Shown here: one piece after another, positions 1-64,000 of the stretch
How positions within the stretch are numbered: the first letter of the stretch is position 1
How the letters are laid out: each line of letters begins with the position of its first letter
From: Escherichia coli
Lineage (GTDB): Bacteria; Pseudomonadota; Gammaproteobacteria; Enterobacterales; Enterobacteriaceae
DNA length: 64,000 nucleotides
NCBI RefSeq assembly: GCF_041248615.1
Contig: NZ_CP158426.1
Strand: one strand, 5' to 3'
The notes under the pieces: model-generated
What the model was told of the DNA's origin: nothing
Seen by the model: only the letters and a program-made list of their open reading frames with translations
Databases searched by the model: none
Position numbers and translations under genes: made by a program

Positions 1-9360: not shown

Positions 9361-12059
9361 GACGCCGTGATTTTTTTCGTCACCTCAGCGATATCACGCT
9401 CCGCACGCTGCCTCACATCTTTCTCCAGCTGCGTCATTTCGCGGTTAATCTCATTCTCCAGTTGCTCAACTTCAGTGCGCCGTGCAGAGGCATCAATGCG
9501 TTCATTGATCTCCCGTCCCAGATGCGTTTTATTTATCGCCCCCCTGAAAAAATCCAGGTAACCTTCGGCATCATCGCTCGCCCGACCGACGGCCTCCACG
9601 AATGTCGATTTGCCGACTGTGTTCACACTGCGAACGTAAAAATAATAATCATGGCCCGGCTTAATATTCTGGCCGGAGACAAGCCACTGACTTCCGGTAC
9701 CAAGATAACGGGCTGTGGTTTCAACCTGCCTGATATCAGCAATCCGCTTTTCCGAAAACCAGAACTCAAACTGTACCGTCGGATCATAAACCGCAAGATG
9801 CGGCGTGGCGGTTATCTGAAAATAGCCCGGCGTCAGCTCAATCCGCGATGGCGCTGCCGGTGCGGCAATCCGGAACGATACCGACGCCGGATCGCCCTGC
9901 TGCCCCCACGCATTTACCGCCCGGACTGTCAGACTGTAATTTCCCAGAGCCAGCTGCCTGAAGCGGTATGTGGTTTCCGTCGTCCGGGCCGTGCTGACCA
10001 GCCGCTCACTGCCGTCATCCGCTGCCACGGTCAGGCGAAGCATAAAGCTCACGCCCTTCACCACCTTCGGCGTATCCCAGCGTGCCAGCACCTGGTATTC
10101 CCCGCTGTCTGCGGTGACTTCTGCGGTCAGGTGTTGCACTGCTGGCGGCGTGACACCATTCACCGTGCCGCTCTGGTCGCCGTCAAAGTACGCCCCGTTA
10201 TCCACGATGGCCTCTTTTTCCGGTACATGCTGCACGGCGGTGATGGCATACGTGCCGTCGTCGTTCTCACGGATACTCACGCAGCGGAACAGGCGCTGGC
10301 GCAGCGTCGGCAGCTTCAGCCCCCACACGCTGTACTCGGCAACGCCGTCAGGAACCCGGCTCACTTTCACCTTCACGCCGTCGGTGACGGACTGAACCTC
10401 CACGCTGACCGGATTGCCACTTCCGTCAACCAGGCTTATCAGCGTGGTACCGGAGGATGGCAGCGTGATTTCACGGTCTAGCGTCAGCGTCCGGGTCTGG
10501 CTGTTCACCGCCAGCACACGACCACCGGTGCTGATACCGGCATAGTCATCATCACAGATTTCAATGACATCGCCCGGTACATGGCGAAGCCCTTCAGCAC
10601 CCACGCTGAAATCCACGGTCTGCGTCTCCAGCAGTTCTGTTTTAATCAGCCACAGCCCGGCGCGGTGTGCCTGCCCCCGGCTGGTACAGCCAAAGGCATC
10701 CATCTTCGTGACGTTACGACCGTAACGGGCAATGGCCTGCGTGTCCTCCACAAGCTCTGTCGCCGTCTCCTGGCCGTTATCCGGGTCACTCCAGTTCACC
10801 TCAACGGCATTATGGCGGTCCTTCAGGGCGCTGAAGCTGTAGCGGAACGGCGCGCCATCATCCGGCATCACCACATTACTGCGGTTATAGGTCCACACCT
10901 TATCCGACGGTCGGTCCTGCACGAACGTCAGCGTCTGCCCGTTCCATACCGGCATACAGCGCATCGCCGAGCAGAAATCACTGAGCACATCCCACGCCTT
11001 GCGCTGTGTGGTCAGCCAGGCATTACAGGTGATGCGCGGCTCCGTGCCACCAGAGCCGTCCGGCACTGACTGGTCGCAGTACTGGCCGATGACATACAGC
11101 GCCCATTTGTCCACATCCGCCGCACCAAGACGTTTCCCCATGCCGTAGCGCGGGTGGGTCAGCATATCCCACAGACACCAGGCCGGGTTATCGCTGTATG
11201 CCGGTTTAAACGTTCCGTCCCAGATACCGCTGTATTGCCGCGTCTGCGGGTTATAGTTCGACGGCACCTGCAGAATGCGCCCGCGAAGATGATAATTACG
11301 GCTCACCTGCTGGCTGCCGAACTGCTCCGAATCCACCTGCACACCGACCAGTGCCGTGTTCGGGTAGCACTGTTTCACATCGATGATTTCGGTGTATGAC
11401 GACCAGAGCGTTTTGTTCTGCAGCTGGTCTGTGGTGCTGTCCGGCGTCATCCTGCGCATCCGGATACTGAACGGGCGCGGCGGCAGGTTACCCACCACCA
11501 CCGGGGCCAGATACTGCGAGGTGGTTTTTCCCTTAATGGTGATGTCTTTTTCCGTTAACCAGCGACCGTTACGCTGTATCTGAACCAGCAGGCGGACTTC
11601 CGACGGATTCCGGTCCCCCTTTGAGGTGGTTTCCACCAGTGCCTGCACACCGAAGGTCAGGCGCAGACGGTCGATGTTTGCCGACGTGATGGTCCGGGTG
11701 ATCGGCGTGTCGTATTTCACTTCCGTACCCAGCACCGTCTCGGAGCCGGAGGATTCAAACCCCTCCGGCGGTGTCTGCTCCTGCTCACCGGCCCGGAAAA
11801 CCACCGTGACACCGGAGATATTGGTATTCCCCTCACTGTCCAGCACCGGCGTACCGTTCAGCAGCACGCTTTTTAATCCATCCACCGGTCCTTGTATCGG
11901 CCCTTCGCTGATGACATCGATCACACTCAGCAACTGCGTGGATTTCAGATTGTCCTTCGCTTCGCGCGGGGTATGCCCCTTACTGCTGCCTTTACCCATT
12001 CGTCATGCTCCATAAACGACAAAACCGCCCGGAGGCGGTTTCACATAAAATGTTTTGCA

Positions 12060-12707
12060 TCAGCGACCAATCACCACAACCTGACCACCATCCCCTTCGT
12101 CTGCCGTGCTGATCTCCTGAGAAACCACCCGTGACCCCACGCGCATTTCACCGTACAGAACGGGCAGAGCATTCCCCTGGGCAACCATGTTTTCCAGTGA
12201 GGAGAAATAGGTGTTCTGTTTGCCGTTATCCGTGGCTGATACTCCGGGCATTCTGGCTTTCGGTGCCAGCATCTGCGCCACACCACCGAGCACCATACTG
12301 GCCCCTGCCGCATACATGCCCGATAAAGCCGCAGCCCCCAGCCAGCCTGCAGGGTTCCACCATGCCACCGCAATCAGCGCCGCGCCCAGCACTGCCTGAA
12401 ACACACCACCACGTTTGGCTCCCGCCAGACGCGGCACGATGTGGATCACGGCACCATTTGCCAGCGGTTCATTAAGACGGGCTGATAATTCGTTTTCGCC
12501 TGTATCACGCCCGGCAATACGCACCTGATACCAGCCGTCGCTCAGTTTCTGACGAAACGCAGGGAGCTGCGTGGCCAGCGCCCGGATGGCTTCGGCTCCC
12601 GTTTTCACACGAAGGTCGATGCGGCGGCCAAATCGTTGCAAATCCCCGTAAAGGCAGATGCGTGCCATGCCCGGTGACGCCAGAGGGAGTGTGTGCGTCG
12701 CTGCCAT
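12060..12707 (-). CDS. I: tail assembly protein I
   Basis: Near-identical to lambda gpI from MAATHTLPLASPGMARICLYGDLQRFG. Confidence 0.85.
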   Translation of the reverse strand: MAATHTLPLASPGMARICLYGDLQRFGRRIDLRVKTGAEAIRALATQLPAFRQKLSDGWYQVRIAGRDTGENELSARLNEPLANGAVIHIVPRLAGAKRGGVFQAVLGAALIAVAWWNPAGWLGAAALSGMYAAGASMVLGGVAQMLAPKARMPGVSATDNGKQNTYFSSLENMVAQGNALPVLYGEMRVGSRVVSQEISTADEGDGGQVVVIGR

Positions 12708-13348
12708 TTGTCGGTATACCTCTCTCGTTTGCTCAGTTGTTCTGGAATATGGTGCAGCAGCCCGCCGTCGCCGCAGTAAATGGCGGCATGATTCGGCACC
12801 GATGCACCAAAACAGCACAGCAGCACGTCGCCGGGCTGCGCCTCTGTCAGTGCGACACGGTAAAAACCAGTCGCCTCCATATTGTCAAGATAGAGATTCT
12901 GACCGTTACGCCACCAGTCATCCCCGCGATGAAAATCCGGCATCTCAATTCCCGCCAGATGGTAAGCATCCCGGAACAGCGTGTAACAGTCCGTCACCCC
13001 GTGCTCAAAGCACCGCCCGGTGAGATGCGGCACACAGCGGAACTTGTGAATCGCCCCCCGGCAGACCAGCCACCACGGCAAATCACTCTGCACCTGCAGC
13101 CGCCGGTCGGCCTCACTCAGCCAGGGCAGACCACCGGGGTGACTGTGGACCAGTGCCACAATCTCACCCTGCATCTCTGCCTGCAGCCAGTCCTCCGGCG
13201 ACATCCGGAAATACGCCTCCGGCTCACCGGAGATATTCACGCAGGGGAAATATCTTTCCCCCTCCGGCGCTCTCACCACGAAGCCGCACGACTCCGCTGG
13301 CGCACATCGCCGGGCGTGCGCCAGAATCGCTGATTCTGTCTCTGTCAT
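12605..13348 (-). CDS. K: tail assembly protein K (NlpC/P60 plus JAB/MPN)
   Basis: Near-identical to lambda gpK from MTETESAILAHARRCAPAESCGFV. Confidence 0.85.
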   Translation of the reverse strand: MTETESAILAHARRCAPAESCGFVVRAPEGERYFPCVNISGEPEAYFRMSPEDWLQAEMQGEIVALVHSHPGGLPWLSEADRRLQVQSDLPWWLVCRGAIHKFRCVPHLTGRCFEHGVTDCYTLFRDAYHLAGIEMPDFHRGDDWWRNGQNLYLDNMEATGFYRVALTEAQPGDVLLCCFGASVPNHAAIYCGDGGLLHHIPEQLSKRERYTDKWQRRTHSLWRHRAWHASAFTGICNDLAAASTFV

Positions 13349-13352
13349 GGAA

Positions 13353-14051
13353 TTACTGCGAAAGTTTGTGAATGGAAAGAAAACCGCCAAAGTTGCCGAC
13401 GTTATTGCGGAACTTACAGCCGCTCAGGCATTTGCTGCATTTATCCTTCGTGATATCGGACGTCGGCTGATCATATTCATCCGCGACCGCCGGACCGCTA
13501 TAACCGCACTCATCGCCGCGATAGGTCCAGGTGCAGGTGTTGGCCAGCATAATACGTCCCGGAAAAACAGCGCCGTCCGTTTCCGTCGGCGTGGCCAGTA
13601 CAAAGGTCGCGCTGACCGCTGTCAAATCACTGCACTGCTCGATGCGCCAGCGGCTGATCACCTCCTGCTCCGGATCGGCGTCACTGTTTCCGTTGACGAA
13701 GTTCACCGCATCCAGAAAACGGGCATAAACTTTACGCCGGACCACCGTTCCGCCGACCAGACTCTGCATATCTTCCACCATACCGGTGACCATACCGTAC
13801 AGGTTAGAAACCGTCAGCGTGGGGCGCGTACTGGTACCTTTGCCATTCAGTTCAAAACCACTCCCCTGAATGGGATACGGCTGATACTGCCGCTCCTGCC
13901 AGGTGACCGGCTCACCTTTTTCGTTCTGCTCATTACAGAAAAAATAACGTTCGCCACCGACCTCTGTCAGATCAATTTCCCAGAGCACCACGCTGGCCGA
14001 CTGCTCCGCACGGGTGCATTCATTCAGTGTTTCCTGCCGGATATCCTGCAT
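13353..14051 (-). CDS. L: minor tail protein L
   Basis: Lambda gpL homolog, 232 aa. Confidence 0.9.
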   Translation of the reverse strand: MQDIRQETLNECTRAEQSASVVLWEIDLTEVGGERYFFCNEQNEKGEPVTWQERQYQPYPIQGSGFELNGKGTSTRPTLTVSNLYGMVTGMVEDMQSLVGGTVVRRKVYARFLDAVNFVNGNSDADPEQEVISRWRIEQCSDLTAVSATFVLATPTETDGAVFPGRIMLANTCTWTYRGDECGYSGPAVADEYDQPTSDITKDKCSKCLSGCKFRNNVGNFGGFLSIHKLSQ

Positions 14052-14380
14052 CAGTTCACCACCTGTTCAAACTCTGCGCTGAACTCAACACGCAGCATAC
14101 TGACCCGCGACGACCATTTTGCGCAGGTCACCTTTATCTGCCGCCACTCATAAGGCGGCGTCCACAGAAAGGCCTTCCAGCCCCCGTGCTCAGCCAGAAA
14201 CGACTCCAGCGCCGTGGCCTCCCAACGGGGAACAGAAAGCGTCACGCTGTACGTTTTCAGGTCGGCATTCAGCCCGGCAGGCGCTCGCTGGGAATAGCCA
14301 TCACCAAAGCGCACCTTTCTTACAGAAGGGGCCGAAGCCACATCCATACCGGGTTTCACTTTCCAGCGGAAGGTTTTCAT
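14051..14380 (-). CDS. M: minor tail protein M
   Basis: Lambda gpM homolog, 109 aa. Confidence 0.9.
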   Translation of the reverse strand: MKTFRWKVKPGMDVASAPSVRKVRFGDGYSQRAPAGLNADLKTYSVTLSVPRWEATALESFLAEHGGWKAFLWTPPYEWRQIKVTCAKWSSRVSMLRVEFSAEFEQVVN

Positions 14381-16956
14381 CGTCCACCTCCGGAGAACAG
14401 GCCACCATCACGCATCTGTGTCTGAATTTCATCACGGGCACCCTTGCGGGCCATGTCATACACTGCCTTCATCATCTGTGGACCTGGCAGACCATTCGTA
14501 CCGTCGTTCTGAATCACCACGTGATTGTTCTGATTAAAATTAATGCCTTCAGCCCGCCGCATCTGCGCCGGACTTCCGGTGCCACCGACATAACCACCAG
14601 TGGCATAGCCGCGCATCAGCCGGTAGAGATTCCCCACGCCAATCCGGCTGGTTGCCTCCTTCGTGAAGACAAATTCACCACGGTGAACAATCCCCGCTGG
14701 CTCATATTTGCCGCCGGTTCCCGTAAATCCTCCGGTCGCAAAATGGAATTTTGCCGCAGCAGCCTGAATGGCTGTACCGCCTGACACTGATGCGCCACCA
14801 CCGGCAGCACCGCCAATGACGCTGCCGATACTCCCGACAATCCCCACCATTGCCTGCTTAACCAGAATTTCTGTCATCATGGACAGCACGGAACGGGTGA
14901 AGCTGCGCCAGTTCTGTTCACTGCCGGTCAGCATCGCCGCCATATTCTGCGCAATACCATCAAAGGTCTGCGTGGCAGCACTTTTAACCTGCGACATACT
15001 GTCCGTGGCGCTCTCTTCCCACTCACTCCAGCCGGACTTCAGGCCTGCCATCCAGCTCCCGCGAAGCAGGTCTTCAGCCGCCCAGGTCTTTTTCTGCTCT
15101 GACATGACGTTATTCAGCGCCAGCGGATTATCGCCATACTGTTCCTTCAGGCGCTGTTCCGTGGCTTCCCGTTCTGCCTGCCGGTCAGTCAGCCCCCGGC
15201 TTTTCGCATCAATGGCGGCCCGTTTTGCCCGTTGCTGCTGTGCGAATTTATCCGCCTGCTGCGCCAGCGCGTTCAGGCGCTCCTGATACGTAACCTTGTC
15301 GCCAAGTGCAGCCAGCTGGCGTTTGTACTCCAGCGTCTCATCTTTATGCGCCAGCAGGGATTTCTCCTGTGCAGACAGCTGGCGACGTTGCGCCGCCTCC
15401 TCCAGTACCGCGAACTGACTCTCCGCCTTCCACAAATCCCGGCGCTGCTGGCTGATTTTCTCATTTGCTCCGGCATGCTTCTCCAGCGTCCGGAGTTCAG
15501 CCTGAAGCGTCAGCAGGGCAGCATGAGCACTGTCTTCCTGACGATCGCCCGCAGACACCTTCACGCCGGACTGTTTCGGCTTTTTCAGCGTCGCTTCATA
15601 ATCCTTTTTCGCCGCCGCCATCAGCGTGTTGTAATCTGCCTGCAGGATTTTCCCGTCTTTCAGTGCCTTGTTCAGTTCTTCCTGACGGGCGGTATATTTC
15701 TCCAGCGGTGTCTGCAGGCGTTCGTAAGCCTTCTGCGCCTCTTCGGTATATTTCAGCCGTGATGCCTCAGAGTCGGCCCAGTCCTTTGCTGCCATCTCTC
15801 TGGCCTTTTCAAGATCGGCCTGCAACGTGGCGGCTGAAAGCCCAAGTTGCGCATTCGCTCTGTCCTCCCATGCTCCCCGGAGATTGGCAAGAAATGCTGA
15901 GGTTTTACCGCGCCGGTGGCTCCGGCTCTGATACCACTGCCATTTTTTGTCCGCCTCATCAAAAGCCTTTTCTGCTTTCTCCAGCATTTCCCGGGCAGTG
16001 TCCGGGCGACCAATATCCAGCACCGAATCCCACATGGATTTGAATGCCCGCGCTGTCCTGTCTGCCCAGGTCTCCAGCGTGCCCATGTTCTCTTTCAGGC
16101 GGCGGGTCTGGTCATCAAACCCTTTCGTTGCGGCCTCGTTCGCCGCCTGCAATGCCCCTGCCTCATCGCCGGAACGCTGCAACTGAGCAACATACGCAAT
16201 CTGCTCCGCCGTCACGTTATGGAACTGACGCGCCATCGCTGTCAGCCCTGACGTCGGGTCTGTGGTCAGCTTCCCGAAGGCTTCAGCGACCTTGTCCACC
16301 TCCACGCCGGATGCAGAGGAGAAACGCGCCACACTCTGGCTGATGGACGCAATCTGAGCCTCACCGCTTACCCCCGCCTTAACCAGTGCGCTGAGTGACT
16401 CGCTGGTCTGGTTAAACGTCAGCCCTGCCGCCTGCCCGGCTCTGGACAGGACCAGCATACGATCTGCCGTCAGACCCGACTGATTGCCGGAAAGGACCAG
16501 CGTTTTGTTGAAATCGGACAGGGTTGAGTTGCCCTGATACCAGGCATACGCCAGCGCACCGGTCGCCACCGCCAGCGAGGTGGCCCCGACCATCGGCAGG
16601 GTGATCGCACCGGCAAGCCCCCTGAACATGGGGATCATCCCGCCGAAGGAGTCCTTCACCTGCCCCCCCTGTTGCAGCAGGATCAGCCACGGACTTTGCC
16701 CGCCTGCAAGCTGCGTGGCCACGTCGGTGAACTGTGCAGGCAGCATACGCATGGCGGCTTTATACTGCCCGACGGAAATCCCCGCTTTCTGTGCAGCCAG
16801 CGCCTGCCGGTTCATTGACTGTTCAACGACTGCCGCTGTTTTTTTCGCATCACTTTCCGTACCGGAAAAATGACGCCTGACTCTGGCCATCTGCTCGTCA
16901 AATCTGGCCGCATCCAGACTTAAATCAACGACCAGATCGCCTACCGGTTCAGCCAT
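14377..16956 (-). CDS. H: tail tape measure protein H
   Basis: 859 aa, lambda gpH-like. Confidence 0.9.
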   Translation of the reverse strand: MAEPVGDLVVDLSLDAARFDEQMARVRRHFSGTESDAKKTAAVVEQSMNRQALAAQKAGISVGQYKAAMRMLPAQFTDVATQLAGGQSPWLILLQQGGQVKDSFGGMIPMFRGLAGAITLPMVGATSLAVATGALAYAWYQGNSTLSDFNKTLVLSGNQSGLTADRMLVLSRAGQAAGLTFNQTSESLSALVKAGVSGEAQIASISQSVARFSSASGVEVDKVAEAFGKLTTDPTSGLTAMARQFHNVTAEQIAYVAQLQRSGDEAGALQAANEAATKGFDDQTRRLKENMGTLETWADRTARAFKSMWDSVLDIGRPDTAREMLEKAEKAFDEADKKWQWYQSRSHRRGKTSAFLANLRGAWEDRANAQLGLSAATLQADLEKAREMAAKDWADSEASRLKYTEEAQKAYERLQTPLEKYTARQEELNKALKDGKILQADYNTLMAAAKKDYEATLKKPKQSGVKVSAGDRQEDSAHAALLTLQAELRTLEKHAGANEKISQQRRDLWKAESQFAVLEEAAQRRQLSAQEKSLLAHKDETLEYKRQLAALGDKVTYQERLNALAQQADKFAQQQRAKRAAIDAKSRGLTDRQAEREATEQRLKEQYGDNPLALNNVMSEQKKTWAAEDLLRGSWMAGLKSGWSEWEESATDSMSQVKSAATQTFDGIAQNMAAMLTGSEQNWRSFTRSVLSMMTEILVKQAMVGIVGSIGSVIGGAAGGGASVSGGTAIQAAAAKFHFATGGFTGTGGKYEPAGIVHRGEFVFTKEATSRIGVGNLYRLMRGYATGGYVGGTGSPAQMRRAEGINFNQNNHVVIQNDGTNGLPGPQMMKAVYDMARKGARDEIQTQMRDGGLFSGGGR

Positions 16957-17383
16957 ACCGGACTCCTCCTGCGATCCCTTCTGATACTGTCATCAGCATT
17001 ACGTCATCCTCCGTCATGTCCGCCACATCCGGGGAAGCGGGGATAACTTCATTCCCGTCCGGGCCAAAGCGGACACCTCCGGCAAGCCCTGCCGCTTTCT
17101 GCATCAGCACATCATCTTCAGGCTCTTCGTCAGCCTCACGCCGGTTCAGCAAACTGAAATCCAGCGGATGCATATCCGGATCGCTGAAAAACAGGCTGAG
17201 CACGGTGTACGTCAGCCCGGAAAAGTGCATATCCAGCAGAACATCATGAAAATAATGGGTACTGTAAAAGCGGTGCCAGTCGGCATACTCCGTGGATGAC
17301 ATCCCGGCAAGCATGGCACGCCAGTCGGGTCGCCCCATCTCACGCGCCAGTTTCAGGGCAAAACTCAGCTCACCGTCGAACAC
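16949..17383 (-). CDS. T: tail assembly protein T, expected to be made as a G-T fusion by -1 frameshift
   Basis: Lambda gpT-like ORF beginning at the slippery site near the end of G. Confidence 0.85.
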   Translation of the reverse strand: MFDGELSFALKLAREMGRPDWRAMLAGMSSTEYADWHRFYSTHYFHDVLLDMHFSGLTYTVLSLFFSDPDMHPLDFSLLNRREADEEPEDDVLMQKAAGLAGGVRFGPDGNEVIPASPDVADMTEDDVMLMTVSEGIAGGVRYG

Positions 17384-17787
17384 TTTCCCGCAGAAACAGG
17401 CTCTGCAGGCCCGGCGTCATCTGCCTGTTCAGGGGCATTATTCACCACAAACTCATACATACCGGACAGCCGGTACACCACGTTTTCAGCATGATAAATT
17501 GCCTGTGTGGGCCAGGTGGTAAGCACTTCCTGCTCAATCTGTTTAACGGCTTCATTCATGGAAGGCTGCTTTGTCTTCTGCGGATGGTTATGCCACAGGG
17601 ACATCGCCACCAGAAACGCGCCGGTTCTGATGGCGTCTTCCACAGTAAACTTCCGGTTGCTGTCTGACTCCGCCTGTTCTGCCTGCCGTTTCATCAGGGC
17701 GAGATGCTCAATACGCTGCAGGGCTGACAGTTCAGAAAGCGTGACGGTCACGCCGTTATGTTCAAATTGTTCTGTTTTCAGAAACAT
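17365..17787 (-). CDS. G: tail assembly chaperone G
   Basis: 140 aa, near-identical to lambda gpG. Confidence 0.9.
   Translation of the reverse strand: MFLKTEQFEHNGVTVTLSELSALQRIEHLALMKRQAEQAESDSNRKFTVEDAIRTGAFLVAMSLWHNHPQKTKQPSMNEAVKQIEQEVLTTWPTQAIYHAENVVYRLSGMYEFVVNNAPEQADDAGPAEPVSAGKCSTVS
17383..17389 (-). other. programmed -1 frameshift slippery heptamer GGGAAAG (G to G-T)
   Basis: Minus-strand GGGAAAG at the G/T overlap, same motif and position as lambda. Confidence 0.7.
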
Positions 17788-17800
17788 GTATTACCTCCGT

Positions 17801-18553
17801 TTACCCTGCAGCGCCCGCTTCAGTAACGGTGACTTCAGCCACTGCGGCGAACTGACCATTTCCGCTCACCACAGGGATCTGCACCTTACCTGTCGCCACG
17901 CCGTTTACCGTAATTGTCATATCTTTCACACTAATGGTGGCTTTCGACGGATCGGCGGAAACCGCTCTGAACGTCTTGTCGGTTGCACTTTCCGGCTCAA
18001 AAGAAACCGTCAGGGTGGTTGTTTTCCCTTTTGCCACCGTACCGGATGTCGGCGTCACCTTAATCGCACTGACCGGCGTAATTTTGCTGCGTTCTTCCGC
18101 TACAGAAGGTTTACCCACGTTAGTGACTTTCACCGTGCGGGTGATCACTTCTTTCGCCGTCACCGCCTTACCGATGCTGCTGACCCAGCCGCGGAACACA
18201 TCGACCGTGCCGTTCGGGAAGCGGATTTTATAGGCACGGGTATCACCTTCATTAAACCACGCCAGCAGCGCCTGCTGCCCCTGCTCTCCGGGCATCCACG
18301 CCAGCGTGAAGCTGGTATCTCCGGCGGATTTCTGCCCCTGTCCGGTCGCGGCCCAGTCCGCATCTTCATCATCGAGATAACTGTCGTCATAGGACTCAGC
18401 GGTCAGTTCGCCGGGCGTCAGGTCTTTAACTTTAGCCAGACGCGACCAGTCAACGTCTGAAAGCGGGTTCGCATAAGGGTCACCGTTCCCCTTATAAACC
18501 CACAGTGTGGTCCCGGCCCCTTTCACCGGTGCCAGAGGATTTGGTGTTGGCAT
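17801..18553 (-). CDS. V: major tail protein V
   Basis: Lambda gpV-like from [29 protein letters not shown]. Confidence 0.9.
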
Positions 18554-18560
18554 ATCGTCC

Positions 18561-18956
18561 TCACATTTCATAGGTAATGACATAAGTCAGATCGGCTGAA
18601 CTCCACAGGCCCGCATCATCGTCGCGCCGGTAGTCATAGCCACTGGCCACCATACTGGTGATCAAATCTGACAGTGCCGGGATATCACTCATCACCGGAT
18701 AAATCCGGGACTCCATCCACGCATCCAGCTCTGAATCCGGCACCTGAGCAGGCAGGAAAACTTCAATATGCAGCTCCGCCTGCCAGGTATCGCTGTCCAG
18801 CTCTTCGCCCGTGTATTCAGCGCCGGTGAGATAAACGGCAACTGCCGGAAAATCCGCCTCATCAAAAACAGCGGGGCGACCATCAAAAAGCGTCGCCCCG
18901 GTGTCATGCTTCTCCAGTGCATCCAGTACGGCTGTACGGAGTTCAGTATTTTTCAT
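18561..18956 (-). CDS. U: tail terminator protein U
   Basis: 131 aa, near-identical to lambda gpU. Confidence 0.9.
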
Positions 18957-19528
18957 CGCTTTATCACAATCCTCAGTTGTTGTTTCAGCGCATAGCTCAG
19001 TTCTTTTGGCAGACGTTCGCGTCGGATACGGTTAACGTTCTCATCAAAAGCCTGTTTCAGTGGGGCCGACATCGGAATTTTCACCACCTGAATGGGAAGA
19101 CGATTACGCTTTTTCCTTCCCTTATCGTCATTGCCCTTCGCATACCTGGCTTCTGGCAGACGTTGCATAACATGCCAGCGCCCATTATTCAGTCGCTGGA
19201 TGAATGCCCGCTGATAACGATGCTGACCGGCTTTGAGTATGCTGTTCGGGCGACGTCCCAGCATCCTGATCCCCAGCTTAATCACAGGAAGATCGCCGCG
19301 GTTAACGATAATTTTTGCGTTCGGATTTCTGACCGTAGCCCGTTTCAGTCTGGATCGCTGTTTAACCAGTTTTCTCGGCACCCGGGTTTCACGGGCGACC
19401 TGAGACGAAGACTGATTAATCGCCGTTGTGGCCACGCGGTTAATGGCCATTGCTGACGCACCGGGCACCGCCGTTCTGCTGATACGGCTGAGGTTTTCAA
19501 CGGCCTGCTCAAGACCCTGTATGGCCAT
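18953..19528 (-). CDS. Z: tail completion protein Z
   Basis: 191 aa, lambda gpZ-like. Confidence 0.9.
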   Translation of the reverse strand: MAIQGLEQAVENLSRISRTAVPGASAMAINRVATTAINQSSSQVARETRVPRKLVKQRSRLKRATVRNPNAKIIVNRGDLPVIKLGIRMLGRRPNSILKAGQHRYQRAFIQRLNNGRWHVMQRLPEARYAKGNDDKGRKKRNRLPIQVVKIPMSAPLKQAFDENVNRIRRERLPKELSYALKQQLRIVIKR

Positions 19529-19539
19529 ACATCCCCCTT

Positions 19540-19902
19540 TCAGCGGCGACGATTAACGGCAGGCGGTACGCCCCGCCCAAGCCAGAGATGACAGCTTCCG
19601 CCATCATCCGGCGAAACCCGGTCTATCCAGAAGTTTTCCTCACCGATGGTCAGCGTGTCTCCACGCCGCAGTTGCCGCACATCATCAGTCCGGACAAACA
19701 GGGACGGGCTGGAGCCTTCAACGCGCACGCCCTGTCCGGCATAGCTGATATTTTCAGGGTCATCAAAAACACCACGTATTACTGCGCCGGGCTGCTCACC
19801 GGATGTAATGGTGGCTGACGTTCCCATATGCCCGCGTATCGTTTCATCAGCCCGGGCAATGGCTGTATCAAAACCGTTATCCCTGATATTAATAACTTTC
19901 AT
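19540..19902 (-). CDS. FII: head-tail connector protein FII
   Basis: Near-identical to lambda gpFII from the internal Met. Confidence 0.9.
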   Translation of the reverse strand: MKVINIRDNGFDTAIARADETIRGHMGTSATITSGEQPGAVIRGVFDDPENISYAGQGVRVEGSSPSLFVRTDDVRQLRRGDTLTIGEENFWIDRVSPDDGGSCHLWLGRGVPPAVNRRR

Positions 19903-20251
19903 CTGTAACAAGCCCCTCCAGGACAAGTTCCGCAACATTCACTGGATCAACTCTGACAGTCATACCTGTAACAACAATCTCCATATCACTGTCATCATGC
20001 GGATGTTTTCCCGCCACATGCAGGGTTTTGAGTACACGAACAGTGCTCATTTCATCCCCGCCAGTGGAGTAGCTATACGTCATCAAATGCCTTTCGTTCT
20101 CATCACTCGCCTGGTTTTTGTCCTCTGCTTCCTCTTCCCATTCCGCCACCCGCTGCGCTATCTCTGCGGCACTCCCGGATATATCCGGCTCACGCCCCAG
20201 AATCCGGGCCAGTTCATCAAGCCGTTTCAGATTTTGCTCTTTCGTTGCCAT
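19889..20251 (-). CDS. FI: DNA packaging protein FI
   Basis: MATKEQNLKRLDELARILG... resembles lambda gpFI; correct position. Confidence 0.7.
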   Translation of the reverse strand: MATKEQNLKRLDELARILGREPDISGSAAEIAQRVAEWEEEAEDKNQASDENERHLMTYSYSTGGDEMSTVRVLKTLHVAGKHPHDDSDMEIVVTGMTVRVDPVNVAELVLEGLVTDESY

Positions 20252-20302
20252 ATCAGGCCTCTGTGAAAAAAGACACGGGGGCATTTCGCCCCCGCTCACG
20301 GA

Positions 20303-31261: not shown

Positions 31262-31606
31262 TTACCATTTCGGCGGAGTCTTCAGAGAACCAGTAATTCT
31301 TCCCGGTAGCTTTCCTTTGTAGGTTATCCACACATTCTGCGCCTCTAAAATTATGGGGCGCTTTTCCGGCGACTGCTCATCCCCTTCACATAACCCGGCA
31401 GCACCATCCAGGAAGAACTGTCTAATGCTCCTTCTCGCTGCTGCCTCATAAAACTCCAACGCGGCACCTTCAACACGGTCCAGCGAGATGTCCAGGTCAA
31501 AAATTTCACCGTCAAAGCGTTTTTTGTCCCGTAAGGCTACAGTTACCGCCACTTTATTCTCAAAATTGCGGACTCCTTTCACAACCAGTTCATAGTCTTG
31601 TGTCAT
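31262..31606 (-). CDS. hypothetical protein between holin and endolysin
   Basis: ORF in the S-R interval; no recognised motif; start uncertain. Confidence 0.4.
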   Translation of the reverse strand: MTQDYELVVKGVRNFENKVAVTVALRDKKRFDGEIFDLDISLDRVEGAALEFYEAAARRSIRQFFLDGAAGLCEGDEQSPEKRPIILEAQNVWITYKGKLPGRITGSLKTPPKW

Positions 31607-31610
31607 TGGA

Positions 31611-31826
31611 TTACTCTCTTCTCGCAACCTTACGCCTGTCTTCTTTAATCTTGAAATAAAGGTTTGTCAGATACGTCAGCAGGCCAAAAACCAGACTACC
31701 CAGCACACCGATTGCAGCCCACTGTGACGGAGTTACTTTATCGAGTAACTGCAATGCCCAGAAACCAGCATTACCAGCCGATGTGCCATAGGCGATACCT
31801 GTTGTTAACTTATCCATTGATTTCAT
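31611..31826 (-). CDS. S: pinholin (phage 21 S-like class II holin, dual-start MKSM)
   Basis: 71 aa, [28 protein letters not shown]... close to S21 including the Met1/Met4 dual start. Confidence 0.85.
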
Positions 31827-32044
31827 ATCCTCACCCCGATGTACACAGATGGTGCAATATGTTTGAAAAGATCGGAGTCTATGGGTTAGTTTTTATAGCA
31901 AACGTTGTTCTCAACGGCGCTAAAAAACAGACACATTAAAAATGTGGGTAATTATTTTAAAAGAAAATCATATATTAAATAATAATACGAGATATGTTTT
32001 CATATTTAGTGTACTGTATACGGCCATTTATACAGGAAAAGCCT

Positions 32045-32215
32045 ATGTCAGAACGTAAAGACTCAAAATCACGCCGTAATTATCTCGTTAAATGTTCCTG
32101 CCCAAACTGCACCCAAGAGTCAGAACACAGTTTTTCAAGAGTACAAAAAGGTGCCCTTTTGATCTGCCCTCATTGCAACAAAGTATTCCAGACAAATCTT
32201 AAAGCTGTAGCTTGA
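32045..32215 (+). CDS. small zinc-ribbon protein (CxxC ... CxxC)
   Basis: AGGA SD before ATG; CPNC and CPHC pairs. Confidence 0.35.
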   Translation: MSERKDSKSRRNYLVKCSCPNCTQESEHSFSRVQKGALLICPHCNKVFQTNLKAVA

Positions 32216-32277
32216 TTGATTTTATTCGTAACAAGTATTTTTTATATTTTAATAACATATTTAAAGCAGATAATAAA

Positions 32278-32300
32278 AAACCCGCCTGAGCGGGTTTAAT
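32278..32300. terminator. hairpin flanked by A and T runs (possible bidirectional terminator)
   Basis: AAAAAACCCGCCTGAGCGGGTTTAAT. Confidence 0.4.
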
Positions 32301-32578
32301 ATTGTGGTGCTTTTTGTGGGAGTCATCCACTTACGCACTTTGTTTTGCTATGCTAGCAGTTAGCTTCTGCTGTAAAACTATTCATGCAGCAAACCTGCAC
32401 TTCACCACAATGGTTAGCATACTTTTCCTGATTAAGTTATTGCCAAATATGCTGGCCATTGTTTCATGTATTGGATCTCCTTACTATTTATTAAAGAGAT
32501 CCAATATTCACCACTCTGTCTGTATCTCCACTCAGGCATCAGCCTTCTTCGTTATCGTATACAGACAAACTATTAATT

Positions 32579-32794
32579 TTAATCAGTAATTATGACATTT
32601 GCTGCTGCAGGACCTTTAGCACCACTCTCTACAGAGAAGGTAACCTTTTGACCTTCAAATAAGGTTCGATAATTATCATTCTGAATCGCAGAAAAATGCA
32701 CAAACACATCTTTACTACCATCAACAGGAGAAATAAAGCCAAAACCTTTATCAGCGTTAAACCATTTTACTAAACCAGTCATTTTATTTGACAT
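32579..32794 (-). CDS. cold shock protein (CspB-like)
   Basis: [21 protein letters not shown]... canonical CspA-family sequence. Confidence 0.8.
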
Positions 32795-33093
32795 TCTACA
32801 TTCCTTAACTTGAGCCTTTCGGCATAAATGGCTTGTATAACAGAAACGACTTCGTACTTAATTGGAGAGACTCAAAGAAGGAATAAGTGAATAACACCTG
32901 AAATGAGAACTGCTTTAGTAAACTACTTCGTATATCGTCTGTTCTTCAAACCGACGCAATCATTAACGCATAGTTGAACATATGAAGCAATGTTTATTTT
33001 AGACATCCAGCCATCTTCAACCCCATCAAAAAACTATAGCTTTCTTCAGGAACGTGTGTATAGTGCGCCAAGTTATCAGTATTAAGGAATTTT

Positions 33094-33306
33094 TTGTCCC
33101 GTAAAATGACAGGAATTCTCAAAACCTTTGACGGCAAAAGCGGCAAAGGTCTTATAACCCCATCCGATGGTCGTATCGATGTCCAGCTTCATGTTTCAGC
33201 GCTCAATCTCCGCGATGCAGAAGAAATTACCACCGGATTACGCGTGGAATTTTGCCGGATAAATGGTCTGCGTGGACCATCAGCTGCCAATGTTTACCTT
33301 TCATGA
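33094..33306 (+). CDS. cold shock protein paralog (CspF/CspH-like)
   Basis: [26 protein letters not shown]... CspF/H-like. Confidence 0.75.
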
Positions 33307-33598
33307 GCTATATTAAAGCTTTAACTTCAAGCCCCATCGAATCAAACATGGAGAGTTTTCATGAATAAACCCGTCTGTCTTGATGACTGGTTGATTGGCT
33401 TTAAAAGCTTATGCTGTACTTTGACCTTAATAGCTCTGCTAATAATGTAATAAGCAGACTCATTGTATCTATGGACATTGTACTGGAAGAAAACATTTTA
33501 AACATCAGGCAAAAAACAAAGTCACCCGATAAATAATAAGTAAACTAACATGAATCCCGTAATGAGATTCAACATCTCTATTACCCTATTTAAAGCAC

Positions 33599-33622
33599 AA
33601 AAACCCGCTCATCAGCGGGTTT
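33599..33622 (-). terminator. tR-prime-like terminator downstream of Q
   Basis: CCCGCT-CATC-AGCGGG hairpin with flanking T run (on the minus strand). Confidence 0.5.
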
Positions 33623-33668
33623 TCTACTTTTTCTTAACTTCGGGTATACAAAGCCCATCGTTGAAAAA

Positions 33669-33697
33669 ATTTTATCCATATTTTTTGAAAAATGCAA
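33669..33697 (-). promoter_or_regulatory. putative Q-dependent late promoter (pR-prime-like)
   Basis: Minus-strand TTGCAT, 17-bp spacer, TAAAAT, immediately downstream of Q and upstream of the hairpin. Confidence 0.45.
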
Positions 33698-33728
33698 GCA
33701 TCACGTCGCCATCTTCGGCGAAAATCAC

Positions 33729-34481
33729 TTATCTCGTCACCTTTCTCAATTGTGCTTCAGCGTAAGATTCCTCCTGCCAGCACTTTGTAACCAGTTTATC
33801 AATGACATTTGCATATCCTTTATACCACTGATAATCACTCAGGTCCGGTACCAGCTTCTGGACATGATGCCGCGCCAGTGTGGTTGGTAAACGACTAAAC
33901 CGTTTTCCATTGCAACGCCCACAAATCTTATAAACAGGTGTGCCATGAAGCCGGGTCCTTTTTTCATCCAGGACAATACCTTTACCCTTACACCCTCTGC
34001 ACGCTGTGCTGACTTCTCCCTTACCATGGCAATGCTGACATAGTTCCTTCACCCACTCTTCTTTGATAACAGATTCCCCGCTTCTGGAGTGTTTCACCAC
34101 TTCGCGCAATACATTATGAAATCCAGTACCAGCACAATGCTCGCAACGAGCCTTACTTGCCGCAGACCTGGAATAATCAGCAAAGGCAAAATTCACAAGG
34201 TAAGGAATAATCTGTAGCCGGGTTTCTTCACTCAATTTATTCAATGTCGGGTTATCCAGTGCCATCGCGTAATTGAGCAGACCTTCAATCGCAAACTGAG
34301 GATCCTGAACACCAACTTTTGCCAGGAATAAGGCAAACCCAAGCGGTGCTTTCGACTGCACCATCCCCTGCGCAGCCATCACATCCGTAATCGTTAAACC
34401 ACCAGAGCCTGTCGCCGGTGCGTCATCACTCAATTTTGGAGATTTTGGGGAGTAATATTTTGGTAAGGCTTCAAGGTTCAT
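33729..34481 (-). CDS. late-gene antitermination protein Q
   Basis: 250 aa with Cys-rich zinc-binding region (CEHCAGTG ... CQHCHGKG ... CRGCKGKG), Q-family; position upstream of lysis genes. Confidence 0.7.
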   Translation of the reverse strand: MNLEALPKYYSPKSPKLSDDAPATGSGGLTITDVMAAQGMVQSKAPLGFALFLAKVGVQDPQFAIEGLLNYAMALDNPTLNKLSEETRLQIIPYLVNFAFADYSRSAASKARCEHCAGTGFHNVLREVVKHSRSGESVIKEEWVKELCQHCHGKGEVSTACRGCKGKGIVLDEKRTRLHGTPVYKICGRCNGKRFSRLPTTLARHHVQKLVPDLSDYQWYKGYANVIDKLVTKCWQEESYAEAQLRKVTR

Positions 34482-34494
34482 GCTCGTTCTCCAC

Positions 34495-35490
34495 TTACGC
34501 CAGTACGCCTATTGCCAGCGCACGATCGATAAAACGAAATATCAGCTCCAGCTGGGAGCCATACTTCTCTTCAAATGCCACGGTATCCGCATGCAGCTCG
34601 TCGTGATGCTTTCTGCACAAAGGCAACACAAAAAGGTCATGCGCTTTTGTACCCATTCCCCCCTGACCGTGGCCTATCAGGTGGTGGGGATCATCAGCAG
34701 GTTTTCCACAACATGCGCACGGCTGCGTCTTAACCCAGCGCGTGTACTTTTCATTAACCCAGCGGTGACGTTTTGGGCGTAACATAAAAGACTCCGGCGA
34801 CTCCGGATCCACTTTCAGCGCCAGCACCTTTTTCGCCTTATCCTGGATGATGCTGGTGGCAGGAACCGAAGGCACAAGGTCACTTTCCCGGGTAACAGAC
34901 GGCACAACAGGCTTCGGTAATCTCAGTGCCTTACGGGCTGCACTTTCCGGTAAGGCATCCGCCAGATCATTACGAATCAGCCACCAGCACAGTTCCGGCA
35001 TTGTCACAACATGACTGTCATCAAAACCGAGATCCCGACGCACAACAGACAACACCCAGCGGGCACAGTTATCCGTTGCCATTGATTCCAGCCGTTCCGT
35101 GAACTGATCGCGCAGCTGGTTATCGCAGTGCCAGCACAGACGGATTGCGCCCGGAGCGTGTCGCATTGTTGTCATATTCTCGCTGTGCCAGTCGGAATGA
35201 GGCCACTGGCAGCCTTTTTCACGAAGTAACCAGCTTTCAAGACATTCCACCCCACCAGCACGACGGATCACTGCCTCATTGCGGAACACGGCCCGAACGG
35301 CAGGATCATCCGCCAGCGGTTGTGATGCCGCCGGAACGGCACCACTGGCGAAAGATGAATAACGTTCCGGCTCAGGCTCCAGCAGGACACGCCCCTGCAT
35401 AAACAAGGGCATCAGCTCTGAACCTGGTCTGAACAATACGATCCCCATACGCGGGGCAATTTCAGGGGTCAGTAGTGCTCTCACGGTCAC
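34495..35490 (-). CDS. DUF968-family protein with C-terminal HNH-like zinc motif
   Basis: C-terminal CACCGKPADDPHHLIGHGQGGMGTKAHD...CRKHHDELH; common lambdoid early-region gene. Confidence 0.55.
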   Translation of the reverse strand: MTVRALLTPEIAPRMGIVLFRPGSELMPLFMQGRVLLEPEPERYSSFASGAVPAASQPLADDPAVRAVFRNEAVIRRAGGVECLESWLLREKGCQWPHSDWHSENMTTMRHAPGAIRLCWHCDNQLRDQFTERLESMATDNCARWVLSVVRRDLGFDDSHVVTMPELCWWLIRNDLADALPESAARKALRLPKPVVPSVTRESDLVPSVPATSIIQDKAKKVLALKVDPESPESFMLRPKRHRWVNEKYTRWVKTQPCACCGKPADDPHHLIGHGQGGMGTKAHDLFVLPLCRKHHDELHADTVAFEEKYGSQLELIFRFIDRALAIGVLA

Positions 35491-35491
35491 C

Positions 35492-36319
35492 TCAATGAAC
35501 GGTATCGAGCAGCTTTAACAGCTCAGGGAATCGGGATTCGAAGAAATGCGGCTGCGTCTCGCGCGGATTTGCAGGACTGGTGATGTTCTTGCCGAACATG
35601 CAGCCTTTCGCGGTCAGCGACCAGAATTTTTTGATGTTGTTAATCGCGGTACGACTGTATCGTTCGCGTTGTTCAACGATCCCCAGCTTCGCCATCTGGT
35701 GATATGCCTGATTAGCCGTCAGGCGGATACCATACTGCTTCAGCAGTGCACTCAGCGACAGCGTAGGGCGGCTTGAACCATCTGGCGCATCAGCAGGTGC
35801 ATCAATGGCATAGATCGGCATAAGTTCAGGAAGACCAGCTACCTTTGATAATTTCTGGTATGCACCAAGTTTCGAGGAGTTTGACAGATTTAGAGTCTTT
35901 GCTGCTGATTCAAGCAGAATGACCCCGGATTTAATTTTGTCGGATGTGGTTTCTTCTGGTGATGAATTATGAAGCGCATCAAAAGTACGTATCACTTTTA
36001 AGCTGAATGCCGGGCTGATCCACATTGCATATGCATAGACCAGCTCTTTACAGACATACGTCCCACCATTGCGCCCCTGAATGGTGATGACAGGAATACT
36101 ACGGGAATCTCCCGTAGTTTCTTCTTCCAATAATTCCACAAGAGCCTTCGTTTCAGGACGACGCATAAACTCGTGAACTTCCAGCGAACGGGAGGAGCGA
36201 TTCTCACCAGCGGCAAGAAGAGCAGCTTTCTGAAGGTCGTTAAGACAGTAGTTAGATTCGAAGTACTGGCGCACAGAAACGCCATCAATTACAAGCAACT
36301 GATTCATTGGTTTCTCCAC
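35492..36319 (-). CDS. KilA-N domain protein
   Basis: N-terminal region (NGGTYVCKELVYAYAMWISPAFSLKVI) resembles the KilA-N/APSES-type domain. Confidence 0.5.
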   Translation of the reverse strand: MEKPMNQLLVIDGVSVRQYFESNYCLNDLQKAALLAAGENRSSRSLEVHEFMRRPETKALVELLEEETTGDSRSIPVITIQGRNGGTYVCKELVYAYAMWISPAFSLKVIRTFDALHNSSPEETTSDKIKSGVILLESAAKTLNLSNSSKLGAYQKLSKVAGLPELMPIYAIDAPADAPDGSSRPTLSLSALLKQYGIRLTANQAYHQMAKLGIVEQRERYSRTAINNIKKFWSLTAKGCMFGKNITSPANPRETQPHFFESRFPELLKLLDTVH

Positions 36320-36469
36320 AAATTTTTATCCACGAGCGGGACTGCACTCCCTTTTCGTTGATGCAGGATGAACTTACTGCGATTTTTAATAGTTATCAAG
36401 GATACACTGTTCATAAATACAGTATCTTTAACGAGGTAATACCCAAATTTAGGGTGTTGCTCAATTCCG

Positions 36470-36865
36470 TTACCGAGTTGCTAATTTGCAACTCGCTTTT
36501 TCGTACTTACTGATAGTGATCTCGACCTTCCCCTCCGGGATAACCGGTCCCCACTCCACCAGCATTCTTTTCACCTGACTGTCGTCTTCCCACACACCCG
36601 CGTGGGTCAGGGCGTCAAACAGCGCCTTGTTATAGTTGTCCAGATCGCGGATCCGGTTATCCGGAGGAAACAACACGATCTCCACTGAAGCAGGTGCCGA
36701 CGTTGGTTTCGGCAGACGACGTAACTGCTCAACTATTGCTGCGCACGCCGCGCTCTGGAATTTGCGCCCCGCTGCGCTTATCAGACTCTTACCAGCAAAC
36801 GCCCCTTTGTTGGGGTGTCGCCAGTACGTGTTCACGCTGGGCGGGAAAGGCAGGATCAGCTTCAT
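36470..36865 (-). CDS. rusA: RusA-family Holliday junction resolvase
   Basis: RDLDNYNKALFDALTHAGVWEDDSQV matches the RusA catalytic core. Confidence 0.8.
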   Translation of the reverse strand: MKLILPFPPSVNTYWRHPNKGAFAGKSLISAAGRKFQSAACAAIVEQLRRLPKPTSAPASVEIVLFPPDNRIRDLDNYNKALFDALTHAGVWEDDSQVKRMLVEWGPVIPEGKVEITISKYEKASCKLATR

Positions 36866-37188
36866 ACTTTCAGGCCCCTCTCATGTAACCAGTGGGCTGC
36901 ACGCAGCCTGCCGTTTTCCTCACCGGCAAGCAGTGCGCGGATAATCCCGACCGCCTCGCTGTCGTCGTCCTTCACCGCGGTATGAAGCGTTATCCCCCGG
37001 GCCACGCCACGCTTTATCGTGATGACGCCTTTTTTCTCCAGTGCACGAAGATGCTCTACCGCTGCATTCACTGAACGGTATCCCAGCATGGTTGCCACCT
37101 CCTGATTGGTTGGCGGAAAGCCACGCTCTTTCTGGTAAGAAATCAGCATATCCAGCACCTGCTGCTGGCATTGAGTTAACGTCGTCAT
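36862..37188 (-). CDS. LexA N-terminal DNA-binding-domain homolog lacking the S24 peptidase domain
   Basis: MTTLTQCQQQVLDMLISYQKERGFPPTNQEVATMLGYRSVNAAVEHLRALEKKGVI aligns closely with E. coli LexA residues 1-70; ORF ends after about 108 aa. Confidence 0.6.
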   Translation of the reverse strand: MTTLTQCQQQVLDMLISYQKERGFPPTNQEVATMLGYRSVNAAVEHLRALEKKGVITIKRGVARGITLHTAVKDDDSEAVGIIRALLAGEENGRLRAAHWLHERGLKV

Positions 37189-37676
37189 TACGCCCCCACG
37201 TAATTCCCTGACAGATACCACTCATCACTCGATACAGCGCGCTTGCTGCTTTTCCGTAAACACTGCTCACGACGCGCCAGAAAATTGTTTCGTTCTGGCT
37301 GGGAGTGGCTTTCACGGAATGCCGCCATCCACACCGTTGCAGCACGACGGTATAAGCCCCTTGACTCCAGTTCTTCAGCCTGGCGGGTCAGGCACAAAAT
37401 CACCCGGGGATCGTTAGTGCCGACATAGAAATTGCGCACAGGTCTGGTTTCACGAACTGGTTGTGGTTCCGGCTCCTGCGCTCTCTCAGTCAGGCGCGGG
37501 AAATGTCTGCGTGTATCTCCTTCACAACGGTGAGCCACACGCCCACTCTGACGTAACTTGCTTGCTGACTGCAGAACGCGCTGCCGTGAGTAACCTGCAA
37601 AAGCATCCGCAATGTCTCCGGAAGTACACCCCGGATGGGCTTCAATGAATTTCTGAACTTCATTCAAAAGACTCAT
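37188..37676 (-). CDS. PerC/ANR-family transcriptional regulator-like protein
   Basis: C-terminal half (ELESRGLYRRAATVWMAAF...RREQCLRK) resembles PerC; N-terminal half is winged-helix-like. Confidence 0.45.
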   Translation of the reverse strand: MSLLNEVQKFIEAHPGCTSGDIADAFAGYSRQRVLQSASKLRQSGRVAHRCEGDTRRHFPRLTERAQEPEPQPVRETRPVRNFYVGTNDPRVILCLTRQAEELESRGLYRRAATVWMAAFRESHSQPERNNFLARREQCLRKSSKRAVSSDEWYLSGNYVGA

Positions 37677-37678
37677 AA

Positions 37679-38620
37679 TCACCCCCTGAATCCTGCCGGG
37701 ATCTGGCTGTAGTCCACGTTGTCGTAACTGGCTTTGAAGTACGGGTCTTCACGTTTTTCTGTGTGCGTGCTGACGGACGGCGATAAGCGCAGGGAAAGCT
37801 CATCCCATTTTTCCCGCAACTTCGACGGGCTGAGCACGTTACGGCACCAGAACGGATCGCGGCTGACGCGGCTGTACATCTCGCAGATTTGTTTGTGAGT
37901 ACGACCATCCTGCACACACATCAGGCGAATTTCGTTTGCCCAGGCTGTCCAGTTAGGTTCTTTGGGACGAACCACCTCGCCGTCACATTCGGCGGCCTGC
38001 TCGTACAGGGCGATGATTTTTTTCCAGAGCCACTGTGCGCAGGTCAAATCATCCTGCGTTCCCCACTGGCGCTTTTTAGGGCTGAATACAACCGCATCAG
38101 GATGGCGAGTTAAAAAATCCTGTTCATCCATCTGCGTGTCCGGTTGCGAAGCGTCCGGACGAGAAGGTTTTTTATCTGATGGATCATGTTTTGATTTTAC
38201 TGACGGATCCCCGCCAGATTCTGACGGGTGAAAACCCGCTTTTTTGCCAGATTTCGACGCATCAAATTTTGACGGGTCAGATTTTGATGCGTCAGATTTT
38301 GACGGGTCAGAATCTGACAGTTGAGAAAATGCCGCTGCCTGAAGCTTCGCAACGTTAAGCTGATAAACATTCGACGCATTGCGGTTACCCTGGCGACGCG
38401 CCTTACGCGTTAACCAGCCTTCTGCTTCCAGCCGTGCGATAGCCGTTCTGACGGTACTCATCCCCGCGCCAATCTGACGGGCAATGGTTTCAATTGATGG
38501 CCAGCACACACCTTCGTCATTACTGAAATCAGCCAGGCGGGCCATAATTGCCACGCTGGATAACTTCATGCCTGATGCAGCGCAACCATCCCATACATAG
38601 CCGGTTAATTTAGTGCTCAT
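37679..38620 (-). CDS. phage replication initiation protein (replisome-organiser N-domain, DnaT-like C-terminus)
   Basis: N-terminal wHTH (CWPSIETIARQIGAGMSTVRTAIARLEAEGWL); repeat-encoded linker; C-terminus YDNVDYSQIPAGFRG mirrors the DnaT C-terminus [13 protein letters not shown] at 60180-60204. Confidence 0.6.
   Translation of the reverse strand: MSTKLTGYVWDGCAASGMKLSSVAIMARLADFSNDEGVCWPSIETIARQIGAGMSTVRTAIARLEAEGWLTRKARRQGNRNASNVYQLNVAKLQAAAFSQLSDSDPSKSDASKSDPSKFDASKSGKKAGFHPSESGGDPSVKSKHDPSDKKPSRPDASQPDTQMDEQDFLTRHPDAVVFSPKKRQWGTQDDLTCAQWLWKKIIALYEQAAECDGEVVRPKEPNWTAWANEIRLMCVQDGRTHKQICEMYSRVSRDPFWCRNVLSPSKLREKWDELSLRLSPSVSTHTEKREDPYFKASYDNVDYSQIPAGFRG
38185..38330. repeat. iteron-like direct repeats inside the replication gene (putative ori)
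   Basis: About five copies of (C/T)AGAT(T/C)(T/C)TGACGGGT spaced at roughly 18-20 bp, with an adjacent A+T-rich stretch. Confidence 0.5.
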
Positions 38621-38629
38621 GACCGACCT

Positions 38630-38968
38630 CTATTTCCCTGAATTTACGACGAAACTGTTCGAGCGGACTGAAGCATTCATGCTCATAACCTTCGCGGAGG
38701 TAGATAACCCGTTGTGTTTCCGGCTCCCAACGAATGACTCTGACGAGCACTCCGTAGTGATCTTTGAACCAGCGGTTAACTTGTCGCAAAGGACTGTCTC
38801 CTTCTGCCGGTTGAAATCACCCACAGCCCACTCTGCAAAGCTGTGGGTTACAATTTCCCTGTCACCTGGTACATTCACTGCATAGCAATATTCCACCTTC
38901 GCTTTTCCACCCGGTACAGGAAGCGCAATCAGTTGCGAGCGACGGTAGTGTGTTGTTAAACTGTTCAT
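38630..38968 (-). CDS. hypothetical protein; possible frameshift or overlapping small gene
   Basis: First about 55 aa look protein-like, the rest is low complexity; an alternative frame encodes ...[33 protein letters not shown] with an AAGGAG SD. Confidence 0.3.
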
Positions 38969-39555
38969 GCGTTAGTTTCTCCACAACCAGAAGCAATCGA
39001 CGCCACGACGCCCGGAGCTGCACACTCACGGGCGTCATTACTTTCTGAAATGCAAAAAATTTTGTAGACAAGTGCTGCATGCTCCTGCAGCTTCGAAATT
39101 GAGAGATACAGCTCGTCGTTAATTGCTGTCTTCTCATGCGGTTCCACTACGCCGTCTTCGATTGCTGAACGAATCTGTTTTGAATAACTGCCGATCTGTT
39201 CAATGACTTCCAGCAGACGCTGGTTAATATCGGCGTTGTCCACATCCTCGACGTCAGGAAGAGACACAAAGACGCCATTTGCAGACTGCGCCACAGCATC
39301 AGCAATGAAGTGAGTGCCACCAGCACGCTGTAAAACCATTGCCCATCCCAGCGGGAAAATCTGATCGCCATCTGCACGAAGGCGGTTGAATAAAGCGTTC
39401 TCTGTTACATCCAGCCAGTCAGCGGCTTCAGCGTAACCCCCCGGCAACGCCGCGATAGTTTTTCTGACAGCTTTCACGTACCACTCAGGCTGTTTTTCTA
39501 TTTTCCAGTGATGCTTACCCACGGCTATCTCCTTAAAACTGTGGTTACTTTTCAT
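38965..39555 (-). CDS. CII-like phage regulatory protein (Phage_CP76/YdaT-like)
   Basis: Position after cro; weak resemblance to the CP76/YdaT-type family; start uncertain. Confidence 0.35.
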
Positions 39556-39793
39556 CTGATGAATCTTTAATCTTTTGAAAAATATCTGGACGTAATTTTT
39601 CTTTTGATATGCCAGTGGTCTTTTCAATGAATATCGAGAGCTTTGCAGGGGGACGCTTTTCTCTGTTCAACCAGTTCCAGACATGTTGTTGCTTTACTAA
39701 ATGACCGCTGCTGGCTGTGAGCTTCCGAGCCAATTCTGATTGACCACCAGCCAGAGCGATTGCCTCCGATAAGGCTAATTGCTCAGGTGTCAT
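39545..39793 (-). CDS. Cro-like HTH regulator
   Basis: 82-aa HTH protein divergent from the cI-like gene. Confidence 0.55.
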   Translation of the reverse strand: MTPEQLALSEAIALAGGQSELARKLTASSGHLVKQQHVWNWLNREKRPPAKLSIFIEKTTGISKEKLRPDIFQKIKDSSDEK

Positions 39794-39928
39794 AGCTTTC
39801 TCCTTTTTTGGTAGTTAAGTTGTTACGAGCTGCAAGAATACAACATTAACAACTTTTACCACAACTTTTAGGTGTTGGAAAGCTAAAACATAAAGTTGTA
39901 ACCTCATCAAAAAAGAGAGGGATATGTT
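39794..39928. promoter_or_regulatory. immunity-region intergenic segment with repeated operator-like half-sites
   Basis: AAGTTGT / ACAACTT at 39818-24, 39850-56, 39862-68, 39894-39900 between divergent cI and cro. Confidence 0.5.
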
Positions 39929-47878: not shown

Positions 47879-50011
47879 TCAATCTTTAAGACTAATTGTG
47901 ATTGCATCTGGAAATCCAATTTGGCTATAGCACATAGTTTCGGTTATGAATAATTTTCTATCGATAAAATCAAGTACATCTTTTTTCGTGAGCCCCGTTA
48001 ACATCGTCAATTTGTTAATTACATAATCATACCAATCATGGTGAAGCATGTTTATATACATGTTAATATCAACTGCATCTTTCTTCCATGAATTATTCGG
48101 TATCAAATCTTCAGATAAAAATCCTCTTATTAAATCGCTTGCATAGGACATCCTAAGAAAAACAGAAAGAAAAAGCCTTACATTAACATGTGTAAAATTT
48201 GTAGATAGCGTCGAAGGAAACTCGTAAAACCGGTAGATCAACCGACTTACAAAAACAGCAGAGTCTATCGCATTTACAGGCAGTAATGTTCCGATGACAC
48301 TTAATGCACCACTTATAACGAAGCCATTAGCAACAGAGGCATGAGAACCACTTAGGGCAGATGTTAAACATGCACTCAGAATTACGATAGGAGGAATTCT
48401 TGCTATTTTTCTCAAACTCCAAGTGTCCACTTTATCCTCACCTATTATTAACCATCCATGACTCCCATTGCCATCATGGTTTCCATGACAATCCATAACA
48501 AGAATATGACCTTGATATTGATTTAGAGCATCAATAAACTCAGCTTTCGATCTAACATCAATAATCTCGCAATCAAGATCTGGCATCTGTTTTTTAAATA
48601 TCTCAATTGCGTTCTCTAATATGAACTTTAAGTGATCATCAGGCTCAAAAGAACGTATAACTAAAACCTTTCTCAACTCAGATGCTTTTACTAAAACGCG
48701 CGGAAAAGCAGAGGCGCTCTGTAGAAGAACGTTACCAGGCGTAGCATTTATTCTTGATATCTCATGACTGAACATTATAGGTATGTTATTAAACCTAATC
48801 CAATCCAATGGTACATCACAAACAAAGGACAAATCGCTATAGTTTTTACTTATATATGTTCTCAACTTGCAACCAAGGGCTCTTCGAATAACAGTATTGA
48901 ATGCTTTAGATTTAGTGATGAATGCTTCACTATTTATCCCAGAAGAAGTTGCAAGATCTTCAAGATTTTTCAAATAATTGGAGTAATGATTTATTGCATT
49001 TGGCAATCTTATTGCTGGGATTTTTTTATTTATGCTAAATAAAGTAATCGCAGCTGTTGTTAATCGCATTTCAGCGCGTCTTAGTGAGGTGAGGTAACGG
49101 AAAGCAGGACTTTTAAAAAGTTCTTTTCTATCTGAATTTATATCAAGTCTAATTCCAGAATAGCCTGGATTCCTCAACACTCCATCAATAAGGAATTTTT
49201 TCTCAATTGTGGATAAATTTTCCGTTATTAACTCATAAAAGTCATTATTTTTATCATATAAAAAAGAGTGCATACCCGGAGCAAAAAGTAAGACTTCCGT
49301 TGGAAGTGGTATATCTAATTCCTTTAAACATTCGGTGTATGCATCAACGCTATGAAGTATTATTTCTATAAACTCTCTTTTGCTACTACCATCTTTAATT
49401 CTTTTTGGTGGAGATAGCATATAGCCAAGTGATTCAATTAACAACTCATTGGGTAGTGTTGAATTGTTAAGCGTCGATCTCCAAGGTGATTTATTAAATA
49501 AAGCCCCTCTTCGCTTCAACTTCGTTGATATTTTCTTTTCACTGTGATTTTTTCTTATTTTATCCTCAATGAATTTCAACCGAGAGAAGAGCACCTTATC
49601 AAATGAGTATATACTATTAATCTTATTAAGTGGTAGATCAGCGCGTTTAGAATTGCAACAAATTATAGGTGGTATAGCAAAATGTTTTTTTAAAGCACAA
49701 ACATACGAAAAATCTTCTTTAGCACAAAAAATTAAGCAAAATGGCGTTTGATAAATATTTGGTATTTTTTCAAGATTTTCTTTAGATATTAAAAAAATAG
49801 GATTTAGCCCGCTTAGAGTAGGCTGAAAGTTATCATTTTCACTGACAAAAATCTCACTAATTTCTTTTGGTGTTTTGGCCAATAAAAAAAGAATGTTGGA
49901 TATCTCTGGGTTGAGGAGGCCAGTATCGAAACCTTGGATTATGGTTTGTTCCCCAGTAGTAGGCATGATTACAACTTTAAGTATCGCCCCGTGTTCCTGT
50001 AACAGTTCCAT
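47879..50011 (-). CDS. CHAT-domain (caspase-like cysteine protease) protein with an uncharacterised N-terminal region
   Basis: C-terminal GHILVMDCHGNHDG ... PPIVILSACLTSALSGSHASVANGFVISGALSVIG has the His-Gly / Ser-Ala-Cys catalytic signature of CHAT peptidases; AGGA SD before MELLQ; strongly AT-rich. Confidence 0.6.
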   Translation of the reverse strand: MELLQEHGAILKVVIMPTTGEQTIIQGFDTGLLNPEISNILFLLAKTPKEISEIFVSENDNFQPTLSGLNPIFLISKENLEKIPNIYQTPFCLIFCAKEDFSYVCALKKHFAIPPIICCNSKRADLPLNKINSIYSFDKVLFSRLKFIEDKIRKNHSEKKISTKLKRRGALFNKSPWRSTLNNSTLPNELLIESLGYMLSPPKRIKDGSSKREFIEIILHSVDAYTECLKELDIPLPTEVLLFAPGMHSFLYDKNNDFYELITENLSTIEKKFLIDGVLRNPGYSGIRLDINSDRKELFKSPAFRYLTSLRRAEMRLTTAAITLFSINKKIPAIRLPNAINHYSNYLKNLEDLATSSGINSEAFITKSKAFNTVIRRALGCKLRTYISKNYSDLSFVCDVPLDWIRFNNIPIMFSHEISRINATPGNVLLQSASAFPRVLVKASELRKVLVIRSFEPDDHLKFILENAIEIFKKQMPDLDCEIIDVRSKAEFIDALNQYQGHILVMDCHGNHDGNGSHGWLIIGEDKVDTWSLRKIARIPPIVILSACLTSALSGSHASVANGFVISGALSVIGTLLPVNAIDSAVFVSRLIYRFYEFPSTLSTNFTHVNVRLFLSVFLRMSYASDLIRGFLSEDLIPNNSWKKDAVDINMYINMLHHDWYDYVINKLTMLTGLTKKDVLDFIDRKLFITETMCYSQIGFPDAITISLKD

Positions 50012-50144
50012 CAAAAATCCTAATAAACAAATAAGAATGTTATAATCAAAAACTGCAAGGATTAGCAAGCAATTCTTACAGTTTTAAGAAGGGGATTATA
50101 CCGCAATATGCATAATTGCGTTCTGCCTATGCAAAATGTCAGTT

Positions 50145-51362
50145 CTAGTCTGAACAAGTACAAGTAACTATCGATTCAACTCTCTCCCACCATGCCTGGT
50201 AAGCTTTACGCTGTTCATCTAAATAATCGCTCTTGTCATAAACCTGCCATACCCCTGGCAGTTTATGACCGAGCATTATTTCTGCAATATGAGGTGCAGT
50301 AAGATCAGAAAAGTTTGTTCGTGCTGTTCGTCTCAAATCATGAAGAGACCAATGAGGGAATTGATACCCCAAACGCCGCCATGCGTACTGCATTAAATTG
50401 TAAGGCAGCGACTGCAATGATGTCCGGCCAACGGGTTCCCTGCTTCCTTCCTTAGTAAAAAGCATATCGGAACCATTGTTCATAGAGATAACGTACTTTA
50501 TAAGCTCTTCAACCGGTTCAATAATGGGGCGCTTTAGCGGTTCGCCTGTTATATCCCCTGTCTTATGTCGTTCTGGCGGTACAGTCCATACCTTATTAAT
50601 GAAATCAAAATCATTCACCCTAGCGGTAATTAGCTCTGAACTACGGCAGCCAAAATGCAGCAATAGTTTAATGAAGGCCCGGTATTTAGGAACCATTCGA
50701 GAACCATCGATCGCAGCATAAAGGATTTTAATTTCATCATGTGTCAGAAACCGTTTCTTCTGACCTTTACGGATATCCATATCTTTACCCGTGATATCCG
50801 ACAGCGGGCGAGTTTCAATGAGCTTTCTCTTATACGCCCAGACATGGGCCTGCTTTGCGTTAATTAGCAATCGGTCTGCTATTGCTGGAGTCTTAGTGCT
50901 AAGAGGCTCCAGGACTTCTAACCAATCATGCAATGTAGCTGCATCGTGAGGGATATTCCCGATTTTAGAGAACAGGTGCAGCTCAAACGAGCGGAGTATC
51001 TGTTCAGAACCTTTTTTATTTTTTACACAATATGCTTCATACCAGGCACGGATCACAGACTCTACCGTCATGGCTTCAGTAGCTTTTCGTTTTTCAGCCT
51101 GCTTGACTAATCGTGGATTGCGGTTTGACTCGAGTTCACCACGGAGACGGATAACTTCTTCTCTGGCCTCTTTTAATCCAGTTGCCGGGTAAGTTCCGAT
51201 ATCAAGGCGCTCACCTTTCCCTGCCCATTGATAACGATATTGGAACACTACGCGACCTTTCGGTGATACTCTGACAGACAGACCATCACGATCGGATTTA
51301 ACCAAAACCTTATCACGTTCCTTTCCAACGACTGAACGCAACCACGCATCAGACAGCGCCAT
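50145..51362 (-). CDS. tyrosine recombinase / phage integrase (P4-type)
   Basis: 405 aa; N-terminal DGLSVRVSPKGRVVFQYRY; C-terminal HDLRRTART ... LGH ... Y catalytic pattern. Confidence 0.85.
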   Translation of the reverse strand: MALSDAWLRSVVGKERDKVLVKSDRDGLSVRVSPKGRVVFQYRYQWAGKGERLDIGTYPATGLKEAREEVIRLRGELESNRNPRLVKQAEKRKATEAMTVESVIRAWYEAYCVKNKKGSEQILRSFELHLFSKIGNIPHDAATLHDWLEVLEPLSTKTPAIADRLLINAKQAHVWAYKRKLIETRPLSDITGKDMDIRKGQKKRFLTHDEIKILYAAIDGSRMVPKYRAFIKLLLHFGCRSSELITARVNDFDFINKVWTVPPERHKTGDITGEPLKRPIIEPVEELIKYVISMNNGSDMLFTKEGSREPVGRTSLQSLPYNLMQYAWRRLGYQFPHWSLHDLRRTARTNFSDLTAPHIAEIMLGHKLPGVWQVYDKSDYLDEQRKAYQAWWERVESIVTCTCSD

Positions 51363-51591
51363 TACTCACCTTGTACAAATAAAAAAACACCTCTGCTGTT
51401 TTGTACATTATGTACAAGCACATGTACAGATTTTTGATGAAAGCAACCTGATCGATTTAAAGTTACATGAAAGAATTTTCAATTAAAGAAACCACATAAC
51501 ATCATGTTATTAAATGAGTTATATGATTAGCACTCAATTAACTGAAAGGACTTTGAAAGAGTAAAAGAGCTTTAATTTGGGCTTAATTATT

Positions 51592-51657
51592 GGGGTGAGA
51601 AATAATGGCAAAAGTGCGGCGCTTCGCCACCTCTTGCAAATAAGGAGACAACGTCAT
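51592..51657 (-). pseudogene. prfC: prfC (peptide chain release factor 3) first 22 codons, cut off by the prophage
   Basis: Minus strand encodes [22 protein letters not shown], then diverges into AT-rich prophage DNA just before the expected P-loop DAGKT. Confidence 0.7.
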
Positions 51658-51747
51658 AATTCTTTCTTCTTGAGTAAGCGGCATCGCGCCGCGCTTGTTG
51701 AAAACGAAAAATTGCGGCTATTTTACCCATCAACGGGGGGGAGGCAA

Positions 51748-52425
51748 TCAGTGTTTACACAGGAGCTGCTCCAGTTCGTGCAACGAAGAAACGGTCCAGG
51801 TAGGCGCGATGCCTTCTGGTTGCTCGCGATTGTGCGCATTCAGCCAGCAGGTCGCAAGCCCGGCGTTGATGCCACCGAGAATATCGGACTCGGCAGTGTC
51901 GCCAACCATCAGCACGCGTGAACGGTCAGGATTGCCCGCCTGTTCCAGCGCATAATCGAAAATTTTCTTATTCGGTTTGGCTACGCCAACTTCTTCGGAA
52001 ATCACCAACAAATCGAAATAATCACGCAGGCCCGTGCGTTCCAGACGCACTTGCTGCAAGGCGCTAAAGCCGTTGGTGATGATGCCGATTTTGGCGTTGC
52101 CACGAATGGCGTTAAGCAGAGAAACCGCGCCCGGCAGCGGCGTACAGATTTCCGCCATCGCATTAATAAAGGCTTCGTTGAGTTTACCCGGCTCGACGTT
52201 CAGTCGTTCGGCCCAGCTCTCAAACCGCCCGTGCTGAAGCTGTAATGAAGTGATCGCGCCGTTTTGATAATCCACCCACAGTGGCTTGTTAACGGCCTGA
52301 TAGTCCTGAAAATCTTCAGCGGTAAAGGTGACGCTGTAATCAAGAAACATCCGCTGCAGGCCGGTGAATGAGTCAAAGGTAAACAGCGTTTCATCGGCAT
52401 CAAAGAAAATCCAGTCCCACTTCAT
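51748..52425 (-). CDS. yjjG: pyrimidine 5-prime-nucleotidase YjjG (HAD family)
   Basis: 225 aa, matches E. coli YjjG. Confidence 0.9.
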
Positions 52426-52439
52426 TATTCCACCTTGTC

Positions 52440-52886
52440 TTACATACTGATTGGCAACGCCATGATGATGGCGTCTTCGCGACCGTCCGTGGTGGGGTAG
52501 TAATTGCGGCGAATCGTCGCCTCGTTAAAGCCTAAACTTTCGTACAGTGCAATGGCGGCAGCGTTTGAGGCACGGACTTCCAGCCATAGCGTCGCCACGC
52601 CGCGTTTTTCCAGTTCGTCGATCAGATGTTCCAGCAGCGCCCTTCCCAATCCCTGACGCTGATAGTCAGGATCGACCGCAATATTGAACAATGTAGCTTC
52701 ATCCAGCACCACTTGCGTAATCGCAAACGCCGCCATTTTGCCGTTTTGCGTTAACTGAAAGTTGAGATAACGCTCGCCCTGGTTGCTGGCAAAGGTTTTT
52801 TCACTCCACGGAAAGGCGTGGGCGCGTTGTTCAATGTGGTAAGCCGCTGGTAAATCAGTCGTTTCGAGGGAAGAAATCGTGTTCAT
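52440..52886 (-). CDS. rimI: ribosomal protein S18 alanine N-acetyltransferase
   Basis: 148 aa, matches E. coli RimI. Confidence 0.9.
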
Positions 52887-53268
52887 ATGTGCAAATTTGT
52901 TGCCATAACGCGGCGCGTGCCGTTGGGTTTGCCCGTAATTCGGTGAGCGCCGGTGATGCCACCTGAGCGCCTTCCAGTGATAGCGGTTCGTCAGTACCCA
53001 ACCGCCAGCTGTTGCAGCGACTGCCTTGCGGCAGCATCGCGATTTTTTCTGGCGTCAGTTGCAGCACTTGATCGGGGCTGACGGTTAATGCGCGCAGAAC
53101 ATCGCTCACCAGAGGATCGGTCAGGGCGGGAAGATCGTTTGCCACCATCACCAGACGGACGTGTGCCGGGATCGCAATCGCAATCTCCCCCTGCAACGCG
53201 CCAGGGCGACGCAGCGACCACTGGGTAATGCCCAGTTGCTGTAACTGCCAGTCTCGTCGGGATGTCAT
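52855..53268 (-). CDS. holD: DNA polymerase III psi subunit
   Basis: 137 aa, matches E. coli HolD. Confidence 0.9.
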   Translation of the reverse strand: MTSRRDWQLQQLGITQWSLRRPGALQGEIAIAIPAHVRLVMVANDLPALTDPLVSDVLRALTVSPDQVLQLTPEKIAMLPQGSRCNSWRLGTDEPLSLEGAQVASPALTELRANPTARAALWQQICTYEHDFFPRND

Positions 53269-53370
53269 AGCGAATCGCTCCTGTTGTCAGGGGCGCAAAT
53301 ATAGCAAATTCGTCGATACCGCGCCAACATATGGCTATAATCGCCGCCAGTATCAATTGAGGAGCATTCC

Positions 53371-54402
53371 ATGTCTGCATTTACCCCGGCAAGTGAAGTC
53401 TTGCTGCGTCACAGTGATGATTTCGAACAAAGCCGTATTCTTTTTGCCGGAGACTTACAGGATGACCTGCCCGCGCGTTTAGATACCGCGGCCAGCCGTG
53501 CTCATACCCAGCAATTCCACCATTGGCAGGTGTTAAGCCGCCAGATGGGGGATAACGCCCGTTTCAGTCTGGTCGCCACGGCGGATGATGTCGCAGATTG
53601 CAATACGCTGATTTACTACTGGCCGAAGAACAAACCGGAAGCCCAGTTCCAGTTGATGAATTTACTTTCTCTACTGCCGGTGGGCACGGATATTTTTGTC
53701 GTTGGCGAGAACCGCAGCGGCGTGCGCAGCGCCGAACAGATGCTGGCAGATTATGCGCCGTTGAATAAAGTCGACAGCGCCCGTCGCTGTGGCCTCTATT
53801 TTGGTCGTCTGGAAAAACAGCCGGAATTTGATGCCGATAAATTCTGGGGCGAATACAGCGTCGATGGCCTGACAGTCAAAACGCTGCCTGGCGTGTTTAG
53901 CCGCGACGGTCTGGATGTCGGTAGCCAGTTACTGCTCTCGACGTTAACTCCGCACACGAAAGGTAAAGTACTGGATGTCGGCTGTGGCGCGGGCGTGCTT
54001 TCTGTTGCCTTTGCGCGCCATTCACCGAAAATTCGTCTCACTCTGTGCGATGTCTCTGCGCCAGCGGTAGAAGCCAGCCGCGCAACACTTGCGGCCAACG
54101 GTGTTGAAGGTGAAGTCTTTGCCAGTAACGTCTTTTCCGAGGTGAAAGGTCGTTTTGATATGATCATCTCCAACCCGCCGTTCCACGATGGGATGCAAAC
54201 CAGCCTCGATGCGGCGCAAACGCTGATTCGCGGCGCGGTGCGTCATCTTAATAGCGGCGGCGAGCTGCGAATTGTAGCGAACGCCTTCCTGCCTTACCCG
54301 GACGTGCTGGATGAGACATTTGGCTTCCACGAAGTGATCGCGCAAACCGGGCGCTTCAAGGTGTATCGCGCCATTATGACCCGCCAGGCGAAGAAAGGTT
54401 AA
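53371..54402 (+). CDS. rsmC: 16S rRNA (guanine1207-N2)-methyltransferase
   Basis: 343 aa, matches E. coli RsmC. Confidence 0.9.
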
Positions 54403-54404
54403 GT

Positions 54405-54662
<258 letters not shown>

Positions 54663-54711
54663 TCCTGATGGCCATTTTTCCAGCAATTACACCTCCGGCG
54701 ATAATTAACTA

Positions 54712-54739
54712 TTGACGAAAAGCTGAAAACCACTAGAAT
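54712..54739 (+). promoter_or_regulatory. putative promoter of the tRNA-Leu operon
   Basis: TTGACG, 16-bp spacer, TAGAAT, then GC-rich discriminator GCGCCTCC, about 40 bp upstream of the first tRNA. Confidence 0.55.
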
Positions 54740-54780
54740 GCGCCTCCGTGGTAGCAATTCTTTTTAAGAATTGATGGTAT

Positions 54781-54867
54781 GCGAAGGTGGCGGAATTGGT
54801 AGACGCGCTAGCTTCAGGTGTTAGTGTCCTTACGGACGTGGGGGTTCAAGTCCCCCCCCTCGCACCA
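54781..54867 (+). tRNA. leuQ: tRNA-Leu (CAG)
   Basis: 87-nt sequence GCGAAGGTGGCGGAATTGGTAGACGCGCTAGCTTCAGGTG...CTCGCACCA with anticodon loop CTTCAGGT and long variable arm. Confidence 0.9.
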
Positions 54868-54895
54868 AAAACCACGTTGATATTGCTCGCACTGG

Positions 54896-54982
54896 GCGAA
54901 GGTGGCGGAATTGGTAGACGCGCTAGCTTCAGGTGTTAGTGTCCTTACGGACGTGGGGGTTCAAGTCCCCCCCCTCGCACCA
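54896..54982 (+). tRNA. leuP: tRNA-Leu (CAG)
   Basis: Identical second copy. Confidence 0.9.
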
Positions 54983-55016
54983 AACGAGGCGATATCAAAA
55001 AAAGTAAGATGACTGT

Positions 55017-55103
55017 GCGAAGGTGGCGGAATTGGTAGACGCGCTAGCTTCAGGTGTTAGTGTCCTTACGGACGTGGGGGTTCAAGTCCCCCCCCTCGCA
55101 CCA
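55017..55103 (+). tRNA. leuV: tRNA-Leu (CAG)
   Basis: Identical third copy. Confidence 0.9.
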
Positions 55104-55141
55104 ATTATCTTTACTTCCTTTCTTGTTTCTTCCCTGATTTT

Positions 55142-55378
55142 TCATCCCTGATTCAAATTCATTATCATCAGCATGATGCCAGCAATAAGCGCCAGGCACG
55201 ATGGCAGCAAAACGTAATGCCGCAACTGTTTGTGATACAGCATCACCGGCGTCAATATTAATCCCATCAGAATGACAATCCGCCACTGATCCGGCGATAA
55301 ATCCGCATACATCAGCCCTGCAATCAGCAATCCCGGCAGCAACACTCCCCAGCCACTGCCCAGCGTACGTTGCAACAT
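55142..55378 (-). CDS. yjjZ: small membrane protein YjjZ
   Basis: 78 aa from MLQRTLGSGWGVLLPGLLIAG; Fur-box-like sequence upstream. Confidence 0.7.
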   Translation of the reverse strand: MLQRTLGSGWGVLLPGLLIAGLMYADLSPDQWRIVILMGLILTPVMLYHKQLRHYVLLPSCLALIAGIMLMIMNLNQG

Positions 55379-55390
55379 GGTTTCATCTCT

Positions 55391-55500
55391 TTCATTGATA
55401 ATGATAACTAATATCATATGATAATTTTTATCATTTGCAAGCCAGAGAAATCCCTTGCTATCGGGTAAACCTATCGCTAGGATTAGCAATCATTATCATT
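55391..55500. promoter_or_regulatory. Fur-box-like sequences in the divergent yjjZ/fhuF control region
   Basis: TGATAATGATAACTAATATC (about 55396-55415) and GATTAGCAATCATTATCATT (55481-55500) resemble the Fur consensus GATAATGATAATCATTATC. Confidence 0.5.
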
Positions 55501-55518
55501 TAGATTACTATCCCGATT

Positions 55519-56307
55519 ATGGCCTATCGTTCCGCACCGCTCTATGAAGATGTTATCTGGCGAACGCATCTCCAGCCGCAGGATGCTGGGCTTGCACAAG
55601 CCATACGGGCGACGATCGCCGAACATCGTGAACATTTGCTCGAGTTTATCCGCCTGGATGAACCCGCTCCGCTTAACGCCATGACGCTGGCGCAATGGTC
55701 ATCAACGAATGCGCTAAGTTCTCTACTGGCGGTCTATTCCGATCATATCTATCGCAACCAACCAACGATGATCCGCGAGAACAAACCGCTGATCTCACTA
55801 TGGGCGCAATGGTATATCGGCCTGATGGTGCCACCATTAATGTTGGCGCTGCTGACGCAGGAAAAAGCATTAGATGTGTCGCCGGAACATTTCCACGTTG
55901 AGTTTCACGAAACCGGACGCGCCGCCTGTTTCTGGGTCGATGTGTGTGAAGATAAAAACGCAACACTACATTCGCCGCAGCAGCGAATGGAAACGTTAAT
56001 CAGTCAGGCGCTGGTTCCGGTAGTGCAGGCATTAGAAGCAACGGGAGAGATCAACGGCAAACTTATCTGGAGCAATACCGGTTATTTGATCAACTGGTAT
56101 CTGACTGAGATGAAACAGCTGCTTGGCGAGGCGACGGTTGAATCGCTGCGCCATGCCCTCTTTTTTGAGAAAATGCTCACGAACGGTGAAGATAATCCAC
56201 TCTGGCGTACCGTGGTACTGCGCGACGGCCTGCTGGTGCGCCGCACTTGCTGCCAGCGTTATCGCTTACCGGATGTGCAGCAATGTGGCGATTGTATGCT
56301 GAAATGA
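55519..56307 (+). CDS. fhuF: ferric-siderophore reductase FhuF (2Fe-2S)
   Basis: 262 aa with C-terminal CCQRYRLPDVQQCGDC cluster motif. Confidence 0.9.
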   Translation: MAYRSAPLYEDVIWRTHLQPQDAGLAQAIRATIAEHREHLLEFIRLDEPAPLNAMTLAQWSSTNALSSLLAVYSDHIYRNQPTMIRENKPLISLWAQWYIGLMVPPLMLALLTQEKALDVSPEHFHVEFHETGRAACFWVDVCEDKNATLHSPQQRMETLISQALVPVVQALEATGEINGKLIWSNTGYLINWYLTEMKQLLGEATVESLRHALFFEKMLTNGEDNPLWRTVVLRDGLLVRRTCCQRYRLPDVQQCGDCMLK

Positions 56308-56344
56308 AAGCACTGCCGGGGAAGTAAACCCGGCATCATGCGGA

Positions 56345-57022
56345 TTAATAGGGATGCAACACATTACTTGCTTCGCAATGCCGCATACATAACAGAATAT
56401 CTGCGGCCTCCAACAACCCTGCATCAGAACTTACGCCCAGTTTCGACATCACATTAAATTTATGTGCACGGATCGTTTTGATATTGCGTTTAAGCTGCTC
56501 GGCAATTTGTGTCATTGAGTAGCCACGCGACATAAAGCGCAATATTTCTCTCTCCGTCGGGCTTAGCGTTCGGCTTTGATTAATGTACCACTGATTGTTC
56601 AGTCGGTCGGTCGCCTGACGTACACCATTTAATGACAAAAAGAGTTCCTGATGAAAAATCTCCAGCGTTGACGCTTTACTTAATACACCGTCCAGCGGTG
56701 ATGGCGACAATGAGCCGATCAGCCGAGCTTCAATATCATCATCCGCAATAACTAAACGCCGGGTACGCGGAAACTTAATCGCCAGTTCAGTCAGGCAAGA
56801 TAATCCCTCTCTACGCTCACCTCTCATGGCAGAAAAAGAAAAAATGACCGCCGCAAACGAGATCCGCGACATGGCATCCTGAAATGACTCCTGACTGGTA
56901 TAGGTATGGAGCTTATAAGGGTTACCCGCAAACTTTCTGAATAAACTCTCAATACCGATACTACTCATGACGCATTTTTCTATGAGTGCGACATTTCTCT
57001 TCTTAATTCGGCTGTGTTCCAT
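56345..57022 (-). CDS. bglJ: LuxR-family transcriptional activator BglJ
   Basis: 225 aa with C-terminal LuxR-type HTH; matches E. coli BglJ. Confidence 0.85.
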
Positions 57023-57705
57023 TCTGCGGCATCTCCATAAACAGAAGGCAAGTTAAGTTCTCTTGCACCCTGTGCGCTATTTATCCATGCATACATTTCA
57101 GCGTTGCTGTGAATTGCCAGTCGACGCATCGCACTGTTTTTTTGGGCGCTGATAGTTTTATTACTTTTCTTAAGCAATGAAGCTATCTGGTTGATGCCCC
57201 ATCCTTTACCTAATAGCCGCAGTACCTTGCGCTCTGAAAGAGTGAGAATGACGGAGCGATAGCTAAAATCATGAGTTTCAGTCATTGCCGGAGAGGTCAG
57301 CATGGCGCTGATACGCTCTGCGTGCGTATTGCCGGAACGTACGGTCTTGACCAGATTCTCAATGGGTTCAACATCAGACAATAACGTCGCCGTAGGGCAC
57401 ATAAGCAGTTCTACTGCCTGGGAATACCAGGAGCGTGACACCATGAAAACCCAGTGAATTTCCCGATATTGTGAGATTAAAGAATAATAATGTTCACAAA
57501 CAGAACGTGGATCTTCACTTTCACCGGCTAAATCAGCAATGACTAATCCGGAACGACGTAATTGTAATAAGGTAAGGTCCTCCGCAGAGGCGCTGGATAT
57601 TATTTCATATTCAGGGAAGTGAGTCCTCATGACCTCTTTTAACCCTGCTTGCATAACAGGTATTTTACTGATAACAATTCCATTTTTGCAGCATCCTGGC
57701 AACAT
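56980..57705 (-). CDS. yjjQ: LuxR-family transcriptional regulator YjjQ
   Basis: 241 aa; overlaps bglJ as in the yjjQ-bglJ operon. Confidence 0.85.
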
Positions 57706-58323
57706 ATTTCCTCCACATCCACTGTCTAAAAATTATGATGGTTTATTCAGGATATTCATTCCTTAAATGTTTCCAGCAAATTAATAGATTAAGCGAATAA
57801 ATTATCCTTAGCATTCACTTTCATATCAGCATACTCCTGCTGCACAACAACTCCACTGCATGTGTCAGAAGGTTAGCATCAAATGATAACCTGGTGAAAT
57901 AGCCTGGAGACATTTAAAATATCTACATTAAGTTGTTAGAAATACTTAATGAAAAACAGAATTCTCATTCATTTAATTTATAATTAACTGATATCCCTTC
58001 CAGTAGAATGCAAAATCACACAATCAATATTTATTCAATAAAATCTGATAGTTTTAACTTGTAAAAATTAAAAAACGCGCCCAGTTATCTTTTATCCTGA
58101 TTCGTAAAGGCTAAACAATAAATTCATTATAGTGATAATATTCATGTGATAATTTATTTGCGACGAGAGATAATTCGCTTTTTATCACCGAGCTTCTCCC
58201 GATAACCAGGATTAATCAGCGCAATTTTGATCTTAACCTACCGCAAAACAACCGTGCTTCATGATACAAATGGATTCTCATTATCTGAACAATACGCAGC
58301 ACGTCTATGACAAAGGGCGAGTT

Positions 58324-59094
58324 ATGCAAACTGAGCAACAGCGAGCCGTAACACGGCTTTGTATCCAGTGTGGATTATTTCTTTTGCAACATGGTGCGGA
58401 AAGCGCGTTGGTTGATGAGCTTTCCTCACGACTGGGTCGGGCGCTGGGAATGGACAGCGTCGAAAGTTCTATCTCTTCGAACGCCATAGTGCTGACAACT
58501 ATTAAAGATGGGCAATGCCTGACATCGACACGAAAAAATCAAGATCGCGGCATTAATATGCATGTGGTGACTGAAGTCCAGCACATTGTGATTCTGGCGG
58601 AGCATCATCTGCTGGATTACAAAGGTGTAGAGAAACGATTTAGCCAAATTCAGCCATTACGTTACCCGAGATGGCTGGTAGCCTTAATGGTCGGCCTTTC
58701 TTGCGCCTGTTTCTGTAAACTCAATAAAGGTGGCTGGGATGGTGCCGTCATCACCTTCTTTGCCAGTACGGTCGCGATGTATATCCGCCAGCTGCTGGCA
58801 CAACGTCATCTTCATCCACAGATCAACTTTTGCCTCACCGCTTTCGCCGCCACCACCATTTCCGGTTTGCTTTTGCAACTTCCCACTTTCAGCAATACAC
58901 CCACTATCGCGATGGCCGCCAGCGTTCTGCTGCTGGTGCCGGGTTTTCCGTTGATTAATGCCGTCGCCGATATGTTTAAAGGCCACATCAATACCGGACT
59001 GGCACGCTGGGCGATCGCCAGTCTGCTGACACTGGCTACCTGCGTCGGCGTAGTAATGGCACTGACGATTTGGGGGCTACGCGGATGGGTGTGA
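58324..59094 (+). CDS. yjjP: inner membrane protein YjjP (ThrE-like exporter family)
   Basis: 256 aa from MQTEQQRAV; matches E. coli YjjP. Confidence 0.85.

Positions 59095-64000: not shown

Follow-up and report, generated by a model that had tools for sequence, protein, structure and literature searches.

A GGGAAAG slip site at the G/T gene overlap of an Escherichia coli lambdoid prophage is very probably a copy of the lambda G-T programmed frameshift site

The tail genes G and T of a lambdoid prophage in the E. coli chromosome overlap at a slippery heptamer, G_GGA_AAG, which is very probably a lambda-type G-T programmed -1 ribosomal frameshift site. The prophage lies in a 64,000-nucleotide stretch of contig NZ_CP158426.1 (assembly GCF_041248615.1), hereafter the window, to which the chromosome of E. 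coli NRZ14408 (NZ_LT599825.1) is 100% identical, window position w corresponding to position 4579545 + w of that record. The reading builds on the site, its phase, the two frames, homology, synteny and the family-wide conservation of an in-phase slip site, all observed directly, and on lambda, from which we infer that a slip takes place, how often it does so and what the proteins do in the window strain. The G-T slip site is already known, and this is an ordinary copy of a textbook recoding site: the lambda G/G-T -1 frameshift is the subject of work by Levin, Hendrix & Casjens (1993) and Xu, Hendrix & Duda (2004, 2013, 2014), as cited in PMC5009743, and the lambda slip site is given as GGGAAAG in Table 1 of PMC3296357 and as G_GGA_AAG in PMC7618472. 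Since lambda has this same site in the same surroundings and the same host species, the same mechanism is by far the best explanation.

The initial annotation had placed a GGGAAAG heptamer at the G/T overlap, between 17365 and 17400, and this was confirmed: the heptamer occupies 17389..17383 of the minus strand (a strand that the annotation had not given) and reads CTTTCCC on the plus strand. Gene G (17365..17787, minus strand) opens with an ATG at 17787, closes with a TGA at 17367..17365 and encodes, as its zero-frame product, a tail assembly chaperone of 140 aa that matches PF06894 (Phage_TAC_2) with E=2e-58 and the equivalog TIGR01674 (phage_lambda_G) with 208 bits against a cutoff of 74. 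A Shine-Dalgarno sequence, GGAGG (17794..17798, minus strand), can be read from the sequence 6 nt 5' of the G ATG (acGGAGGtaatacATG). The heptamer begins at offset 398 of the G open reading frame (398 mod 3 = 2) and comprises the last base of codon 133 together with codons 134-135; its phase is G_GGA_AAG, specifying Gly-Lys both in the zero frame (GGA AAG) and in the -1 frame (GGG AAA). The G stop codon starts 15 nt 3' of the heptamer, the same spacing as in lambda.

The T reading frame, -1 relative to G, is open from 17416 to 16949 on the minus strand, bounded by an upstream TGA at 17419..17417 and a final TGA at 16951..16949, and its overlap with G (the stop of which ends at 17365) is 52 nt. 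After a slip at the heptamer the T frame would be entered at 17383 and contribute 144 further residues, and the predicted G-T fusion (16949..17787, minus strand) would accordingly consist of G residues 1-135 plus these 144 residues, or 279 aa, with a computed junction of ...PVSAGK/VFDGELSF.... T matches PF06223 (Phage_tail_T) with E = 2e-14 and the equivalog TIGR01715 (phage_lam_T) with 185.8 bits (cutoff 77), and the fusion matches both equivalogs in tandem and far above their cutoffs, the G model at residues 1-136 and the T model at residues 140-245. A search of the PDB by sequence found no solved relative of G-T. RefSeq/PGAP carries G and T as two coding sequences with no ribosomal_slippage join, placing T at 16949..17383 from a GTG start that consists of the last base of the heptamer plus TG, and the G-T fusion is missing from its protein set.

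It is the configuration of the heptamer, and not its mere occurrence, that is distinctive. The bare GGGAAAG string is not enriched in the window (12 copies versus 8.7 expected, with 18 of 100 shuffles reaching 12), and the G/T site is the sole copy among the 12 that has the X_XXY_YYZ phase in a real coding frame. We also searched the entire window, on either strand, for XXXWWWN heptamers that are in phase, lying no more than 90 nt from the end of an open frame, with at least 80 open codons upstream and a -1 extension of at least 80 codons. Five heptamers in four places were returned, and only at G-T and at the insA/insB' genes of IS1 (two overlapping heptamers) is the zero frame that of an annotated gene; at 24365 (portal gene) and 53048 (holD/rimI) the zero frame differs from the annotated gene frame. 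Shuffled windows gave a mean of 0.36 hits, a control that is weak evidence since shuffling destroys long open reading frames; that real coding frames underlie just two of the four places carries more weight. The scan thus singles out the two known programmed frameshifts of the window. The second of these, the only other true recoding site present, belongs to an IS1B element (43045..43742, plus strand) in the early region of the prophage, where the heptamers lie at 43293-43302, RefSeq applies the label 'programmed frameshift', and A_AAA_AAC at 43296..43302 stands 15 nt before the zero-frame stop. IS1 insA-insB' resembles G-T in making a low-frequency fusion by a -1 slip at an A-rich heptamer, with the same 15-nt distance to the zero-frame stop, but its product is an unrelated transposase and it regulates transposition rather than assembly stoichiometry.

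The surroundings of the site are those of the lambda tail gene cluster. Upstream of G lies the gene for the major tail tube protein (17801..18553, minus strand; a RefSeq CDS), a homologue of lambda V that matches PF16461 (Phage_TTP_12) with E=2e-69 and carries a C-terminal Big_2 domain (PF02368). Downstream is the tape measure gene (14377..16956, minus strand), encoding an 859-aa homologue of lambda H with matches to PF06791 (TMP_2, E=1e-69) and PF09718 (Tape_meas_lam_C), the ATG of which overlaps the end of T. Homologues of lambda U and M flank this V-G-T-H block, all four genes of which are on the minus strand, and the gene order of the window, Z-U-V-G-T-H-M-L, is that of lambda.

The check that the initial annotation had named, alignment with lambda G-T, was carried out against J02459. 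The segment 16940..17800 is 97.6% identical to lambda 9711..10558, which covers G, T and the start of H, and pairwise alignment shows 254 consecutive nucleotides that include the heptamer (17153..17406) to be identical. At the protein level T is the same as in lambda throughout, and G has 7 substitutions in its 140 residues relative to lambda gpG (S7Q, Q73K, M74Q, E95Q, S98Y, T122A and E123D). Window and lambda thus have in common the heptamer, its phase, the 15 nt to the G stop, the V-G-T-H order and the host species. They differ in that the -1 frame opens 39 nt 5' of the heptamer in lambda but 27 nt 5' of it here, that lambda H has 853 aa versus 859, and that lambda is a free phage whereas the window locus lies in a chromosomal prophage with insertion sequences. 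The earlier proposal that a tail chaperone fusion is made as in lambda is supported by the heptamer, its phase, the distance to the stop, synteny, the equivalog matches and the identical T.

The annotation had further called the site conserved, and an in-phase slip site is indeed kept across the family. We compared 12 phage loci spanning ~97% down to ~35% protein identity (lambda, Turner, two Stx2a-type phages, an Stx1-type phage, CP-1639, Stx2_KH16-043, N15, phi80, cdtI, Gifsy-1 and the window), and within a short G/T overlap of 25-85 nt each of the 12 has a slip site that is in phase. The heptamer is G_GGA_AAG in the lambda and Stx2a types, A_AAA_AAG in the Stx1 and CP-1639 types, and G_GAA_AAG in N15, phi80, cdtI and Gifsy-1. 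The N15 and phi80 records label their own heptamer "slippery sequence for -1 translational frameshift", and those of phi80, N15 and Gifsy-1 treat T as the second part of a protein made by frameshifting. Among 240 independent viral loci drawn from three IMG/VR scans, all 240 have an in-phase NNNA_AAG or NNNA_AAA site in the G/T overlap, which is mostly 31-79 nt long. The most frequent heptamer was G_GAA_AAG (140 loci, 15 or 3 nt before the G stop), followed by G_GGA_AAG (78 loci, 15 nt before it), G_GCA_AAA or G_GAA_AAA (17 loci, directly abutting a TAG stop), A_GAA_AAG (3 loci, 0 or 15 nt before the stop) and A_AAA_AAG (2 loci, 15 nt before it). The 5' half of the slip site and the flanking codons vary across loci, and the 252-locus census identifies the conserved core of the site as the phased A-site Lys codon, A_AAG or A_AAA, and not the full heptamer. 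The same gene pair and position, the -1 direction and the in-phase A-site A_AAG Lys codon are thus common to the window, N15 (genes 14/15), phi80 (gpG-T), Gifsy-1 and the Stx phages. Where the window has G_GGA_AAG, other lambdoid phages have G_GAA_AAG or A_AAA_AAG, or in a few cases G_GCA_AAA abutting the stop, and their stop codons follow the slip site at 0, 3 or 15 nt. Within the species, 3749 of 5426 complete E. coli genomes contain a related G-T region.

Some of the IMG/VR loci depart from the common layout. One group (L147-L168, e.g. L147, L151 and L160) has a divergent T lineage in which G_GCA_AAA or G_GAA_AAA lies against TAG with no spacer, in contrast to the 15-nt spacing of lambda; a stop codon occupying the A site might help to bring about the shift in this group. 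Two related viral contigs keep the heptamer and carry lesions in T. In IMGVR_UViG_2537562188_000009 (L065) a 1-nt insertion in a run of G (G5, not G4) at ~745..760, ~50 nt past the heptamer, breaks the T frame and may be a sequencing error or mark a pseudogene, and in IMGVR_UViG_2874956758_000002 (L045) an in-frame 45-nt deletion has removed RAMLAGMSSTEYADW from T.

To see whether the heptamer is accompanied by stimulatory elements we considered both sides of the site. The 30 nt that precede the heptamer contain none of the Shine-Dalgarno-like motifs AGGAGG, GGAGG, AGGAG, GGAG, GAGG or AGGA, which rules out an upstream stimulator of the dnaX kind, and Rfam holds no curated RNA family over the slip site. 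Downstream, the fold of the single sequence did not stand out (z = -1.84; 8 of 200 shuffled sequences folded equally well or better). RNAalifold on the 12 loci proposed an outer stem 8 nt 3' of the heptamer (alignment columns 16-22 / 78-84; window 17374..17368 / 17312..17306) that encloses an inner hairpin (columns 41-56 / 61-76; window 17349..17334 / 17329..17314). Its covariation term was negligible (-0.19), and pair counting on the same loci gave a covariation of 0.181 versus a shuffled mean of 0.064, a value reached in 0 of 500 shuffles, with slid versions at or below 0.088; one pair of the candidate structure shows G-C, A-U and C-G.

The candidate structure was derived from the same few lineages, and it was therefore tested on independent IMG/VR sequences. 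In 26 distinct lambda/Stx-like sequences the outer helix was 100% and the inner helix 98.9% paired, and in 39 distinct N15-like sequences the values were 100% and 91.4%, but both sets are nearly invariant and hence uninformative on pairing. In 33 distinct divergent sequences (Gifsy/cdtI-like and beyond) pairing fell to 59.6% for the outer helix (51.0% after a slide of +1) and 57.8% for the inner helix (50.9% after the same slide), several pairs of the structure being just 3-6% paired. With pairing in the divergent sequences near background, a family-wide downstream stimulatory structure is rejected. A clade-restricted mRNA structure 3' of the heptamer could tune the efficiency of frameshifting in lambda-like and N15-like phages, where the candidate is 91-100% paired and one G-C to A-U compensatory change separates the two clades, but no observation calls for such a structure and we regard this as improbable.

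If the site works as it does in lambda, ribosomes would initiate at the G ATG (17787, minus strand), which has a strong Shine-Dalgarno sequence, and the majority would terminate at the TGA at 17367..17365 to yield the 140-aa gpG. A minority would act otherwise at G_GGA_AAG: there, tRNA-Gly would occupy the P site (GGA) and tRNA-Lys(mnm5s2UUU) the A site (AAG), both tRNAs would slip back by one base onto GGG_AAA, and translation would then run in the T frame to 16949, giving the 279-aa gpGT. In lambda, normal translation yields gpG and a -1 shift at G_GGA_AAG yields gpGT, with ~96% of ribosomes staying in frame and the shift of ~4% having been measured in E. coli (PMC3296357), and the resulting ratio of ~30 gpG per gpGT is essential for tail assembly (PMC5009743, PMC3296357). 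Few heptamers in E. coli are as prone to shifting as G_GGA_AAG (PMC5009743). The tRNA that reads both Lys codons is tRNA-Lys(mnm5s2UUU); when its U34 is not thiolated, shifting becomes more frequent and the yield of phage falls (PMC3296357; PMC7618472). The partner bound by the G parts of the lambda proteins is gpH, the tape measure protein, and that bound by the T domain is gpV, the tail tube protein (PMC5009743); by analogy, H would here be coated by the G parts of gpG and gpGT, the rare gpGT would use its T domain to recruit V, and the fixed gpG:gpGT ratio would make tail assembly work, with neither protein present in the virion.

The prophage itself extends from approximately 1.7-2 kb of the window to an integrase gene (50145..51362, minus strand) next to yjjG. 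Its tail-tip gene J is split by a copy of IS1414 (IS256 family; 7425..8739) flanked by an 8-bp target duplication, ACAAACAA, into minus-strand fragments at ~8740..11999 and 6771..7424, and removal of the element and one duplicate restores a single J open reading frame of 1301 codons. A second IS1414 (46413..47727), 37.7 kb away, 100% identical to the first and inverted relative to it, has its own 8-bp duplication (GGGCATCA) and sits between the early prophage genes and a gene for a 710-aa CHAT-domain protein (47879..50011, minus strand). An inversion between the two copies was ruled out, each keeping its own duplication and the J halves being collinear. The CHAT-domain gene lies between the second IS1414 and the integrase, a position typical of prophage cargo such as a defence gene.

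Several further features of the window may be recorded here. A match to the Rfam cspA thermoregulator (159.6 bits; 32516..32955, minus strand) lies upstream of a prophage-borne cspB-like cold-shock gene, and this region, with cspF/cspB/ynfU and the lysis genes essQ/rrrQ, is similar to the Qin prophage. Past the tail fibre end of the lambdoid prophage, at approximately 1..1700 and 2051..2863, are Mu-like genes (a Mor activator, gp16 and, further on, Gam) with a truncated YadA-like adhesin pseudogene near them, and a second, Mu-type prophage appears to abut the lambdoid one. At the other end, 54448..55100 is ordinary chromosomal context (rsmC to yjjZ), with three tandem tRNA-Leu genes at 54781..55100 (plus strand) preceded by two matches to naRNA4, a REP-derived Rfam family, on the opposite strand.

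Three other accounts of the locus deserve consideration. The RefSeq/PGAP annotation, which has 'phage tail assembly protein T' as a coding sequence of its own from the GTG at 17383, and the old lambda record J02459, which does likewise, would imply that G and T are translated independently and that the heptamer is incidental. That GTG is made of the final base of the heptamer plus TG, and it is confined to lambda-like loci: GTG is present at the window junction, but the first T-frame codon after the slip is elsewhere GTC, GCA or GCC, none of them a start codon, as in 8 of the 12 phage loci, where the T frame and the in-phase slip site are nonetheless conserved. There is thus no conserved T start codon, nor a Shine-Dalgarno-like motif within 30 nt upstream, and both facts speak against a T that is initiated on its own, as do the phi80, N15 and Gifsy-1 records and the reviews that state the frameshift origin of lambda gpGT (PMC5009743, PMC3296357, PMC7618472); we consider it very improbable. 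Even less credence attaches to a change of frame during transcription, with RNA polymerase slipping on the G/A run, although bacteria are known to make frameshifted products in this way too (PMC5009743). Our analysis of the G-T site found no support for it, and the runs at the heptamer are only three G and three A. Transcriptional slippage typically needs homopolymer runs of ~7 or more. Moreover, the element conserved across lineages is the phased A_AAG Lys codon and not run length, and the lambda shift rate responds to tRNA-Lys U34 thiolation, a property of the ribosome (PMC3296357).

The third account concerns expression rather than mechanism, since production of the fusion in the window strain needs transcription of the late operon of the prophage. 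The prophage could be a defective relic in which that operon is never expressed and no fusion is made despite an intact signal, as might be suspected from the interruption of J by IS1414, the second IS1414 and the IS1B in the early/integration region, and one early prophage gene annotated as frameshifted. Yet the late genes from terminase to I are all annotated as intact, G-T shows no decay, with T identical to lambda T, and a repressor, a Q-like antiterminator, lysis genes and an integrase are present. The insertions are also recent, both IS1414 copies being 100% identical with 8-bp target duplications, and that in J lies downstream of G-T in the operon, where it cannot block translation of G-T and would not prevent it once the late operon is on. 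We therefore hold a wholly inert locus to be unlikely, and retain the lambda-type programmed frameshift as our reading of the site. The prophage is nevertheless probably not fully functional: with J split by IS1414 it is unlikely to give infectious particles, and the G-T site may rarely or never serve phage production here.

For annotation, the biologically correct description of this locus is G together with a G-T product joined by ribosomal slippage, where RefSeq has separate coding sequences, and the G-T locus and the IS1 site, lying in the same window, are clean positive controls for pipelines that detect frameshifts.

Follow-up and report, generated by a model that had tools for sequence, protein, structure and literature searches.

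The locus described here lies within a 64-kb stretch of Escherichia coli DNA, which we refer to as the window and whose sequence matches the chromosome of E. coli NRZ14408 (NZ_LT599825.1) at 100% identity. It contains two divergently oriented genes for cold-shock proteins, cspB (32579..32794, minus strand) and cspF (33094..33306, plus strand), which are the only cold-shock-domain loci in the window. The two genes are embedded in the late control region of a lambdoid prophage; the full order is Q, PR′, tR′, ynfS, cspF, cspB, ynfU and holin, and the RefSeq names along the region are ydfT (Q), a hypothetical gene (ynfS), cspF, cspB, ynfU and essQ. An earlier note on this DNA had reported two cold-shock protein paralogs at 32579-33306, and both open reading frames are indeed intact at these limits, cspB encoding 71 amino acids from an ATG start and cspF 70 amino acids from a TTG start. 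Both products match the Pfam cold-shock domain (PF00313, cut-off 27 bits) over its full length and far above the cut-off, at 108.9 bits (E = 1.1e-31) for CspB and 74.1 bits (E = 8.4e-21) for CspF. These E-values, together with the 100% match between the window and an annotated chromosome of E. coli, exclude a chance match. As paralogs, CspB and CspF are distant, with 41% identity between them.

Alignment to the K-12 proteins, the check that the earlier note had named, left little ambiguity about which members of the family are present. CspB is identical to K-12 CspB at 70/71 positions (the difference being I55V) and to CspG at 54/71, while CspF is identical to K-12 CspF at 69/70 positions (V9L) and to CspH at 53/70, so that poor alignment to the Csp family is not what we found. 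The second gene had been labelled CspF/H-like, and here the two halves of the label part: the protein scores 158.4 bits against the NCBIfam CspF model (NF012007, cut-off 111), whereas its score of 127.1 bits against the CspH equivalog (NF012008) falls under the cut-off of 141. Judged by these alignments and family scores, the second csp gene is cspF and not cspH. The same comparisons bear on the idea that the pair is the chromosomal cspG-cspH locus, or that its second gene is cspH. In the K-12 cspG-cspH locus, too, a canonical csp gene and an F/H-type gene diverge from an intergenic region of about 300 bp, with conserved promoter blocks, −10 hexamer (TATAGT) and TTG start, and the locus can be aligned to the window over 635 bp, intergenic region included. 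Nucleotide identity over this alignment is only 76.5%, however, and the neighbours of the K-12 locus are IS1D and ymcF-ymcE-gnsA, whereas Q and the holin, both lacking there, flank the window pair. Together with the closer match of both proteins to CspB and CspF and the CspH score below cut-off, this leaves the cspG-cspH reading with practically no credibility.

CspB has the features of a canonical CspA-family RNA chaperone. It exceeds the cut-off of the NCBIfam CspA subfamily model (143.3 bits, cut-off 130), its nucleic-acid-binding motifs are intact (RNP1 KGFGFI and RNP2 VFVHF), and it is 82% identical over 67 residues to a CspA sequence that agrees with the PDB CspA chain. In the literature, cspB has been reported as up-regulated and needed in long-term stationary phase (PMC7406224), while another study found that CspB accumulated poorly when overproduced and that two Csp target mRNAs were little affected by CspB, CspF or CspH (PMC11648934).

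CspF is a more divergent protein. Its cold-shock domain carries degenerate RNP motifs, with SGKGLI in place of RNP1 and VQLHV in place of RNP2, and threonine replaces W11. In an alignment of 34 CspF/H homologs, all of which come from Enterobacteriaceae, W11 is missing throughout the clade, F18 is always replaced by lysine, F31 by glutamine or leucine, and F34 by isoleucine or valine; K18 is therefore invariant, and C54 is nearly so. The window CspF additionally has leucine at F20. An AlphaFold model of CspF (pLDDT 86.8) has five strands and superimposes on CspA (1MJC) with a TM score of 0.90 and an rmsd of 1.6 Å, and on the strength of this model CspF retains the cold-shock fold. Judging from the replaced residues, CspF is probably not a classical RNA chaperone. 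The clade has been described as of unknown function and poor in aromatic residues (PMC6719143). Pairwise dN/dS values are 0.18 for cspF and cspH and 0.17 for cspH and its homolog in phage PHB10, and cspF is under purifying selection.

Cold-shock domains also occur in effectors of anti-phage defence systems, and we considered whether the two proteins are effectors of this kind, similar to those of retron Se72 or the type V CSD effector. There are weak PADLOC CSD_V matches at 55.3 and 20.6 bits, and the NCBIfam retron Se72 effector model gives 55.5 and 19.8 bits. The Se72 scores lie far under the 82-bit cut-off, however, and reflect the domain that the proteins have in common with the effector; the annotation of the whole 64-kb window, the interval included, contains no reverse transcriptase, and the best matches are to the housekeeping CspA and CspF families. 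We therefore regard a defence role of this type as highly improbable.

The region upstream of cspB contains the elements expected of a cspA-type gene. A predicted promoter on the minus strand (32962..32990) consists of a −35 hexamer TTGCTT (32990..32985), a 17-bp spacer that includes TGc, and a −10 hexamer GTTAAT; the extended −10 element TGcGTTAAT (32970..32962) can be read directly from the sequence, and an AT-rich, UP-like block precedes the promoter. This promoter block is kept in the cspG-cspH and PHB10 pairs and lies directly upstream of the point at which the Rfam cspA model starts. The 5′ leader that would follow is 161 nt long (32795..32955, minus strand) and is a predicted thermoregulator of the cspA type with a cold-box hairpin. 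On the cspB strand, the E. coli cspA thermoregulator model RF01766 matches 32516..32955 at 159.6 bits (gathering threshold 78, E = 1e-42), with the leader and coding region together covering the full 428-position model, and the leader by itself still aligns to model positions 1-151 (E = 1.8e-5). As in the model, the cold-box hairpin and the GCCGAAAGGC hairpin are both present, although the alignment differs from it in containing many non-canonical pairs. About 280 nt past cspB, a terminator scan predicted an intrinsic terminator, AAACCCGCTCAGGCGGGTTTTTTATTAT (32270..32297, minus strand), with an 8-bp stem, 5 GC pairs and a T tract. A review (PMC12360218, citing Delaleau et al. 2024) describes the K-12 cspB leader as a Rho switch that responds to temperature and, in the cold, also makes the ribosome-binding site accessible.

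The signals predicted for cspF (33059..33089, plus strand) are more compact, comprising a −10 TATAGT (33059..33064) and a Shine-Dalgarno sequence AAGGAA (33084..33089) placed 4 nt before the TTG start. The −10, the Shine-Dalgarno sequence and the TTG start are kept in three diverged pairs, namely those of the window and Qin, of K-12 cspG-cspH, and of phage PHB10. A cspA-type leader is lacking from cspF, an Rfam search having given no hit on its strand. All promoters and terminators in the interval are motif-level predictions. A generic promoter scan gave 7 sites where 7.8 were expected in shuffled sequence and was thus uninformative, so the promoter calls rest on conservation across loci and on homology to lambda and cspA.

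Upstream of the csp interval in the sense of late transcription, the antiterminator gene Q (33729..34481, minus strand; ydfT/quuQ type) encodes a lambda-Q family protein with 179 bits against Pfam Antiterm (PF03589) and E = 1.1e-37 against the lambda Q chain 7ubm_Q in the PDB. A reading of this PF03589 protein as a Q21-family antiterminator was rejected, as the PDB matches are relatives of lambda Q (7ubm, 4mo1). Downstream of Q is a candidate for the late promoter PR′ (33669..33697, minus strand), with a −35 TTGCAT (33697..33692), a 17-bp spacer and a −10 TAAAAT (33674..33669). The −35 hexamer agrees with the consensus at only 3/6 positions, and the −10 hexamer and the downstream element align column for column with the stretch downstream of lambda Q, which we take to be PR′, the lambda record carrying no such annotation. 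The downstream element is a start-site-proximal, −10-like sequence, AACGATGGG (33654..33662, minus strand), that is invariant in the window, lambda, K-12 Qin, the Stx2k phage and SfV. It is identical to the sigma70-dependent pause element of lambda PR′, and by extension from lambda it would presumably act as a pause site here.

The candidate promoter is followed by a G+C-rich hairpin (33592..33623) that has a T run on either strand, which a terminator scan reported and which we designate tR′ as a prediction; SfV carries an annotated terminator at the homologous place. From the T runs on either side, the hairpin is probably a bidirectional terminator, ending the late leader RNA in the minus-strand direction and cspF-ynfS transcription in the plus-strand direction. 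An Rfam Phe_leader match over 33594..33687 (25.2 bits against a threshold of 55, E = 0.76) was rejected because it merely captures the tR′ hairpin. The arrangement as a whole parallels the Q-PR′-6S RNA-tR′-S region of lambda, where Q belongs to the same family and the −10 hexamer and AACGATGGG stand in register with the window. The terminated leader of lambda is about 194 nt long, whereas only about 40-70 nt separate tR′ from the predicted start in the window; the lambda slot, moreover, carries only orf-64.

The remaining genes of the interval are small. Downstream of cspF is ynfS (33361..33450, plus strand), which encodes a 29-aa hydrophobic protein 86% identical to K-12 YnfS. On the other side of cspB is ynfU (32045..32215, plus strand), which encodes a 56-aa zinc-ribbon protein (CxxC...CxxC) with 106.9 bits against Pfam YnfU (PF23499) and 79.8 bits against the NCBIfam YnfU family (cut-off 36) and is 98% identical to K-12 YnfU. 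Beyond it lies essQ (31611..31826, minus strand), a class II holin gene S of the phage 21 type (Pfam Phage_holin_2_1, 116 bits). In the direction of late transcription, the csp interval therefore follows Q, PR′ and tR′ and precedes holin S, which places it in the cargo slot of the lambdoid late operon.

The earlier note had held that the csp genes occupy the position in which Stx phages carry their toxin genes, and comparison with phiSTEC1575-Stx2k bears this out with defined boundaries. This phage has the same KilA-N, DUF968, Q, PR′ and tR′ module at 92.6% identity and also a class II holin; its similarity to the window stops at base 33596, just past the terminator, and resumes inside the holin at 31730. 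Between these points the two differ, the phage carrying hypothetical genes, three tRNAs, stx2kA/B and an IraM-like gene before the holin, in a slot of about 4.2 kb compared with about 1.77 kb for ynfS-cspF-cspB-ynfU in the window. Stx2c phages have the Q region in common with the window at 96.1%. SfV has the same left junction, its homology also ending at 33596, and carries orf47/orf48 as cargo instead. The left edge of the slot, at tR′, is thus set by both the Stx2k phage and SfV, and the right edge, in the holin, by the Stx2k phage alone. The note had also stated that no toxin gene is present; a tblastn search of the whole 64-kb window with Stx2k A and B found none, the best E-value being 0.69. 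Together these comparisons indicate that the slot between tR′ and the holin is exchangeable, such that stx2 or a cold-shock cassette can stand behind one and the same Q-PR′-tR′ module with the junction at the terminator. A search of the literature turned up no study devoted to csp genes in the lambdoid Q-S slot.

The nearest relative of the interval is the K-12 cryptic prophage Qin, as had been proposed, in which the genes essQ-ynfU-cspB-cspF-ynfS-ydfT(quuQ) have the same order and orientation; window positions 31407..34812 are colinear with Qin at 93.7% over 3408 bp. The host prophage is nevertheless not Qin itself. Qin lies at the ydfJ-rspB locus, whereas the csp genes of the window belong to a roughly 49-kb lambdoid prophage that reads on the minus strand beside yjjG and contains tail, head and terminase genes, an Rz-R-ydfR-S lysis cassette, the csp interval, Q, DUF968, KilA-N and RusA genes, an immunity region and an integrase gene. 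Qin and phage 2H10 also carry a third csp gene of the cspI/cspG type downstream of Rz, which the window prophage lacks; the corresponding place (28400..29933) is taken up by a short "TonB family" gene and small genes annotated as hypothetical.

Several further features of this prophage and its surroundings were noted. Three IS elements lie within it (7459..8667, 43045..43742 and 46485..47693). A copy of IS1414 interrupts a J-like tail gene, leaving a DUF3672 pseudogene (6771..7424) and a gene annotated as phage tail protein (8577..11999), and a second IS1414 copy is found in the early-left region along with IS1B. With three insertions and a split tail gene, the prophage is probably defective, and its induction and late transcription may have ceased. 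A gene for a BRCT-domain protein (40598..41488) directly adjoins the cI-like XRE repressor gene (39929..40615) in the immunity region, and a gene for a 710-aa CHAT-domain protein (47879..50011) adjoins the integrase gene (50145..51362), an integrase-adjacent place being a typical spot for prophage cargo or defence genes. Within the lysis cassette, a hypothetical 90-aa ORF (31024..31296, plus strand) lies antisense between the lysozyme and ydfR genes and had no match in a Pfam search. At the start of the window (1..2863), a truncated gene for a YadA-like adhesin accompanies genes of a different, Mu-like element (gp16 family and Mor activator). When the first 12 kb of the window were compared with the int-yjjG junction, no attL/attR direct repeats of 14 bp or longer were found, and the left end of the prophage may lie outside the window. 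In the host flank, naRNA4 (REP-type) Rfam matches at 54448..54641 and 54781..55103 stand beside three tandem tRNA-Leu(CAG) genes (leuVPQ).

We then surveyed the distribution of the cassette. Among 5426 complete E. coli genomes, the Q-PR′-tR′ module was present in 2414, the full csp cargo in 1617 (approximately 30%), and Q, csp cargo and S together in 1602. The near-equality of the last two counts indicates that almost all full copies of the cargo occupy the Q-S slot, while about a third of the genomes with the Q module are without the full Q-cargo-S arrangement. Five sequenced phages cover the Q-cargo-S query (2H10, PhiR63_1, HannyBb and PhiR42_1 at 100%, Tritos at 92%). The triad of ynfU (plus), csp (minus) and a cspF-like gene (plus) is also found in phage PHB10 (L008, 2589..3713), where it lies beside the integrase and near umuDC, and on the chromosome of Kosakonia (L017, 4006..5213), near a gene for an IMS-family (umuC-type) polymerase and an HNH gene. 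These occurrences outside the Q-S slot suggest that the cassette behaves as a unit. An obligatory pairing of csp with cspF was considered and rejected, as the cspF-like genes of Kluyvera and Salmonella loci lack a csp neighbour within 5 kb.

The survey also bears on the possibility that the genes no longer have a function and are decaying remnants of a cryptic prophage. The condition of the prophage, with its three insertions and split tail gene, is in keeping with decay, and deletion of cspF caused no competitive defect in long-term stationary phase (PMC7406224). The genes themselves give a different picture, however: both reading frames are intact with dN/dS values of 0.08-0.18, conservation of the regulatory motifs and of the cspF TTG start extends to pairs that are only 63-75% identical at the protein level, and the cassette is present in approximately 30% of complete E. 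coli genomes as well as in sequenced phage genomes. We consider it very unlikely that the genes are mere relics.

The explanation that we favour, and in which we have high confidence, is that the interval is a Qin-type cargo cassette in the lambdoid late-operon slot, in which cspB is autonomous and also subject to Q read-through and cspF is a divergent, non-canonical gene. It draws on the identities, synteny, RNA-family match, motifs, slot boundaries, fold and selection described above. Under this model, cspB would be transcribed as an autonomous gene from its own cspA-like promoter, with its own leader and terminator; the 161-nt leader would serve as an mRNA thermosensor and Rho switch, and CspB synthesis would occur chiefly upon a downshift in temperature and in long-term stationary phase, the cold induction and the Rho switch being taken from the literature. 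Q-modified RNA polymerase starting at PR′ would, in addition, cross cspB on its way to the lysis genes, a step adopted from published lambda and Stx phage biology. As cspB is co-oriented with the late operon, its RNA should rise on prophage induction, as stx RNA does in Stx phages. From its own short-leader promoter, cspF and then ynfS would be transcribed divergently; cspF, ynfS and ynfU would all be antisense to late transcription. The CspF protein keeps the cold-shock β-barrel but has lost W11, F18, F20, F31 and F34 of the nucleic-acid-binding face.

One may postulate instead that the csp genes are pure late-operon passengers like stx, expressed essentially only upon Q antitermination, with their own promoters being irrelevant. 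The co-orientation of cspB with Q and S downstream of PR′ and tR′ is what this would predict, and stx fills the same slot behind the same Q allele. Since cspF, ynfS and ynfU are on the opposite strand, however, PR′ cannot express them, and cspB has a complete predicted promoter and leader of the cspA type. K-12 cspB is, moreover, induced in the cold and in stationary phase although Qin is defective, according to PMC7406224 and PMC12360218, and the ynfU-csp-cspF triad exists outside the Q-S context in PHB10 and Kosakonia. We therefore find it quite unlikely that the genes are passengers alone.

As for the significance of these results, the gene arrangement itself is annotated in K-12 Qin and present in approximately 30% of complete E. 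coli genomes; it is thus already known and has little weight as a discovery. Our analysis refines the earlier reading in the identity of CspF, the lambda type of Q, the exact boundaries of the slot, the small genes ynfU and ynfS, and the recognition of a prophage other than Qin. The one question touched here is the function of the CspF/CspH clade, which is conserved and confined to Enterobacteriaceae. A speculative answer, which we think unlikely to be correct as it stands, is that the cassette is a co-selected, self-contained mobile unit and not a chance pair of paralogs, in which CspF, with its aromatic face replaced, does not serve as an RNA chaperone but works with or against the neighbouring Csp or ties the cassette to DNA damage and prophage induction. 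This would be in line with the occurrence of the triad in three unrelated contexts (the Q-S slot, PHB10 and Kosakonia) and with the published response to AZT, in which cspH was up 20-fold and cspF was among the induced genes with no LexA box (PMC11228462).

A separate observation concerns the proximity of the csp genes to the lysis cassette. In PDB entries 8h1i and 8xyf, the staphylococcal phage endolysin PlyGRCS was crystallised with E. coli CspC; these structures may offer a lead on contacts between Csp proteins and endolysins, or they may reflect heterologous co-purification.

Follow-up and report, generated by a model that had tools for sequence, protein, structure and literature searches.

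Next to the Q antiterminator gene of a lambdoid, Qin/SfV-like prophage of Escherichia coli lies a promoter, pause element and terminator that very probably form its late-gene regulatory cassette, working by the standard lambda-type mechanism. The cassette lies in a 64,000-nucleotide stretch of contig NZ_CP158426.1 (assembly GCF_041248615.1), which was analysed as a whole and is referred to here as the window. A putative pR'/tR' pair had been proposed downstream of Q from the letters of the DNA, and this proposal is borne out by the family to which Q belongs, the alignment to lambda pR', the conservation of the cassette and a 3' end mapped in K-12, all of which agree.

In the mechanism that we propose, sigma70 polymerase would initiate constitutively past the end of Q, taking 33662 (minus strand) as +1, and sigma region 2 would recognise AACGAT (+1 to +6) together with the GGG that follows, producing a promoter-proximal pause around +16/+17. 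Without Q, polymerase would resume transcription and terminate at the hairpin and U-tract, and the released RNA, about 68 nt long, would have its 3' end near 33595. With Q, which would bind a site in the spacer between the -35 and -10 hexamers and load onto the paused polymerase, transcription would become terminator-resistant and would read across an insert carrying cspF, cspB and ynfU into the holin, lysozyme, Rz and terminase/head/tail operon. The assignment marks the start and stop points of late transcription in this prophage, which is its value for annotation; it leaves knowledge of Q antitermination unchanged. The lambda and P22 homologues are fully characterised, and the terminator is already annotated in two phage records.

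The Q gene and the promoter-pause element

The gene at 33729..34481 (minus strand) encodes a Q antiterminator of 250 aa, of the YdfT/QuuQ type within the lambda-Q family, as identified from its open reading frame and from Pfam, PDB and BLASTP comparisons. The protein matches Pfam PF03589 (E = 1.5e-53, 179 bits), its best solved-structure relative in a PDB search is lambda Q (7ubm, E = 1.1e-37), and BLASTP aligns it with lambda Q over the full length at 35% identity with a single gap of 48 aa. RefSeq names the gene ydfT, and its product is the Q of the K-12 prophage Qin. Comparison with lambda Q places the 48-aa insertion in the zinc-ribbon arm (33978-34121, minus strand; Q residues about 121-168), where it adds two CxxCxGxG motifs to give four in all, an arrangement like that of the DnaJ zinc domain; the Pfam model DnaJ_CXXCXGXG scores 31.2 bits on Q, slightly under its cut-off. 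These motifs suggest a second zinc centre in the DNA-contacting arm, and given an arm enlarged in this way the details of loading may differ from those in lambda. Towards the 3' end of Q, on the antisense strand, positions 33808-33835 (plus strand) hold a promoter-like sequence, TTTGCA-16-GATAAT, with 9 of 12 matches; antisense promoters are present within lambda Q (paQ) and P22 gene 23 (P a23), and the equivalence of our site to them is doubtful.

The Q reading frame ends with TAA at 33731-33729, and the promoter, pause element and terminator follow on the same, minus strand. After 31 intervening nucleotides, the -35 hexamer TTGCAT (33692..33697) begins 32 nt past the stop codon; its sequence matches TTGACA at three of six positions, where lambda has TTGACT. 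A 17-nt spacer, TTTTCAAAAAATATGGA (33675..33691; also given as TTTTCAAAAAATATGG), is the putative Q binding element, as judged by conservation and by comparison with lambda, and leads to the -10 hexamer TAAAAT (33669..33674; 5/6 against the consensus). TTTTTC then sits between the -10 and AACGATGGG (33662-33654), that is, AACGAT followed by GGG. Identity with lambda and conservation mark this block as the predicted +1 (A at 33662) and sigma70-dependent pause element, from which the pause itself is predicted to fall around +16/+17 (33647-33646).

The original prediction had described TTGCAT-17-TAAAAT as a near-consensus promoter. The sequence is present as described; 'near-consensus' overstates a -35 with three matches and a -10 with five. 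Indeed, a generic promoter scan with a cut-off of 4/6 for each hexamer missed the site, as the -35 reaches just 3/6. The window contains 12 hexamer pairs of this grade, where a first-order Markov simulation predicts about 23, and because they occur at or below chance frequency we rejected the hexamers alone as evidence. Likewise, AACGATGGG by itself is not rarer than chance, with one copy in the window and at least one copy in 43 of 100 shuffles. The composite is unique in the window, being the sole promoter-like site that has, 5-8 nt on, a -10-like hexamer with GGG behind it. The strongest single piece of evidence is this AACGATGGG pause element, which had earlier been overlooked.

Its weight comes from lambda. 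A gap-free alignment starting at the -35 gives TTGACT-17-TAAATT-TGACTC-AACGATGGG for lambda and TTGCAT-17-TAAAAT-TTTTTC-AACGATGGG for the window. The two have in common the 17-nt spacer, the 6 nt from the -10 to +1 and an identical TCAACGATGGG, with AACGATGGG the same in both sequence and position (+1 to +9). By hand count, identity from the -35 to +9 is about 73%, and within the spacer 10 of 17 positions are shared and 7 differ. In both phages the cassette comes directly after a homologous Q and places an intrinsic terminator ahead of the lysis genes, although the terminator lies at about +40 to +68 in the window and at about +194 in lambda. The proposed likeness to the lambda Q-antitermination module therefore holds on the identical AACGATGGG at +1 to +9, on the same hexamer spacing and on the Q gene upstream. 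In lambda, a -35-like TTGACT located 1 bp upstream of AACGAT is reportedly used for sigma region 4, in work ascribed to Nickels et al. 2002. The window has TTTTTT where lambda has this TTGACT-like element. The AACGAT at +1 to +6 of lambda and its GGG, a 'discriminator-like' sequence, are bound by sigma70, with a pause at +16 (PMC4005639); this sigma70-dependent pause is required for Q loading (PMC4005639; PMC9388147), and the Q-modified polymerase then passes terminators over thousands of base pairs (PMC9388147).

P22 provides a second point of comparison. Downstream of gene 23, its record annotates P late, qut, the 5' nucleotide and t late, in a promoter and pause layout like that of the window, and the P22 terminator lies 30-58 nt from the annotated 5' nucleotide, which shows that a short leader is normal in the lambda-Q family. 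P22 differs from the window in its antiterminator, because gp23 is of the 207-aa lambda type, unlike the 250-aa Q here; in its promoter, which is near-identical to that of lambda and not to that of the window; and in its pause element, which is followed by GGA, not GGG.

Between the Q stop codon and the -35, positions 33706-33721 (minus strand) hold an inverted repeat, TCGCC-gaagat-GGCGA. Lambda and P22 have TTGCCA-cgga-TGGCAA in its place, with one compensatory pair different. Unrelated inverted repeats occupy the equivalent position in Salmonella SF6, Erwinia 49, Providencia PSTCR3 and a Klebsiella phage (fold z from -2.3 to -5.5), and none is present there in Cronobacter ENT39118. Among 46 close variants of the window sequence, single changes break the stem in about half.

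Conservation and spread of the module

To follow the cassette through its relatives, we collected 80 viral-contig loci with a 97-100% identical Q and added SfV, Ayreon and K-12, which together gave 46 distinct intergenic sequences. The most conserved stretches among these are the -35, the spacer and the pause element. Mean column entropy is 0.00 for GGG, which is invariant, and 0.05 for AACGAT, in which 4 of 6 columns are invariant and the major base has a mean frequency of 0.99; taken together, at about 0.03, they form the most conserved block. Values then rise through the -35 (0.10; 5/6 columns invariant), the spacer (0.19; 11/17 columns invariant), the -10 (0.32), the discriminator (0.57) and the stretch from +16 to +39 (0.65), and reach 1.4-1.5 beyond the terminator. 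The -10 varies among TAAAAT, TAAGAT, TAGGAT, TATAAT and TAATGT, always keeping T1, A2 and T6. A spacer more conserved than both the -10 and the discriminator is what would be expected if it carries the Q binding element, and in lambda the Q site is placed partly between the -35 and the -10 (PMC6266700, citing Yarnell and Roberts 1992).

The terminator is retained with more freedom in its sequence. A hairpin and U-tract lie at about +38 to +63 in 33 of 34 distinct promoter/terminator variants, with folding energies of -9 to -24 kcal/mol, and the stems comprise several sequences, including one C-G to A-U compensatory change. A covariation test of the stem over 13 distinct variants gave a result no better than shuffles (86% of cells paired, one compensatory change), and we therefore claim no covariation support. 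The remaining variant of the 34 has a decayed terminator, AACCCGCCATCAAGTAGGTATTTT (-5.1 kcal/mol), found in a few relatives (IMG/VR loci L014 and L073); if the prophages that carry it are active, their late transcription would be partly independent of Q.

Homology to SfV, the Stx2c and Stx2k phages, mEp460 and Ayreon, whose late regions are different, ends at window position 33596, directly after the terminator, which is the expected edge of a Q-pR'-tR' specificity module. The promoter, pause element and terminator thus travel with Q as one exchangeable module, which about 40% of complete E. coli genomes carry. In the records of SfV and Ayreon, the homologous site is marked as a terminator; the promoter is annotated in no record or paper that we found, and a literature search on ydfT/quuQ returned nothing about it.

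The module is common to SfV, the Stx2c- and Stx2k-converting phages, mEp460, Ayreon and K-12 Qin (ydfT/quuQ). Relative to the window, these have 93-98% identity in the Q protein and 83-94% DNA identity over the 3' end of Q and the intergenic cassette, and they differ from it in their -10 and terminator sequence variants. Their downstream cargo also differs, with cold-shock genes in the window and Qin and tRNAs plus stx2 in the Stx phages. More distant members of the family, with Q proteins 38-42% identical, share the plan of the cassette. Salmonella SF6 has TTTACA-17-TAATCT, 7 nt and then AACGATGGG, with a long leader like that of lambda, and a Klebsiella phage has TTGCAA-17-TAGATT, 7 nt and then AACGCTGGG, with a terminator unrelated in sequence; in both, a -10-like element with its GGG thus begins 7 nt past the -10 hexamer. 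In an Erwinia phage, a hairpin and U-tract of its own come after a promoter-like site, and the unrelated terminator hairpins of the Klebsiella and Erwinia phages lie about 45-70 nt downstream.

The module precedes stx2 in Stx2c and Stx2k phages, in which it has about 84% DNA identity to the window; in Stx2c phages, Q is 98% identical. In phage phiSTEC1575-Stx2k (2820-7159), three tRNA genes and stx2AB follow it at a distance of about 2.2 kb, and there the pR' type of the window is the late promoter of the toxin. The type of Q and pR' is reported as a likely influence on toxin output in such phages (PMC6266700).

The terminator and a predicted short transcript

The intrinsic terminator tR' (33595..33623, minus strand) was recognised as an inverted repeat, by folding and by a terminator scan. 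Its stem (33623-33614 / 33609-33600) is a G+C-rich inverted repeat of 10 bp, with arms AAAACCCGCT and AGCGGGTTTT that are 100% complementary around a 4-nt loop, and the U-tract spans 33603-33599, the stem being followed by TTTTT(G)TGCTTT. Because the hairpin begins 46 nt and ends 69 nt past the -10 hexamer, its earlier placement within about 60 nt of the promoter was sound. For the predicted transcript of 67 nt, the folding energy is -21.5 kcal/mol (z = -4.2), and 0 of 200 shuffles were as stable. From the predicted +1 and the 3' end mapped at the orthologous position, the short constitutive pR' transcript would be about 68 nt long (33595..33662, minus strand), the counterpart of lambda 6S RNA and of the P22 P-late leader.

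That 3' end comes from K-12. Term-seq data list 1642356(-) as an 'orphan' 3' end in each of the three sheets of Supplementary file 1, which are divided by growth condition; two of the three rows give read counts of 103,591 and 55,368 (Adams et al. 2021, eLife). When mapped on K-12, the end is the C of GGGUUUUGUGC / GCGGGUUUUGUGC, 4 nt beyond the U-tract of the orthologous hairpin, and its equivalent in the window is C 33595 (minus strand), where we predict that the RNA ends. The pR'/tR' cassette offers a ready explanation for this orphan end, which could in principle also come from readthrough of an upstream transcript rather than from pR'. The predicted +1 corresponds to K-12 position 1642422(-) of NC_000913.3. 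Supplements of the Cappable-seq and SMRT-Cappable-seq papers contain no matching coordinates for a transcription start of the K-12 ortholog, which they neither establish nor exclude. A second K-12 minus-strand end at 1642188(-), about window position 33427 and about 170 nt downstream of tR', adjoins a hairpin, TCTGCTTATTA...TAGCAGA, antisense to ynfS; it suggests either some readthrough of tR' or RNA processing.

The terminator scan placed the tR' hairpin on the plus strand, because the stem is symmetric and T-runs flank it on both sides. On that strand the hairpin faces the convergent genes cspF (33094-33306) and ynfS (33361-33450), and it could stop transcription from both directions. Only a few variants, the window and K-12 among them, have the A-rich 5' flank that would enable this. 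Term-seq lists no plus-strand 3' end at the orthologous K-12 hairpin, in a setting where cspF-ynfS may be poorly expressed.

Could the short RNA be more than a by-product? Short pR' transcripts of Stx phages are Hfq-binding small RNAs, a feature proposed to be common, and IsrK of Salmonella Gifsy-1 has been described as the product of an antitermination-controlled phage promoter (PMC7547250). Like the RNA predicted for the window, StxS and IsrK are short, constitutively terminated RNAs from such promoters (PMC7547250); unlike it, StxS is associated with another type of Q and pR' and arises by processing of a longer precursor. We searched the predicted RNA against Rfam and obtained no match at gathering score. 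Sub-threshold matches to the Phe and Trp leaders, isrJ, isrK and STnc370 were rejected, because all rest on the generic terminator hairpin.

These likenesses raise the prospect that the short RNA is the main product, either as an Hfq-dependent trans-acting small RNA of the StxS/IsrK kind or as an antisense regulator of cspF-ynfS, with antitermination secondary; this would be compatible with the late-gene cassette, and we judge it quite unlikely. The RNA would have a stable terminator hairpin and a U-tail, its K-12 3' end is abundant, and the isrK match covers nearly its whole predicted length (33598-33664, minus strand). That match, however, scores 15.8 bits where the gathering threshold is 50 and owes its score largely to the generic terminator, and conservation within the cassette is lowest across the RNA body (+16 to +39), which argues against a seed shared across the family; our search found no Hfq, processing or target data for the short pR' RNA. 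A broader pair of possibilities is likewise unlikely: that the RNA of about 68 nt is functional in lysogens and in K-12 Qin, in trans (StxS/IsrK-like) or as an antisense or collision partner of cspF-ynfS, and, separately, that the enlarged Q subfamily with two zinc centres in its arm loads by a variant mechanism, without the -35-like sigma region 4 site of lambda.

Late genes beyond the insert

If the late-gene cassette works as proposed, the first late gene proper is that of a class II holin, essQ (31611..31826, minus strand), identified by Pfam Phage_holin_2_1 and by the RefSeq annotation of E. coli O55:H7 CB9615, whose locus shows 100% identity with the window across a comparison of 501 bases. 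Next on the same strand come ydfR, a lysozyme gene (Pfam Phage_lysozyme) and an Rz-like gene, and beyond these the CB9615 annotation continues with terminase, portal, protease, capsid, tail, J, lom and tail-fibre genes as far as prfC. Roughly 25 kb of this is the operon for terminase, head and tail. With this full set of lysis, head and tail genes the prophage looks complete, unlike K-12 Qin, and the late genes driven by pR' would extend over roughly 30 kb.

An insert of 1.8 kb separates tR' from the holin and carries cspF and ynfS on the opposite strand, together with cspB and ynfU. Cold-shock genes thus sit inside the late operon at two places, cspF and cspB between tR' and the holin and cspI and ynfQ past Rz. 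A cspA thermoregulator (Rfam RF01766, 160 bits) lies at 32516-32955 (minus strand), in the 5' UTR of cspB.

A late transcript would have to cross this insert, with genes on both strands and a further terminator-like site at 32297-32278, and the nearest well-studied copy of the module sits in the cryptic prophage Qin. Both points would fit a fossil cassette, descended from a working pR'/tR' that no longer controls the late genes, for example because Q is never expressed or cannot load. We regard such decay as very unlikely: Q is intact, and viral contigs hold relatives with 100% protein identity; TAAAAT is nearer to consensus than the -10 of most relatives in active phages; the CB9615 prophage is annotated with the full lysis, terminase, portal, capsid and tail set; and terminators fail to stop Q-modified polymerase over thousands of base pairs (PMC9388147). 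Still less plausible, to the point of being highly improbable, is that the hairpin chiefly terminates other units (the convergent cspF-ynfS on the plus strand, or an early operon ending with Q) and that the hexamers are a chance match. In favour of this reading, the stem is symmetric with a plus-strand T-run and was called on that strand, cspF and ynfS lie upstream of it there, and similar hexamer pairs are as common as chance would allow. Against it, the position of the hairpin is kept in phages without cspF downstream (SfV, Stx2k and Ayreon), the plus-strand tail is not T-rich in most of these cspF-less phages, K-12 Term-seq has a 3' end at the hairpin on the minus strand only, and the conserved AACGATGGG, -35 and spacer would be left unexplained. 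Because of the cspF-less phages and the minus-strand 3' end, a role as terminator of cspF-ynfS only was rejected.

Two other features lie on the early side of the prophage region. About 20 kb from the cassette, positions 54448-54641 (minus strand) contain two matches to naRNA4 (REP-type), and positions 54781-55100 (plus strand) contain three tandem 84-nt tRNA matches with identical scores.

Follow-up and report, generated by a model that had tools for sequence, protein, structure and literature searches.

Introduction

LexA dimerises on a 16-bp palindrome through its C-terminal domain. Within the DNA-binding domain, the residues that contact DNA are S39, N41, A42, E44 and E45 (PMC3091678). The N-terminal cleavage fragment of LexA is reported to retain some SOS-box binding and repression, and full SOS induction requires the degradation of this fragment by ClpXP (PMC10584840). 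Phages are also known to have put the LexA fold to use: GIL01, a tectivirus whose Bacillus host is Gram-positive, encodes a truncated LexA homologue, gp6, which binds the palindrome GaCACAn nTGTGaC overlapping the -35 element of the late promoter, activates that promoter and uses K38 (PMC6182141). A second GIL01 protein, gp7, shows that LexA itself can be a direct target of phages (PMC4551915, PMC6182141).

Here we describe a gene in a lambdoid prophage of Escherichia coli whose product has the DNA-binding domain of LexA but not the autoprotease, and whose nearest characterised analogue is GIL01 gp6. Both proteins are phage-encoded, derive from early genes and have only the DNA-binding domain of LexA, and GIL01 resembles the phages considered here in that its early operon follows LexA-controlled induction and in that it carries host LexA boxes. 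The two differ in that the gene described here belongs to a lambdoid nin region and its product has a C-terminal helical tail, whereas gp6 comes from a tectivirus and has no such tail; and in that gp6, which we compare by its description, reads DNA via K38, whereas the E. coli protein keeps the contacts of LexA. The recognition helix of the E. coli protein is LexA-like (SVNAAVEH) and not diverged, which speaks against a specificity shared with gp6.

Results

Position within the early-right operon

The window, i.e., the whole 64-kb stretch of E. coli DNA that was analysed, contains on its minus strand, in order, cro, a cII-like gene, a replication protein gene, a PerC-like gene, the LexA-like gene, rusA, and genes for a KilA-N protein, a DUF968 protein and Q. 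The prophage is lambdoid, and the LexA-like gene is part of its early-right (pR) operon; this gene order bears out the sequence-only reading, which had assigned it to a prophage early region. The relevant features are:

37188..37682, minus strand: PerC-family (YfdN) gene (PHROG 1324; RefSeq "yfdN: PerC family transcriptional regulator")
36862..37188, minus strand: coding sequence of the LexA-domain-only protein, 108 aa (ORF list, PF01726, PHROG 362, start of SfIV gp43)
36985..37188, minus strand: LexA-type winged helix-turn-helix, residues 1-68 (phmmer, AF2, Foldseek)
36880..36969, minus strand: family-specific helical hairpin, residues 74-103 (AF2, family alignment)
36470..36865, minus strand: RusA Holliday-junction resolvase (PHROG 34)
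35492..36319, minus strand: KilA-N domain protein, 275 aa (Pfam KilA-N, E 2.2e-15; PHROG 129)

The stop codon of the PerC-family gene overlaps the ATG of the LexA-like gene, indicating co-transcription from the early-right operon, and the stop of the LexA-like gene overlaps the start of rusA by 4 nt; codons shared with both neighbours, together with the kept gene order, point to early-operon expression. The same early-right position, between the replication gene and rusA/DUF968/Q, is occupied in SfIV, mEp390 and further loci, and the adjacency of LexA_DNA_bind and RusA is retained among homologues of 41-50% identity. In phages with distant homologues, the KilA-N slot holds antirepressor-type genes of the pRha/ANT kind (ANT in L166-L169), and dinI lies two genes upstream of one homologue from the Klebsiella clade. 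The flanks of the LexA-like gene are mosaic, such that no conserved non-coding DNA accompanies it, which fits a target defined by the host and not a linked phage operator. The operators of the immunity region (39794-39928) were considered as LexA-like sites and rejected, since they are AAGTTGT-type repeats unrelated to such sites. A search with the PADLOC defence-system libraries gave no meaningful match.

Gene product and family

Counted from a GTG, the minus-strand open reading frame at 36862-37221 encodes 119 aa, this GTG (37221) lying in frame upstream of an ATG at 37188. The true start is almost certainly that ATG, giving 108 aa: a Shine-Dalgarno-like GGGGG run lies 4-5 nt to its 5' side, and it matches the RefSeq annotation of SfIV gp43 and of the E. 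coli copies. Of the earlier description of the gene, the length of about 108 aa stands, and the end at 37221 gives way to the annotated start at 37188.

The sequence is already catalogued and not new, and the copy in the window is an ordinary member of PHROG 362, with residues 1-108 matching positions 1-106 of the 106-position profile (E 1.1e-58). Copies with 100% nucleotide identity are annotated in RefSeq E. coli genomes as "LexA family transcriptional regulator". Of 5426 complete E. coli genomes, 2232 have the gene and 2221 have it intact, and it is intact also in the viable phages SfII, SfIV, SfV and mEp460. The protein is 94-100% identical to database members and about 97% identical to SfIV gp43 and to the SfII and mEp460 proteins. 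The phages of PHROG 362 (SfV, as orf42; SfII; SfIV, as gp43; mEp460; cdtI; Stx2c; Stx2a) share the family and the gene order, their proteins being 95-98% identical to the one in the window. Down to 40% identity, members from Escherichia, Salmonella, Citrobacter, Cronobacter, Klebsiella, Enterobacter and Atlantibacter keep a length of 106-111 aa, a tail motif and the synteny. Family labels such as "transcriptional repressor" and "SOS-response repressor and protease LexA" are similarity-based, and "protease" is wrong. A full-text literature search found no functional study and no binding or expression data for this enterobacterial family.

A LexA winged helix without the autoprotease

The likeness to the LexA N-domain that had been noticed by eye withstands formal alignment, with about 50% identity to E. 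coli LexA over the 69 residues of the winged helix. Residues 1-65 cover all 65 positions of Pfam LexA_DNA_bind (PF01726; E 3.8e-19), residues 2-70 match the LexA DNA-binding domain in PDB 1lea (phmmer, E 6.8e-16), and the AF2 model superimposes with an rmsd of 1.0 Å on 68 residues of LexA as seen in its DNA complex, 3jso (Foldseek, 50% identity). In this model, helices span residues 6-22, 28-35 and 40-52, and strands span 56-58 and 66-68.

The recognition helix reads RSVNAAVEHLRAL, and the wing contains RGI, as in LexA. Four of the five LexA contact residues are present (S39, N41, A42 and E45), the fifth, E44, being replaced by valine. Among 40 diverse family members, S39, N41, R64, G65 and I66 do not vary, A42 and E45 are found in the majority, and Glu never occurs at position 44. 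Some clades are altered at E45 or N41 (NAVLLH or SKAVLLH in Klebsiella, NAATDM in Cronobacter). Because E44 is never kept and E45 or N41 is altered in some clades, the family as a whole is not locked to the LexA box.

Unlike E. coli LexA, the phage protein lacks the S24 domain, which holds Ser119 and Lys156 and also gives LexA its dimerisation: it stops at residue 108, Pfam detects no S24 peptidase domain, and the lexA equivalog model TIGR00498 is matched over only positions 1-91 of 203, scoring 70.1 against a cut-off of 110.95. The earlier claim that the peptidase is absent is thereby upheld. The accompanying claim that there is no Ala-Gly site needs amending, in that the dipeptide does occur at residues 88-89 (LLAGEEN), where HMMER pairs it with A84-G85 of LexA; what survives is that the catalytic domain is absent and that the dipeptide is not conserved, its place being taken in relatives by AN, VG, TD, ER, NG and others. 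This lack of conservation also led us to reject residues 88-89 as a site of cleavage in trans or as a pseudo-substrate. A further difference from LexA is that the phage gene lies in an early operon and not upstream of its own SOS box.

The C-terminal tail

Also without counterpart in E. coli LexA are the 35 residues of the helical hairpin, which reads EAVGIIRALLAGE / NGRLRAAHWLHER and is preceded by a disordered linker (residues 71-75). AF2 predicts helices at residues 74-88 and 91-103 with a pLDDT of about 88, against less than 50 for the linker. The protein in the window has the tail motif EAVxxxRALLAxExxAxxRAxxWLxxxG, which is the one conserved down to 40% identity, and in the family alignment A97 and L101 do not vary and G105 hardly does. 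Neither by sequence nor by fold does the tail resemble gp7, DinI or known binders of LexA or RecA. That it serves as a dimerisation module is only a guess; when two copies were connected through a Gly-Ser linker of 30 residues and folded, the model was of low confidence (pLDDT 68, pTM 0.33).

The tail also separates this protein from the LexA cleavage fragment (residues 1-84), which likewise consists of the DNA-binding domain of LexA and lacks the C-terminal one. That fragment, its C-terminal ClpX degron exposed, is quickly degraded, whereas the phage protein has a structured tail with ...RGLKV at its end and so would not be expected to carry the degron.

Candidate target sites

The target suggested in the sequence-only reading, a CTGT-N14-ACAG palindrome, is not supported. 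It lies at 32014-32035 and not, as given there, at 32011-32032; the pattern occurs three times in the window against 0.72 expected, a count reached in 4 of 100 shuffles; and the site belongs to a ynfU-cspB-cspF module that is 100% identical across it in the Qin prophage of K-12, where it lies upstream of ynfU. None of the 80 other loci carrying the LexA-like gene has it. This chance frequency, the identity with Qin and the absence from the 80 loci led us to reject it as an operator; as an RNA hairpin beside the ynfU Shine-Dalgarno sequence, it is not unusually stable (z = 0.01).

A search of the 64-kb window for CTGT-N8-ACAG boxes, a check proposed on a genome-wide scale alongside that reading, did yield a canonical site, which it had overlooked. 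This site and a promoter candidate adjoin the KilA-N gene:

36405..36424, no strand assigned: canonical LexA (SOS) box, candidate phage-borne target (pattern search, weight matrix)
36371..36399, minus strand: best candidate for a sigma-70-like promoter of the KilA-N gene (weight-matrix scan), TTGATA-17 nt-TAAGTT

On the minus strand the box reads TACTGTATTTATGAACAGTG, with the core CTGT-N8-ACAG, and it falls within the 150 bp that separate rusA from the KilA-N gene, downstream of the LexA-like gene by 440 bp. Against a matrix derived from 28 E. coli LexA sites, which themselves score 12.7 to 26.9 bits, it reaches 22.0 bits. It is the only strong canonical box within the window and the only match near the gene that reaches 12 bits, and 60 shuffles of the window produced no match of at least 20 bits. 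Both SfIV, where it scores 23.5 bits, and a variant of the module that is 97.5% identical and has an 11-bp deletion retain the box. Apart from it, the only inverted repeat in or around the gene block is an unrelated 13-nt repeat inside the PerC-like ORF.

The promoter candidate scores 10.2 bits, all others in the gap reaching at most 5.7, and its site is conserved in L164; a second, stricter promoter scan made no call at 36371..36399. The box ends 5 bp upstream of the predicted -35 hexamer and would be centred near -50, which would not be the classic repressing position and would be more typical of activators.

Phages carrying the LexA-like gene are enriched in SOS boxes. In 80 gene-carrying loci we found 64 boxes of at least 20 bits, distributed over 52 loci (5.0 per 100 kb), as against two (0.18 per 100 kb) in 80 lambdoid loci without the gene, a set of similar diversity that was anchored on DLP12-type RusA and hence represents a different phage lineage, so that shared ancestry could explain the enrichment. 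Controls from the same lineage had to be dropped because they were almost entirely gene-positive (64 of 79 loci anchored on DUF968, and 62 of 64 anchored on the Q of the window). The boxes occur in at least three different modules, namely inside cI, at the start codon of a methylase gene and upstream of KilA-N, and across the 80 loci the spacing between CTGT and ACAG shows an extended LexA-like consensus only at N8. A strong box is absent from 28 of the 80 gene-carrying loci within the DNA scanned (at most 10 kb on each side), mEp390 and L167-L169 have none, and the same boxes can be present in related gene-negative phages (L109, L154).

Discussion

Because the base-contact residues of LexA are kept and the S24 domain is missing, the protein likely binds CTGT half-sites and escapes the self-cleavage that RecA stimulates. 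We tentatively favor the view that the protein is insensitive to RecA and binds LexA-type boxes in the course of lytic growth. It would be made from the early-right operon only after the prophage repressor has been inactivated, and would re-occupy SOS boxes after cleavage of host LexA. Among the candidate targets, the box at 36405-36424, adjoining the putative KilA-N promoter, lies closest; SOS promoters of the host might be further ones, as might genes under LexA control in co-resident elements. The outcome would be an early shift in SOS-controlled gene expression during lytic growth. We infer the DNA specificity and the oligomeric state, as we do the physiological targets and whether regulation is by repression or activation. 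A bolder version, which we regard as unlikely, is that some 40% of E. coli strains carry, within lambdoid prophages, an uncleavable LexA surrogate that comes on early in induction, that re-represses or re-programs the host SOS response and ends it on the schedule of the phage, that acts in the same way on the SOS-box genes of the phage itself and on LexA-controlled genes of colicin plasmids and competing prophages, and that dimerises through its tail in place of S24.

It is also conceivable, if doubtful, that the protein is a phage transcription factor after the manner of gp6, having a non-SOS operator of its own and little or no effect on host SOS boxes, in which case the KilA-N/antirepressor promoter or one in the nin region would be activated or repressed. 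GIL01 provides the precedent, in that gp6 recognizes a different palindrome and activates a late promoter (PMC6182141); and the variation at positions 41 and 45 between clades, the consistent absence of Glu at position 44, a family-specific tail that could impose another half-site spacing, and a box upstream of the predicted -35, where activators more typically bind, would all suit it. But the SOS box is the only conserved palindrome in or beside the gene block, the mosaic structure of the flanks makes a linked private operator not evident, and the operators of the immunity region are repeats of an unrelated type. Moreover, N8 is the only spacing at which the 80 loci show an extended LexA-like consensus, and the E. 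coli clade keeps S39, N41, A42 and E45, whereas gp6 relies on K38. Conservation of such sequence-specific contacts, needless in a binder of DNA structures, likewise makes it improbable that the protein is a replication or recombination accessory whose winged helix binds DNA structures or partners with the replication initiator or RusA. That proposal draws on the constant location of the gene, its start and stop codons overlapping its neighbours, between RusA on one side and, on the other, the replication protein, at times separated from it by PerC or Dam, even in homologues of 41-50% identity; and on weak profile matches to DnaD_N and to the winged helix of an O-like replication initiator; but a place in the nin region is common to many unrelated accessory genes, and the matches are marginal (E 0.23 and 0.0087, respectively), reflecting the generic winged-helix fold.

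The conserved tail, which has no assigned function, raises the prospect that SOS is modulated through protein contacts, with the tail binding host LexA, RecA* or another S24 repressor. GIL01 gp7 would be a precedent and the dinI gene near a Klebsiella-clade homologue a hint, but the tail is unlike gp7, DinI or known LexA and RecA binders, and the Ala-Gly resembling a cleavage site is not conserved, such that we deem this very improbable. Least credible of all is that the gene is a decayed remnant of a full-length LexA- or cI-type repressor with no selected function: The HMMER alignment does extend into the region of the LexA cleavage site (VGIIRALLAGE paired with VGRVAAGE), and databases contain many truncated or fused variants, but the conservation of length, tail motif and synteny to 40% identity across seven genera, and the intact copies in 2221 complete E. 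coli genomes and in four viable phages, largely refute it.

LexA DNA-binding domains without the RecA-cleavable part occur also in the Shigella serotype-converting phages and in the Stx2a and Stx2c toxin phages. If these proteins do re-occupy SOS boxes, they would affect how long SOS mutagenesis, filamentation and the expression of toxins and colicins last after exposure to DNA-damaging antibiotics, as well as the competition between co-resident prophages; and they would constitute, after GIL01 gp6, a second, Gram-negative, case in which phages have made use of a LexA paralogue.

A LexA DNA-binding domain in the prophage early region

A sequence-only reading had placed in the prophage early region a LexA DNA-binding domain without the autoprotease domain, and both parts of this description held on formal search. 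Residues 1-65 of the 108-aa protein cover the whole Pfam LexA_DNA_bind model (E 3.8e-19), and the NCBIfam lexA equivalog is matched only at positions 1-91 of 203 (70.1 bits vs. a cut-off of 110.95). In the AlphaFold2 model (mean pLDDT 83.8), residues 1-68 form a winged helix, followed by a disordered linker (71-75) and two helices (74-88 and 91-103); superposing the first 68 residues on LexA from 3jso, a crystal structure of the LexA-operator complex, gives 1.0 Å and 50% identity. No S24 peptidase domain was detected in the protein, as claimed, but the accompanying statement that an Ala-Gly site is missing needs correction: Ala-Gly at residues 88-89 is aligned by HMMER to the LexA cleavage site, although it is unconserved among relatives and no protease is present to act there.

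The gene and its neighbours are:

36862-37221, minus strand: LexA-like open reading frame, 119 aa counted from GTG
36862-37188, minus strand: LexA-like coding sequence, 108 aa, ATG at 37188
37188-37682, minus strand: PerC-family (YfdN) gene, preceding and translationally coupled to the LexA-like gene
36470-36865, minus strand: rusA, its start overlapping the stop of the LexA-like gene by 4 bases
39929-40615: S24-type cI of the prophage

The functional start is almost certainly the ATG at 37188 and not the upstream GTG. This ATG overlaps the stop of the PerC-family gene and has a GGGGG run just 5' of it, and the RefSeq start is identical for SfIV gp43 and the E. coli copies. PerC homologues are activators of virulence genes in pathogenic E. 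coli. A 13-nt inverted repeat (TTCAATGAATTTC / GAACTTCATTCAA, 1 nt apart, 37641-37667) occupies the opening codons of the PerC-like reading frame, just past the replication gene. A 306-aa reading frame (40598-41518, minus strand; PHROG 3989) adjoins and converges on cI, and weakly matches the PADLOC candidate defence family PDC-S48 (E 2.7e-7). Outside the prophage, the chromosomal flank carries three tandem tRNA-Leu(CAG) genes (54781-55103, plus strand).

Distribution and conservation of the family

The family is already known and annotated. PHROG 362 ("transcriptional repressor") is matched end to end (E 1.1e-58), the surrounding 2.7 kb share 98.4% identity with Shigella phage SfIV, and tblastn recovers homologues at 95-98% identity in SfV (orf42), SfII, SfIV, mEp460, the cdtI phage, and Stx2a- and Stx2c-converting phages. 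In phage records the product carries labels as different as "LexA DNA binding domain protein" and, incorrectly, "SOS-response repressor and protease LexA", and copies in E. coli genomes are annotated "LexA family transcriptional regulator". Of 5426 complete E. coli genomes, 2232 (about 41%) carry the gene, with up to four copies each, and more distant members, at 40-60% identity, were picked up by profile searches in Salmonella, Citrobacter, Cronobacter, Klebsiella, Enterobacter, Atlantibacter and Hafnia. Members keep a core of about 106-111 aa, the tail motif EAVxxxRALLAxExxAxxRAxxWLxxxG, and the order replication protein, sometimes PerC or Dam, LexA-like gene, RusA, sometimes ANT/KilA-N, DUF968 and Q; together these place it among the conserved genes that enterobacterial lambdoid phages carry in their nin (replication-to-Q) region, presumably co-transcribed with the early genes. 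[quoted passage not shown]

LexA contacts DNA through S39, N41, A42, E44 and E45 (PMC3091678), and the 108-aa protein has S, N, A, V and E at these positions. An alignment of 40 diverse family members shows no variation at S39, N41 or the wing R64-G65-I66; A42 and E45 are found in most of them, and Glu never occurs at position 44. Substitutions at position 45, and even at 41, occur in some clades: Cronobacter reads NAATDM, and the Klebsiella clade of the family, which is extended at the N terminus, shows the altered recognition helix SSSNAVLLH or SSSKAVLLH (locus L083, 580-969; proteins P0302 and P0308). Judged by these residues, resemblance to LexA is greatest in the E. coli clade, where retained CTGT recognition is a reasonable inference; constraint across the family as a whole is not uniform. 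In phage ST846-OXA48phi9.1, dinI lies two genes upstream of the Klebsiella-clade homologue, and a 22-bit SOS box at position 3994 precedes a divergent gene.

SOS boxes and a rejected operator

A pattern search of the window found one canonical SOS box, overlooked in the sequence-only reading:

36405-36424: canonical SOS box TACTGTATTTATGAACAGTG (minus-strand reading)
36399-36371, minus strand: candidate sigma-70-like promoter TTGATA-17-TAAGTT

The box falls within the 150 bp separating rusA from a KilA-N gene and is 440 bp downstream of the LexA-like gene. On a weight matrix trained with 28 LexA sites of E. coli, which themselves score 12.7-26.9 bits, it reaches 22.0 bits; the scan found no second site of at least 12 bits near the gene. 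Shuffled loci totalling 3.85 Mb produced a single site of at least 20 bits, and shuffling the window 60 times produced none. SfIV retains the box (23.5 bits), as does a module variant with an 11-bp deletion further downstream, and the module occurs in 186 genomes. The promoter, the best in the gap by our own scan and uncalled by a stricter one, begins 5 bp past the box.

Within at most 10 kb either side of the gene in 80 viral contigs that carry it, boxes of at least 20 bits numbered 64 (5.0 per 100 kb): 52 contigs had at least one and 28 had none. Among 80 lambdoid contigs anchored on DLP12-type RusA, all without the gene and similarly mosaic, two had a box (0.18 per 100 kb). The boxes are spread over at least three different modules: in a cI-type repressor reading frame, at a methyltransferase start codon downstream of Q, and upstream of KilA-N. 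A perfect box, TACTGTTTTTATATACAGTA (26.5 bits), or a close variant occurs in gene-carrying locus L002 (7094-7113), further family locus L166 (2836-2855) and about 29 other gene-carrying loci, inside the cI-type S24 repressor coding sequence, about 209-228 nt past its start, in the HTH-protease linker. In these phages LexA would bind within the repressor gene; the cI of the window is of a different type, with no internal SOS box. The box TACTGTAAAAATAAACAGTG (22.6 bits; L002, 13908-13927), present in at least 26 of the 80 loci, overlaps the start codon of a 350-aa DNA methyltransferase gene just downstream of the Q antiterminator gene. The association of gene and boxes is suggestive, with lineage as a confounder: Almost all loci in two same-lineage control sets were gene-positive, and a few close relatives without the gene have boxes as well.

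The CTGT-N14-ACAG palindrome proposed earlier as a possible target is real, but it lies at 32014-32035, not 32011-32032. It (CTGTATACGGCCATTTATACAG) has 7-bp arms, CTGTATA-N8-TATACAG, that both resemble LexA half-sites yet stand 6 bp too far apart. As an operator of the LexA-like protein it was rejected, no link to the gene being seen: The window has three such patterns vs. 0.72 expected (three were reached in 4 of 100 shuffles), and the palindrome is identical in the K-12 Qin prophage and absent from 80 other loci with the gene. It is part of a ynfU-cspB-cspF-Q module that 1649 genomes contain, where it precedes ynfU (a small zinc-binding-protein gene) by 10 nt and abuts the Shine-Dalgarno of that gene; as RNA its stability is not unusual. 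Seven of the gene-carrying loci share a 17-nt element, TACTGTTACATACAGTG, with LexA-like arms and a 5-nt rather than 8-nt spacer.

Discussion

We tentatively favor, at somewhat short of even odds, a model in which an early-operon product binds LexA-type boxes and stays there despite RecA*. The protein would be made from the early-right operon after inactivation of the S24-type cI, would bind such boxes, and would not be removed by RecA* because its protease domain is absent. Host SOS promoters may be among its targets, and its tail may dimerise; an AF2 model of a linked dimer was of low confidence (pLDDT 68, pTM 0.33). The reading draws on two independent points: the free LexA N-terminal fragment keeps SOS-box binding and repression, and cells must degrade it (PMC10584840); and there is no private operator travelling with the gene, whose flanks are mosaic.

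A private regulator like GIL01 gp6 is an unlikely, though not negligible, prospect. That phage protein, the only characterised analogue, is an activator and recognises a different palindrome (PMC6182141). The box at 36405-36424 sits near -50 of the candidate promoter, an atypical position for repression. An accessory role in replication or recombination is improbable, and modulation of LexA or RecA by protein-protein contact more improbable still; that the gene is a decayed remnant is contradicted by its conservation and hardly credible. What gives the LexA-domain-only family its interest is that, with no functional study of its enterobacterial members found in the literature searched, it is carried by about 41% of complete E. 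coli genomes and by Stx and Shigella phages.

Follow-up and report, generated by a model that had tools for sequence, protein, structure and literature searches.

The PerC-family gene yfdN follows the replication initiator gene of lambdoid Escherichia coli prophages and encodes a predicted two-domain protein

In the PerC family, PerC itself, encoded on the pEAF plasmid of EPEC, and PchA, PchB and PchC, encoded in EHEC prophages, are the only tested members that activate ler/LEE1 (PMC5931665; PMC11773190). PchD had no effect on ler and PchE an effect of less than 2-fold (PMC5931665), and over-expression of PchE represses csgD and curli. Among the PerC-like proteins carried by PICIs, those of EDL933 and CFT073 left LEE1 unaffected, and EcCIMP1_025, whose similarity to ANR proteins was noted by the authors, represses it (PMC11773190). 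Pch works by breaking up H-NS nucleoprotein complexes, and 88% of the regions bound by Pch lie within regions bound by H-NS (PMC4764244). The ANR proteins are reported to work by protein-protein contacts with the AraC-type activator AggR and with H-NS (PMC10148876). The pch genes reside in prophages or prophage-like elements (PMC5931665; PMC6265319), and PerC, the Pch proteins and the protein considered here, YfdN, are all encoded on mobile elements.

The gene under study lies on the minus strand of a 64,000-nucleotide stretch of an E. coli contig (the window in what follows), at positions 37188 to 37682 (stop codon included), where the ORF list gives a protein of 164 amino acids from a GTG start. 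Translation probably starts instead at the ATG at position 37676, which yields a protein of 162 amino acids beginning with MSL, because the N-terminus is conserved among YfdN-like proteins down to 25% identity (MSL in 88 and MSI in 54 of 172 homologs), a GGGGG Shine-Dalgarno sequence precedes this ATG, and the SfV counterpart, orf40, is annotated with 162 amino acids. The gene is yfdN, an early-operon gene of lambdoid E. coli prophages of the SfII/SfIV/SfV/CPS-53 type. A gene with 100% DNA identity to it lies on the chromosome of E. coli NRZ14408 and is named by PGAP "yfdN: PerC family transcriptional regulator". The 3.3 kb around the window gene show 97-98% identity to SfIV and SfII, both Shigella phages, as well as to a number of E. 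coli phages, where the annotations read, among others, "PerC family transcriptional regulator" or "putative protein YfdN"; in SfII the counterpart is labeled "PerC transcriptional activator family protein". YfdN of the K-12 prophage CPS-53 (KpLE1), SfIV gp42, SfV orf40 and the SfII protein are the same gene product as that of the window (96-100% identity), alike in length, neighbors and RefSeq annotation, and differ from it in nothing material. Names attached to protein clusters are "PerC family transcriptional regulator" and "CPS-53 (KpLE1) prophage protein".

That the open reading frame is a real gene and not a chance one follows from the match of the full-length protein to PHROG 1324 ("transcriptional activator", E 4.5e-78), from the presence of yfdN-related DNA, mostly at 95-99% identity, in 2,667 of 5,426 complete E. 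coli genomes, and from an overall pN/pS of 0.12 among 54 distinct E. coli-type alleles. Its membership in the PerC family was already known, since RefSeq annotates yfdN as PerC family and Uhlich et al. (2018; PMC5931665) speak of it as "the K12 unique PerC homologue", in a study where an MG1655 ΔyfdN strain served solely as a clean background. Otherwise YfdN appears in the literature only in lists and screens, for instance a glycogen screen based on over-expression and an expression table of the nitric oxide response of UPEC.

Along the minus strand the gene order is cro-like, YmfL/CII-like, DUF4222, O-like initiator, yfdN, LexA-like, RusA, KilA-N, DUF968 and Q, with a cI-like repressor gene on the opposite strand ahead of the cro-like gene. 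The placement of the gene in the early region, as proposed in the earlier note, is thereby borne out: yfdN stands within the rightward early operon, with the O-like initiator gene on one side and the LexA-like, RusA, KilA-N, DUF968 and Q genes on the other. Immediately upstream, the initiator gene (37679 to 38620, 313 amino acids; Pfam HTH_36, PHROG 391 with E 1.5e-135) ends with a TGA that overlaps the GTG of yfdN and lies 2 nt before its ATG. At the other end, the yfdN stop codon overlaps the ATG (TAATG) of a gene for a 108-amino-acid protein consisting only of a LexA DNA-binding domain (36862 to 37188; Pfam LexA_DNA_bind with E 3.7e-19, PGAP), which is followed by a gene for a RusA Holliday-junction resolvase (36470 to 36865; Pfam RusA with E 6.4e-15), all three neighbors being on the minus strand. 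These stop/start overlaps on both sides, and the finding that the minus strand carries neither a promoter-like nor a terminator-like site between 36470 and 38620, show that yfdN shares a transcript with, and is translationally coupled to, the initiator upstream and the LexA-like and RusA genes downstream.

The earlier note had seen a resemblance to PerC/Pch-type activators in the C-terminal half of the protein, and profile searches confirm it: residues 100-154 match Pfam PerC (PF06069) with 39.3 bits (E 7.8e-10), well above the gathering cut-off of 22.6, so that the refuting outcome named in the note, a profile search with no PerC-family hit, did not occur and assignment to the PerC family stands, and the same match was obtained for all of 36 diverged homologs. 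By BLASTP, two plasmid-borne PerC-family proteins show 37-38% identity to YfdN over about 60 residues (E 1e-9); the first ~60 residues of such short plasmid proteins correspond to YfdN 96-155 and share with it the core AEELE-x-(R/K)G(L/F)(W/Y)RRAA-x-W, which reads AEELE-x-RGLYRRAATVW in the PerC module of YfdN. A detectable similarity also extends to the ANR family (Aar, Rnr), small helical modules like that of YfdN. The NCBIfam ANR model (NF033650) is matched by 24 of the 36 YfdN homologs at E ≤ 0.01 (best E 4e-9), the window protein itself scoring 22.5 bits, under the curated cut-off of 32; the relationship between YfdN and ANR is visible at the superfamily level only.

The architecture of YfdN sets it apart from these relatives. 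An AlphaFold2 model built on 36 homologs (mean pLDDT 84.5, pTM 0.46) predicts an N-terminal winged-helix domain of three helices and a beta hairpin at residues 5-62 (37497 to 37670, minus strand), with pLDDT of 91-95 across that stretch and above 90 for residues 11-60, then a disordered linker of about 30 residues (63-91), and a three-helix PerC/ANR-like module (37221 to 37409, minus strand) whose helices, at residues 92-107, 111-124 and 128-145, coincide with the Pfam PerC match. The protein ends in a conserved tail (37191 to 37220, minus strand) that is predicted to be disordered (pLDDT about 60) and carries in the alignment the motif (W/C)-x-L-(A/S)-G-(N/R)-(Y/F)-x-G, with G163 nearly invariant. 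Foldseek returned ArsR/SmtB, MarR, DsrD and Hop2 winged helices for the N-terminal domain (rmsd 1.4-3 Å over about 60 residues, probability 1.0, E 2e-3 to 0.1), in line with scattered Pfam winged-helix matches among the homologs. Its matches in PDB and BFVD were all generic winged helices aligned with the N-terminal domain, and it was uninformative on the C-terminal module and on the full-length protein; a sequence search of PDB with YfdN yielded no match even at E ≤ 10. The predicted structure of YfdN is thus that of a helical module of PerC/ANR type preceded by a winged helix. PerC and Pch have a single domain and a length of about 90-105 amino acids; they share the PF06069 core with YfdN, whereas YfdN (162-164 amino acids) has the extra winged helix and linker, lacks their C-terminal extension, and is encoded in a replication cassette. 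The ANR proteins, likewise single-domain, are smaller still (the NCBIfam model spans 54 positions). Both domains of YfdN are conserved: pN/pS is about 0.09 in each and 0.39 in the less constrained tail (54 alleles), and the gene is under purifying selection.

Kinship with PerC and PchABC in one Pfam family, and the AEELE-RGLW/YRRAA-W core held in common with the short members, are what would recommend YfdN as a Pch-like trans-activator of H-NS-silenced virulence loci of the host or of its islands. We consider such a role improbable. The nearest relatives assayed outside PchABC, namely PchD, PchE and the PICI proteins mentioned above, do not activate LEE1. Commensal and K-12 backgrounds often carry yfdN, its product differs from Pch in architecture and its gene in genomic slot, and a gene fixed in place right after the replication initiator is not what a dedicated controller of virulence would lead one to expect. 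The gene is a known and widespread one whose family the earlier note rightly recognized, and the suggestion that it might cross-regulate host loci was over-extended.

We tentatively favor a reading in which YfdN is an early two-domain DNA-binding or adaptor protein whose PerC/ANR module contacts a nucleoid or regulatory protein and which acts mainly on the early/replication region of the phage. It would most likely act during expression of the early operon, with the winged helix binding DNA and the PerC/ANR module contacting a protein partner. The partner may be a nucleoid or regulatory protein because every characterized relative engages H-NS complexes (Pch) or H-NS and AraC-type activators (ANR). 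YfdN could in this manner influence transcription, or the nucleoprotein structure, of the early/replication region of the phage itself, and any effect on host genes would be a by-product. A predicted E. coli interactome places YfdN in a cluster for "negative regulation of transcription". Winged helices are also known to mediate protein contacts, and DNA binding by that of YfdN is assumed. The family domain alone does not allow function to be transferred to YfdN, because PerC-family members differ in direction and in targets, some being activators, one a repressor and others without effect.

The genomic setting of yfdN was followed across 172 loci with a YfdN-like ORF, collected from genomes, metagenomes and IMG/VR; an E. 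coli-centered alignment as query returned only loci of 97-99% identity, and an alignment of the distant group reached further relatives. Clustered at 80% identity, the 172 proteins fall into 18 lineages, the most distant sharing about 25% identity with the window protein. In 168 loci the yfdN-like start has, a few nucleotides away at most, the end of another ORF on its own strand, the junction being a 4-nt overlap in 75 of these and a 2-nt gap in 83, and in 16 of the 18 lineages the upstream gene encodes an initiator (HTH_36 and/or Phg_2220_C); in the remaining two it is RecT in one and the contig end is reached in the other. Downstream, a DNA methyltransferase gene follows in 15 of the 18 lineages, its start codon in most cases overlapping the preceding stop, and these enzymes belong to four unrelated Pfam families (Dam PF05869, D12 PF02086, MT-A70 PF05063 and fusions with C5 PF00145).

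So regular a neighbor, recurring across unrelated families, could mean that YfdN controls or targets the methyltransferase encoded next to it. This seems very improbable to us: a Dam methylase follows yfdN in SfII, SfV and many prophages but is absent from the window prophage and from SfIV, where yfdN is nevertheless intact and constrained, and these methylase-less copies are 97-100% identical to alleles accompanied by a methyltransferase. In addition, methyltransferases occur in the same region of phages that carry P, and the dam gene of SfV has its own annotated promoter.

The initiator has a composite build. An N-terminal HTH_36 winged helix precedes a C-terminal domain homologous to lambda-type O, its residues 166-277 being 39% identical (E 1e-17) to the O C-terminal domain of H-19B and many Stx phages. 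In lambda the origin lies inside gene O. Tandem Repeats Finder, together with sequence and composition, detected within the initiator gene of the window 4.3 copies of an iteron-like 15-bp repeat (38248 to 38311) adjoining an A-rich stretch, and this region is probably the origin of replication. The last ~25 codons of the initiator gene (EDPYFKASYDNVDYSQIPAGFRG; 37682 to 37756, minus strand) travel with yfdN: when the window is compared with a locus whose initiator body is unrelated, homologous DNA extends from ~76 nt before the initiator stop to exactly the yfdN stop, and SfV orf39 has the tail alone in common with the window initiator. The initiator tail and yfdN therefore recombine as one mosaic unit. 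Hybrid evidence of this kind was the basis of the classical argument that the lambda O C-terminus interacts with P. Whatever the remaining protein, initiators associated with YfdN end in (N/D)VDYSxIPxGFR(G/S), unlike O proteins paired with P, whose ends carry NTDWIxGV. Codons for Arg, Phe and Gly within the IPxGFR motif vary synonymously, which places the constraint on the peptide as well, and not just on the yfdN Shine-Dalgarno sequence.

The slot thus defined is, in related phages, that of the lambda P gene. P overlaps the end of O in H-19B, Klebsiella phage ST16-OXA48phi5.1, PHB10 and Edwardsiella phage GF-2, where two of the four P genes, each beside a homologous O, were confirmed by Pfam Phage_lambda_P (PF06992) and no YfdN-like ORF was found in the four O-P loci. 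The P and yfdN genes both stand directly downstream of, and overlap, an initiator gene with a homologous O domain. The early regions of SfIV, an isolated phage going by the title of the paper describing it, and of an E. coli prophage 100% identical to that of the window contain no annotated helicase or loader. YfdN may fill the place of P in a P-less cassette, as the replication partner of the initiator that helps to recruit or load DnaB or to assemble the origin complex, and the IPxGFRG tail of the initiator may be the peptide on which it docks. The strict adjacency to the initiator, the O-type domain of the latter, the joint inheritance of tail and yfdN, and a tail conserved at the protein level and distinct from that of P-pairing O proteins all speak for this possibility, the main rival of the favored reading, which on balance we hold to be somewhat unlikely. 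YfdN (162 amino acids, as compared to about 230 for lambda P) has neither sequence nor profile similarity to P, with an hhalign probability of 0.1% between the YfdN family and the lambda-type P of H-19B, and it matches no loader family in Pfam, PHROGs or NCBIfam. A fused AlphaFold2 model of the last 148 residues of the initiator, a 30-residue GS linker and YfdN (24 paired rows) gave a pTM of 0.27 and left both tails disordered (pLDDT < 50); with so shallow an alignment, and pTM and pLDDT as the only measures, the lack of predicted docking is a weak negative. Furthermore, one lineage has its yfdN-like gene after RecT with no initiator nearby, adjacency alone could yield the co-segregation, and the initiator tail could recruit host DnaB-DnaC without YfdN. 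In our literature search no paper tied PerC-family proteins to replication.

In Vibrio phage K72 the layout is similar, with O, a small ORF and a methylase in succession; the 143-amino-acid protein encoded after its O-like gene was considered as a YfdN homolog and rejected (probability 3.6%). Strict initiator coupling and the co-segregating tail fit a role in replication at least equally well as the favored action on the early region. The broader proposal, that proteins of the YfdN type do the work of lambda P throughout the widespread P-less lambdoid modules of enterobacteria, acting together with the IPxGFRG tail to recruit the host helicase or build the origin complex, is in our judgement unlikely. 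If true, a PerC/ANR fold known only from the regulation of virulence genes would have a primary role in the replication of mobile-element DNA.

What is new here is the two-domain architecture with purifying selection on both domains, the initiator coupling in 16 of 18 lineages, the occurrence of P in the equivalent slot and the unit formed by the initiator tail and yfdN. For annotation, one should not equate the label "PerC family transcriptional regulator" with "virulence activator", because the YfdN subfamily differs in architecture and tested members other than Pch behave differently. Beyond annotation, the coupling to the initiator in the slot of lambda P offers a concrete and cheap hypothesis on helicase loading in P-less phages, and the Shigella and E. 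coli phages concerned include serotype-converting and Stx2c phages. A role in replication, if true, would give a function to a domain family found on phages, PICIs and plasmids.

The last ~25 codons of the O-like replication initiator (ending in NVDYSQIPAGFRG; window 37682-37756, minus strand), which lie beside yfdN, the PerC-family gene of the prophage, were compared with those of loci L088, L007 and L181. The same tail was found on initiators with three unrelated C-terminal bodies (the window and these loci), and it co-segregates with yfdN; the mosaic junction is internal to the initiator gene and not at a gene boundary. The tail recurs, together with a YfdN-like ORF, in O157 Stx2c-converting phages, as in phage Stx2c_JNE130578 (L182 2527-3084; HMM E ~1e-54). 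The linker-coding portion of the initiator gene also carries 4.3 copies of a 15-bp repeat (unit CAGATTTTGACGGGT, read on the plus strand; window 38248-38311), adjoined by an A-rich stretch (window ~38165-38200). These elements look like an iteron-type origin placed within the initiator gene in a lambda-like manner, the origin of lambda being likewise embedded in its initiator gene.

Directly 3' of the yfdN-like gene, the same slot is taken by DNA methyltransferases, which fall into four Pfam families with no relation to one another (Dam, D12 class, MT-A70 and a C5-D12 fusion), in loci L003, L007, L008, L010, L011, L013, L098, L103, L109, L111, L114, L116, L160, L168 and L170; one D12 enzyme carries a fused PAPS-reductase domain. 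Stop and start codons mostly overlap at the junction between the two genes. The window and the Shigella phage SfIV are without a methyltransferase after yfdN, the gene having been either lost or never acquired there. The gene layout of the YfdN cassette is shared by Vibrio phage K72 (L180 2105-4182), where an O-like initiator is followed by an overlapping 143-aa protein, after which come a small ORF and then a DNA methyltransferase, while homology between the 143-aa protein and YfdN was undetected (hhalign probability 3.6%).

In the window the yfdN stop is translationally coupled to a gene for a 108-aa protein (window 36862-37188, minus strand), which has the LexA DNA-binding domain only (Pfam E 3.7e-19), the S24 peptidase domain being absent. 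The gene is kept at the same position in the Shigella phages SfIV and SfV and in distant relatives, and its product could be a non-cleavable LexA mimic working on SOS boxes.

Features of the leftward early region and the left end of the prophage were placed through their offset from L001, the annotated locus identical to the window prophage. The leftward early region is interrupted by an IS1 copy (window ~43239-43742), and the left end of the prophage carries an IS256-like IS1414 (~46485-47693) with, beside it, a gene for a 729-aa CHAT-domain protein and a 405-aa ORF (47879-51362); the CHAT locus may be a defence island. Since no integrase is annotated left of the early region, in the L001 stretch ending within the CHAT gene, the prophage may be defective.

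The Q-to-lysis region of L001 (4228-8263, corresponding to window ~29400-33450) contains cspB, cspF, ynfU, essQ, rrrQ and a ydfR-family gene, a late cargo similar to that of the Qin prophage, while the early region is of the same type as in the Shigella phage SfII and the K-12 prophage CPS-53. This joining of a Qin-like late cargo to an SfII/CPS-53-type early region makes the prophage a mosaic.

What the first reader, a model, noticed from the sequence alone, without database searches (positions are those of the whole stretch)
37679..38620. Replication initiator with in-gene iteron-like repeats and a DnaT-like C-terminal tail
Inside the replication gene there are about five direct repeats of a 15-bp unit beside an A+T-rich stretch, the same arrangement as the lambda origin inside O. 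The C-terminus ends in SQIPAGFRG, nearly the same as host DnaT (SQIPPGFRG, encoded 21 kb away in this window). This may mean the phage protein uses the DnaT interaction surface to recruit host primosome components.
Basis: partly seen in the sequence, partly recalled or inferred. Interest (0 to 1): 0.42.

Follow-up and report, generated by a model that had tools for sequence, protein, structure and literature searches.

The report
Phage origin gene with DnaT-like tail
This is a very common E. coli prophage replication-initiator gene that carries its own origin repeats and ends in the same short tail as the host restart protein DnaT; across phages this tail accompanies only DnaC-type helicase loaders, so it is probably how both proteins call in the host helicase.

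Summary
The gene at 37679-38620 (-) is the replication initiator of a SfIV/SfII-type lambdoid prophage (98% identical DNA). It has a winged-helix N-domain and a disordered linker encoded by four to six 15-bp repeats next to a 30%-GC stretch. Its C-terminal domain is homologous to that of lambda O (E 8e-26). Each related DNA-binding domain has its own repeat unit at the same place, as expected of iterons.

Similarity to DnaT is confined to a roughly 20-residue C-terminal tail. The DnaT fold, linker and N-domain are absent. The tail is not chance: it sits on at least 11 unrelated initiator bodies.

In phage contigs the tail type tracks the adjacent helicase loader:
- DnaT-type tails come with close DnaC homologues or with no loader, and never with lambda P.
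- NTDW tails (lambda O type) come with P.
- A third tail type comes with a distant AAA+ loader.

This prophage has no loader gene. The best reading is that the tail recruits host DnaC-DnaB, mirroring the host dnaT-dnaC operon. This is inferred, not shown. The last two codons (AGG GGG) also serve as the Shine-Dalgarno of the next gene. Having dnaT 22 kb away is coincidence.

The parts
37679..38620 (-). Replication initiator gene (313 aa), a lambda O-type protein of a SfIV/SfII-like prophage
   Evidence: PHROG 391 'replication initiation O-like', E 1.5e-135 over the full length. 98.2% DNA identity to Shigella phage SfIV gp41, annotated 'primosomal protein' or 'replication protein'. PGAP calls it 'helix-turn-helix domain-containing protein'.
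38336..38620 (-). N-terminal winged-helix origin-binding domain (aa 1-95)
   Evidence: Pfam HTH_36 PF13730, E 4e-11, aa 23-70. The AF2 model shows helices and a beta-hairpin over aa 3-98 with pLDDT 71-89. This is not the Phage_rep_O domain of lambda O.
38212..38327 (.). Iteron-like array. Unit TCTGAC(C/G)C(G/A)TCAAAA on the gene strand at 15-bp spacing: exact copies at 38297-38311, 38282-38296 and 38267-38281; degenerate copies at 38252-38266 and 38312-38326; an inverted copy at 38220-38234. It encodes the linker peptide SDPSK SDASK SDPSK FDASK.
   Evidence: The region is disordered in the AF2 model (aa 103-162, pLDDT below 50). Relatives with other N-domains have other repeat units at the same position. 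The bound sites in lambda and phi80 lie at the same relative place in their genes.
38160..38199 (.). A+T-rich stretch (30% GC), the candidate DNA-unwinding element. Two GATC sites lie within 38150-38215.
   Evidence: It lies downstream of the repeats in the direction of gene transcription, as in ori-lambda (one search shows the A-rich run after the lambda iterons).
37790..38125 (-). Lambda O-type C-terminal domain (aa 166-277)
37682..37741 (-). C-terminal tail (aa 294-313, YFKASYDNVDYSQIPAGFRG), the DnaT-type short motif. Its last two codons, AGG GGG (37682-37687), double as the Shine-Dalgarno of the next gene.
   Evidence: Predicted disordered. The identical 24-aa tail sits on an unrelated protein body in mEp460, SfV and Stx2a_1447.
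37188..37682 (-). Downstream gene yfdN (wHTH plus PerC-like, 164 aa), which occupies the slot where lambda has P. No helicase loader or helicase gene is present in the module.
   Evidence: Pfam PerC, E 8e-10. PHROG 'transcriptional activator'. The SfIV and window annotations show no P, DnaC or DnaB-type gene.
59665..60204 (+). Host dnaT. The tail [20 protein letters not shown] is encoded at about 60142-60201.
   Evidence: (PF17948 covers aa 89-154 only), (the tail is invariant in orthologues).
60207..60944 (+). Host dnaC, which starts 2 nt after the dnaT stop. The AGAGGG in the last dnaT codons is its Shine-Dalgarno.

Best explanation
The gene is the origin-specific replication initiator of a lambdoid prophage, and the phage origin lies inside it. 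Dimers of the N-terminal winged-helix domain are inferred to bind the 15-bp repeats (38212-38327) that also encode the protein's own disordered linker. The adjacent 30%-GC stretch (38160-38199) is inferred to melt. The C-terminal half is a lambda O-type domain. In lambda O the extreme C-terminus is an NTDW-type tail and the next gene is the loader P. Here the tail is the DnaT-type motif (...D-Y-S-Q-I-P-A-G-F-R-G-COOH) and there is no loader gene. The most likely mechanism is that this tail is a short docking peptide for the DnaC-type helicase loader, meaning DnaC itself or the DnaB6-DnaC6 complex. The origin-bound initiator would then bring in the host DnaB-DnaC directly, with no phage loader. 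DnaT would use the same tail at restart forks. What is shown: family membership, repeat anatomy, covariation of repeats with the DNA-binding domain, tail conservation at the amino-acid level, and one-to-one covariation of tail type with loader type. What is inferred: origin function, and the identity of the tail's binding partner.
For: Initiator and origin: PHROG 391 E 1.5e-135; lambda O C-domain homology; same position of repeats and A-rich run as the annotated sites of lambda and phi80. With the same C-domain, N-domain type MSTKLTGY goes with TCTGACCCGTCAAAA, MSSKLHGL with CCCGTCAAATATTGA, MSLLMTSQ/MKLLFAER with 23-bp units, and MSNQVFEI with a 22-bp unit x7. SfIV, which carries a 98% identical module, is UV-inducible and forms plaques (PMC3851460), so a loaderless module works.

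The tail as a functional peptide: it is shared by DnaT orthologues (G-F-R-G, I-P, P-D, S and N invariant) and by phage initiators. Synonymous codons vary freely at the conserved N, S, P, D, I, P and G positions. It occurs on 11 body clusters at 35% identity.

Partner: of 118 viral-contig ORFs ending in IPPGFRG, 68 have a DnaC-like gene immediately downstream, 43 have none and 0 have a P-like gene. Of 110 ORFs with the NTDWxxG tail, 94 have P, 4 have none and 0 have DnaC. In the reverse direction, a scan for the loader Walker-A motif found that 31 of 35 close DnaC homologues are preceded by an xPxGF(R/K)G tail, while the about 290-aa distant AAA+ loaders are preceded by DYGxTEIPxWA tails. Pooled adjacent pairs: 91/91, 32/35 and 87/90 respectively. 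The same N-terminal types (lambda O N-terminus, MLRQVTGVSM, MSMxLMVKAM) carry different tails according to the loader. Loaderless modules are common only in the DnaT-tail class. That fits a partner the host supplies, because the host has DnaC but not P. The host dnaT-dnaC operon has the same gene order.
Against: No binding experiment or complex prediction was possible, and no DnaT-DnaC interaction has been documented (PMC5778457). The 2026 preprimosome paper favours the DnaT N-domain as the possible DnaB/DnaC recruiter (PMC13377028). The tail-coding DNA abuts the loader gene, so covariation is partly what physical linkage in mosaic phages would give. The final Arg-Gly codons are AGG GGG in most cases, which is a Shine-Dalgarno constraint rather than only a protein constraint. 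Origin activity of the repeats is untested.
Confidence: 0.6

Rival explanations
1. The tail docks on a host factor other than the loader, for example PriA, PriC, SSB, DnaG or DnaB alone. The phage would then enter the restart pathway at a different step.
For: DnaT acts within a PriA-PriB complex. The motif (acidic residues, then I-P-x-G-F) loosely resembles the SSB C-terminal peptide DDDIPF that PriA binds. The partner of DnaT residues 154-179 is unknown.
Against: These host factors are the same for every E. coli phage, so they do not explain why the tail type switches with the loader subfamily: close DnaC, distant AAA+ or P. PriA contacts the folded DnaT C-domain and PriB contacts the acidic linker, and the phage protein has neither.
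Confidence: 0.17
2. The tail has no external partner. It promotes self-association or cooperative ssDNA binding of the initiator on the melted origin, as reported for DnaT.
For: Removing DnaT residues 154-179 raised the apparent Kd for dT30 from about 13 to 27 uM and lowered the Hill coefficient (PMC4132743).
Against: The effect in DnaT is small. The phage bodies carrying the tail are structurally unrelated, so a shared oligomer interface is unlikely. This reading does not explain why the tail occurs only with DnaC-type loaders.
Confidence: 0.08
3. The conservation is at the nucleotide level: a ribosome-binding or translational-coupling signal for the next gene, or a recombination linker of mosaic phages. 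On this view the peptide is incidental.
For: The last two codons are AGG (64 of 79) and GGG (61 of 79) and lie 5-9 nt before the next start codon. AGG is a rare Arg codon. The junction with unrelated bodies falls exactly at the start of the tail.
Against: Over the preceding 15 or so codons the amino acids are conserved while synonymous codons vary (for example Gly -4: GGA 25, GGC 23, GGG 21, GGT 10). Some tails keep R-G with CGC GGT and have no nearby start codon. The motif is also kept where the downstream gene differs.
Confidence: 0.07
4. The small winged-helix protein encoded downstream (YfdN/PerC-like here; DUF977 or DUF1627-type proteins elsewhere) is an unrecognised helicase loader, so the module is not loaderless.
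For: It sits in the P slot. Non-homologous loaders have repeatedly replaced one another (PMC11087808).
Against: DUF1627 proteins also follow the DnaC-like gene when one is present. The downstream proteins differ between loaderless modules while the tail stays the same. Pfam and PHROG class YfdN as a PerC-type transcriptional activator.
Confidence: 0.08
5. The 15-bp repeats are only a low-complexity coding linker (SDPSK/SDASK) and the origin lies elsewhere.
For: No functional test exists. Repeat-encoded Ser/Asp-rich linkers can arise by slippage.
Against: [quoted passage not shown] Repeats are present at the same gene position in every initiator examined, including lambda and phi80, where binding is annotated. 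An inverted copy and an adjacent 30%-GC stretch are not needed for a linker.
Confidence: 0.06

Closest known systems
Bacteriophage lambda O protein and ori-lambda (with the loader P)
   Same: The C-terminal domain is homologous (E 8e-26). The origin lies inside the initiator gene, with repeats at codons about 98-136 followed by an A-rich stretch. The module sits after cII in the early right operon.
   Different: [quoted passage not shown] The repeats are 15 bp at 15-bp spacing instead of four 18-19-bp palindromic sites. The tail is of DnaT type, not NTDWIYGVDL. There is no P gene.
Phage phi80 gene 15 / gene 14
   Same: The C-domain is 35% identical. The annotated gp15 binding sites lie inside gene 15. 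Some family members are named 'Replication protein 15' by their sources.
   Different: phi80 gp15 ends in NNTDWAYGVIR and is followed by the P-like gp14.
E. coli DnaT (primosomal protein i) and the dnaT-dnaC operon
   Same: The terminal motif I-P-x-G-F-R-G-COOH, preceded by an acidic, proline-containing stretch. In other phage initiators the match extends to about 17-19 residues (VNHISEPDTEIPPGFRG against [17 protein letters not shown]). The gene order 'tail-bearing protein then DnaC' is the same in Gifsy-2, POCJ13 and Rac-like modules.
   Different: No PF17948 three-helix bundle, no DnaT N-domain, and no evidence of PriA or PriB contacts. DnaT is recruited by fork structure through PriA, whereas this protein is recruited by sequence through its own repeats.
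Gifsy-2 'O' + DnaC-like, Shigella phage POCJ13 gp16 + DnaC-like, Rac-type YdaU-like + DnaC-like
   Same: They carry the same DnaT-type tail on origin or replication proteins of lambdoid prophages.
   Different: They encode their own close DnaC homologue. Their protein bodies differ (Phage_rep_O N-domain in Gifsy-2; other folds in the rest).
DopC/DopE (domesticated lambda O/P-like pair, Brezellec et al. 2017, PMC5509034)
   Same: An HTH_36 O-like protein reported to carry a DnaT C-terminal motif.
   Different: DopC is chromosomal, pairs with a P-like protein, and no iterons were found in it. Here the gene is a phage gene with iterons and no loader.
SSB C-terminal tail (DDDIPF) as a partner-recruiting peptide
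   Same: The principle is the same: a disordered C-terminal acidic and hydrophobic peptide that recruits replication proteins. This rests on established knowledge; for the PriA-SSB-Ct example.
   Different: The sequence is different and no partner has been shown. This is an analogy only.

Membership tests
Lambda O-type replication initiators (PHROG 391 / lambda O C-domain superfamily) | C-terminal domain homologous to that of lambda O | tested here: met
   BLASTP E 8e-26; tblastn 39% identity; PHROG 391 E 1.5e-135.
Lambda O-type replication initiators (PHROG 391 / lambda O C-domain superfamily) | N-terminal Phage_rep_O (PF04492) origin-binding domain | tested here: not met
   Pfam finds HTH_36 and no PF04492. 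Gifsy-2 O, scanned the same way, does have PF04492.
Lambda O-type replication initiators (PHROG 391 / lambda O C-domain superfamily) | Iterons inside the initiator gene followed by an A+T-rich region | tested here: met
   Covariation with the DNA-binding domain is shown.
Lambda O-type replication initiators (PHROG 391 / lambda O C-domain superfamily) | Adjacent lambda P-type loader and an NTDW-type C-terminal tail | tested here: not met
   The next gene is PerC-like. The tail is SQIPAGFRG. 94 of 110 NTDW-tailed ORFs have P downstream.
Lambda O-type replication initiators (PHROG 391 / lambda O C-domain superfamily) | Origin-specific binding and replication activity | not testable with these tools
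   Requires EMSA or footprinting and a plasmid ori assay.
DnaT (primosomal protein i, PF17948) | Three-helix-bundle ssDNA-binding, PriA-docking C-domain | tested here: not met
DnaT (primosomal protein i, PF17948) | N-terminal oligomerisation domain and acidic PriB-binding linker | tested here: not met
   BLASTP and hhalign show no similarity outside the tail. Function of the phage linker was not tested.
DnaT (primosomal protein i, PF17948) | Conserved C-terminal tail ...P-D-x-x-I-P-x-G-F-R-G | tested here: met
HTH_36 winged-helix replication/DnaD-N-like DNA-binding domains | PF13730 match above the gathering score | tested here: met
   42.9 bits against a cut-off of 25.
DnaD-like / G39P-like replisome organiser C-domains | Helical DnaD-type fold | tested here: inconclusive

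The most novel reading that the evidence does not exclude
The roughly 19-residue C-terminal tail shared by DnaT and by dozens of phage initiators is the docking peptide for DnaC (or DnaB6-DnaC6). It would be the missing contact by which the PriA-PriB-DnaT preprimosome recruits the helicase. More generally, phage initiators would carry interchangeable C-terminal 'address' peptides, one per loader family: GFRG for DnaC, NTDW and WNSxExW for lambda P, and DYGxTEIPxWA for a distant AAA+ loader. The host dnaT-dnaC operon would then be a domesticated phage 'tail-bearing protein + loader' module.
Probability: 0.4. Interest if true: 0.75.

Novelty: new variant of a known kind. Interest (0 to 1): 0.55.

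Why it matters
The gene itself is ordinary. The module occurs in about half of complete E. coli genomes and in sequenced phages, where it is already labelled 'primosomal protein' or 'replication protein O'. What is not in the literature I could search is the rule behind the DnaT-like tail. Across phage replication modules, the last ~20 residues of the initiator switch with the type of helicase loader, and the DnaT-type tail goes only with close DnaC homologues or with no phage loader at all.

Reviews state that how the PriA-PriB-DnaT preprimosome recruits DnaB/DnaC is unknown and that no DnaT-DnaC interaction has been documented (PMC5778457; PMC13377028). The function of DnaT residues 154-179 is likewise undefined (PMC4132743). 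The comparative pattern turns this into a simple test: does the tail peptide bind DnaC? It also suggests which part of lambda O contacts P, a contact that has still not been visualised (PMC12661323). Finally, it explains how SfIV-type phages replicate with a single replication gene.

Tried and rejected
- phmmer against PDB sequences found only MarR-type HTH hits for the N-domain.
- The search for related loci with the C-domain profile returned 80 near-identical loci. These were useless for the loader survey, so I switched to degenerate DNA patterns for the tails and for the loader Walker-A motif.
- Literature searches for YdaU/YdaV and for 'DnaT-like' returned nothing relevant.
- The 2026 preprimosome paper was read for a role of the DnaT tail, and its text mentions none.
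- I considered that dnaT lying 22 kb away might matter (gene conversion or co-regulation). I rejected this because the prophage is integrated next to yjjG and the same module occurs at many other chromosomal sites.
- One search was an empty script.
Full report
**What is at the coordinates**

The ORF at 37679-38620 (-) encodes 313 aa. It matches PHROG 391 'replication initiation O-like' over its full length (E 1.5e-135). Its DNA is 98.2% identical to gene 41 of Shigella phage SfIV and about 98% identical to the corresponding genes of SfII, Kati and other E. coli phages. In those records it is annotated 'primosomal protein', 'DNA replication protein O' or 'Primosomal protein I'.

The window is E. 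coli NRZ14408 (NZ_LT599825.1). The gene lies in a lambda-like prophage that runs from the tail genes to an integrase next to yjjG. PGAP calls the gene 'helix-turn-helix domain-containing protein'. The 2.9-kb module is found in 2788 of 5426 complete E. coli genomes. As a sequence, the gene is therefore ordinary and very common.

**Anatomy of the protein**

- Pfam finds only an N-terminal HTH_36 winged helix (E 4e-11).
- An AlphaFold2 model built with 31 family members gives a folded N-domain (aa 3-98), a disordered linker (aa 103-162, pLDDT below 50), a confident helical C-domain (aa 166-278) and a disordered tail (aa 284-313).
- The C-domain is homologous to that of lambda O (BLASTP E 8e-26; tblastn 39% identity) and to phi80 gp15 (35%).
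- A profile of this domain finds 6355 representative clusters among 1.84 billion proteins.

**The repeats**

Tandem Repeats Finder reports 38248-38311 with period 15 (4.3 copies) or period 30 (2.1 copies, 88% matches). The repeat finder extends the family to six copies over 38212-38327. On the gene strand the units read TCTGACCCGTCAAAA, TCTGACGCATCAAAA, TCTGACCCGTCAAAA and TTTGATGCGTCGAAA. There are degenerate flanking copies and one inverted copy at 38220-38234. The window holds four matches to the consensus against 0.62 expected by chance, and no shuffle out of 100 reached four.

The units encode the linker peptide SDPSK-SDASK-SDPSK-FDASK, which is the disordered part of the model. Immediately downstream in the direction of transcription lies the lowest-GC 40-nt window of the gene (38160-38199, 30% GC). 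Two GATC sites fall within 38150-38215.

This is the layout of ori-lambda, where four annotated iterons sit at nt 348-432 of O and are followed by an A-rich run. It is also the layout of phi80, which has four annotated gp15 sites inside gene 15. In all twelve initiator genes examined, including those of lambda and phi80, Tandem Repeats Finder reports repeats within roughly nt 290-630.

The strongest comparative evidence is covariation. Among proteins sharing this C-domain, each N-domain type has its own repeat unit:
- N-domain MSTKLTGY... goes with TCTGACCCGTCAAAA.
- MSSKLHGL... goes with CCCGTCAAATATTGA.
- MSLLMTSQ... and MKLLFAER... go with 23-bp units.
- MSNQVFEI... goes with a 22-bp unit repeated seven times.

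That is the behaviour of initiator-iteron specificity pairs, not of a mere low-complexity linker. Origin activity itself remains untested.

**The DnaT resemblance**

Host dnaT lies at 59665-60204 and dnaC at 60207-60944. DnaT ends in SQIPPGFRG and the phage protein in SQIPAGFRG. The resemblance stops at the tail:
- The DnaT DNA-binding domain PF17948 covers DnaT residues 89-154 and is not detected in the phage protein even at E <= 10.
- A profile-profile comparison aligns only the last 15 columns (E 5e-4).
- A DnaT C-terminal HMM matches phage proteins only over DnaT residues about 153-179.
- Structural searches do not return DnaT.

According to the 2026 preprimosome structures, PriA contacts the folded DnaT C-domain and PriB contacts the acidic linker (PMC13377028). 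The phage protein has neither element.

The tail itself is clearly not chance. In DnaT orthologues the motif [KR]-R-D-[VIL]-N-x-[VLI]-S-E-P-D-x-x-I-P-x-G-F-R-G is nearly invariant, and 66 distinct phage tails follow the same pattern. Some members of this very family end in VNHISEPDTEIPPGFRG, against [17 protein letters not shown] in DnaT.

**The tail is a mobile module**

The identical 24 residues REDPYFKASYDNVDYSQIPAGFRG terminate an otherwise unrelated C-terminal body in the replication proteins of mEp460, SfV and Stx2a_1447. Gifsy-2 'O' (Phage_rep_O N-domain), POCJ13 gp16 and Rac-type 285-aa proteins carry DnaT-type tails on yet other bodies. In a scan of IMG/VR for ORFs ending in IPPGFRG, all 118 recovered ORFs sit in this kind of position, and they fall into 11 body clusters at 35% identity and 70% coverage.

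**Tail type follows loader type**

Scans selected by tail:

| Tail class | ORFs | DnaC-like gene immediately downstream | Lambda P-like downstream | No loader | Contig too short |
|---|---|---|---|---|---|
| IPPGFRG | 118 | 68 | 0 | 43 | 7 |
| NTDWxxG (lambda O type) | 110 | 0 | 94 | 4 | 12 |

Scan selected by the loader Walker-A motif PGTGKNHL:
- Close DnaC homologues (phmmer E < 1e-90): 30 are preceded by an xPxGFRG tail and one by GFKG, out of 35 that have any upstream ORF.
- The four exceptions have only 107-123-aa upstream ORFs or a truncated loader ORF, and I did not resolve them.
- A distinct set of about 290-aa AAA+ loaders (E about 1e-33) is preceded by a different tail, DYGxTEIPxWA(R/Q)(D/E).

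Adjacent pairs pooled over all scans, using ORFs of at least 150 aa (part of this set was selected by tail):

| Loader downstream | Upstream ORFs with the matching tail |
|---|---|
| Close DnaC homologue | 91 of 91 (DnaT type) |
| Distant AAA+ loader | 32 of 35 (DYGxTEIPxWA) |
| Lambda P-like | 87 of 90 (NTDWxxG); the other three carry NTDW a few residues further in |

Representative proteins give the same answer. P0250 and P0283 (WNSxExW-type tails) are followed by Phage_lambda_P. P0245 (PPGFRG) is followed by an IstB/DnaC-type gene. P0280, P0273, P0292 and P0289 (GFRG tails) have no loader.

The same N-terminal initiator types occur with different tails according to the loader. Examples are the lambda O N-terminus MTNTAKILNF, MLRQVTGVSM, MARSRNIKPG and MSMxLMVKAM. 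Counting body clusters rather than sequences, eight clusters with a DnaC-type loader all carry the GFRG tail and five clusters with P all carry NTDW. By my own hand calculation, a Fisher exact test on these counts gives about 8e-4.

**Reading of the pattern**

Host factors such as PriA, PriB, PriC, SSB and DnaB are the same for all these enterobacterial phages. They cannot explain a tail that switches with the loader subfamily, but the loader itself can. Loaderless modules are common only in the DnaT-tail class (43 of 111 against 4 of 98). This is expected if the partner is something the host supplies, because E. coli has DnaC but no P.

SfIV carries a loaderless module 98% identical to the window's. 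It is UV-inducible and plaque-forming (PMC3851460), so such a module works. The host operon has the same order, dnaT (tail) then dnaC, with the dnaC start 2 nt after the dnaT stop.

I therefore think the tail is a docking peptide for DnaC or DnaB-DnaC. In this prophage it would let the origin-bound initiator recruit the host helicase-loader complex directly. This part is inference. [quoted passage not shown] DnaT residues 154-179 are of unknown structure and have only a modest effect on ssDNA binding (PMC4132743).

**Caveats**

- The tail-coding 60 bp abut the loader gene, so linkage in mosaic phages contributes to the covariation. Against linkage alone, the motif is retained in loaderless phages and in DnaT. 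The conserved positions also use synonymous codons freely, for example Gly -4 as GGA 25, GGC 23, GGG 21 and GGT 10.
- The final Arg-Gly is encoded by AGG (64 of 79) and GGG (61 of 79). This is a Shine-Dalgarno sequence 5-9 nt before the next start codon: AGGGGGTGATTATG in the window and AGAGGGTAACGATG for dnaT-dnaC.

**Prior knowledge and novelty**

Annotation pipelines already label these proteins 'primosomal protein (I)'. Brezellec et al. noted a DnaT C-terminal motif in the domesticated O-like protein DopC (PMC5509034). In the open literature available here I found no description of the tail-loader rule, nor of a role for the DnaT tail. The object is best called a variant of the lambda O/ori module in which the P-addressing tail is replaced by a DnaC-addressing (DnaT-type) tail and the loader gene is dispensed with.

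**Verdict**

The locus alone is of modest interest. It becomes moderately to highly interesting as a lead to a testable answer on how DnaT hands over to DnaB-DnaC.

Noticed in passing
window 47879-50011 (-): A 710-aa CHAT-domain protein next to the prophage integrase matches the PADLOC model BovA (Borvo anti-phage defence) at E 2.6e-241. The prophage therefore carries a defence gene at its attachment-site end.
   Followed up: partly
window 40598-41518 (-): A 306-aa protein with internal repeats and a C-terminal BRCT domain (Pfam E 1.4e-6; weak PADLOC PDC-S48 hit) lies directly beside the cI-like repressor gene. Its function is unknown.
   Followed up: partly
IMG/VR loci L340-L427 (e.g. L344, L352, L377): A fourth initiator tail class, ...KDYGQTE(I/M)P(S/A)WA(R/Q)(D/E), always precedes a distinct AAA+ loader of about 290 aa (phmmer E about 1e-33 to DnaC). 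It occurs on the same N-terminal initiator types, including the lambda O N-terminus, that elsewhere carry NTDW tails with P.
   Followed up: partly
IMG/VR loci L365, L371, L372: Initiators upstream of a 241-aa DnaC-like loader end in ...(Q/E)FIPEDF or FISENF, which resembles the SSB C-terminal peptide DDDIPF.
   Followed up: no
IMG/VR loci L096, L098, L103 and others (285-aa ORF MLFVLILSHRAA...): A Rac-type (YdaU-like, as I recall the K-12 gene) 285-aa protein ends in VNTVSLPDSAIPPGFRG, almost identical to the DnaT tail, and is followed after 7 nt by a close DnaC homologue. This is the nearest phage counterpart of the dnaT-dnaC operon.
   Followed up: partly
window 37682-37687 and 60196-60201: The last two codons of both the phage gene (AGG GGG) and dnaT (AGA GGG) form the Shine-Dalgarno of the next gene. 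AGG is used for the penultimate Arg in 64 of 79 distinct tails.
   Followed up: yes
window 38212-38327 versus lambda 39034-39118 (L004 1035-1119): The window repeat core C(C/G)C(G/A)TCAAAA resembles the left half of the lambda iteron ATCCCTCAAAACGAGGGA, although the two DNA-binding domains belong to different Pfam families. This may be coincidence.
   Followed up: no
window 54781-55103 (+): Three tandem tRNA-Leu(CAG) genes lie between the prophage and dnaT. They are not the integration site, since the integrase is at about 50145-51362 beside yjjG.
   Followed up: partly
window ~43045-43742 and ~46485-47693: An IS1 element and an IS1414 (IS256-like) element are inserted in the early-left region of the prophage, and there is a frameshifted ORF nearby. 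The prophage may be partly decayed even though its replication module is intact.
   Followed up: no
IMG/VR loci L094, L104, L105, L122 and others; L090, L005, L337: In loaderless DnaT-tail modules the gene right after the initiator is nearly always a small winged-helix protein (DUF977, DUF1627 or PerC-N-like, 130-220 aa). DUF1627 proteins also follow the DnaC-like gene when one is present.
   Followed up: partly

Follow-up and report, generated by a model that had tools for sequence, protein, structure and literature searches.

The interval between positions 38,630 and 38,968 of the window (the whole 64,000-nucleotide stretch of Escherichia coli DNA that was analysed) is best explained by two independently initiated genes that overlap out of frame in a cro - ymfL - ymfM - O operon. 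This reading includes a model in which the ymfM frame is kept open across the second gene and translation is coupled along the operon, and we give the whole a probability of roughly 0.78. The first gene, ymfM, would consist of a conserved module of about 59 residues and a tail of about 53 residues, and the tail would be the +1-frame reading of the second gene. The second gene would be translated from its own AAGGAG-TTG start into a 59-residue DUF4222 protein. A first-pass annotation had proposed either a frameshift or an overlapping small gene at this place. The evidence argues for the overlapping gene: the 59-aa ORF is the DUF4222 gene, with purifying selection, a ribosome-binding site of its own and an annotation in RefSeq.

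Organization of the locus

The locus forms the early-right operon of a lambdoid prophage of the e14 type. Its genes follow one another in the order repressor, cro-like gene, ymfL, ymfM and an O-like replication gene, and then PerC-like, methyltransferase and RusA genes. At the DNA level, a 461-nt query had 100% identity with E. coli O91 RM7190 and 99.6% with K-12 MG1655. When complete E. coli genomes were searched, 2661 of 5426 had a match to the locus, and in 2003 the match covered at least 80% of the query. The features are as follows.

38965..39522, minus strand: ymfL, cII-like (Phage_CP76, PF06892, E 2e-13; coordinates from the PGAP ymfL)
38630..38968, minus strand: ymfM ORF, 112 aa, ATG to TAG (TAG at 38632-38630); K-12 b1148, "cell division inhibitor YmfM"
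38792..38968, minus strand: YmfM N-terminal module, codons 1-59, the part with amino-acid-level selection
38633..38791, minus strand: YmfM tail, codons 60-112, the +1-frame reading of the DUF4222 gene
38798..38803, minus strand: Shine-Dalgarno AAGGAG, 8 nt before the DUF4222 TTG, as read from the sequence
38610..38789, minus strand: DUF4222 gene, 59 aa, TTG start, TAA stop (38612-38610), Pfam PF13973
37679..38620, minus strand: O-like replication initiator gene, 313 aa (Pfam HTH_36, with weaker DnaD_N and RP-C matches)

The O-like gene is called an O-family or replication protein in the annotations of SfII and other phages. The 112-aa ORF, running from 38968 to 38630 on the minus strand directly upstream of the replication gene, was present as the first-pass annotation had described it. 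So was the second frame of 59 aa, with its TTG at 38789-38787 behind the AAGGAG at 38803-38798. The 11-nt overlap that had been claimed between this second frame and the start of the replication gene was also found, as the TAA at 38612-38610 lies 8 nt past the O-gene ATG (38620).

The TGA stop of ymfL overlaps the ATG of ymfM in an ATGA (38968-38965). At the other end, the ribosome-binding site of the O gene (GAGG, 38630-38627) shares its first base with the end of the ymfM TAG, and the O-gene ATG is 9 nt after the ymfM stop, within the 3′ end of the DUF4222 gene. The DUF4222 gene lies out of frame within ymfM, at -1 (+2) relative to it, and reaches 20 nt beyond the ymfM end.

We scanned the surrounding DNA for other signals. 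No RNA family was found by Rfam in 38300-39300. No sigma-70-like promoter was found in 38300-40100, so that there is no sign of a separate DUF4222 transcript, and in the same interval terminator-like matches occurred at chance level only. The e14-like early operon is repressed in the lysogen. The main texts of ribosome-profiling papers do not name ymfM.

The nested ORF belongs to the DUF4222 family

The translation of the 59-aa ORF ([59 protein letters not shown]) matched Pfam DUF4222 (PF13973) with 66.3 bits, against a cut-off of 27, and an E value of 1.7e-18; residues 2-53 aligned to profile positions 3-52 of 53. It also matched phrog_1343 with an E value of 3e-34. We collected 133 database homologues of DUF4222 across Enterobacterales, most of which are named DUF4222 by their source. 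In an alignment of 26 sequences, D10, G13, V16, V18, R32, C39 and F50 were invariant. The window copy has Leu15, where most copies have Pro.

An AlphaFold model built from this alignment had a pLDDT of 84.5 and is a small beta-barrel of five strands and one short helix. A fold search with the model returned generic small-barrel matches only. DUF4222 is tentatively predicted to be an SH3/Tudor-like small beta-barrel.

In relatives, DUF4222 starts with ATG or GTG behind purine-rich motifs that resemble Shine-Dalgarno sequences, and in the e14 clade it starts with TTG, which is a weak start codon. A 5-bp hairpin that would pair the AAGGA of the ribosome-binding site with a UCCUU before the TTG was considered as a coupling device and rejected, with a z of -0.94 and no conservation in relatives. 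Free-standing DUF4222 genes are carried by the Serratia BZS1, Yersinia YeP2, Elizabethkingia EKP1, CharmingMan and Citrobacter phiNP phages, and in these distant phages DUF4222 abuts or overlaps the replication initiator gene. Judged by its family membership and conservation, we take the nested 59-aa ORF to be a real gene. The idea that it might be the K-12 gene oweS was dropped; the K-12 reference shows only ymfM, ymfN, oweE and aaaE here.

YmfM has a conserved module and a divergent tail

Residues 1-112 of YmfM matched phrog_1170 with an E value of 8.5e-69. The first 59 residues alone matched positions 1-59 of the 63-aa family phrog_20047 (E 1e-42). The conserved columns of this module are M1, L4, Q12, P17, G20, G21, Y29, F44, W47, V49 and G50. 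When homologues down to about 45% identity were compared, residues 1-52 were conserved and the remainder diverged freely.

Three phages, Providencia PSTRCR_117lys, Hafnia yong2 and Citrobacter phiNP, carry the module on its own as a gene of 56-65 aa. In PSTRCR_117lys the O gene follows it directly and DUF4222 was not seen; in yong2 and phiNP, DUF4222 follows only after another gene. Of 1.84 billion cluster representatives searched, 56 matched, many of them in two length classes of about 59-77 and about 100-123 aa. Short YmfM-like proteins in the databases were examined as natural nonsense variants and rejected as artefacts of contig ends, adapters or indels. Judged from these alignments and from the selection described below, the first half of ymfM is a real coding module.

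The first-pass annotation had remarked that the annotated frame turns to low complexity after about 55 residues. This holds: the frame is serine-rich from about residue 60, with 12 Ser in 53 residues. Ser, Thr, Ala, Gly and Asn together make up 51% of the 53-residue tail versus 32% of the first 59 residues. In the AlphaFold model of YmfM, the pLDDT is 74-83 for residues 11-50 and below 50 for residues 68-112. The tail is therefore serine-rich, predicted to be disordered, and not conserved in sequence. A fold search with this model, whose confidence is moderate, gave no structural match at E ≤ 0.001.

Amino-acid selection changes frame at the DUF4222 start

To compare selection in the two frames, we calculated dN and dS for the pair formed by e14 and Klebsiella phage ST147-VIM1phi7.2, and counted polymorphisms among 45 haplotypes of the e14 clade.

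N-only region, ymfM frame: dN 0.33, dS 1.11, dN/dS ~0.3; 16 synonymous and 6 non-synonymous polymorphisms
Overlap, DUF4222 frame: dN 0.072, dS ~2.5 (saturated), dN/dS ~0.03; 11 synonymous and 2 non-synonymous polymorphisms
Overlap, ymfM frame: dN 0.31, dS 0.04; 1 synonymous and 12 non-synonymous polymorphisms

The contrast between the two frames of the overlap arises because third codon positions in DUF4222 are second positions in the codons of ymfM. By both the dN/dS and the polymorphism tests, the ymfM frame showed no amino-acid-level purifying selection in the overlap. From these frame-wise values and the pLDDT profile, we infer that amino-acid selection acts on the ymfM frame up to the start of DUF4222, and on the DUF4222 frame from there on.

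The first-pass annotation had held that homologues conserving the single 112-aa frame would speak against its two-frame reading. Homologues do keep that frame open, at 102-117 aa. However, the amino-acid conservation of the second half belongs to the DUF4222 frame, so that such homologues do not separate the two readings as cleanly as had been supposed.

The ymfM frame is kept open across DUF4222

We analyzed 236 loci with 149 distinct DUF4222 gene sequences. A first scan of viral contigs gave only near-identical copies, and the diversity of the sample came from scans with divergent queries. The ymfM-type frame was open for at least 50 codons in 144 of the 149 distinct genes. Between 3 and 9 stops were always present in the third frame. 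The remaining five are DUF4222 genes from the outgroup; no read-through ORF occupies their ymfM-type frame, and it has 1-7 stops.

How probable an open frame is, given the protein, was obtained by exact enumeration over synonymous codons, and came to 0.02-0.16 per lineage. For eight lineages that differ from one another in at least 45% of synonymous codons, the joint probability was 10^-9.5 with E. coli codon usage. With the pooled usage of the genes themselves, which is circular and hence conservative, it was 10^-3.2. These statistics have limits: the tree was built on the very 180 nt under study, lambdoid phages often recombine, and the lineages cannot be taken as strictly independent.

Codon choice shows the same preference. 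Where the next base is A or G, a purine in the third position of a Val, Leu or Ile codon would give TAA, TAG or TGA in the ymfM frame. In that context these codons were NTY in 660 of 660 cases. Before C or T, NTR was used in 214 of 630. At DUF4222 codons 16 and 19 the third base covaries with the first base of the next codon, as in ATA-CGC versus ATC-AGR. We then placed third-base changes by parsimony on a neighbour-joining tree. None of 19 changes at the stop-prone codons 4, 18 and 28 was to a purine, versus 5 of 9 at the safe codons 29 and 31 (Fisher p = 0.0013).

In the 136 genes where the ymfM-type frame ends within DUF4222, it closes 5-74 nt before the DUF4222 stop. The closing stop is made from different codons in different lineages (ATA-G, TTA-A, GTA-A or GTA-G).

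An alternative is that DUF4222 alone is functional in the 3′ half. The ymfM product would then be the N-module of about 60 residues, the tail would be meaningless read-through, and the open frame would be due to inertia or chance. The lack of amino-acid conservation in the tail suits this idea well, with a ymfM-frame dN/dS far above 1 and 12 of 13 polymorphisms non-synonymous, and so do the predicted disorder and the stand-alone N-modules of 56-65 aa, which presumably function without a tail. Within the shallow e14 clade, moreover, stop avoidance does not reach significance: of the 95 silent changes that could occur, 10 would introduce a stop, and 11 silent changes were observed (P ~0.3). The alternative does not explain why 144 of 149 distinct genes keep the frame open although synonymous sites are saturated (pS 0.72-0.82) and chance would allow it in only 2-16% per lineage. 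Nor does it explain why purine third bases, which these codon types freely take where no stop would result, never occur at stop-prone codons, or why the five outgroup genes that lack a read-through ORF do have stops in the ymfM-type frame. We regard this alternative as improbable.

The 144 open frames point instead to selection for an open ymfM frame. Since a frame that is unconstrained in sequence is held open in lambdoid phages, these sequences suggest that the target of selection is translation through the DUF4222 gene and not the tail peptide.

The two frames are not explained by a frameshift

The frameshift proposed by the first-pass annotation would mean that one ancestral gene, encoding a fusion of the N-module and DUF4222 of about 118 aa, has been split by an indel, as an error or a mutation, or is read by programmed -1 frameshifting. 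Two observations are compatible with it. The DUF4222 frame lies at -1 to that of ymfM and has 9 open codons ahead of the TTG, and a few database proteins are fusions of this type (P0031, P0053, P0060 and P0065). However, these come mostly from raw-read or metagenome assemblies, and they differ in their junctions, as expected of sporadic indels. The locus is present in a finished genome at 100% identity and in K-12 at 99.6%. Besides the 2003 E. coli genomes, the two-frame layout occurs in functional phages, namely SfII, SfIV, mEp390, Eeyore and Klebsiella and Pantoea phages. Both frames are free of premature stops in all 45 e14-clade haplotypes. Neither an X XXY YYZ slippery heptamer nor a homopolymer of at least 5 bases occurs from 38968 to 38610. 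The DUF4222 frame is closed by a TGA 10 codons before its start, and relatives have an ATG and a Shine-Dalgarno sequence of their own. In phiNP and yong2, the N-module and DUF4222 are separate genes with others between them. None of the hallmarks tested for programmed -1 frameshifting of the lambda G/GT or dnaX type is present, and a frameshift of any of these kinds is very unlikely.

That the 112-aa YmfM is the sole gene and the 59-aa ORF spurious, as the curated K-12 reference, which annotates only ymfM, and a filamentation phenotype published under the ymfM name might suggest, is almost certainly wrong, given the full-length Pfam match of the 59-aa ORF, its dN/dS of ~0.03, its confident predicted fold and its homologues in many genera, including phages where nothing overlaps DUF4222.

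A model for translation of the operon

Under the reading with two overlapping genes, ymfL, ymfM/DUF4222 and O would form a translationally coupled chain. The geometry of the junctions suggests this: the ATGA, the ymfM TAG on the ribosome-binding site of O and the DUF4222 TAA inside O are the signature of translational coupling. Ribosomes of both frames would terminate around the O start. The tail would be translated as a disordered, sequence-tolerant extension of the N-module.

Selection may act on the tail product, or on the passage of ribosomes through the tail to the O start. Translation of the tail may alternatively serve to control initiation of DUF4222. In the SfV/Stx-type phages the frame does not close before O but continues into an Ash-family domain, and ribosome delivery to O can therefore not be the whole explanation. 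Any function of the tail peptide itself is hypothetical, as the tail is without amino-acid conservation.

Division inhibition and annotation

Expression of the ymfM "open reading frame" from pBAD24 gave filaments that lacked Z rings, independently of SulA, SlmA and MinC, and a sulA ymfM double deletion made shorter SOS filaments (Ansari et al., bioRxiv 10.1101/2020.11.19.390815). According to the passages of PMC3614548 that describe a filamentation library, clone D1-8E contained codons 142-185 of ymfL, all of ymfM and codons 1-92 of ymfN; by that description both ymfM and DUF4222 are complete in the clone. In the relevant passages on a UTI89 screen, the mapping was only to the ymfN-ymfK region.

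An insert that spans ymfM from start to stop codon would include the ribosome-binding site of DUF4222 as well as its codons 1-53, and with them the Pfam domain in full. By the same coordinates, deletion of the ymfM ORF would also remove DUF4222 codons 1-53. Since the published constructs considered here carry or remove both genes, these experiments cannot tell the YmfM and DUF4222 products apart. The attribution of SfiC to the 112-aa YmfM is plausible. There is a real though minor chance that SfiC, an SOS-inducible inhibitor of division, is wholly or partly the nested DUF4222 protein, or that both products are required.

The start signals of the vector favour the ymfM frame in the pBAD construct.

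The nested ORF is not mentioned in bioRxiv 10.1101/2020.11.19.390815, nor in the passages of PMC3614548 and of the UTI89 screen that concern this region. Among the matches listed, papers naming DUF4222 and papers naming ymfM did not overlap.

Annotations are divided in the same way. The curated K-12 record gives "cell division inhibitor YmfM" for the 112-aa ORF and leaves the 59-aa ORF unannotated. In the two PGAP records that we inspected in detail, the 59-aa ORF is a "DUF4222 domain-containing protein" (WP_001250266.1 / WP_001250269.1) and ymfM is omitted. Among the matches listed, none of 30 genome records had a ymfM annotation under the match. Phage records are split between the ymfM and the DUF4222 annotation. 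The K-12 reference and RefSeq/PGAP thus disagree, and each hides the other gene from its users.

This matters for two uses of ymfM. It is the accepted answer to the 35-year-old question of SfiC identity, assigned in 2020-21, and it serves as a tool for making filamentous cells, with constructs that hold a second conserved gene. The locus is also a clean natural case in which one frame is conserved as protein and the other only as an open frame. The overlap is useful for thinking about the origin of overprinted genes and about translational coupling in phage early operons.

Comparison with known systems

Both ymfM and DUF4222 are already in databases, and out-of-frame nested phage genes are a known arrangement, so that this is not a new kind of system. 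The gene is the same as ymfM (b1148)/SfiC of K-12 e14, with which it shares the 112-aa ORF and its neighbours, ymfL and an O-like gene. A difference is that K-12 has a truncated chimeric ymfN, whereas the window has an intact replication gene of 313 aa.

Members of the Pfam DUF4222 family typically lie, like the window gene, immediately upstream of a replication initiator gene and overlap it. In the e14, Klebsiella, mEp390 and Pantoea clades, DUF4222 is almost wholly covered by an upstream out-of-frame ORF, unlike in the five outgroup members.

In SfV orf37 and the "antirepressor" ORFs of Stx phages, the ORF starts at the same ATGA junction (MNSL...) and runs in the same frame through DUF4222. 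The ORFs of SfV, 2H10, ST64B and Stx phages differ from ymfM in being 278-383 aa long and in continuing into a Phage_ASH domain, with or without a Rha domain. The Phage_ASH domain of the SfV/Stx-type ORFs begins right after DUF4222, so that the overlapped stretch is a linker in these ORFs and a tail in ymfM. Their upstream part is under purifying selection (dN/dS 0.21/0.71). Hafnia yong2, too, has an Ash-family ORF that lies over DUF4222 in this frame, but the ORF begins 4 nt past the start of DUF4222.

Kil of lambda and Rac, DicB of Qin and SulA are small early-operon or SOS products that block FtsZ-ring formation, which is the role that the literature gives to the ymfM locus. They have no sequence or fold similarity to YmfM or DUF4222.

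In lambda Rz/Rz1, a small gene with its own ribosome-binding site is embedded out of frame in a larger gene on the same strand. The ymfM/DUF4222 pair resembles it in having same-strand ORFs in different frames, with an inner DUF4222 that has its own start signals. Both products of Rz/Rz1 are conserved proteins that work together. In contrast, the ymfM/DUF4222 overlap is conserved as protein in one frame only, the other being just kept open, and the embedded DUF4222 runs 20 nt past the end of its host ORF.

ORFs overlapping DUF4222 in other phages

In SfV and several other phages, a long ORF reads through the DUF4222 gene into a Phage_ASH domain. It was found in the following comparison records:

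L094, 1052-1888: SfV orf37
L100 and L101, 1052-2203: Stx2a_1447 and PhiR63_1
L093: ST64B

In all four phages the ORF starts (MNSL...) at the ymfL-stop/ATG junction and traverses DUF4222 in the alternative frame that ymfM also uses (+1). The Phage_ASH domain begins just 3′ of DUF4222, and a Rha domain may be present or absent. Upstream of DUF4222, dN/dS in the read-through frame is ∼0.3. The start of this ORF differs between annotators; 2H10 gp40, for example, begins 291 nt later.

A related arrangement is seen in Hafnia phage yong2 (record L009):

2492-2677: DUF4222 gene, intact, unannotated
2496-3159: Ash-family CDS, annotated

Here the CDS starts 4 nt after the DUF4222 start and covers the gene wholly in the +1 frame. 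Its Ash domain is found only from residue 68, past the end of the DUF4222 gene.

Proteins matching YmfM

Six database proteins (P0031, P0053, P0060, P0065, P0104 and P0110) are fusions in which DUF4222 sequence is attached to the YmfM N-module or to part of the tail. Their junctions are one-base frame changes at different points, and one cluster has 14 members. These fusion proteins are probably assembly errors, though some could be natural variants.

The 59-residue N-module was also matched by 6-13 repeated stretches in each of four very large proteins (P0095, P0112, P0116 and P0128; 1076-1700 aa), over query residues ∼11-52 at 36-47% identity. The N-module may be related to a repeat of large surface-type proteins; alternatively, these matches may be a compositional artefact.

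DUF4222 of the window carries an uncommon residue:

38746-38744 (-): DUF4222 codon 15, Leu (CTC)

E. coli O91 RM7190 shares this Leu15. Pro, encoded by CCC, CCG or CCT, stands at this position in K-12, SfII and almost every other copy. In the ymfM frame, the substitution that gives Leu15 converts Pro75 of YmfM to Ser.

State of the prophage and candidate origin repeats

The prophage of the window is far less decayed than K-12 e14. Its O-like initiator is intact (313 aa, 37679-38620); after it come a PerC-like gene and genes for an adenine methyltransferase, a LexA-family protein and RusA. The O-like gene of K-12 e14 (L002 and L003), by contrast, is truncated after ∼78 codons, where it is joined to a terminase fragment; ymfN of e14 comprises oweE plus aaaE.

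Repeats were found inside the O-like gene:

37679-38620 (-): O-like replication gene
38200-38322: repeat array, 5-6 copies, 15-bp spacing

The unit, GTCAGAnnnTGAC, is partly palindromic; example copies are GTCAGATTTTGAC and GTCAGAATCTGAC. The copies fall within the low-complexity “DPSKSDASKSD” linker of the O-like protein. They look like candidate origin iterons within the initiator gene, and the origin of lambda is likewise placed within its initiator gene.

What the first reader, a model, noticed from the sequence alone, without database searches (positions are those of the whole stretch)
39794..39928. Immunity-switch operator half-sites
Four copies of AAGTTGT/ACAACTT lie between the divergent cI-like and cro-like genes. 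This is the likely operator set and defines the immunity specificity.
Basis: seen in the sequence. Interest (0 to 1): 0.22.

Follow-up and report, generated by a model that had tools for sequence, protein, structure and literature searches.

The report
Prophage repressor operator sites, 434-like
The repeated 7-mers are real and are almost certainly the DNA sites where this E. coli prophage's repressor and Cro protein bind to run its lysis/lysogeny switch; this is an ordinary lambda/434-type switch with an uncharacterised specificity.

Summary
Observation confirmed. AAGTTGT/ACAACTT occurs exactly four times in the 135-bp gap between a Cro-like gene (39545-39793, -) and a cI-like gene (39929-40615, +). 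A fifth, one-mismatch copy (ACAACAT, 39840) is an exact or near-exact copy in relatives.

The 7-mer is one half of a 15-bp dyad, ACAAC-N5-GTTGT. Two copies lie in imperfect dyads (39861-75 and 39885-99, centres 24 bp apart). Three are lone half-sites.

It flanks a strong rightward promoter and looks like an OL/PL counterpart.

Across 13 representative relatives (cI 57-100% identical) the sites are 98-100% conserved, while the spacers are 47-62% conserved.

The cI N-terminal domain is 44% identical to the phage 434 repressor and keeps its Gln-Gln-Ser recognition motif. 434 operators are ACAA-N6-TTGT. Homologues with other recognition helices carry other half-sites.

No deposited phage has this immunity region; 71 of 5426 E. 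coli genomes do. Binding itself is untested.

Verdict: a new member of a known kind, of low to moderate interest. The conserved lone half-sites are the only unusual feature.

The parts
39545..39793 (-). Cro-like gene (82 aa, YdaS family)
   Evidence: Pfam YdaS_toxin E=7.8e-15; phrog_35; weak match to Xfaso 1 Cro 3bd1, E=0.08. The helix VKQQ[QH][VI]WNWL is invariant in 20 distinct homologues.
39794..39928 (.). OR-like intergenic control region
   Evidence: phylogenetic footprint.
39817..39823 (+). S1: lone half-site AAGTTGT, about +5 to +11 of the predicted PR transcript
   Evidence: Exact copy. 100% conserved in 13 representatives while both flanks vary. No conserved partner half.
39835..39840 (-). 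Predicted PR -10 (TATTCT here, TATAAT in relatives)
   Evidence: The scan finds TTGTGA-N18-TATAAT at the homologous place in L002 and L049. The window version falls below the scan threshold.
39840..39846 (+). S2: lone half-site ACAACAT (core ACAAC), abutting the PR -10
   Evidence: One-mismatch copy; ACAACTT or ACAACTA in relatives; core 100% conserved.
39849..39855 (+). S3: lone half-site ACAACTT in the PR spacer
   Evidence: Exact copy; 100% conserved. The expected partner position reads CCACA, which does not match.
39859..39864 (-). Predicted PR -35 (TTGTGG here, TTGTGA in relatives), the complement of the S4 left half
   Evidence: by homology; read from the sequence.
39861..39875 (+). S4: 15-bp imperfect dyad ACAACTTTTAGGTGT (OR2-like), centred about -40 of PR and -41 of PRM
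   Evidence: One mismatch to ACAAC-N5-GTTGT; 98% conserved. The right half varies only as G[G/A]TGT.
39875..39880 (+). Candidate PRM -35 (TTGGAA)
   Evidence: Invariant in relatives. My reading of the sequence; not reported by the scan tool.
39885..39899 (+). S5: 15-bp imperfect dyad AAAACATAAAGTTGT (OR3-like), over the candidate PRM -10
   Evidence: One mismatch to the dyad; 99% conserved.
39897..39902 (+). Candidate PRM -10 (TGTAAC here, TGTAAT in many relatives)
   Evidence: Read. A weak promoter by consensus; inference only.
39924..39930 (+). Possible sixth element ATGTTGT overlapping the cI start codon
   Evidence: GTTGT is kept next to the start codon in most relatives even where the codon context differs. 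Uncertain.
39929..40615 (+). cI-like repressor (228 aa): 434-like HTH N-terminal domain plus S24 autocleavage domain
   Evidence: HTH_3 E=1.4e-15 and Peptidase_S24 E=1.1e-14. 434 repressor 1per E=4.2e-13 with QQS retained; 44% identity over 66 aa. The motifs LSAGNG, GNSLLP and RVKIL are read from the sequence.
40598..41488 (-). BRCT-domain gene lying between cI and the OL-like cluster
   Evidence: Pfam BRCT; annotated in L001; phrog_3989. Absent from L002-type relatives.
41538..41552 (+). OL1: dyad ACCACATAAAGTTGT, abutting the PL -35
   Evidence: It is a perfect ACAACATAAAGTTGT in L076, L077 and L079-L082.
41552..41580 (+). PL-like promoter TTGACA-N17-TAAATT, firing away from cI
   Evidence: Promoter scan, 10 of 12 matches; conserved in relatives.
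41570..41576 (+). Lone half-site ACAACTA abutting the PL -10
   Evidence: conserved.
41581..41595 (+). OL2: dyad ACAACTTAAAGGTGT over the predicted PL start
   Evidence: Relatives carry ACACCTTAAAGTTGT, in which the two halves are swapped, or ...GATGT.

Best explanation
The repeats are operator half-sites of a lambda/434-type bistable switch in an apparently complete E. coli lambdoid prophage.

The recognition unit is a 15-bp dyad, ACAAC-N5-GTTGT, which is the same as ACAACTT-N-AAGTTGT. It is read by the 434-like helix-turn-helix of the cI repressor, whose recognition helix starts Gln-Gln-Ser, and probably also by the YdaS-type Cro, whose helix starts Lys-Gln-Gln.

At OR, the dyad S4 (39861-75) covers the -35 of the leftward promoter PR and sits about 41 bp upstream of the rightward cI promoter PRM. 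There it would repress cro and could activate cI, as lambda and 434 OR2 do. The dyad S5 (39885-99), 24 bp away, covers the PRM -10 and would give OR3-like autorepression or be Cro's first target.

Three conserved lone half-sites (S1, S2, S3) lie over the rest of PR, in roughly the same helical phase. They probably add occupancy through cooperative repressor contacts.

A second set (OL1 and OL2 plus one lone half-site, 41538-95) brackets a strong promoter, PL, for the early-left genes.

Induction would follow RecA-stimulated self-cleavage of cI at its Ala-Gly site.

Shown here: the sites, their conservation, gene identities, homology to 434, and the PL and PR consensus matches. Inferred: who binds where, the PRM position, activation, cooperativity and induction.
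For: - **Clustering beyond chance.** Four exact copies lie in 83 bp, and 16 of 20,000 shuffles do as well.
- **Gene identities.** Established.
- **Dyad matches.** With at most one mismatch to ACAAC-N5-GTTGT the window has 6 hits, and 4 of them are S4, S5, OL1 and OL2. OL1 is a perfect dyad in six distant relatives. OL2 has its two halves swapped in other relatives, as expected for a symmetric site.
- **Footprint.** In 13 representatives with cI 57-100% identical, S1-S3 are 100% conserved, S4 98% and S5 99%, against 47-62% for the spacers.
- **Promoters.** TTGACA-N17-TAAATT is found at OL. TTGTGA-N18-TATAAT is found at the homologous OR position in relatives.
- **434 homology.** The 434 repressor N-terminal domain is 44% identical and keeps Q28, Q29, S30 and R43. 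The 434 record annotates OR1-3 as ACAA-N6-TTGT sites.
- **Covariation.** Helix IKQQSIASIENG goes with 3x ACAG-N6-CTGT. Helix ISQPAIQKMSSG goes with 3x ATAAC-N4-GTTAT.
- **Cro.** Its helix is invariant across 20 divergent homologues.
- **Experimental precedent.** In CP-933P a YdaS protein acts as Cro on operators it shares with the CI analogue, including repeats that lack one half-site (PMC8630535).
Against: - No binding data exist for this system.
- Three of the five conserved OR elements have no recognisable partner half. A simple model of three dyads, as in 434 or lambda, therefore does not fit.
- The 15-bp spacing (ACAA-N7-TTGT) is 1 bp longer than in 434.
- PRM is only a weak consensus match, and the scan tool did not call it.
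- The window's own PR hexamers (TTGTGG and TATTCT) are weaker than those of relatives.
- The Cro-434 Cro similarity is marginal (E=0.029).
- The relatives are not phylogenetically independent, so the conservation figures overstate the number of independent tests.
Confidence: 0.85

Rival explanations
1. Only the two imperfect dyads (S4, S5) are repressor operators. The lone half-sites S1-S3, and the one in OL, are bound preferentially by the YdaS-type Cro or by another factor, so cI and Cro partly use different site sets.
For: The lone sites lack any conserved partner half yet are 100% conserved. The Cro recognition helix is invariant. In CP-933P, direct and inverted repeats were both proposed to be used, and the PaaR2 and YdaS footprints overlap without being identical.
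Against: The lone sites share the same ACAACTT core as the dyad halves, which argues for a single reader. No Cro-specific motif was found. In lambda and 434, cI and Cro share sites.
Confidence: 0.2
2. The repeats are a chance feature of an A+T-rich intergenic region, or simply promoter sequence, and are not protein-binding sites.
For: The window as a whole is not enriched for the 7-mer (11 copies against 8.7 expected). Several elements overlap -35 or -10 hexamers, which are conserved in their own right.
Against: Local clustering is significant. The same motif and order recur at a second promoter. Conservation extends to spacer and transcribed positions that have no promoter role (S1, S3), while true spacers vary. 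Half-site sequence also covaries with the recognition helix in homologues.
Confidence: 0.03
3. The sites serve a different regulator, such as the CII-like YmfL protein, a host factor or LexA, rather than cI and Cro.
For: CII-type activators bind direct repeats, and S2-S3-S4 are direct repeats.
Against: In lambda and 434, CII sites lie at PRE inside or beyond cro, not in OR (annotation). The YdaT-type CII analogue binds TTGATT-N6-AATCAA (PMC9986795, abstract shown). The motif does not resemble an SOS box (CTGT-N8-ACAG, from established knowledge). The ACAA core matches what QQS helices read in 434.
Confidence: 0.04

Closest known systems
Phage 434 immunity region (cI, Cro, OR1-3 and OL1-3)
   Same: Divergent cI and cro genes. 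The repressor N-terminal domain is 44% identical, with Gln-Gln-Ser and the minor-groove Arg retained. Half-sites begin ACAA and the operator centre is A/T-rich. Neighbouring dyads are spaced 21-24 bp apart. The central operator abuts the PRM -35.
   Different: The operator is 15 bp (ACAAC-N5-GTTGT, i.e. ACAA-N7-TTGT) rather than 14 bp. Residue Gln33 is Lys here. OR has only two dyads plus three lone half-sites, not three dyads. The C-terminal S24 domain is not detectably similar to that of 434 by BLAST. Cro belongs to the YdaS family rather than the 434 Cro HTH_3 type.
CP-933P PaaR2/YdaS/YdaT switch of E. coli O157:H7 (PMC8630535)
   Same: A YdaS-family Cro analogue lies divergent from the CI analogue, with a CII analogue downstream. 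The OR holds full palindromes plus repeats that lack one half-site, and there is a separate PL/OL.
   Different: The CI analogue there (PaaR2) is a different protein encoded with a toxin-antitoxin pair. Its repeat consensus (GTTTAGTAA, 18-bp palindromes) is unrelated to ACAACTT. The CII analogue here is YmfL/CP76-type.
Phage lambda OR/OL
   Same: Overall logic: PR and PRM about 81 bp apart by my placement (82 bp in lambda, from memory). The central site lies near -41 of PRM. An OL set lies 1.7 kb away. The repressor carries an S24 self-cleavage domain.
   Different: No sequence similarity in the operators (lambda uses 17-bp sites). cI here has a leader and Shine-Dalgarno sequence. The gene between cI and OL is convergent with cI, not co-transcribed with it.
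Predicted operators of homologous repressors in Stx1 phage SH2026Stx1 / S.Kent 1-2-1 and Hafnia phage Meifeng
   Same: Full-length cI homologues (41-44% identity) lying divergent from a small Cro gene. Their half-sites are NNAAC or ACAG-type dyads spaced 23-25 bp apart.
   Different: They have three clean dyads of 14 bp (ATAAC-N4-GTTAT or ACAG-N6-CTGT) and no lone half-sites. Their recognition helices also differ.

Membership tests
Lambdoid cI/Cro immunity switch (OR/OL operators) | Divergently transcribed repressor and cro genes separated by a short control region | tested here: met
   cro-like 39545-39793 (-) and cI-like 39929-40615 (+), with a 135-bp gap.
Lambdoid cI/Cro immunity switch (OR/OL operators) | Multiple related, dyad-symmetric sites overlapping both divergent promoters | tested here: inconclusive
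   Two 15-bp imperfect dyads and three lone half-sites overlap the predicted PR and PRM (35, 36). The canonical three dyads are not present, and PRM is only inferred.
Lambdoid cI/Cro immunity switch (OR/OL operators) | A second operator set at the early-left promoter on the other side of cI | tested here: met
   OL1, OL2 and the TTGACA-N17-TAAATT promoter at 41538-41595, conserved in relatives.
Lambdoid cI/Cro immunity switch (OR/OL operators) | Repressor with a LexA-like self-cleavage domain (Ala-Gly site, Ser/Lys dyad) | tested here: met
   Peptidase_S24 E=1.1e-14. The motifs LSAGNG, GNSLLP and RVKIL are present in the sequence. Cleavage itself was not tested.
Lambdoid cI/Cro immunity switch (OR/OL operators) | cI and Cro physically bind the sites and confer homoimmunity | not testable with these tools
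   Needs EMSA or footprinting and superinfection assays.
434-type repressor/operator specificity class | N-terminal domain homologous to 434 repressor residues 1-69, with the Gln28-Gln29-Ser30 recognition helix | tested here: met
   1per E=4.2e-13. The alignment shows QQS and the PR(K/F) Arg retained, and Gln33 replaced by Lys.
434-type repressor/operator specificity class | 14-bp operators ACAA-N6-TTGT | tested here: not met
   The sites here are ACAA-N7-TTGT (15 bp) with an obligatory fifth base C. The 434 sites were read from OL657226.1. It works like 434 but is a different immunity type, not imm434.
YdaS-family Cro analogues | Match to the YdaS family model above its curated cut-off, encoded divergent from the repressor and upstream of a CII analogue | tested here: met
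   PF15943 at 54.9 bits against a cut-off of 30. The CII-like gene (PF06892, phrog_101) lies immediately downstream.

The most novel reading that the evidence does not exclude
The strictly conserved lone half-sites are S1, S2 and S3 at OR and one at OL. S1, S2 and the S4 left half are spaced 21 bp apart on one helical face. They may reflect a non-canonical operator grammar. One form would be a repressor oligomer that contacts single half-sites through only one of its two DNA-binding domains. Another would be cI and the unrelated-fold YdaS Cro telling apart dyads from single half-sites that share one core sequence. That would be a different way of ordering site occupancy from the graded-affinity three-dyad scheme of lambda and 434.
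Probability: 0.2. Interest if true: 0.4.

Novelty: new member of a known kind. Interest (0 to 1): 0.22.

Why it matters
It defines the predicted operator sequence and layout for an immunity type found in about 1.3% of complete E. coli genomes and in no deposited phage record. That lets one predict which prophages are homoimmune. It gives a ready set of sites for EMSA or reporter tests. It also adds a natural variant to the 434 recognition series (QQS helix, Gln33 to Lys, a fifth base C and a 1-bp longer spacer), which is useful for studies of helix-turn-helix specificity. It does not change how such switches are understood.

Tried and rejected
- **Pairing the four copies with each other.** The GTTGT-to-ACAAC spacing varies among OR, OL and relatives (2, 4, 5 and 16 bp), so these are not single binding units.
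- **CAAC-N8-GTTG or 434-style 14-bp registers.** These fit only S4.
- **A third dyad at the OR1 position.** None exists in any register: the partner positions of S1, S2 and S3 match 1-3 of 7 bases and are not conserved.
- **The 9-nt perfect inverted repeat AAGTTGTTA/TAACAACTT.** The two extra bases are not conserved in relatives, so the extension is coincidental.
- **A third cluster at 46258-46291.** It lies in the first codons of a small gene, so it is chance.
- **ACAACAT at 41555 in OL.** It is not conserved.
- **The dyad-like site at 42380-94.** Its flanks are equally conserved, so no footprint can be read. It remains undecided.
- **Rfam.** There are no hits in the immunity region.
- **Searches of deposited phages.** Near and distant DNA searches found nothing.
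- **Literature search for the motif.** It returned only unrelated primer coincidences.
- **A promoter for the BRCT gene.** Neither the scan nor my own reading of the - strand at 41489-41700 found one.

Full report
**1. Observation**

The stated range 39794-39928 is exactly the gap between the start of an 82-aa gene on the - strand (39545-39793) and the GTG start of a 228-aa gene on the + strand (39929-40615). AAGTTGT or its complement ACAACTT occurs exactly at 39817, 39849, 39861 and 39893.

The 64-kb window as a whole is not enriched: it has 11 copies against 8.7 expected. The clustering is what is unusual.
- In 20,000 dinucleotide-preserving shuffles of the 135 bp, only 16 contained any 7-mer with four or more non-overlapping copies, counting both strands.
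- Only a handful of other 135-bp windows in the real sequence reach four copies. I did not examine those other windows further.

A fifth copy with one mismatch (ACAACAT, 39840) is ACAACTT or ACAACTA in relatives.

**2. Genes and setting**

- The right-hand gene has HTH_3 and Peptidase_S24 domains and belongs to phrog_4, a transcriptional repressor family.
- The left-hand gene is a YdaS-family protein (PF15943, 54.9 bits; phrog_35). It has a weak match to the Xfaso 1 Cro structure.
- Downstream of it lie a CII-like gene (YmfL/CP76 type), a DUF4222 gene and a replication-initiator-like gene.
- The window carries an apparently complete lambdoid prophage, with large ORFs running from about 2 kb to an integrase-sized ORF at 46485-47693. 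I did not annotate the window's structural genes myself, and the match to L001 is patchy.
- The 1,071-bp immunity region occurs in 71 of 5,426 complete E. coli genomes. Of these, 45 are ≥99% identical, 25 are about 86% and one is about 75%.
- It occurs in no deposited phage record, by near or distant DNA search.

**3.

Two further exact copies (41546, 41581) lie in the next intergenic region, beyond a convergent BRCT-domain gene (40598-41488). The sequence there reads:

ACCACATAAAGTTGT-TGACA...ACAACTAAATT-ACAACTTAAAGGTGT

It contains a near-consensus rightward promoter, TTGACA-N17-TAAATT (41552-80). This is the position and layout expected of OL/PL. It is 1.7 kb from OR.

**4. What the recognition unit is**

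Comparing OR, OL and relatives shows that the 7-mer is one half of a 15-bp dyad, ACAAC-N5-GTTGT (equivalently ACAACTT-N-AAGTTGT).
- Allowing one mismatch, the window has six matches. Four of them are S4 (39861-75, ACAACTTTTAGGTGT), S5 (39885-99, AAAACATAAAGTTGT), OL1 (41538-52) and OL2 (41581-95).
- In six distant relatives OL1 is the perfect dyad ACAACATAAAGTTGT.
- In another group OL2 reads ACACCTTAAAGTTGT. There the strong and weak halves have changed sides, which is what a two-fold symmetric site allows.
- The other three OR copies (S1 39817, S2 39840, S3 39849) and one OL copy (41570) have no partner half. The partner positions match 1-3 of 7 bases and are not conserved.

**5. Phylogenetic footprint**

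A scan of IMG/VR gave 80 loci encoding cI homologues that are 57-100% identical.
- All keep the five OR elements in the same order.
- In 13 representatives aligned without gaps, column identity is 1.00 for S1, S2 and S3, 0.98 for S4 and 0.99 for S5. The spacers at 39800-16, 39824-34 and 39845-48 score 0.47-0.62.
- The relatives are not independent samples. Even so, the contrast between sites and spacers is sharp, and it includes positions such as S1 and S3 that have no promoter role.

**6. Promoters and geometry**

- **PR.** In relatives the scan finds a leftward promoter TTGTGA-N18-TATAAT. The homologous window sequence is TTGTGG (39864-59) and TATTCT (39840-35), which is weaker and below the scan threshold.
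- With a PR start near 39828, the left half of S4 is the -35 hexamer, S3 lies in the spacer, S2 abuts the -10, and S1 lies at about +5 to +11.
- **PRM (inferred).** The best candidate for the cI promoter is the invariant TTGGAA (39875-80), a 16-bp spacer, then TGTAAC (TGTAAT in many relatives). Its start would be near 39909. This is my inference from the sequence.
- On that placement S4 is centred at about -41, the position from which lambda OR2-bound repressor activates PRM (established knowledge). S5 covers the -10. The two starts are 81 bp apart.
- The S4 and S5 centres are 24 bp apart.
- **PL.** OL2 covers the start, a lone half-site abuts the -10, and OL1 abuts the -35.

**7. Who reads the sites**

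- The cI N-terminal domain matches the 434 repressor DNA-binding domain (1per/2or1, E=4e-13; 44% identity).
- The alignment keeps Gln28, Gln29, Ser30 and Arg43 of 434, and replaces Gln33 with Lys.
- The annotated 434 record gives OR1-3 as ACAAACTTTCTTGT, ACAATGTATCTTGT and ACAGTTTTTCTTGT, i.e. ACAA-N6-TTGT.
- In the 434 co-crystal structures, Gln28 and Gln29 read the first bases of ACAA and Arg43 enters the A/T-rich central minor groove (established knowledge).
- The present sites share the ACAA start and an A/T-rich centre. They differ in having an obligatory fifth base C and a spacer 1 bp longer. A contact from Lys35 to that fifth base pair is speculation.

Homologues give a covariation test.

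| Phage | Identity to this cI | Recognition helix | OR sites |
|---|---|---|---|
| This prophage | - | LSQQSVAKIENG | ACAAC-N5-GTTGT (two dyads plus lone halves) |
| 434 | 44% (N-terminal domain) | TTQQSIEQLENG | 3x ACAA-N6-TTGT |
| Hafnia phage Meifeng | 42% | IKQQSIASIENG | 3x ACAG-N6-CTGT |
| Stx1 phage SH2026Stx1 and S.Kent 1-2-1 | 41-44% | ISQPAIQKMSSG | 3x ATAAC-N4-GTTAT |

QQ helices therefore go with ACA-type half-sites, and the QP helix goes with ATA.

The Cro helix VKQQ[QH][VI]WNWL is invariant in 20 distinct Cro homologues whose other regions diverge strongly. It begins with the same VKQQ as 434 Cro, but that pairwise similarity is marginal (E=0.029).

**8. Precedent**

In the cryptic prophage CP-933P, a YdaS protein was shown by EMSA, footprinting and reporters to act as Cro on operators that overlap those of the CI analogue PaaR2.
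- The region there holds two good palindromes and two repeats lacking one half-site.
- It also has a separate PL/OL (PMC8630535).

Conserved lone half-sites in a YdaS-type switch are therefore not unprecedented.

**9. Mechanism proposed**

- In the lysogen, cI dimers occupy S4 and OL2 (and OL1). Helped by the in-phase lone half-sites, they shut PR and PL.
- S4-bound cI may stimulate PRM. At high concentration S5 is filled and PRM is shut.
- After DNA damage, cI cleaves itself at Ala-Gly (LSAGNG, with Ser in GNSLLP and Lys in RVKIL; motifs read from the sequence, cleavage inferred).
- PR then fires, and Cro binds the same cores, S5 first.
- OR and OL, 1.7 kb apart, could loop as they do in lambda. 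This is pure inference.

Confidence that these are cI/Cro operator elements is about 0.85. Confidence in the specific 15-bp dyad unit is about 0.7. The role of the lone half-sites is unknown.

**10. Rivals**

- **Chance or pure promoter sequence.** Disfavoured by the recurrence at OL, the footprint and the covariation.
- **Another regulator (CII-like protein, LexA or a host factor).** Disfavoured by position and motif.
- **Division of labour, with dyads for cI and lone sites for Cro.** This remains open at about 0.2.

**11. Novelty and verdict**

This is an uncharacterised immunity type of a very well understood kind of switch. It works like 434 but is not imm434, because the 14-bp criterion is not met. 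It combines a 434-like DNA-binding domain with a different S24 domain and a YdaS-type Cro.

Classification: new member of a known kind. Interest: low to moderate.

Noticed in passing
window 40598-41488 (-): A BRCT-domain gene (296 aa, phrog_3989) sits between cI and the OL-like cluster, convergent with cI and overlapping its 3' end by 18 bp. This is the slot where lambdoid phages often carry lysogen-expressed exclusion genes. It has a weak PADLOC hit to candidate defence protein PDC-S48 (E=2.4e-7). It is absent from the 86%-identity relatives (L002), and no promoter was found for it.
   Followed up: partly
window 41604-41640 (+), just downstream of the predicted PL start: The sequence CGAACAGGCAGGACGCCCACGAAGTAGCCGC is conserved in most relatives, including ones with cI only 57% identical, although its flanks diverge. 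The leader folds somewhat better than shuffles (z=-1.96). It could be a nut-like or leader RNA element of the early-left transcript. It gave no Rfam hit.
   Followed up: partly
window 42380-42394 (+): A fifth one-mismatch match to the operator dyad (ACAACTTTATGCTGT) lies 0.8 kb right of OL. It sits in a G+C-rich stretch annotated in relatives as a frameshifted hypothetical gene upstream of yfdP. The whole stretch is conserved, so no footprint could be read. It may be a chance match or a distal operator.
   Followed up: partly
window 39835-39864 versus L002 4293-4322: The window's class (45 E. coli genomes) has weaker PR hexamers (TTGTGG/TATTCT) than almost all relatives (TTGTGA/TATAAT), and its S2 is ACAACAT rather than ACAACTT. 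This may reflect a down-tuned early-right promoter.
   Followed up: partly
window 41665-42189: This segment differs from the otherwise 96-99% identical prophage in E. coli SCU-124 (L001), giving a mosaic junction right after OL/PL. It holds two small overlapping ORFs of unknown function, phrog_3195 (+) and phrog_3311 (-).
   Followed up: no
window 32516-32955 (-): An Rfam cspA thermoregulator match (159.6 bits) lies inside the prophage, implying a phage-borne cold-shock protein gene with its 5' UTR.
   Followed up: no
window 54448-55103: Two naRNA4 (REP-type) elements and three tandem tRNA-Leu(CAG) genes mark host chromosome to the right of the prophage integrase at 46485-47693. In L001 a related prophage sits instead next to tRNA-Thr and proA.
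   Followed up: no
window about 55381-55535 and about 5081-5575: Other local 7-mer clusters were found: ATGATAA four times in 135 bp just right of the tRNA-Leu genes, and AGGTGAA up to five times inside the 601-aa ORF at 4233-6038.
   Followed up: no
window 46258-46291 (+): Three ACAACTT-like words (ACAACTT, ACAACTA, CCAACTT) occur in the first codons of a small gene upstream of the integrase (ATGAACAACTTAATGACAACTAAA...). They are judged coincidental.
   Followed up: yes

Follow-up and report, generated by a model that had tools for sequence, protein, structure and literature searches.

What does an AT-rich gene for a predicted protease do beside the integrase of an Escherichia coli prophage, and does it belong to a defence system that has already been described? 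The gene lies in a 64,000-nucleotide stretch of contig NZ_CP158426.1 (RefSeq assembly GCF_041248615.1), referred to here as the window. An initial annotation, made from the sequence, had read it as a single-gene defence or abortive-infection effector built around a CHAT protease and had found that it did not fit the CHAT-containing systems known to that reader. The evidence assembled here makes it very likely that this is an allele of the sole Borvo gene, bovA, carried as int-xis cargo of a prfC-integrating lambdoid prophage and acting through a CHAT-protease mechanism that is triggered by phage polymerase.

The open reading frame at the locus spans 47879-50068 on the minus strand and would encode 729 aa if started at a TTG; from the ATG at 50011 the product has 710 aa and the N-terminus MELLQEHG. 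This ATG is the start chosen by both RefSeq, which labels the product (WP_192459786.1) a 'CHAT domain-containing protein', and Millman et al. All 28 aligned homologues share the corresponding Met1, and an AGGA Shine-Dalgarno sequence is positioned 6 nt 5' of the codon. The gene had been credited with its own Shine-Dalgarno sequence and a perfect TATAAT about 60 bp upstream; both elements are present, but the distance between TATAAT and ATG is 83 nt. The TATAAT is not called by a consensus promoter scan because it lacks a good -35 element, and the same scan returned fewer promoter-like sites than were found in shuffled sequence. The pronounced AT-richness was borne out, with a GC content of 34.1% for bovA against 45.0% for the adjacent integrase and 50.1% for the whole window, such that the gene sits in surroundings of 45-50% GC. 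The reading frame is full length and retains every residue that is invariant among the BovA homologues. Coordinates of the gene, its domains and its neighbours are collected in Table 1.

Table 1. Features of the bovA gene, of the prophage that carries it and of alternative cargo genes from other E. coli genomes. Positions refer to the window unless a locus (L004, L013 or L015) is named.
Feature	Position	Strand	Description and evidence
bovA (Borvo) CDS	47879..50011	-	710 aa, intact; ORF list, PADLOC, RefSeq WP_192459786.1
BovA N-terminal region, residues 1-435	48707..50011	-	family-specific; presumed sensor/regulatory
CHAT (caspase-like) protease domain, ~residues 436-640	48092..48706	-	
His509 codon	48485-48487	-	
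Cys548 codon	48368-48370	-	
bovA upstream region	50012..50144	-	TATAAT 50100-50095; AGGA Shine-Dalgarno 50021-50018; alternative TTG 50068
Tyrosine integrase	50145..51362	-	PHROG 1, E 7.9e-75; RefSeq; directly upstream of bovA, same strand
Excisionase (xis)	46254..46436	+	PHROG 1553, E 1.2e-31; 3' end replaced by IS1414
IS1414 (IS256 family)	46413..47727	+	1315 bp; 8-bp target duplication GGGCATCA; not part of Borvo
prfC 5' fragment (PrfC N-terminus)	51589..51657	-	translation; marks prophage-chromosome junction
Second IS1414	7459-8667	-	identical transposase WP_072847535.1; in J-like tail protein region of same prophage
IS1B transposase gene	43045-43742	+	between yfdP and yfdQ
296-aa BRCT-domain protein gene	40598-41488	-	directly after cI-like XRE repressor
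PADLOC-unmatched cargo, 331 aa	L004:4627-5622	+	WP_000653747.1, APEC O1
PADLOC-unmatched cargo, 413 aa	L013:3066-4307	-	WP_015674827.1, CE10
PADLOC-unmatched cargo, 286 aa	L015:2402-3262	-	WP_249926566.1, 2015C-3121

The identity of the gene is carried by its match to a defined family and by its near identity to a verified gene. A scan against PADLOC-DB, one of the checks proposed for the locus, returned BovA (PDLC03831) with an E-value of 2.6e-241 and 801 bits, aligning residues 4-709 with positions 3-715 of the 720-position profile, and BovA was the single PADLOC match of the protein. In the supplementary tables of Millman et al. (10.1101/2022.05.11.491447), which hold the Borvo entry of that preprint (its main text uses neither 'Borvo' nor 'CHAT'), system SG178 from E. 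coli 403116 is named 'Borvo' and listed as verified, with a clone of 2569 nt that contains one gene, for a 710-aa 'CHAT protease', BovA. Comparison with the verified allele covered the first 399 nt of the clone and the first 399 aa of the protein, across which 397 nt (differences at 50035 and 49842) and 398 aa are identical. The sole amino acid change, N57S, occurs in a column that is not conserved among the 28 aligned homologues, and the upstream and 5' untranslated region is identical in 132 of 133 nt, the exception being position 50035. As the SG178 clone starts at the equivalent of 50145, the last base of the stop codon of the same integrase, both sequences derive from the same locus. Residues 400-710 were compared with the representative of a 508-member cluster and differ only by V503I and R643K, both at columns that are not invariant.

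The window bovA is a near-identical copy of the gene that defined Borvo, already known and not new, and the novelty implied by the initial annotation therefore does not stand: the system has a name and an experimental record. The window allele is set apart from SG178 by N57S, by the one base in the 5' UTR and by an IS1414 inserted 151 nt past the bovA stop codon, within the 3' flank that the verified clone contained. The features of Borvo membership, namely the profile match, the identity to the verified gene, a CHAT domain with a Cys-His dyad and single-gene status, were all found, and nothing was found against a Borvo identity. In PHROGs the protein matches a family of unknown function (phrog_34827). 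The window gene is a type example of a named and verified defence system that standard tools (PADLOC, DefenseFinder) flag, and reasoning from the sequence alone, based on AT-rich cargo beside an integrase, a CHAT dyad and no partner gene, had reached the correct function.

The anti-phage activity of the window allele itself is putative and follows from its place in the verified clade. The label BovA alone is no guarantee of activity, since a 746-aa 'BovA' from Bacillus sp. 37MA (SG179) was tested and gave no defence (10.1101/2022.05.11.491447). By eye and unaligned, the N-terminal sequence of SG179 has no evident resemblance to that of the E. coli protein, and the name 'Borvo' may cover CHAT proteins with unrelated N-terminal regions.

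The behaviour of Borvo during infection is documented by Stokar-Avihail et al. (10.1101/2022.08.27.505566). Borvo from E. coli 403116 was placed in MG1655 under its native promoter and the single gene protects, with cultures that collapse or stop growing when the multiplicity of infection (MOI) is high and survive when it is low, the signature of abortive infection. Phages T5, SECphi4 and SECphi18 escape through missense mutations that fall within the polymerase's proofreading cleft, and expression of the wild-type SECphi4 DNA polymerase alone is toxic only in Borvo-carrying cells, a toxicity that the mutant polymerase relieves. The authors of that study note that direct and indirect sensing of the polymerase are not distinguished by their data (10.1101/2022.08.27.505566). 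The trigger polymerase of SECphi18 is the anti-DarTG factor mga47 (10.1101/2025.06.06.658234). Elsewhere Borvo has been grouped with Csx29 as a CHAT protease system (PMC10952713) and described in 2024 as 'poorly understood' (PMC11348598), and activity has been reported for a two-gene 'Borvo-like' system in Streptococcus thermophilus (PMC12322248). The proposal that the gene is a single-gene defence or abortive-infection effector thus corresponds to what is published for an allele identical at 398 of 399 residues. Its stand-alone status agrees with a verified clone that holds bovA alone.

The protein is composed of a C-terminal CHAT domain preceded by a region particular to the family. Pfam CHAT (PF12770) matches residues 488-592 with an E-value of 8.9e-6, and the fold starts at approximately residue 436, ahead of the start of the Pfam match. 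The motifs that had been proposed to carry the catalytic His and Cys are located at residues 508-512 (CHGNH) and 544-548 (ILSAC). Searches of 5.8 billion proteins recovered BovA homologues in 34 clusters, nearly all 700-720 aa in length and ranging from 99% to 31% identity. Among the 28 homologues in the alignment, which span 31-85% identity, D507-C508-H509-G510-x-H512 and S546-A547-C548 are invariant, as are many N-terminal positions. An AlphaFold2 model built with the homologue alignment is confident (pLDDT 83.7, pTM 0.84) and has a protease fold, and the closest structural relatives include the active proteases Csx29, separase, SAVED-CHAT and the gingipains. A plain sequence search against PDB chains gave nothing at E <= 1, and a profile search of PDB sequences gave only a marginal match to Csx29 around the catalytic Cys (E 0.011). 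In that match ILSAC is aligned with VILGAC, which supports Cys548 as the nucleophile and His509-Gly510 as the caspase-type His-Gly.

The N-terminal region had been described as unassignable to any family, and this description stands for Pfam, where no family was matched in any of 20 homologues, but with the CHAT fold starting near residue 436 its length is approximately 435 aa and not 470. The 435 residues are as well conserved as the CHAT domain, reach a pLDDT of 79 when modelled alone, and yielded neither a convincing structural relative nor any nuclease, NADase or pore-like domain.

The relationship of BovA to other systems built on CHAT or related proteases, and to multidomain defence proteins, was considered case by case. 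BovA is not Csx29 (TPR-CHAT), the protease of the type III-E CRISPR Craspase, with which it shares approximately 13% sequence identity. The only NCBIfam match of BovA, to NF041237 (Csx29), reaches 14.7 bits where the cut-off is 300, Pfam finds only CHAT and no TPR, and no Cas7-11/gRAMP, Csx30, Csx31 or cas genes are nearby. Nor is it a SAVED-CHAT protease of type III CRISPR or CBASS-like signalling, with no SAVED-like match in the N-terminal part and no cyclase or CRISPR genes in the vicinity. Separase has a helical N-terminal superdomain and securin-type regulation, whereas BovA has neither and is 11-13% identical to it. A gasdermin-protease pair would require an adjacent gasdermin, but the flanks hold the integrase, the IS1414 transposase and xis, and Avs/STAND proteins are set aside by the absence of any NTPase family in Pfam and by a PADLOC result that returns BovA only. 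The initial view that the gene fits none of the gasdermin pairs, Craspase or Avs was therefore sound as far as these systems are concerned, and failed only in that the gene belongs to the named and verified Borvo.

The distribution of bovA links it to a particular place in a particular type of prophage. The gene was identified in 31 of 5426 complete E. coli genomes, in every case chromosomal and with at least 99% identity, and the three loci inspected have the same order, int-bovA-(xis)-DUF551-yfdR-yfdQ-yfdP. It is also present at 99.7-99.8% identity in the sequenced temperate phages cdtI and Ayreon; the cdtI record lists it as orf33, a hypothetical protein, with the integrase on one side and an intact excisionase of 64 aa on the other. 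Borvo is thereby placed in its natural setting, as swappable cargo in inducible prfC-integrating lambdoid phages such as cdtI. In the window, the neighbours are the integrase and IS1414/xis. More distant BovA homologues, at 68%, 55% and 34% identity, occur in conjugative or integrative elements with unrelated neighbours, and no conserved partner gene was found at these three loci.

The prophage integrase is far more widespread than bovA, occurring at 95% identity or more in 699 of the 5426 genomes, and homology between these loci stops at its stop codon. The comparison with prfC prophages that lack bovA, which had been suggested as a check, was made with eight sampled genomes and revealed that the same slot holds other cargo, known defences among it: Dsr1, AIPR/AbiU (E 3.7e-111), a dCTP deaminase, a dGTPase (E 8.7e-105), an AriA/OLD-like ATPase (E 7.5e-57) and three proteins (331, 413 and 286 aa) for which PADLOC returned no match (E-values from PADLOC). 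The variety of single-gene defences in one position identifies the int-xis slot as a swap site for such genes, and this provides an independent fit with a defence role for bovA. By the same token, the slot supplies the three uncharacterised genes as candidate defence genes. The arrangement is reminiscent of the defence hotspots of P2/P4 prophages and satellites, as the concept is outlined in Rousset et al. 2022, in that a fixed slot in a conserved mobile element is occupied by unrelated single-gene defences that replace one another, and it differs in the site, here the int-xis interval of a prfC-integrating lambdoid phage.

From these elements a course of events can be proposed for Borvo. The family-specific N-terminal 435 aa would hold the C-terminal CHAT protease (His509/Cys548) inactive and would sense either the phage polymerase itself or something that its exonuclease or replication activity produces. 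Once released, the protease would cleave at least one essential protein of the cell or the phage and so halt growth before progeny form. That the N-terminal region acts as a sensor and that the Cys/His dyad is needed are both inferred. Two bolder readings go further. In one, the N-terminal 435 aa would be an undescribed sensor module that frees the CHAT protease by direct recognition of the proofreading cleft in family-A phage DNA polymerases that are unrelated to one another. In the other, the int-xis slot would be an undescribed defence hotspot with three new defence genes (331, 413 and 286 aa). These readings are tentative and rather doubtful.

Three other explanations start from the same locus. 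The toxicity of Borvo might not be due to CHAT proteolysis at all, for instance if the effector were the N-terminal region, with the CHAT domain reduced to a degenerate scaffold or sensor. The equal conservation of the two parts of the protein would suit such an arrangement, as would the outcome of the literature search, in which no paper on Borvo structure, substrate or catalytic-dyad mutants was found, and none on mechanism beyond the trigger study. It is nonetheless improbable, because the dyad is invariant: His509, Gly510 and Cys548 are preserved with their surroundings down to 31% identity, which would be unexpected in a dead protease. The kinship of the fold with active proteases and the lack of any nuclease, NADase or pore-like domain in the N-terminal part point in the same direction. 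Slightly less probable again is the idea that the Borvo allele in the window is silent or inactive, a remnant in a decaying prophage. The prophage does carry three insertion sequences (an IS1414 copy in each of xis and the J-like tail gene, and an IS1B between yfdP and yfdQ), one of the IS1414 copies lies just downstream of bovA, and the allele departs from the verified clone at 50035 in the 5' UTR and by N57S in the protein. Against decay of bovA itself, however, no insertion sequence touches the gene or its upstream region, the latter is identical to that of the verified clone at all but one of 133 positions, the reading frame is full length with each invariant residue kept, and the substituted position 57 is not a conserved one.

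That bovA is carried by a toxin-converting phage, cdtI, with the cdt genes a few kilobases away and with no annotation there beyond hypothetical, could also be taken to mean that the gene is a prophage moron whose role is not defence but, for example, addiction, virulence or the killing of the host at induction. This explanation is very hard to reconcile with an almost identical allele having been shown experimentally to be anti-phage outside any prophage, or with alternative cargos of the slot that are known defence genes, and its probability is judged to be close to nil. A Borvo allele with a polymerase-triggered CHAT protease is the reading retained here.

The prophage itself departs in some respects from an intact element. 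On the chromosomal side, the prfC fragment is followed by yjjG, rimI and holD, and together these flanks show that the description of a prfC-integrated prophage was correct. The integrase stop codon, whose last base is 50145, directly adjoins the upstream region of bovA, which extends to 50144. The placement of bovA between an integrase and an excisionase-like gene was likewise right in that both flank it, but on the xis side an IS1414 intervenes and truncates xis. RefSeq annotates this insertion as an 'IS256-like element IS1414 family transposase', and alignment with the uninterrupted locus of strain A17, read together with the junctions, reveals that the last 11 codons of xis have been exchanged for 7 codons derived from the element. 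The insertion is strain-specific: strains A17 and RM12761 and phage cdtI all lack it at this locus. It may keep the prophage from excising. A truncated DUF3672 fragment is located beside the second IS1414, and the two suggest that the prophage is defective. No exact 14-mer is common to the prfC junction and positions 1-46000 of the window, and the other end of the prophage probably lies outside the window or has a shorter att core.

Several smaller observations concern the rest of the element. Strains A17 and RM12761 have no IS1B at the corresponding position between yfdP and yfdQ. The BRCT-domain gene, with a GC content of 36-40%, matches the PADLOC candidate family PDC-S48 weakly and in part (E 2.4e-7); it is a possible second moron or candidate defence gene. 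The small xis gene is left unannotated by RefSeq/PGAP in the E. coli chromosomes examined, and the 64-aa excisionase is annotated in phage cdtI. At the far end of the window (positions 1-2863), Mu-like genes (gp16 family and a Mor activator) and a truncated YadA-like adhesin gene occur beside lambdoid tail-fibre genes.

Follow-up and report, generated by a model that had tools for sequence, protein, structure and literature searches.

Organization of the attR locus

The window analysed here, a 64,000-nt stretch of Escherichia coli DNA, contains a prophage integrase gene (int) and the chromosomal gene yjjG, and positions 51363-51747 make up the entire gap between the two (Table 1). A preliminary description of the sequence had located a prophage-chromosome junction in this gap, inside the 5' end of prfC, and homology searches bore this out. 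When K-12 RF3 was used as a tblastn query against the whole window, residues 1-23 matched 51657-51589 (E = 5e-9), in agreement with the translation of the remnant, and no other part of the 529-aa protein was present. A Megablast search of 5,426 complete E. coli genomes with window 51300-51800 revealed universal chromosomal homology, comprising yjjG and the prfC 5' end, from window position 51593, whereas the int-proximal part was found in only 699 of these genomes. The anticipated switch to AT-rich phage DNA was also evident, with a GC content of 33-45% in the adjacent 4 kb versus 53-56% in the yjjG-rimI-holD-rsmC flank. The int ORF starts exactly 230 bp inside the junction, as had been estimated.

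On the chromosomal side, yjjG is annotated in both NZ_LT599825.1 and NZ_CP090611.1, and the yjjG-prfC intergenic region shows 100% identity to the uninterrupted K-12 and Sakai loci. This region holds the RBS of native prfC together with a promoter-like site, TTGCCT-16-TAAAAT (reading from 51747 to 51720), which is a candidate by consensus match only (9 of 12 positions). The remnant ORF has 24 codons and lies upstream of int, which has the same orientation; window 51589-51657, equivalent to 4631134-4631202 of the identical record, is annotated by PGAP as an incomplete pseudogene. As described earlier, the prfC promoter and first 22 codons have been parted from the remainder of the gene, the window holding only RF3 residues 1-23. 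A terminator scan detected no terminator-like site between the remnant ORF and int, and an Rfam search of 50000-53500 returned no matches at E ≤ 0.1. The interval is attR, the right-hand end of a lambda-like, cdtI-type prophage in the start of prfC, and 51583-51657 is best labelled in annotation as the displaced native prfC 5' end at attR.

Table 1. Features of the window with coordinates, strand and basis of assignment
Feature	Coordinates	Strand	Basis
Nested Mu-like prophage, right end	1..2049		
Lambdoid prophage, part within window	2050..51592		Annotation of identical record; similarity to phage cdtI
Excisionase gene (xis), 3' end replaced by IS	46254..46436	+	cdtI comparison
IS1414 (IS256 family, Transposase_mut) in xis 3' end	46413..47727	+	blastn breakpoints versus cdtI; annotation
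CHAT-domain cargo gene adjoining int	47879..50011	-	Pfam CHAT; annotation
Tyrosine integrase gene (int), 405 aa; Arm-DNA-bind_3, Phage_int_M and Phage_integrase domains	50145..51362	-	Pfam
P arm of att site, phage DNA between core and int	51363..51592		Identical to cdtI attP
Remnant ORF: native prfC codons 1-22, two phage codons (Asn-Asn), TAA	51583..51657	-	Translation
attR copy of 14-bp core GGGTGAGAAATAAT; prfC codons I18, I19, S20, H21 and the first two bases of P22 on the minus strand	51593..51606		att comparison
Native yjjG-prfC intergenic region with native prfC RBS and promoter-like site	51658..51747	-	Sequence identity
yjjG (pyrimidine 5'-nucleotidase), chromosomal, upstream of prfC	51748..52425	-	ORF; annotation

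Core and arms of the attachment site

Both junctions were aligned with the uninterrupted locus in a four-way comparison of attB (K-12 AB1157), attP (free phage cdtI, NC_009514), attL (strain NRZ14408) and attR (the window). This alignment defined an identical 14-bp core; on either side of it, attL and attR have the arms of attP and attB in reciprocal combination. In the coding sense the core reads ATTATTTCTCACCC (ATT ATT TCT CAC CC) and covers codons I18-I19-S20-H21-P22. Independently of this work, GenBank record LC727876, from a prfC-integrated Stx2c phage, marks a 14-bp 'duplication due to insertion'. The preliminary description had the sequence change over one codon before the GTPase P-loop. 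A break at the P-loop was confirmed, but it falls inside the G1 motif (SHP/DAGKT), past the second base of codon 22 and thus between S20-H21-P22 and D23-A24-G25-K26-T27.

The P arm carries four palindromic TGTACA motifs, at 51372, 51402, 51411 and 51423. The 64-kb window has 11 such hexamers, four of them within the 230-nt P arm (Poisson P ~1e-7), and the P' arm has four more at positions 6222, 6234, 6262 and 6331 of the NZ_LT599825.1 locus (L003). We infer that the TGTACA motifs are candidate arm-type Int-binding sites. A similar TGTACA pair was observed upstream of a surrogate prfC start in Limnobaculum (L048).

A hybrid prfC reading frame at attL

Because a Mu-like prophage is nested within the lambdoid prophage, attL lies outside the window. 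It was located in E. coli NRZ14408, where 4579546-4583745 of NZ_LT599825.1 shows 100% identity to window 1-4200. The gene order in that record is osmY, prfC (4540614-4542200, 528 aa, WP_000202563.1), a DinI-like gene and prophage DNA. The core-to-core span is 88,999 bp, placing the far junction 37.4 kb left of the window. The rest of prfC had been expected beyond the far prophage end, and it was found there, 89 kb from the attR junction.

The P' arm reads ...AAAGAGACAACAATT ATG ACA AGC CTT TTG GCC GCA GAG GTA GCG AAA AGA AGA ACC TTT GCA and then enters the core, at which the phage contribution, the ATG and 21 codons, is fused in frame. The preliminary description had made reconstitution of prfC dependent on the phage's content at the far junction. 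In sequence terms, the surrogate start of the phage restores the ORF in frame, and a full-length prfC reading frame is rebuilt at attL by the phage-borne surrogate 5' end. The hybrid RF3 has 528 aa versus 529 aa for the native protein and is identical to it apart from residues 1-8, where native MTLSPYLQ is replaced by the seven residues MTSLLAA. It scored 1089.6 bits against the prfC model TIGR00503.

Eight nucleotides distinguish the phage sequence from the native one over the nine codons that directly precede the core, and all eight differences are synonymous; when eight changes were placed at random, none of 200,000 placements was wholly synonymous. The surrogate coding piece of cdtI, 2H10, Ayreon, one Stx2c phage and three lysogens occurs in two variants, both synonymous. 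Exclusively synonymous divergence therefore points to protein-level selection on the phage prfC copy, although some constraint unrelated to RF3 function might in principle lie behind purifying selection on these codons. Ahead of a conserved stretch, native RF3 proteins have N-termini of varying length and sequence (Vibrio MSNTPFLSEVSKRRTF, Alteromonas MTQLLEEIKRRRTF, also Pseudomonas), so that the surrogate N-terminus falls within natural variation. All E. coli RF3 structures in the PDB have the native K-12 sequence, and none has the hybrid N-terminus.

Two LexA-box-like sequences (CTG-N10-CAG) were noted on the attL side at L003 6362-6408. They precede the hybrid prfC start codon by 170-215 bp and overlap the promoter of the divergently oriented dinI-like gene.

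Integrase relatives and SXT/R391 elements

The window integrase is identical to that of phage cdtI at 403 of 405 residues. A database search placed it in a large family of homologues; no model specific to this integrase was found in NCBIfam. Four homologues were retrieved, from Salmonella (85% identity), Vibrio diabolicus (52%), Pseudomonas (52%) and Acidovorax (51%). Each lies 200-230 bp downstream of a co-oriented prfC 5' fragment, and all four fragments end directly after ATTATTTCNCACCC, at the same codon.

SXT/R391 loci were retrieved from species-representative genomes with a published primer (PMC8386438). In 35 of the 38 SXT/R391-type loci so obtained, representing 35 species, a prfC 5' fragment directly adjoins the ICE end, the junction being ATYATYTCNCACCC/TGATGCC, also given as ATYATYTCNCACCC/TGATGCCGCCCAGCC. 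The SXT-type integrase shows 39% identity to the window integrase over its full length (E = 1e-91). SXT/R391 elements use the same prfC codons 18-22 as the window element and likewise leave the native 5' fragment at the int-proximal end. In SXT-type loci 0.7-1.9 kb separate the core from int, which is directed at the junction; in the window element the separation is 230 bp and int runs in the same orientation as prfC. The core of SXT also extends further (to ...CCTGATGCC) than the 14-bp core defined here, and SXT is a conjugative element whereas the window element is a phage.

SXT/R391 elements are defined by an integrase nearly identical (about 99%) to IntSXT (PMC2791158). The window element shares the prfC 5' site with this group, but its integrase is well short of ~99% identity and its annotation is that of a lambdoid prophage, without the conserved conjugative backbone (tra, setCD/setR). 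With 39% Int identity and no conjugation genes annotated, membership of SXT/R391 was rejected. A broader grouping by Smyshlyaev 2021 (PMC8138268), citing Asakura 2007, places the integrases of the cdt1 phage and SXT in one prfC-targeting 'SXT cluster'. The window integrase belongs in that cluster, which comprises homologous integrases of elements inserting at prfC. Integrases of one family, carried by phages, islands and ICEs, share these P-loop codons as their target. The coding sequence for the P-loop of this translational GTPase is almost invariant, which accounts for the broad host range of the integrase family, and the prfC site is open to phages, genomic islands and SXT/R391 resistance ICEs alike.

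In Limnobaculum eriocheiris (L048, ~7250-7400) the prfC 5' piece next to an SXT-type ICE is non-native and has TGTACA motifs ahead of it, which suggests tandem occupancy of prfC by phage-type and SXT-type elements. A non-native prfC-like start is joined directly to an SXT-type left end in Alteromonas alba (L034, ~5500-5600 of a 6-kb contig); this is probably an ICE attP or a tandem joint, and hence an SXT-borne surrogate N-terminus. In Agaribacterium haliotis (L045, ~2160-2420) the SXT-type left end lies at a secondary, non-prfC site.

Prevalence and related elements

Of 5,426 complete E. coli genomes, 699 carry the attR (int-yjjG) junction and 683 the attL (hybrid-prfC/DinI) junction, or about 13%. 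prfC was annotated as intact in every lysogen of the sample inspected, and the exact hybrid protein, named RF3_ECOK1, occurs on at least 1000 contigs.

Phage cdtI (CDT-1; AB285204/NC_009514) and its relatives 2H10 and Ayreon are identical to the window prophage in the P arm, the core and the P' arm with its surrogate prfC 5' end, and have the CHAT gene, xis and DUF551 neighbourhood in common with it. The window prophage lacks the cdtABC, cif and nleH cargo of cdtI and has a YadA-like gene instead. Also unlike cdtI, it is broken by the Mu-like prophage, two IS1414 copies and one IS1.

Intragenic integration also occurs with phage 21 and e14 at icd, where the phage carries a diverged, largely synonymous replacement for the gene end. 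In that case it is the 3' end that is replaced, so no promoter or RBS need be supplied. Integration of SXT in prfC was reportedly described by Hochhut and Waldor in 1999, and Asakura is said to have described phage cdtI in 2007. That elements integrate in prfC with a surrogate 5' end is already known (Hochhut and Waldor 1999; Asakura 2007; Ogura 2007; Smyshlyaev 2021).

Stx1a and Stx2c prophages in prfC (O103 strain 5; CC119; LC7278xx) occupy the same site with the same 14-bp duplication and, like the window prophage, replace the RF3 N-terminus with loss of the native RBS and promoter. This replacement and loss were documented for an Stx1 phage in prfC by Ogura 2007 (PMC2323221), and in CC119 STEC, which carry Stx1a and Stx2c phages at prfC, the gene is a long-standing site (PMC10132054). 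Cargo differs, there being no stx genes in the window. Integrative elements that target dusA (e.g. IMEVchUSA3; PMC8409611) have a different target gene and are of an unrelated element type.

Proposed integration mechanism and possible expression of hybrid prfC

In the mechanism we propose, a P4/SXT-type tyrosine integrase would recombine phage attP with attB inside prfC, with strand exchange predicted to occur within the shared 14-bp core in the RF3 GTPase P-loop codons. The native promoter region, RBS and codons 1-22 would be left at attR as a dead-end ORF. At attL, the surrogate RBS, ATG and 21 codons of the P' arm would join the chromosomal remainder of prfC in frame. Formation of attR and attL by Int-mediated recombination, together with regeneration of hybrid RF3, is in our judgement very probably the explanation of the locus.

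An origin of the junction in homologous or illegitimate recombination, or in an assembly artefact, would dispense with the integrase. The ~60 bp of imperfect homology between phage-borne and native prfC could support RecA-dependent exchange. However, hundreds of independent complete genomes share the same breakpoints in the 14-bp core, as do Stx phage records, and the reciprocal attP is present in the free phage genomes cdtI, 2H10 and Ayreon. Moreover, an intact cognate integrase adjoins the junction and distant Int homologues cut the same codon in other genera, making a non-integrase origin highly improbable. Smaller still, to the point of being negligible, is the chance that the 22-codon fragment is a duplicated remnant on a mobile element, with an untouched native prfC elsewhere. 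This was a formal possibility only, raised in the preliminary description. The fragment is contiguous with, and together with it 100% identical to, the native yjjG-prfC intergenic region; genomes have a single yjjG-prfC 5' junction each (5,428 places in 5,425 records); and free phage genomes carry the surrogate rather than the native sequence. On the syntenic osmY side of NRZ14408, no prfC apart from the hybrid is annotated. An intact prfC does exist elsewhere, then, but as the hybrid at attL and not as an independent second copy, the fragment being the displaced native 5' end.

The alternative that bears on biology is insertional inactivation, whereby the attL hybrid would go unexpressed after loss of the native promoter and RBS. 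In that case the lysogens, some 13% of E. coli, would be RF3-null by nature, with the intact ORF a by-product of the att sequence. A consensus scan and a relaxed scan of the 220 bp preceding the surrogate ATG yielded no convincing sigma-70 promoter on the coding strand, and the lack of a clear promoter there would suit silencing. The best matches were 8/12, versus 9/12 for the native region, and the SD-like sequence of the surrogate start is weak. In the literature, expression of hybrid prfC is stated as not known by Ogura 2007 (PMC2323221), and Bobay 2013 classed prfC among genes disrupted by prophage integration. RF3 is also dispensable in the laboratory, delta-prfC recipients having been used in PMC2791158, and lysogen viability is therefore no proof of hybrid expression. 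Against inactivation, lesions would be expected to build up in an unexpressed gene, whereas the hybrid ORF is intact and its protein identical over many lineages, including those in which the prfC prophage is reported as ancestral (PMC10132054). The phage-borne codons have diverged by synonymous changes only, and SXT provides a precedent for acquisition of a new promoter plus N-terminus. We regard both inactivation and the RF3-null status it implies as improbable.

The preferred reading is that Int-mediated integration regenerates RF3. Purifying selection, ORF maintenance and the SXT precedent point to a hybrid prfC that would be transcribed and translated to give functional RF3. Transcription could come from a phage-borne promoter or from read-through of minus-strand cargo genes. 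Given the hybrid ORF, the 'disrupted' label of Bobay 2013 is an over-simplification, and prfC in these lysogens should not be scored as disrupted, as was done in that survey. The level of hybrid RF3 or its altered N-terminus might affect translation termination in the roughly one in eight E. coli strains with the hybrid gene.

Integration might also swap promoters and so change the regulation of both prfC and int, an idea we hold to be unlikely, if less so than inactivation. In the circular phage, the P' arm containing the surrogate prfC start would read across attP into int, and after integration it would drive hybrid prfC; we give this limited credence. Equally tentative is the converse part, in which the housekeeping prfC promoter would read through the 24-codon remnant into int. 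With no terminator-like site between remnant and int, the native prfC promoter may, speculatively, read into int. If promoters were swapped, phage DNA next to two LexA boxes and the Int arm sites would determine the RF3 level in ~13% of E. coli, and that level could differ from the one under native regulation; in the extreme, the gene could be silent.

Composition and state of the prophage

The lambdoid prophage has genes for tail fibre, tail, head, terminase, lysis, Q, replication, immunity, xis and int; annotation of the identical record shows terminase, portal, capsid, tail, holin/lysozyme, antiterminator and repressor-like genes to be present. Inserted in its YadA-like cargo gene is the Mu-like prophage, which is ~37.6 kb long (NZ_LT599825.1 ~4543950-4581595; L003) and encodes a DDE transposase, Gam, Mor, gp16 and contractile tail proteins. 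Together the two prophages amount to a composite element of 89 kb at the prfC site.

Int and both cores are intact, and xis is truncated by IS1414. The xis product matches the cdtI excisionase at 54 of 60 residues and diverges after residue 53; the IS boundary lies at 46412/46413, and the insertion is accompanied by an 8-bp target duplication. Judging from these features, IS1414 in xis and the other insertions may have locked the prophage in place, and excision is doubtful. A second IS1414 (window 7459-8667) interrupts the tail J/DUF3672 region and an IS1B lies at ~42271-42951, between yfdP and yfdQ; both are further signs of prophage decay.

The CHAT-domain protein encoded next to int has ~711-729 aa, and its gene, which is also present in phages cdtI and Ayreon, has a GC content of 33-35%. 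It could represent defence or abortive-infection cargo. At the opposite end of the lambdoid segment, the tail-fibre gene (4233-6038, 601 aa) contains sixteen overlapping repeat copies with a 45-nt periodicity at 4453-5711. This stretch has high GC and probably encodes collagen-like repeats in the fibre protein.

Beyond the prophage, the window includes three tandem tRNA-Leu(CAG) genes of the leuQPV type (54781-55103). Direct repeats of ~110 bp occur at 54409-54663, upstream of these tRNA genes and downstream of rsmC, in what is ordinary chromosomal context.
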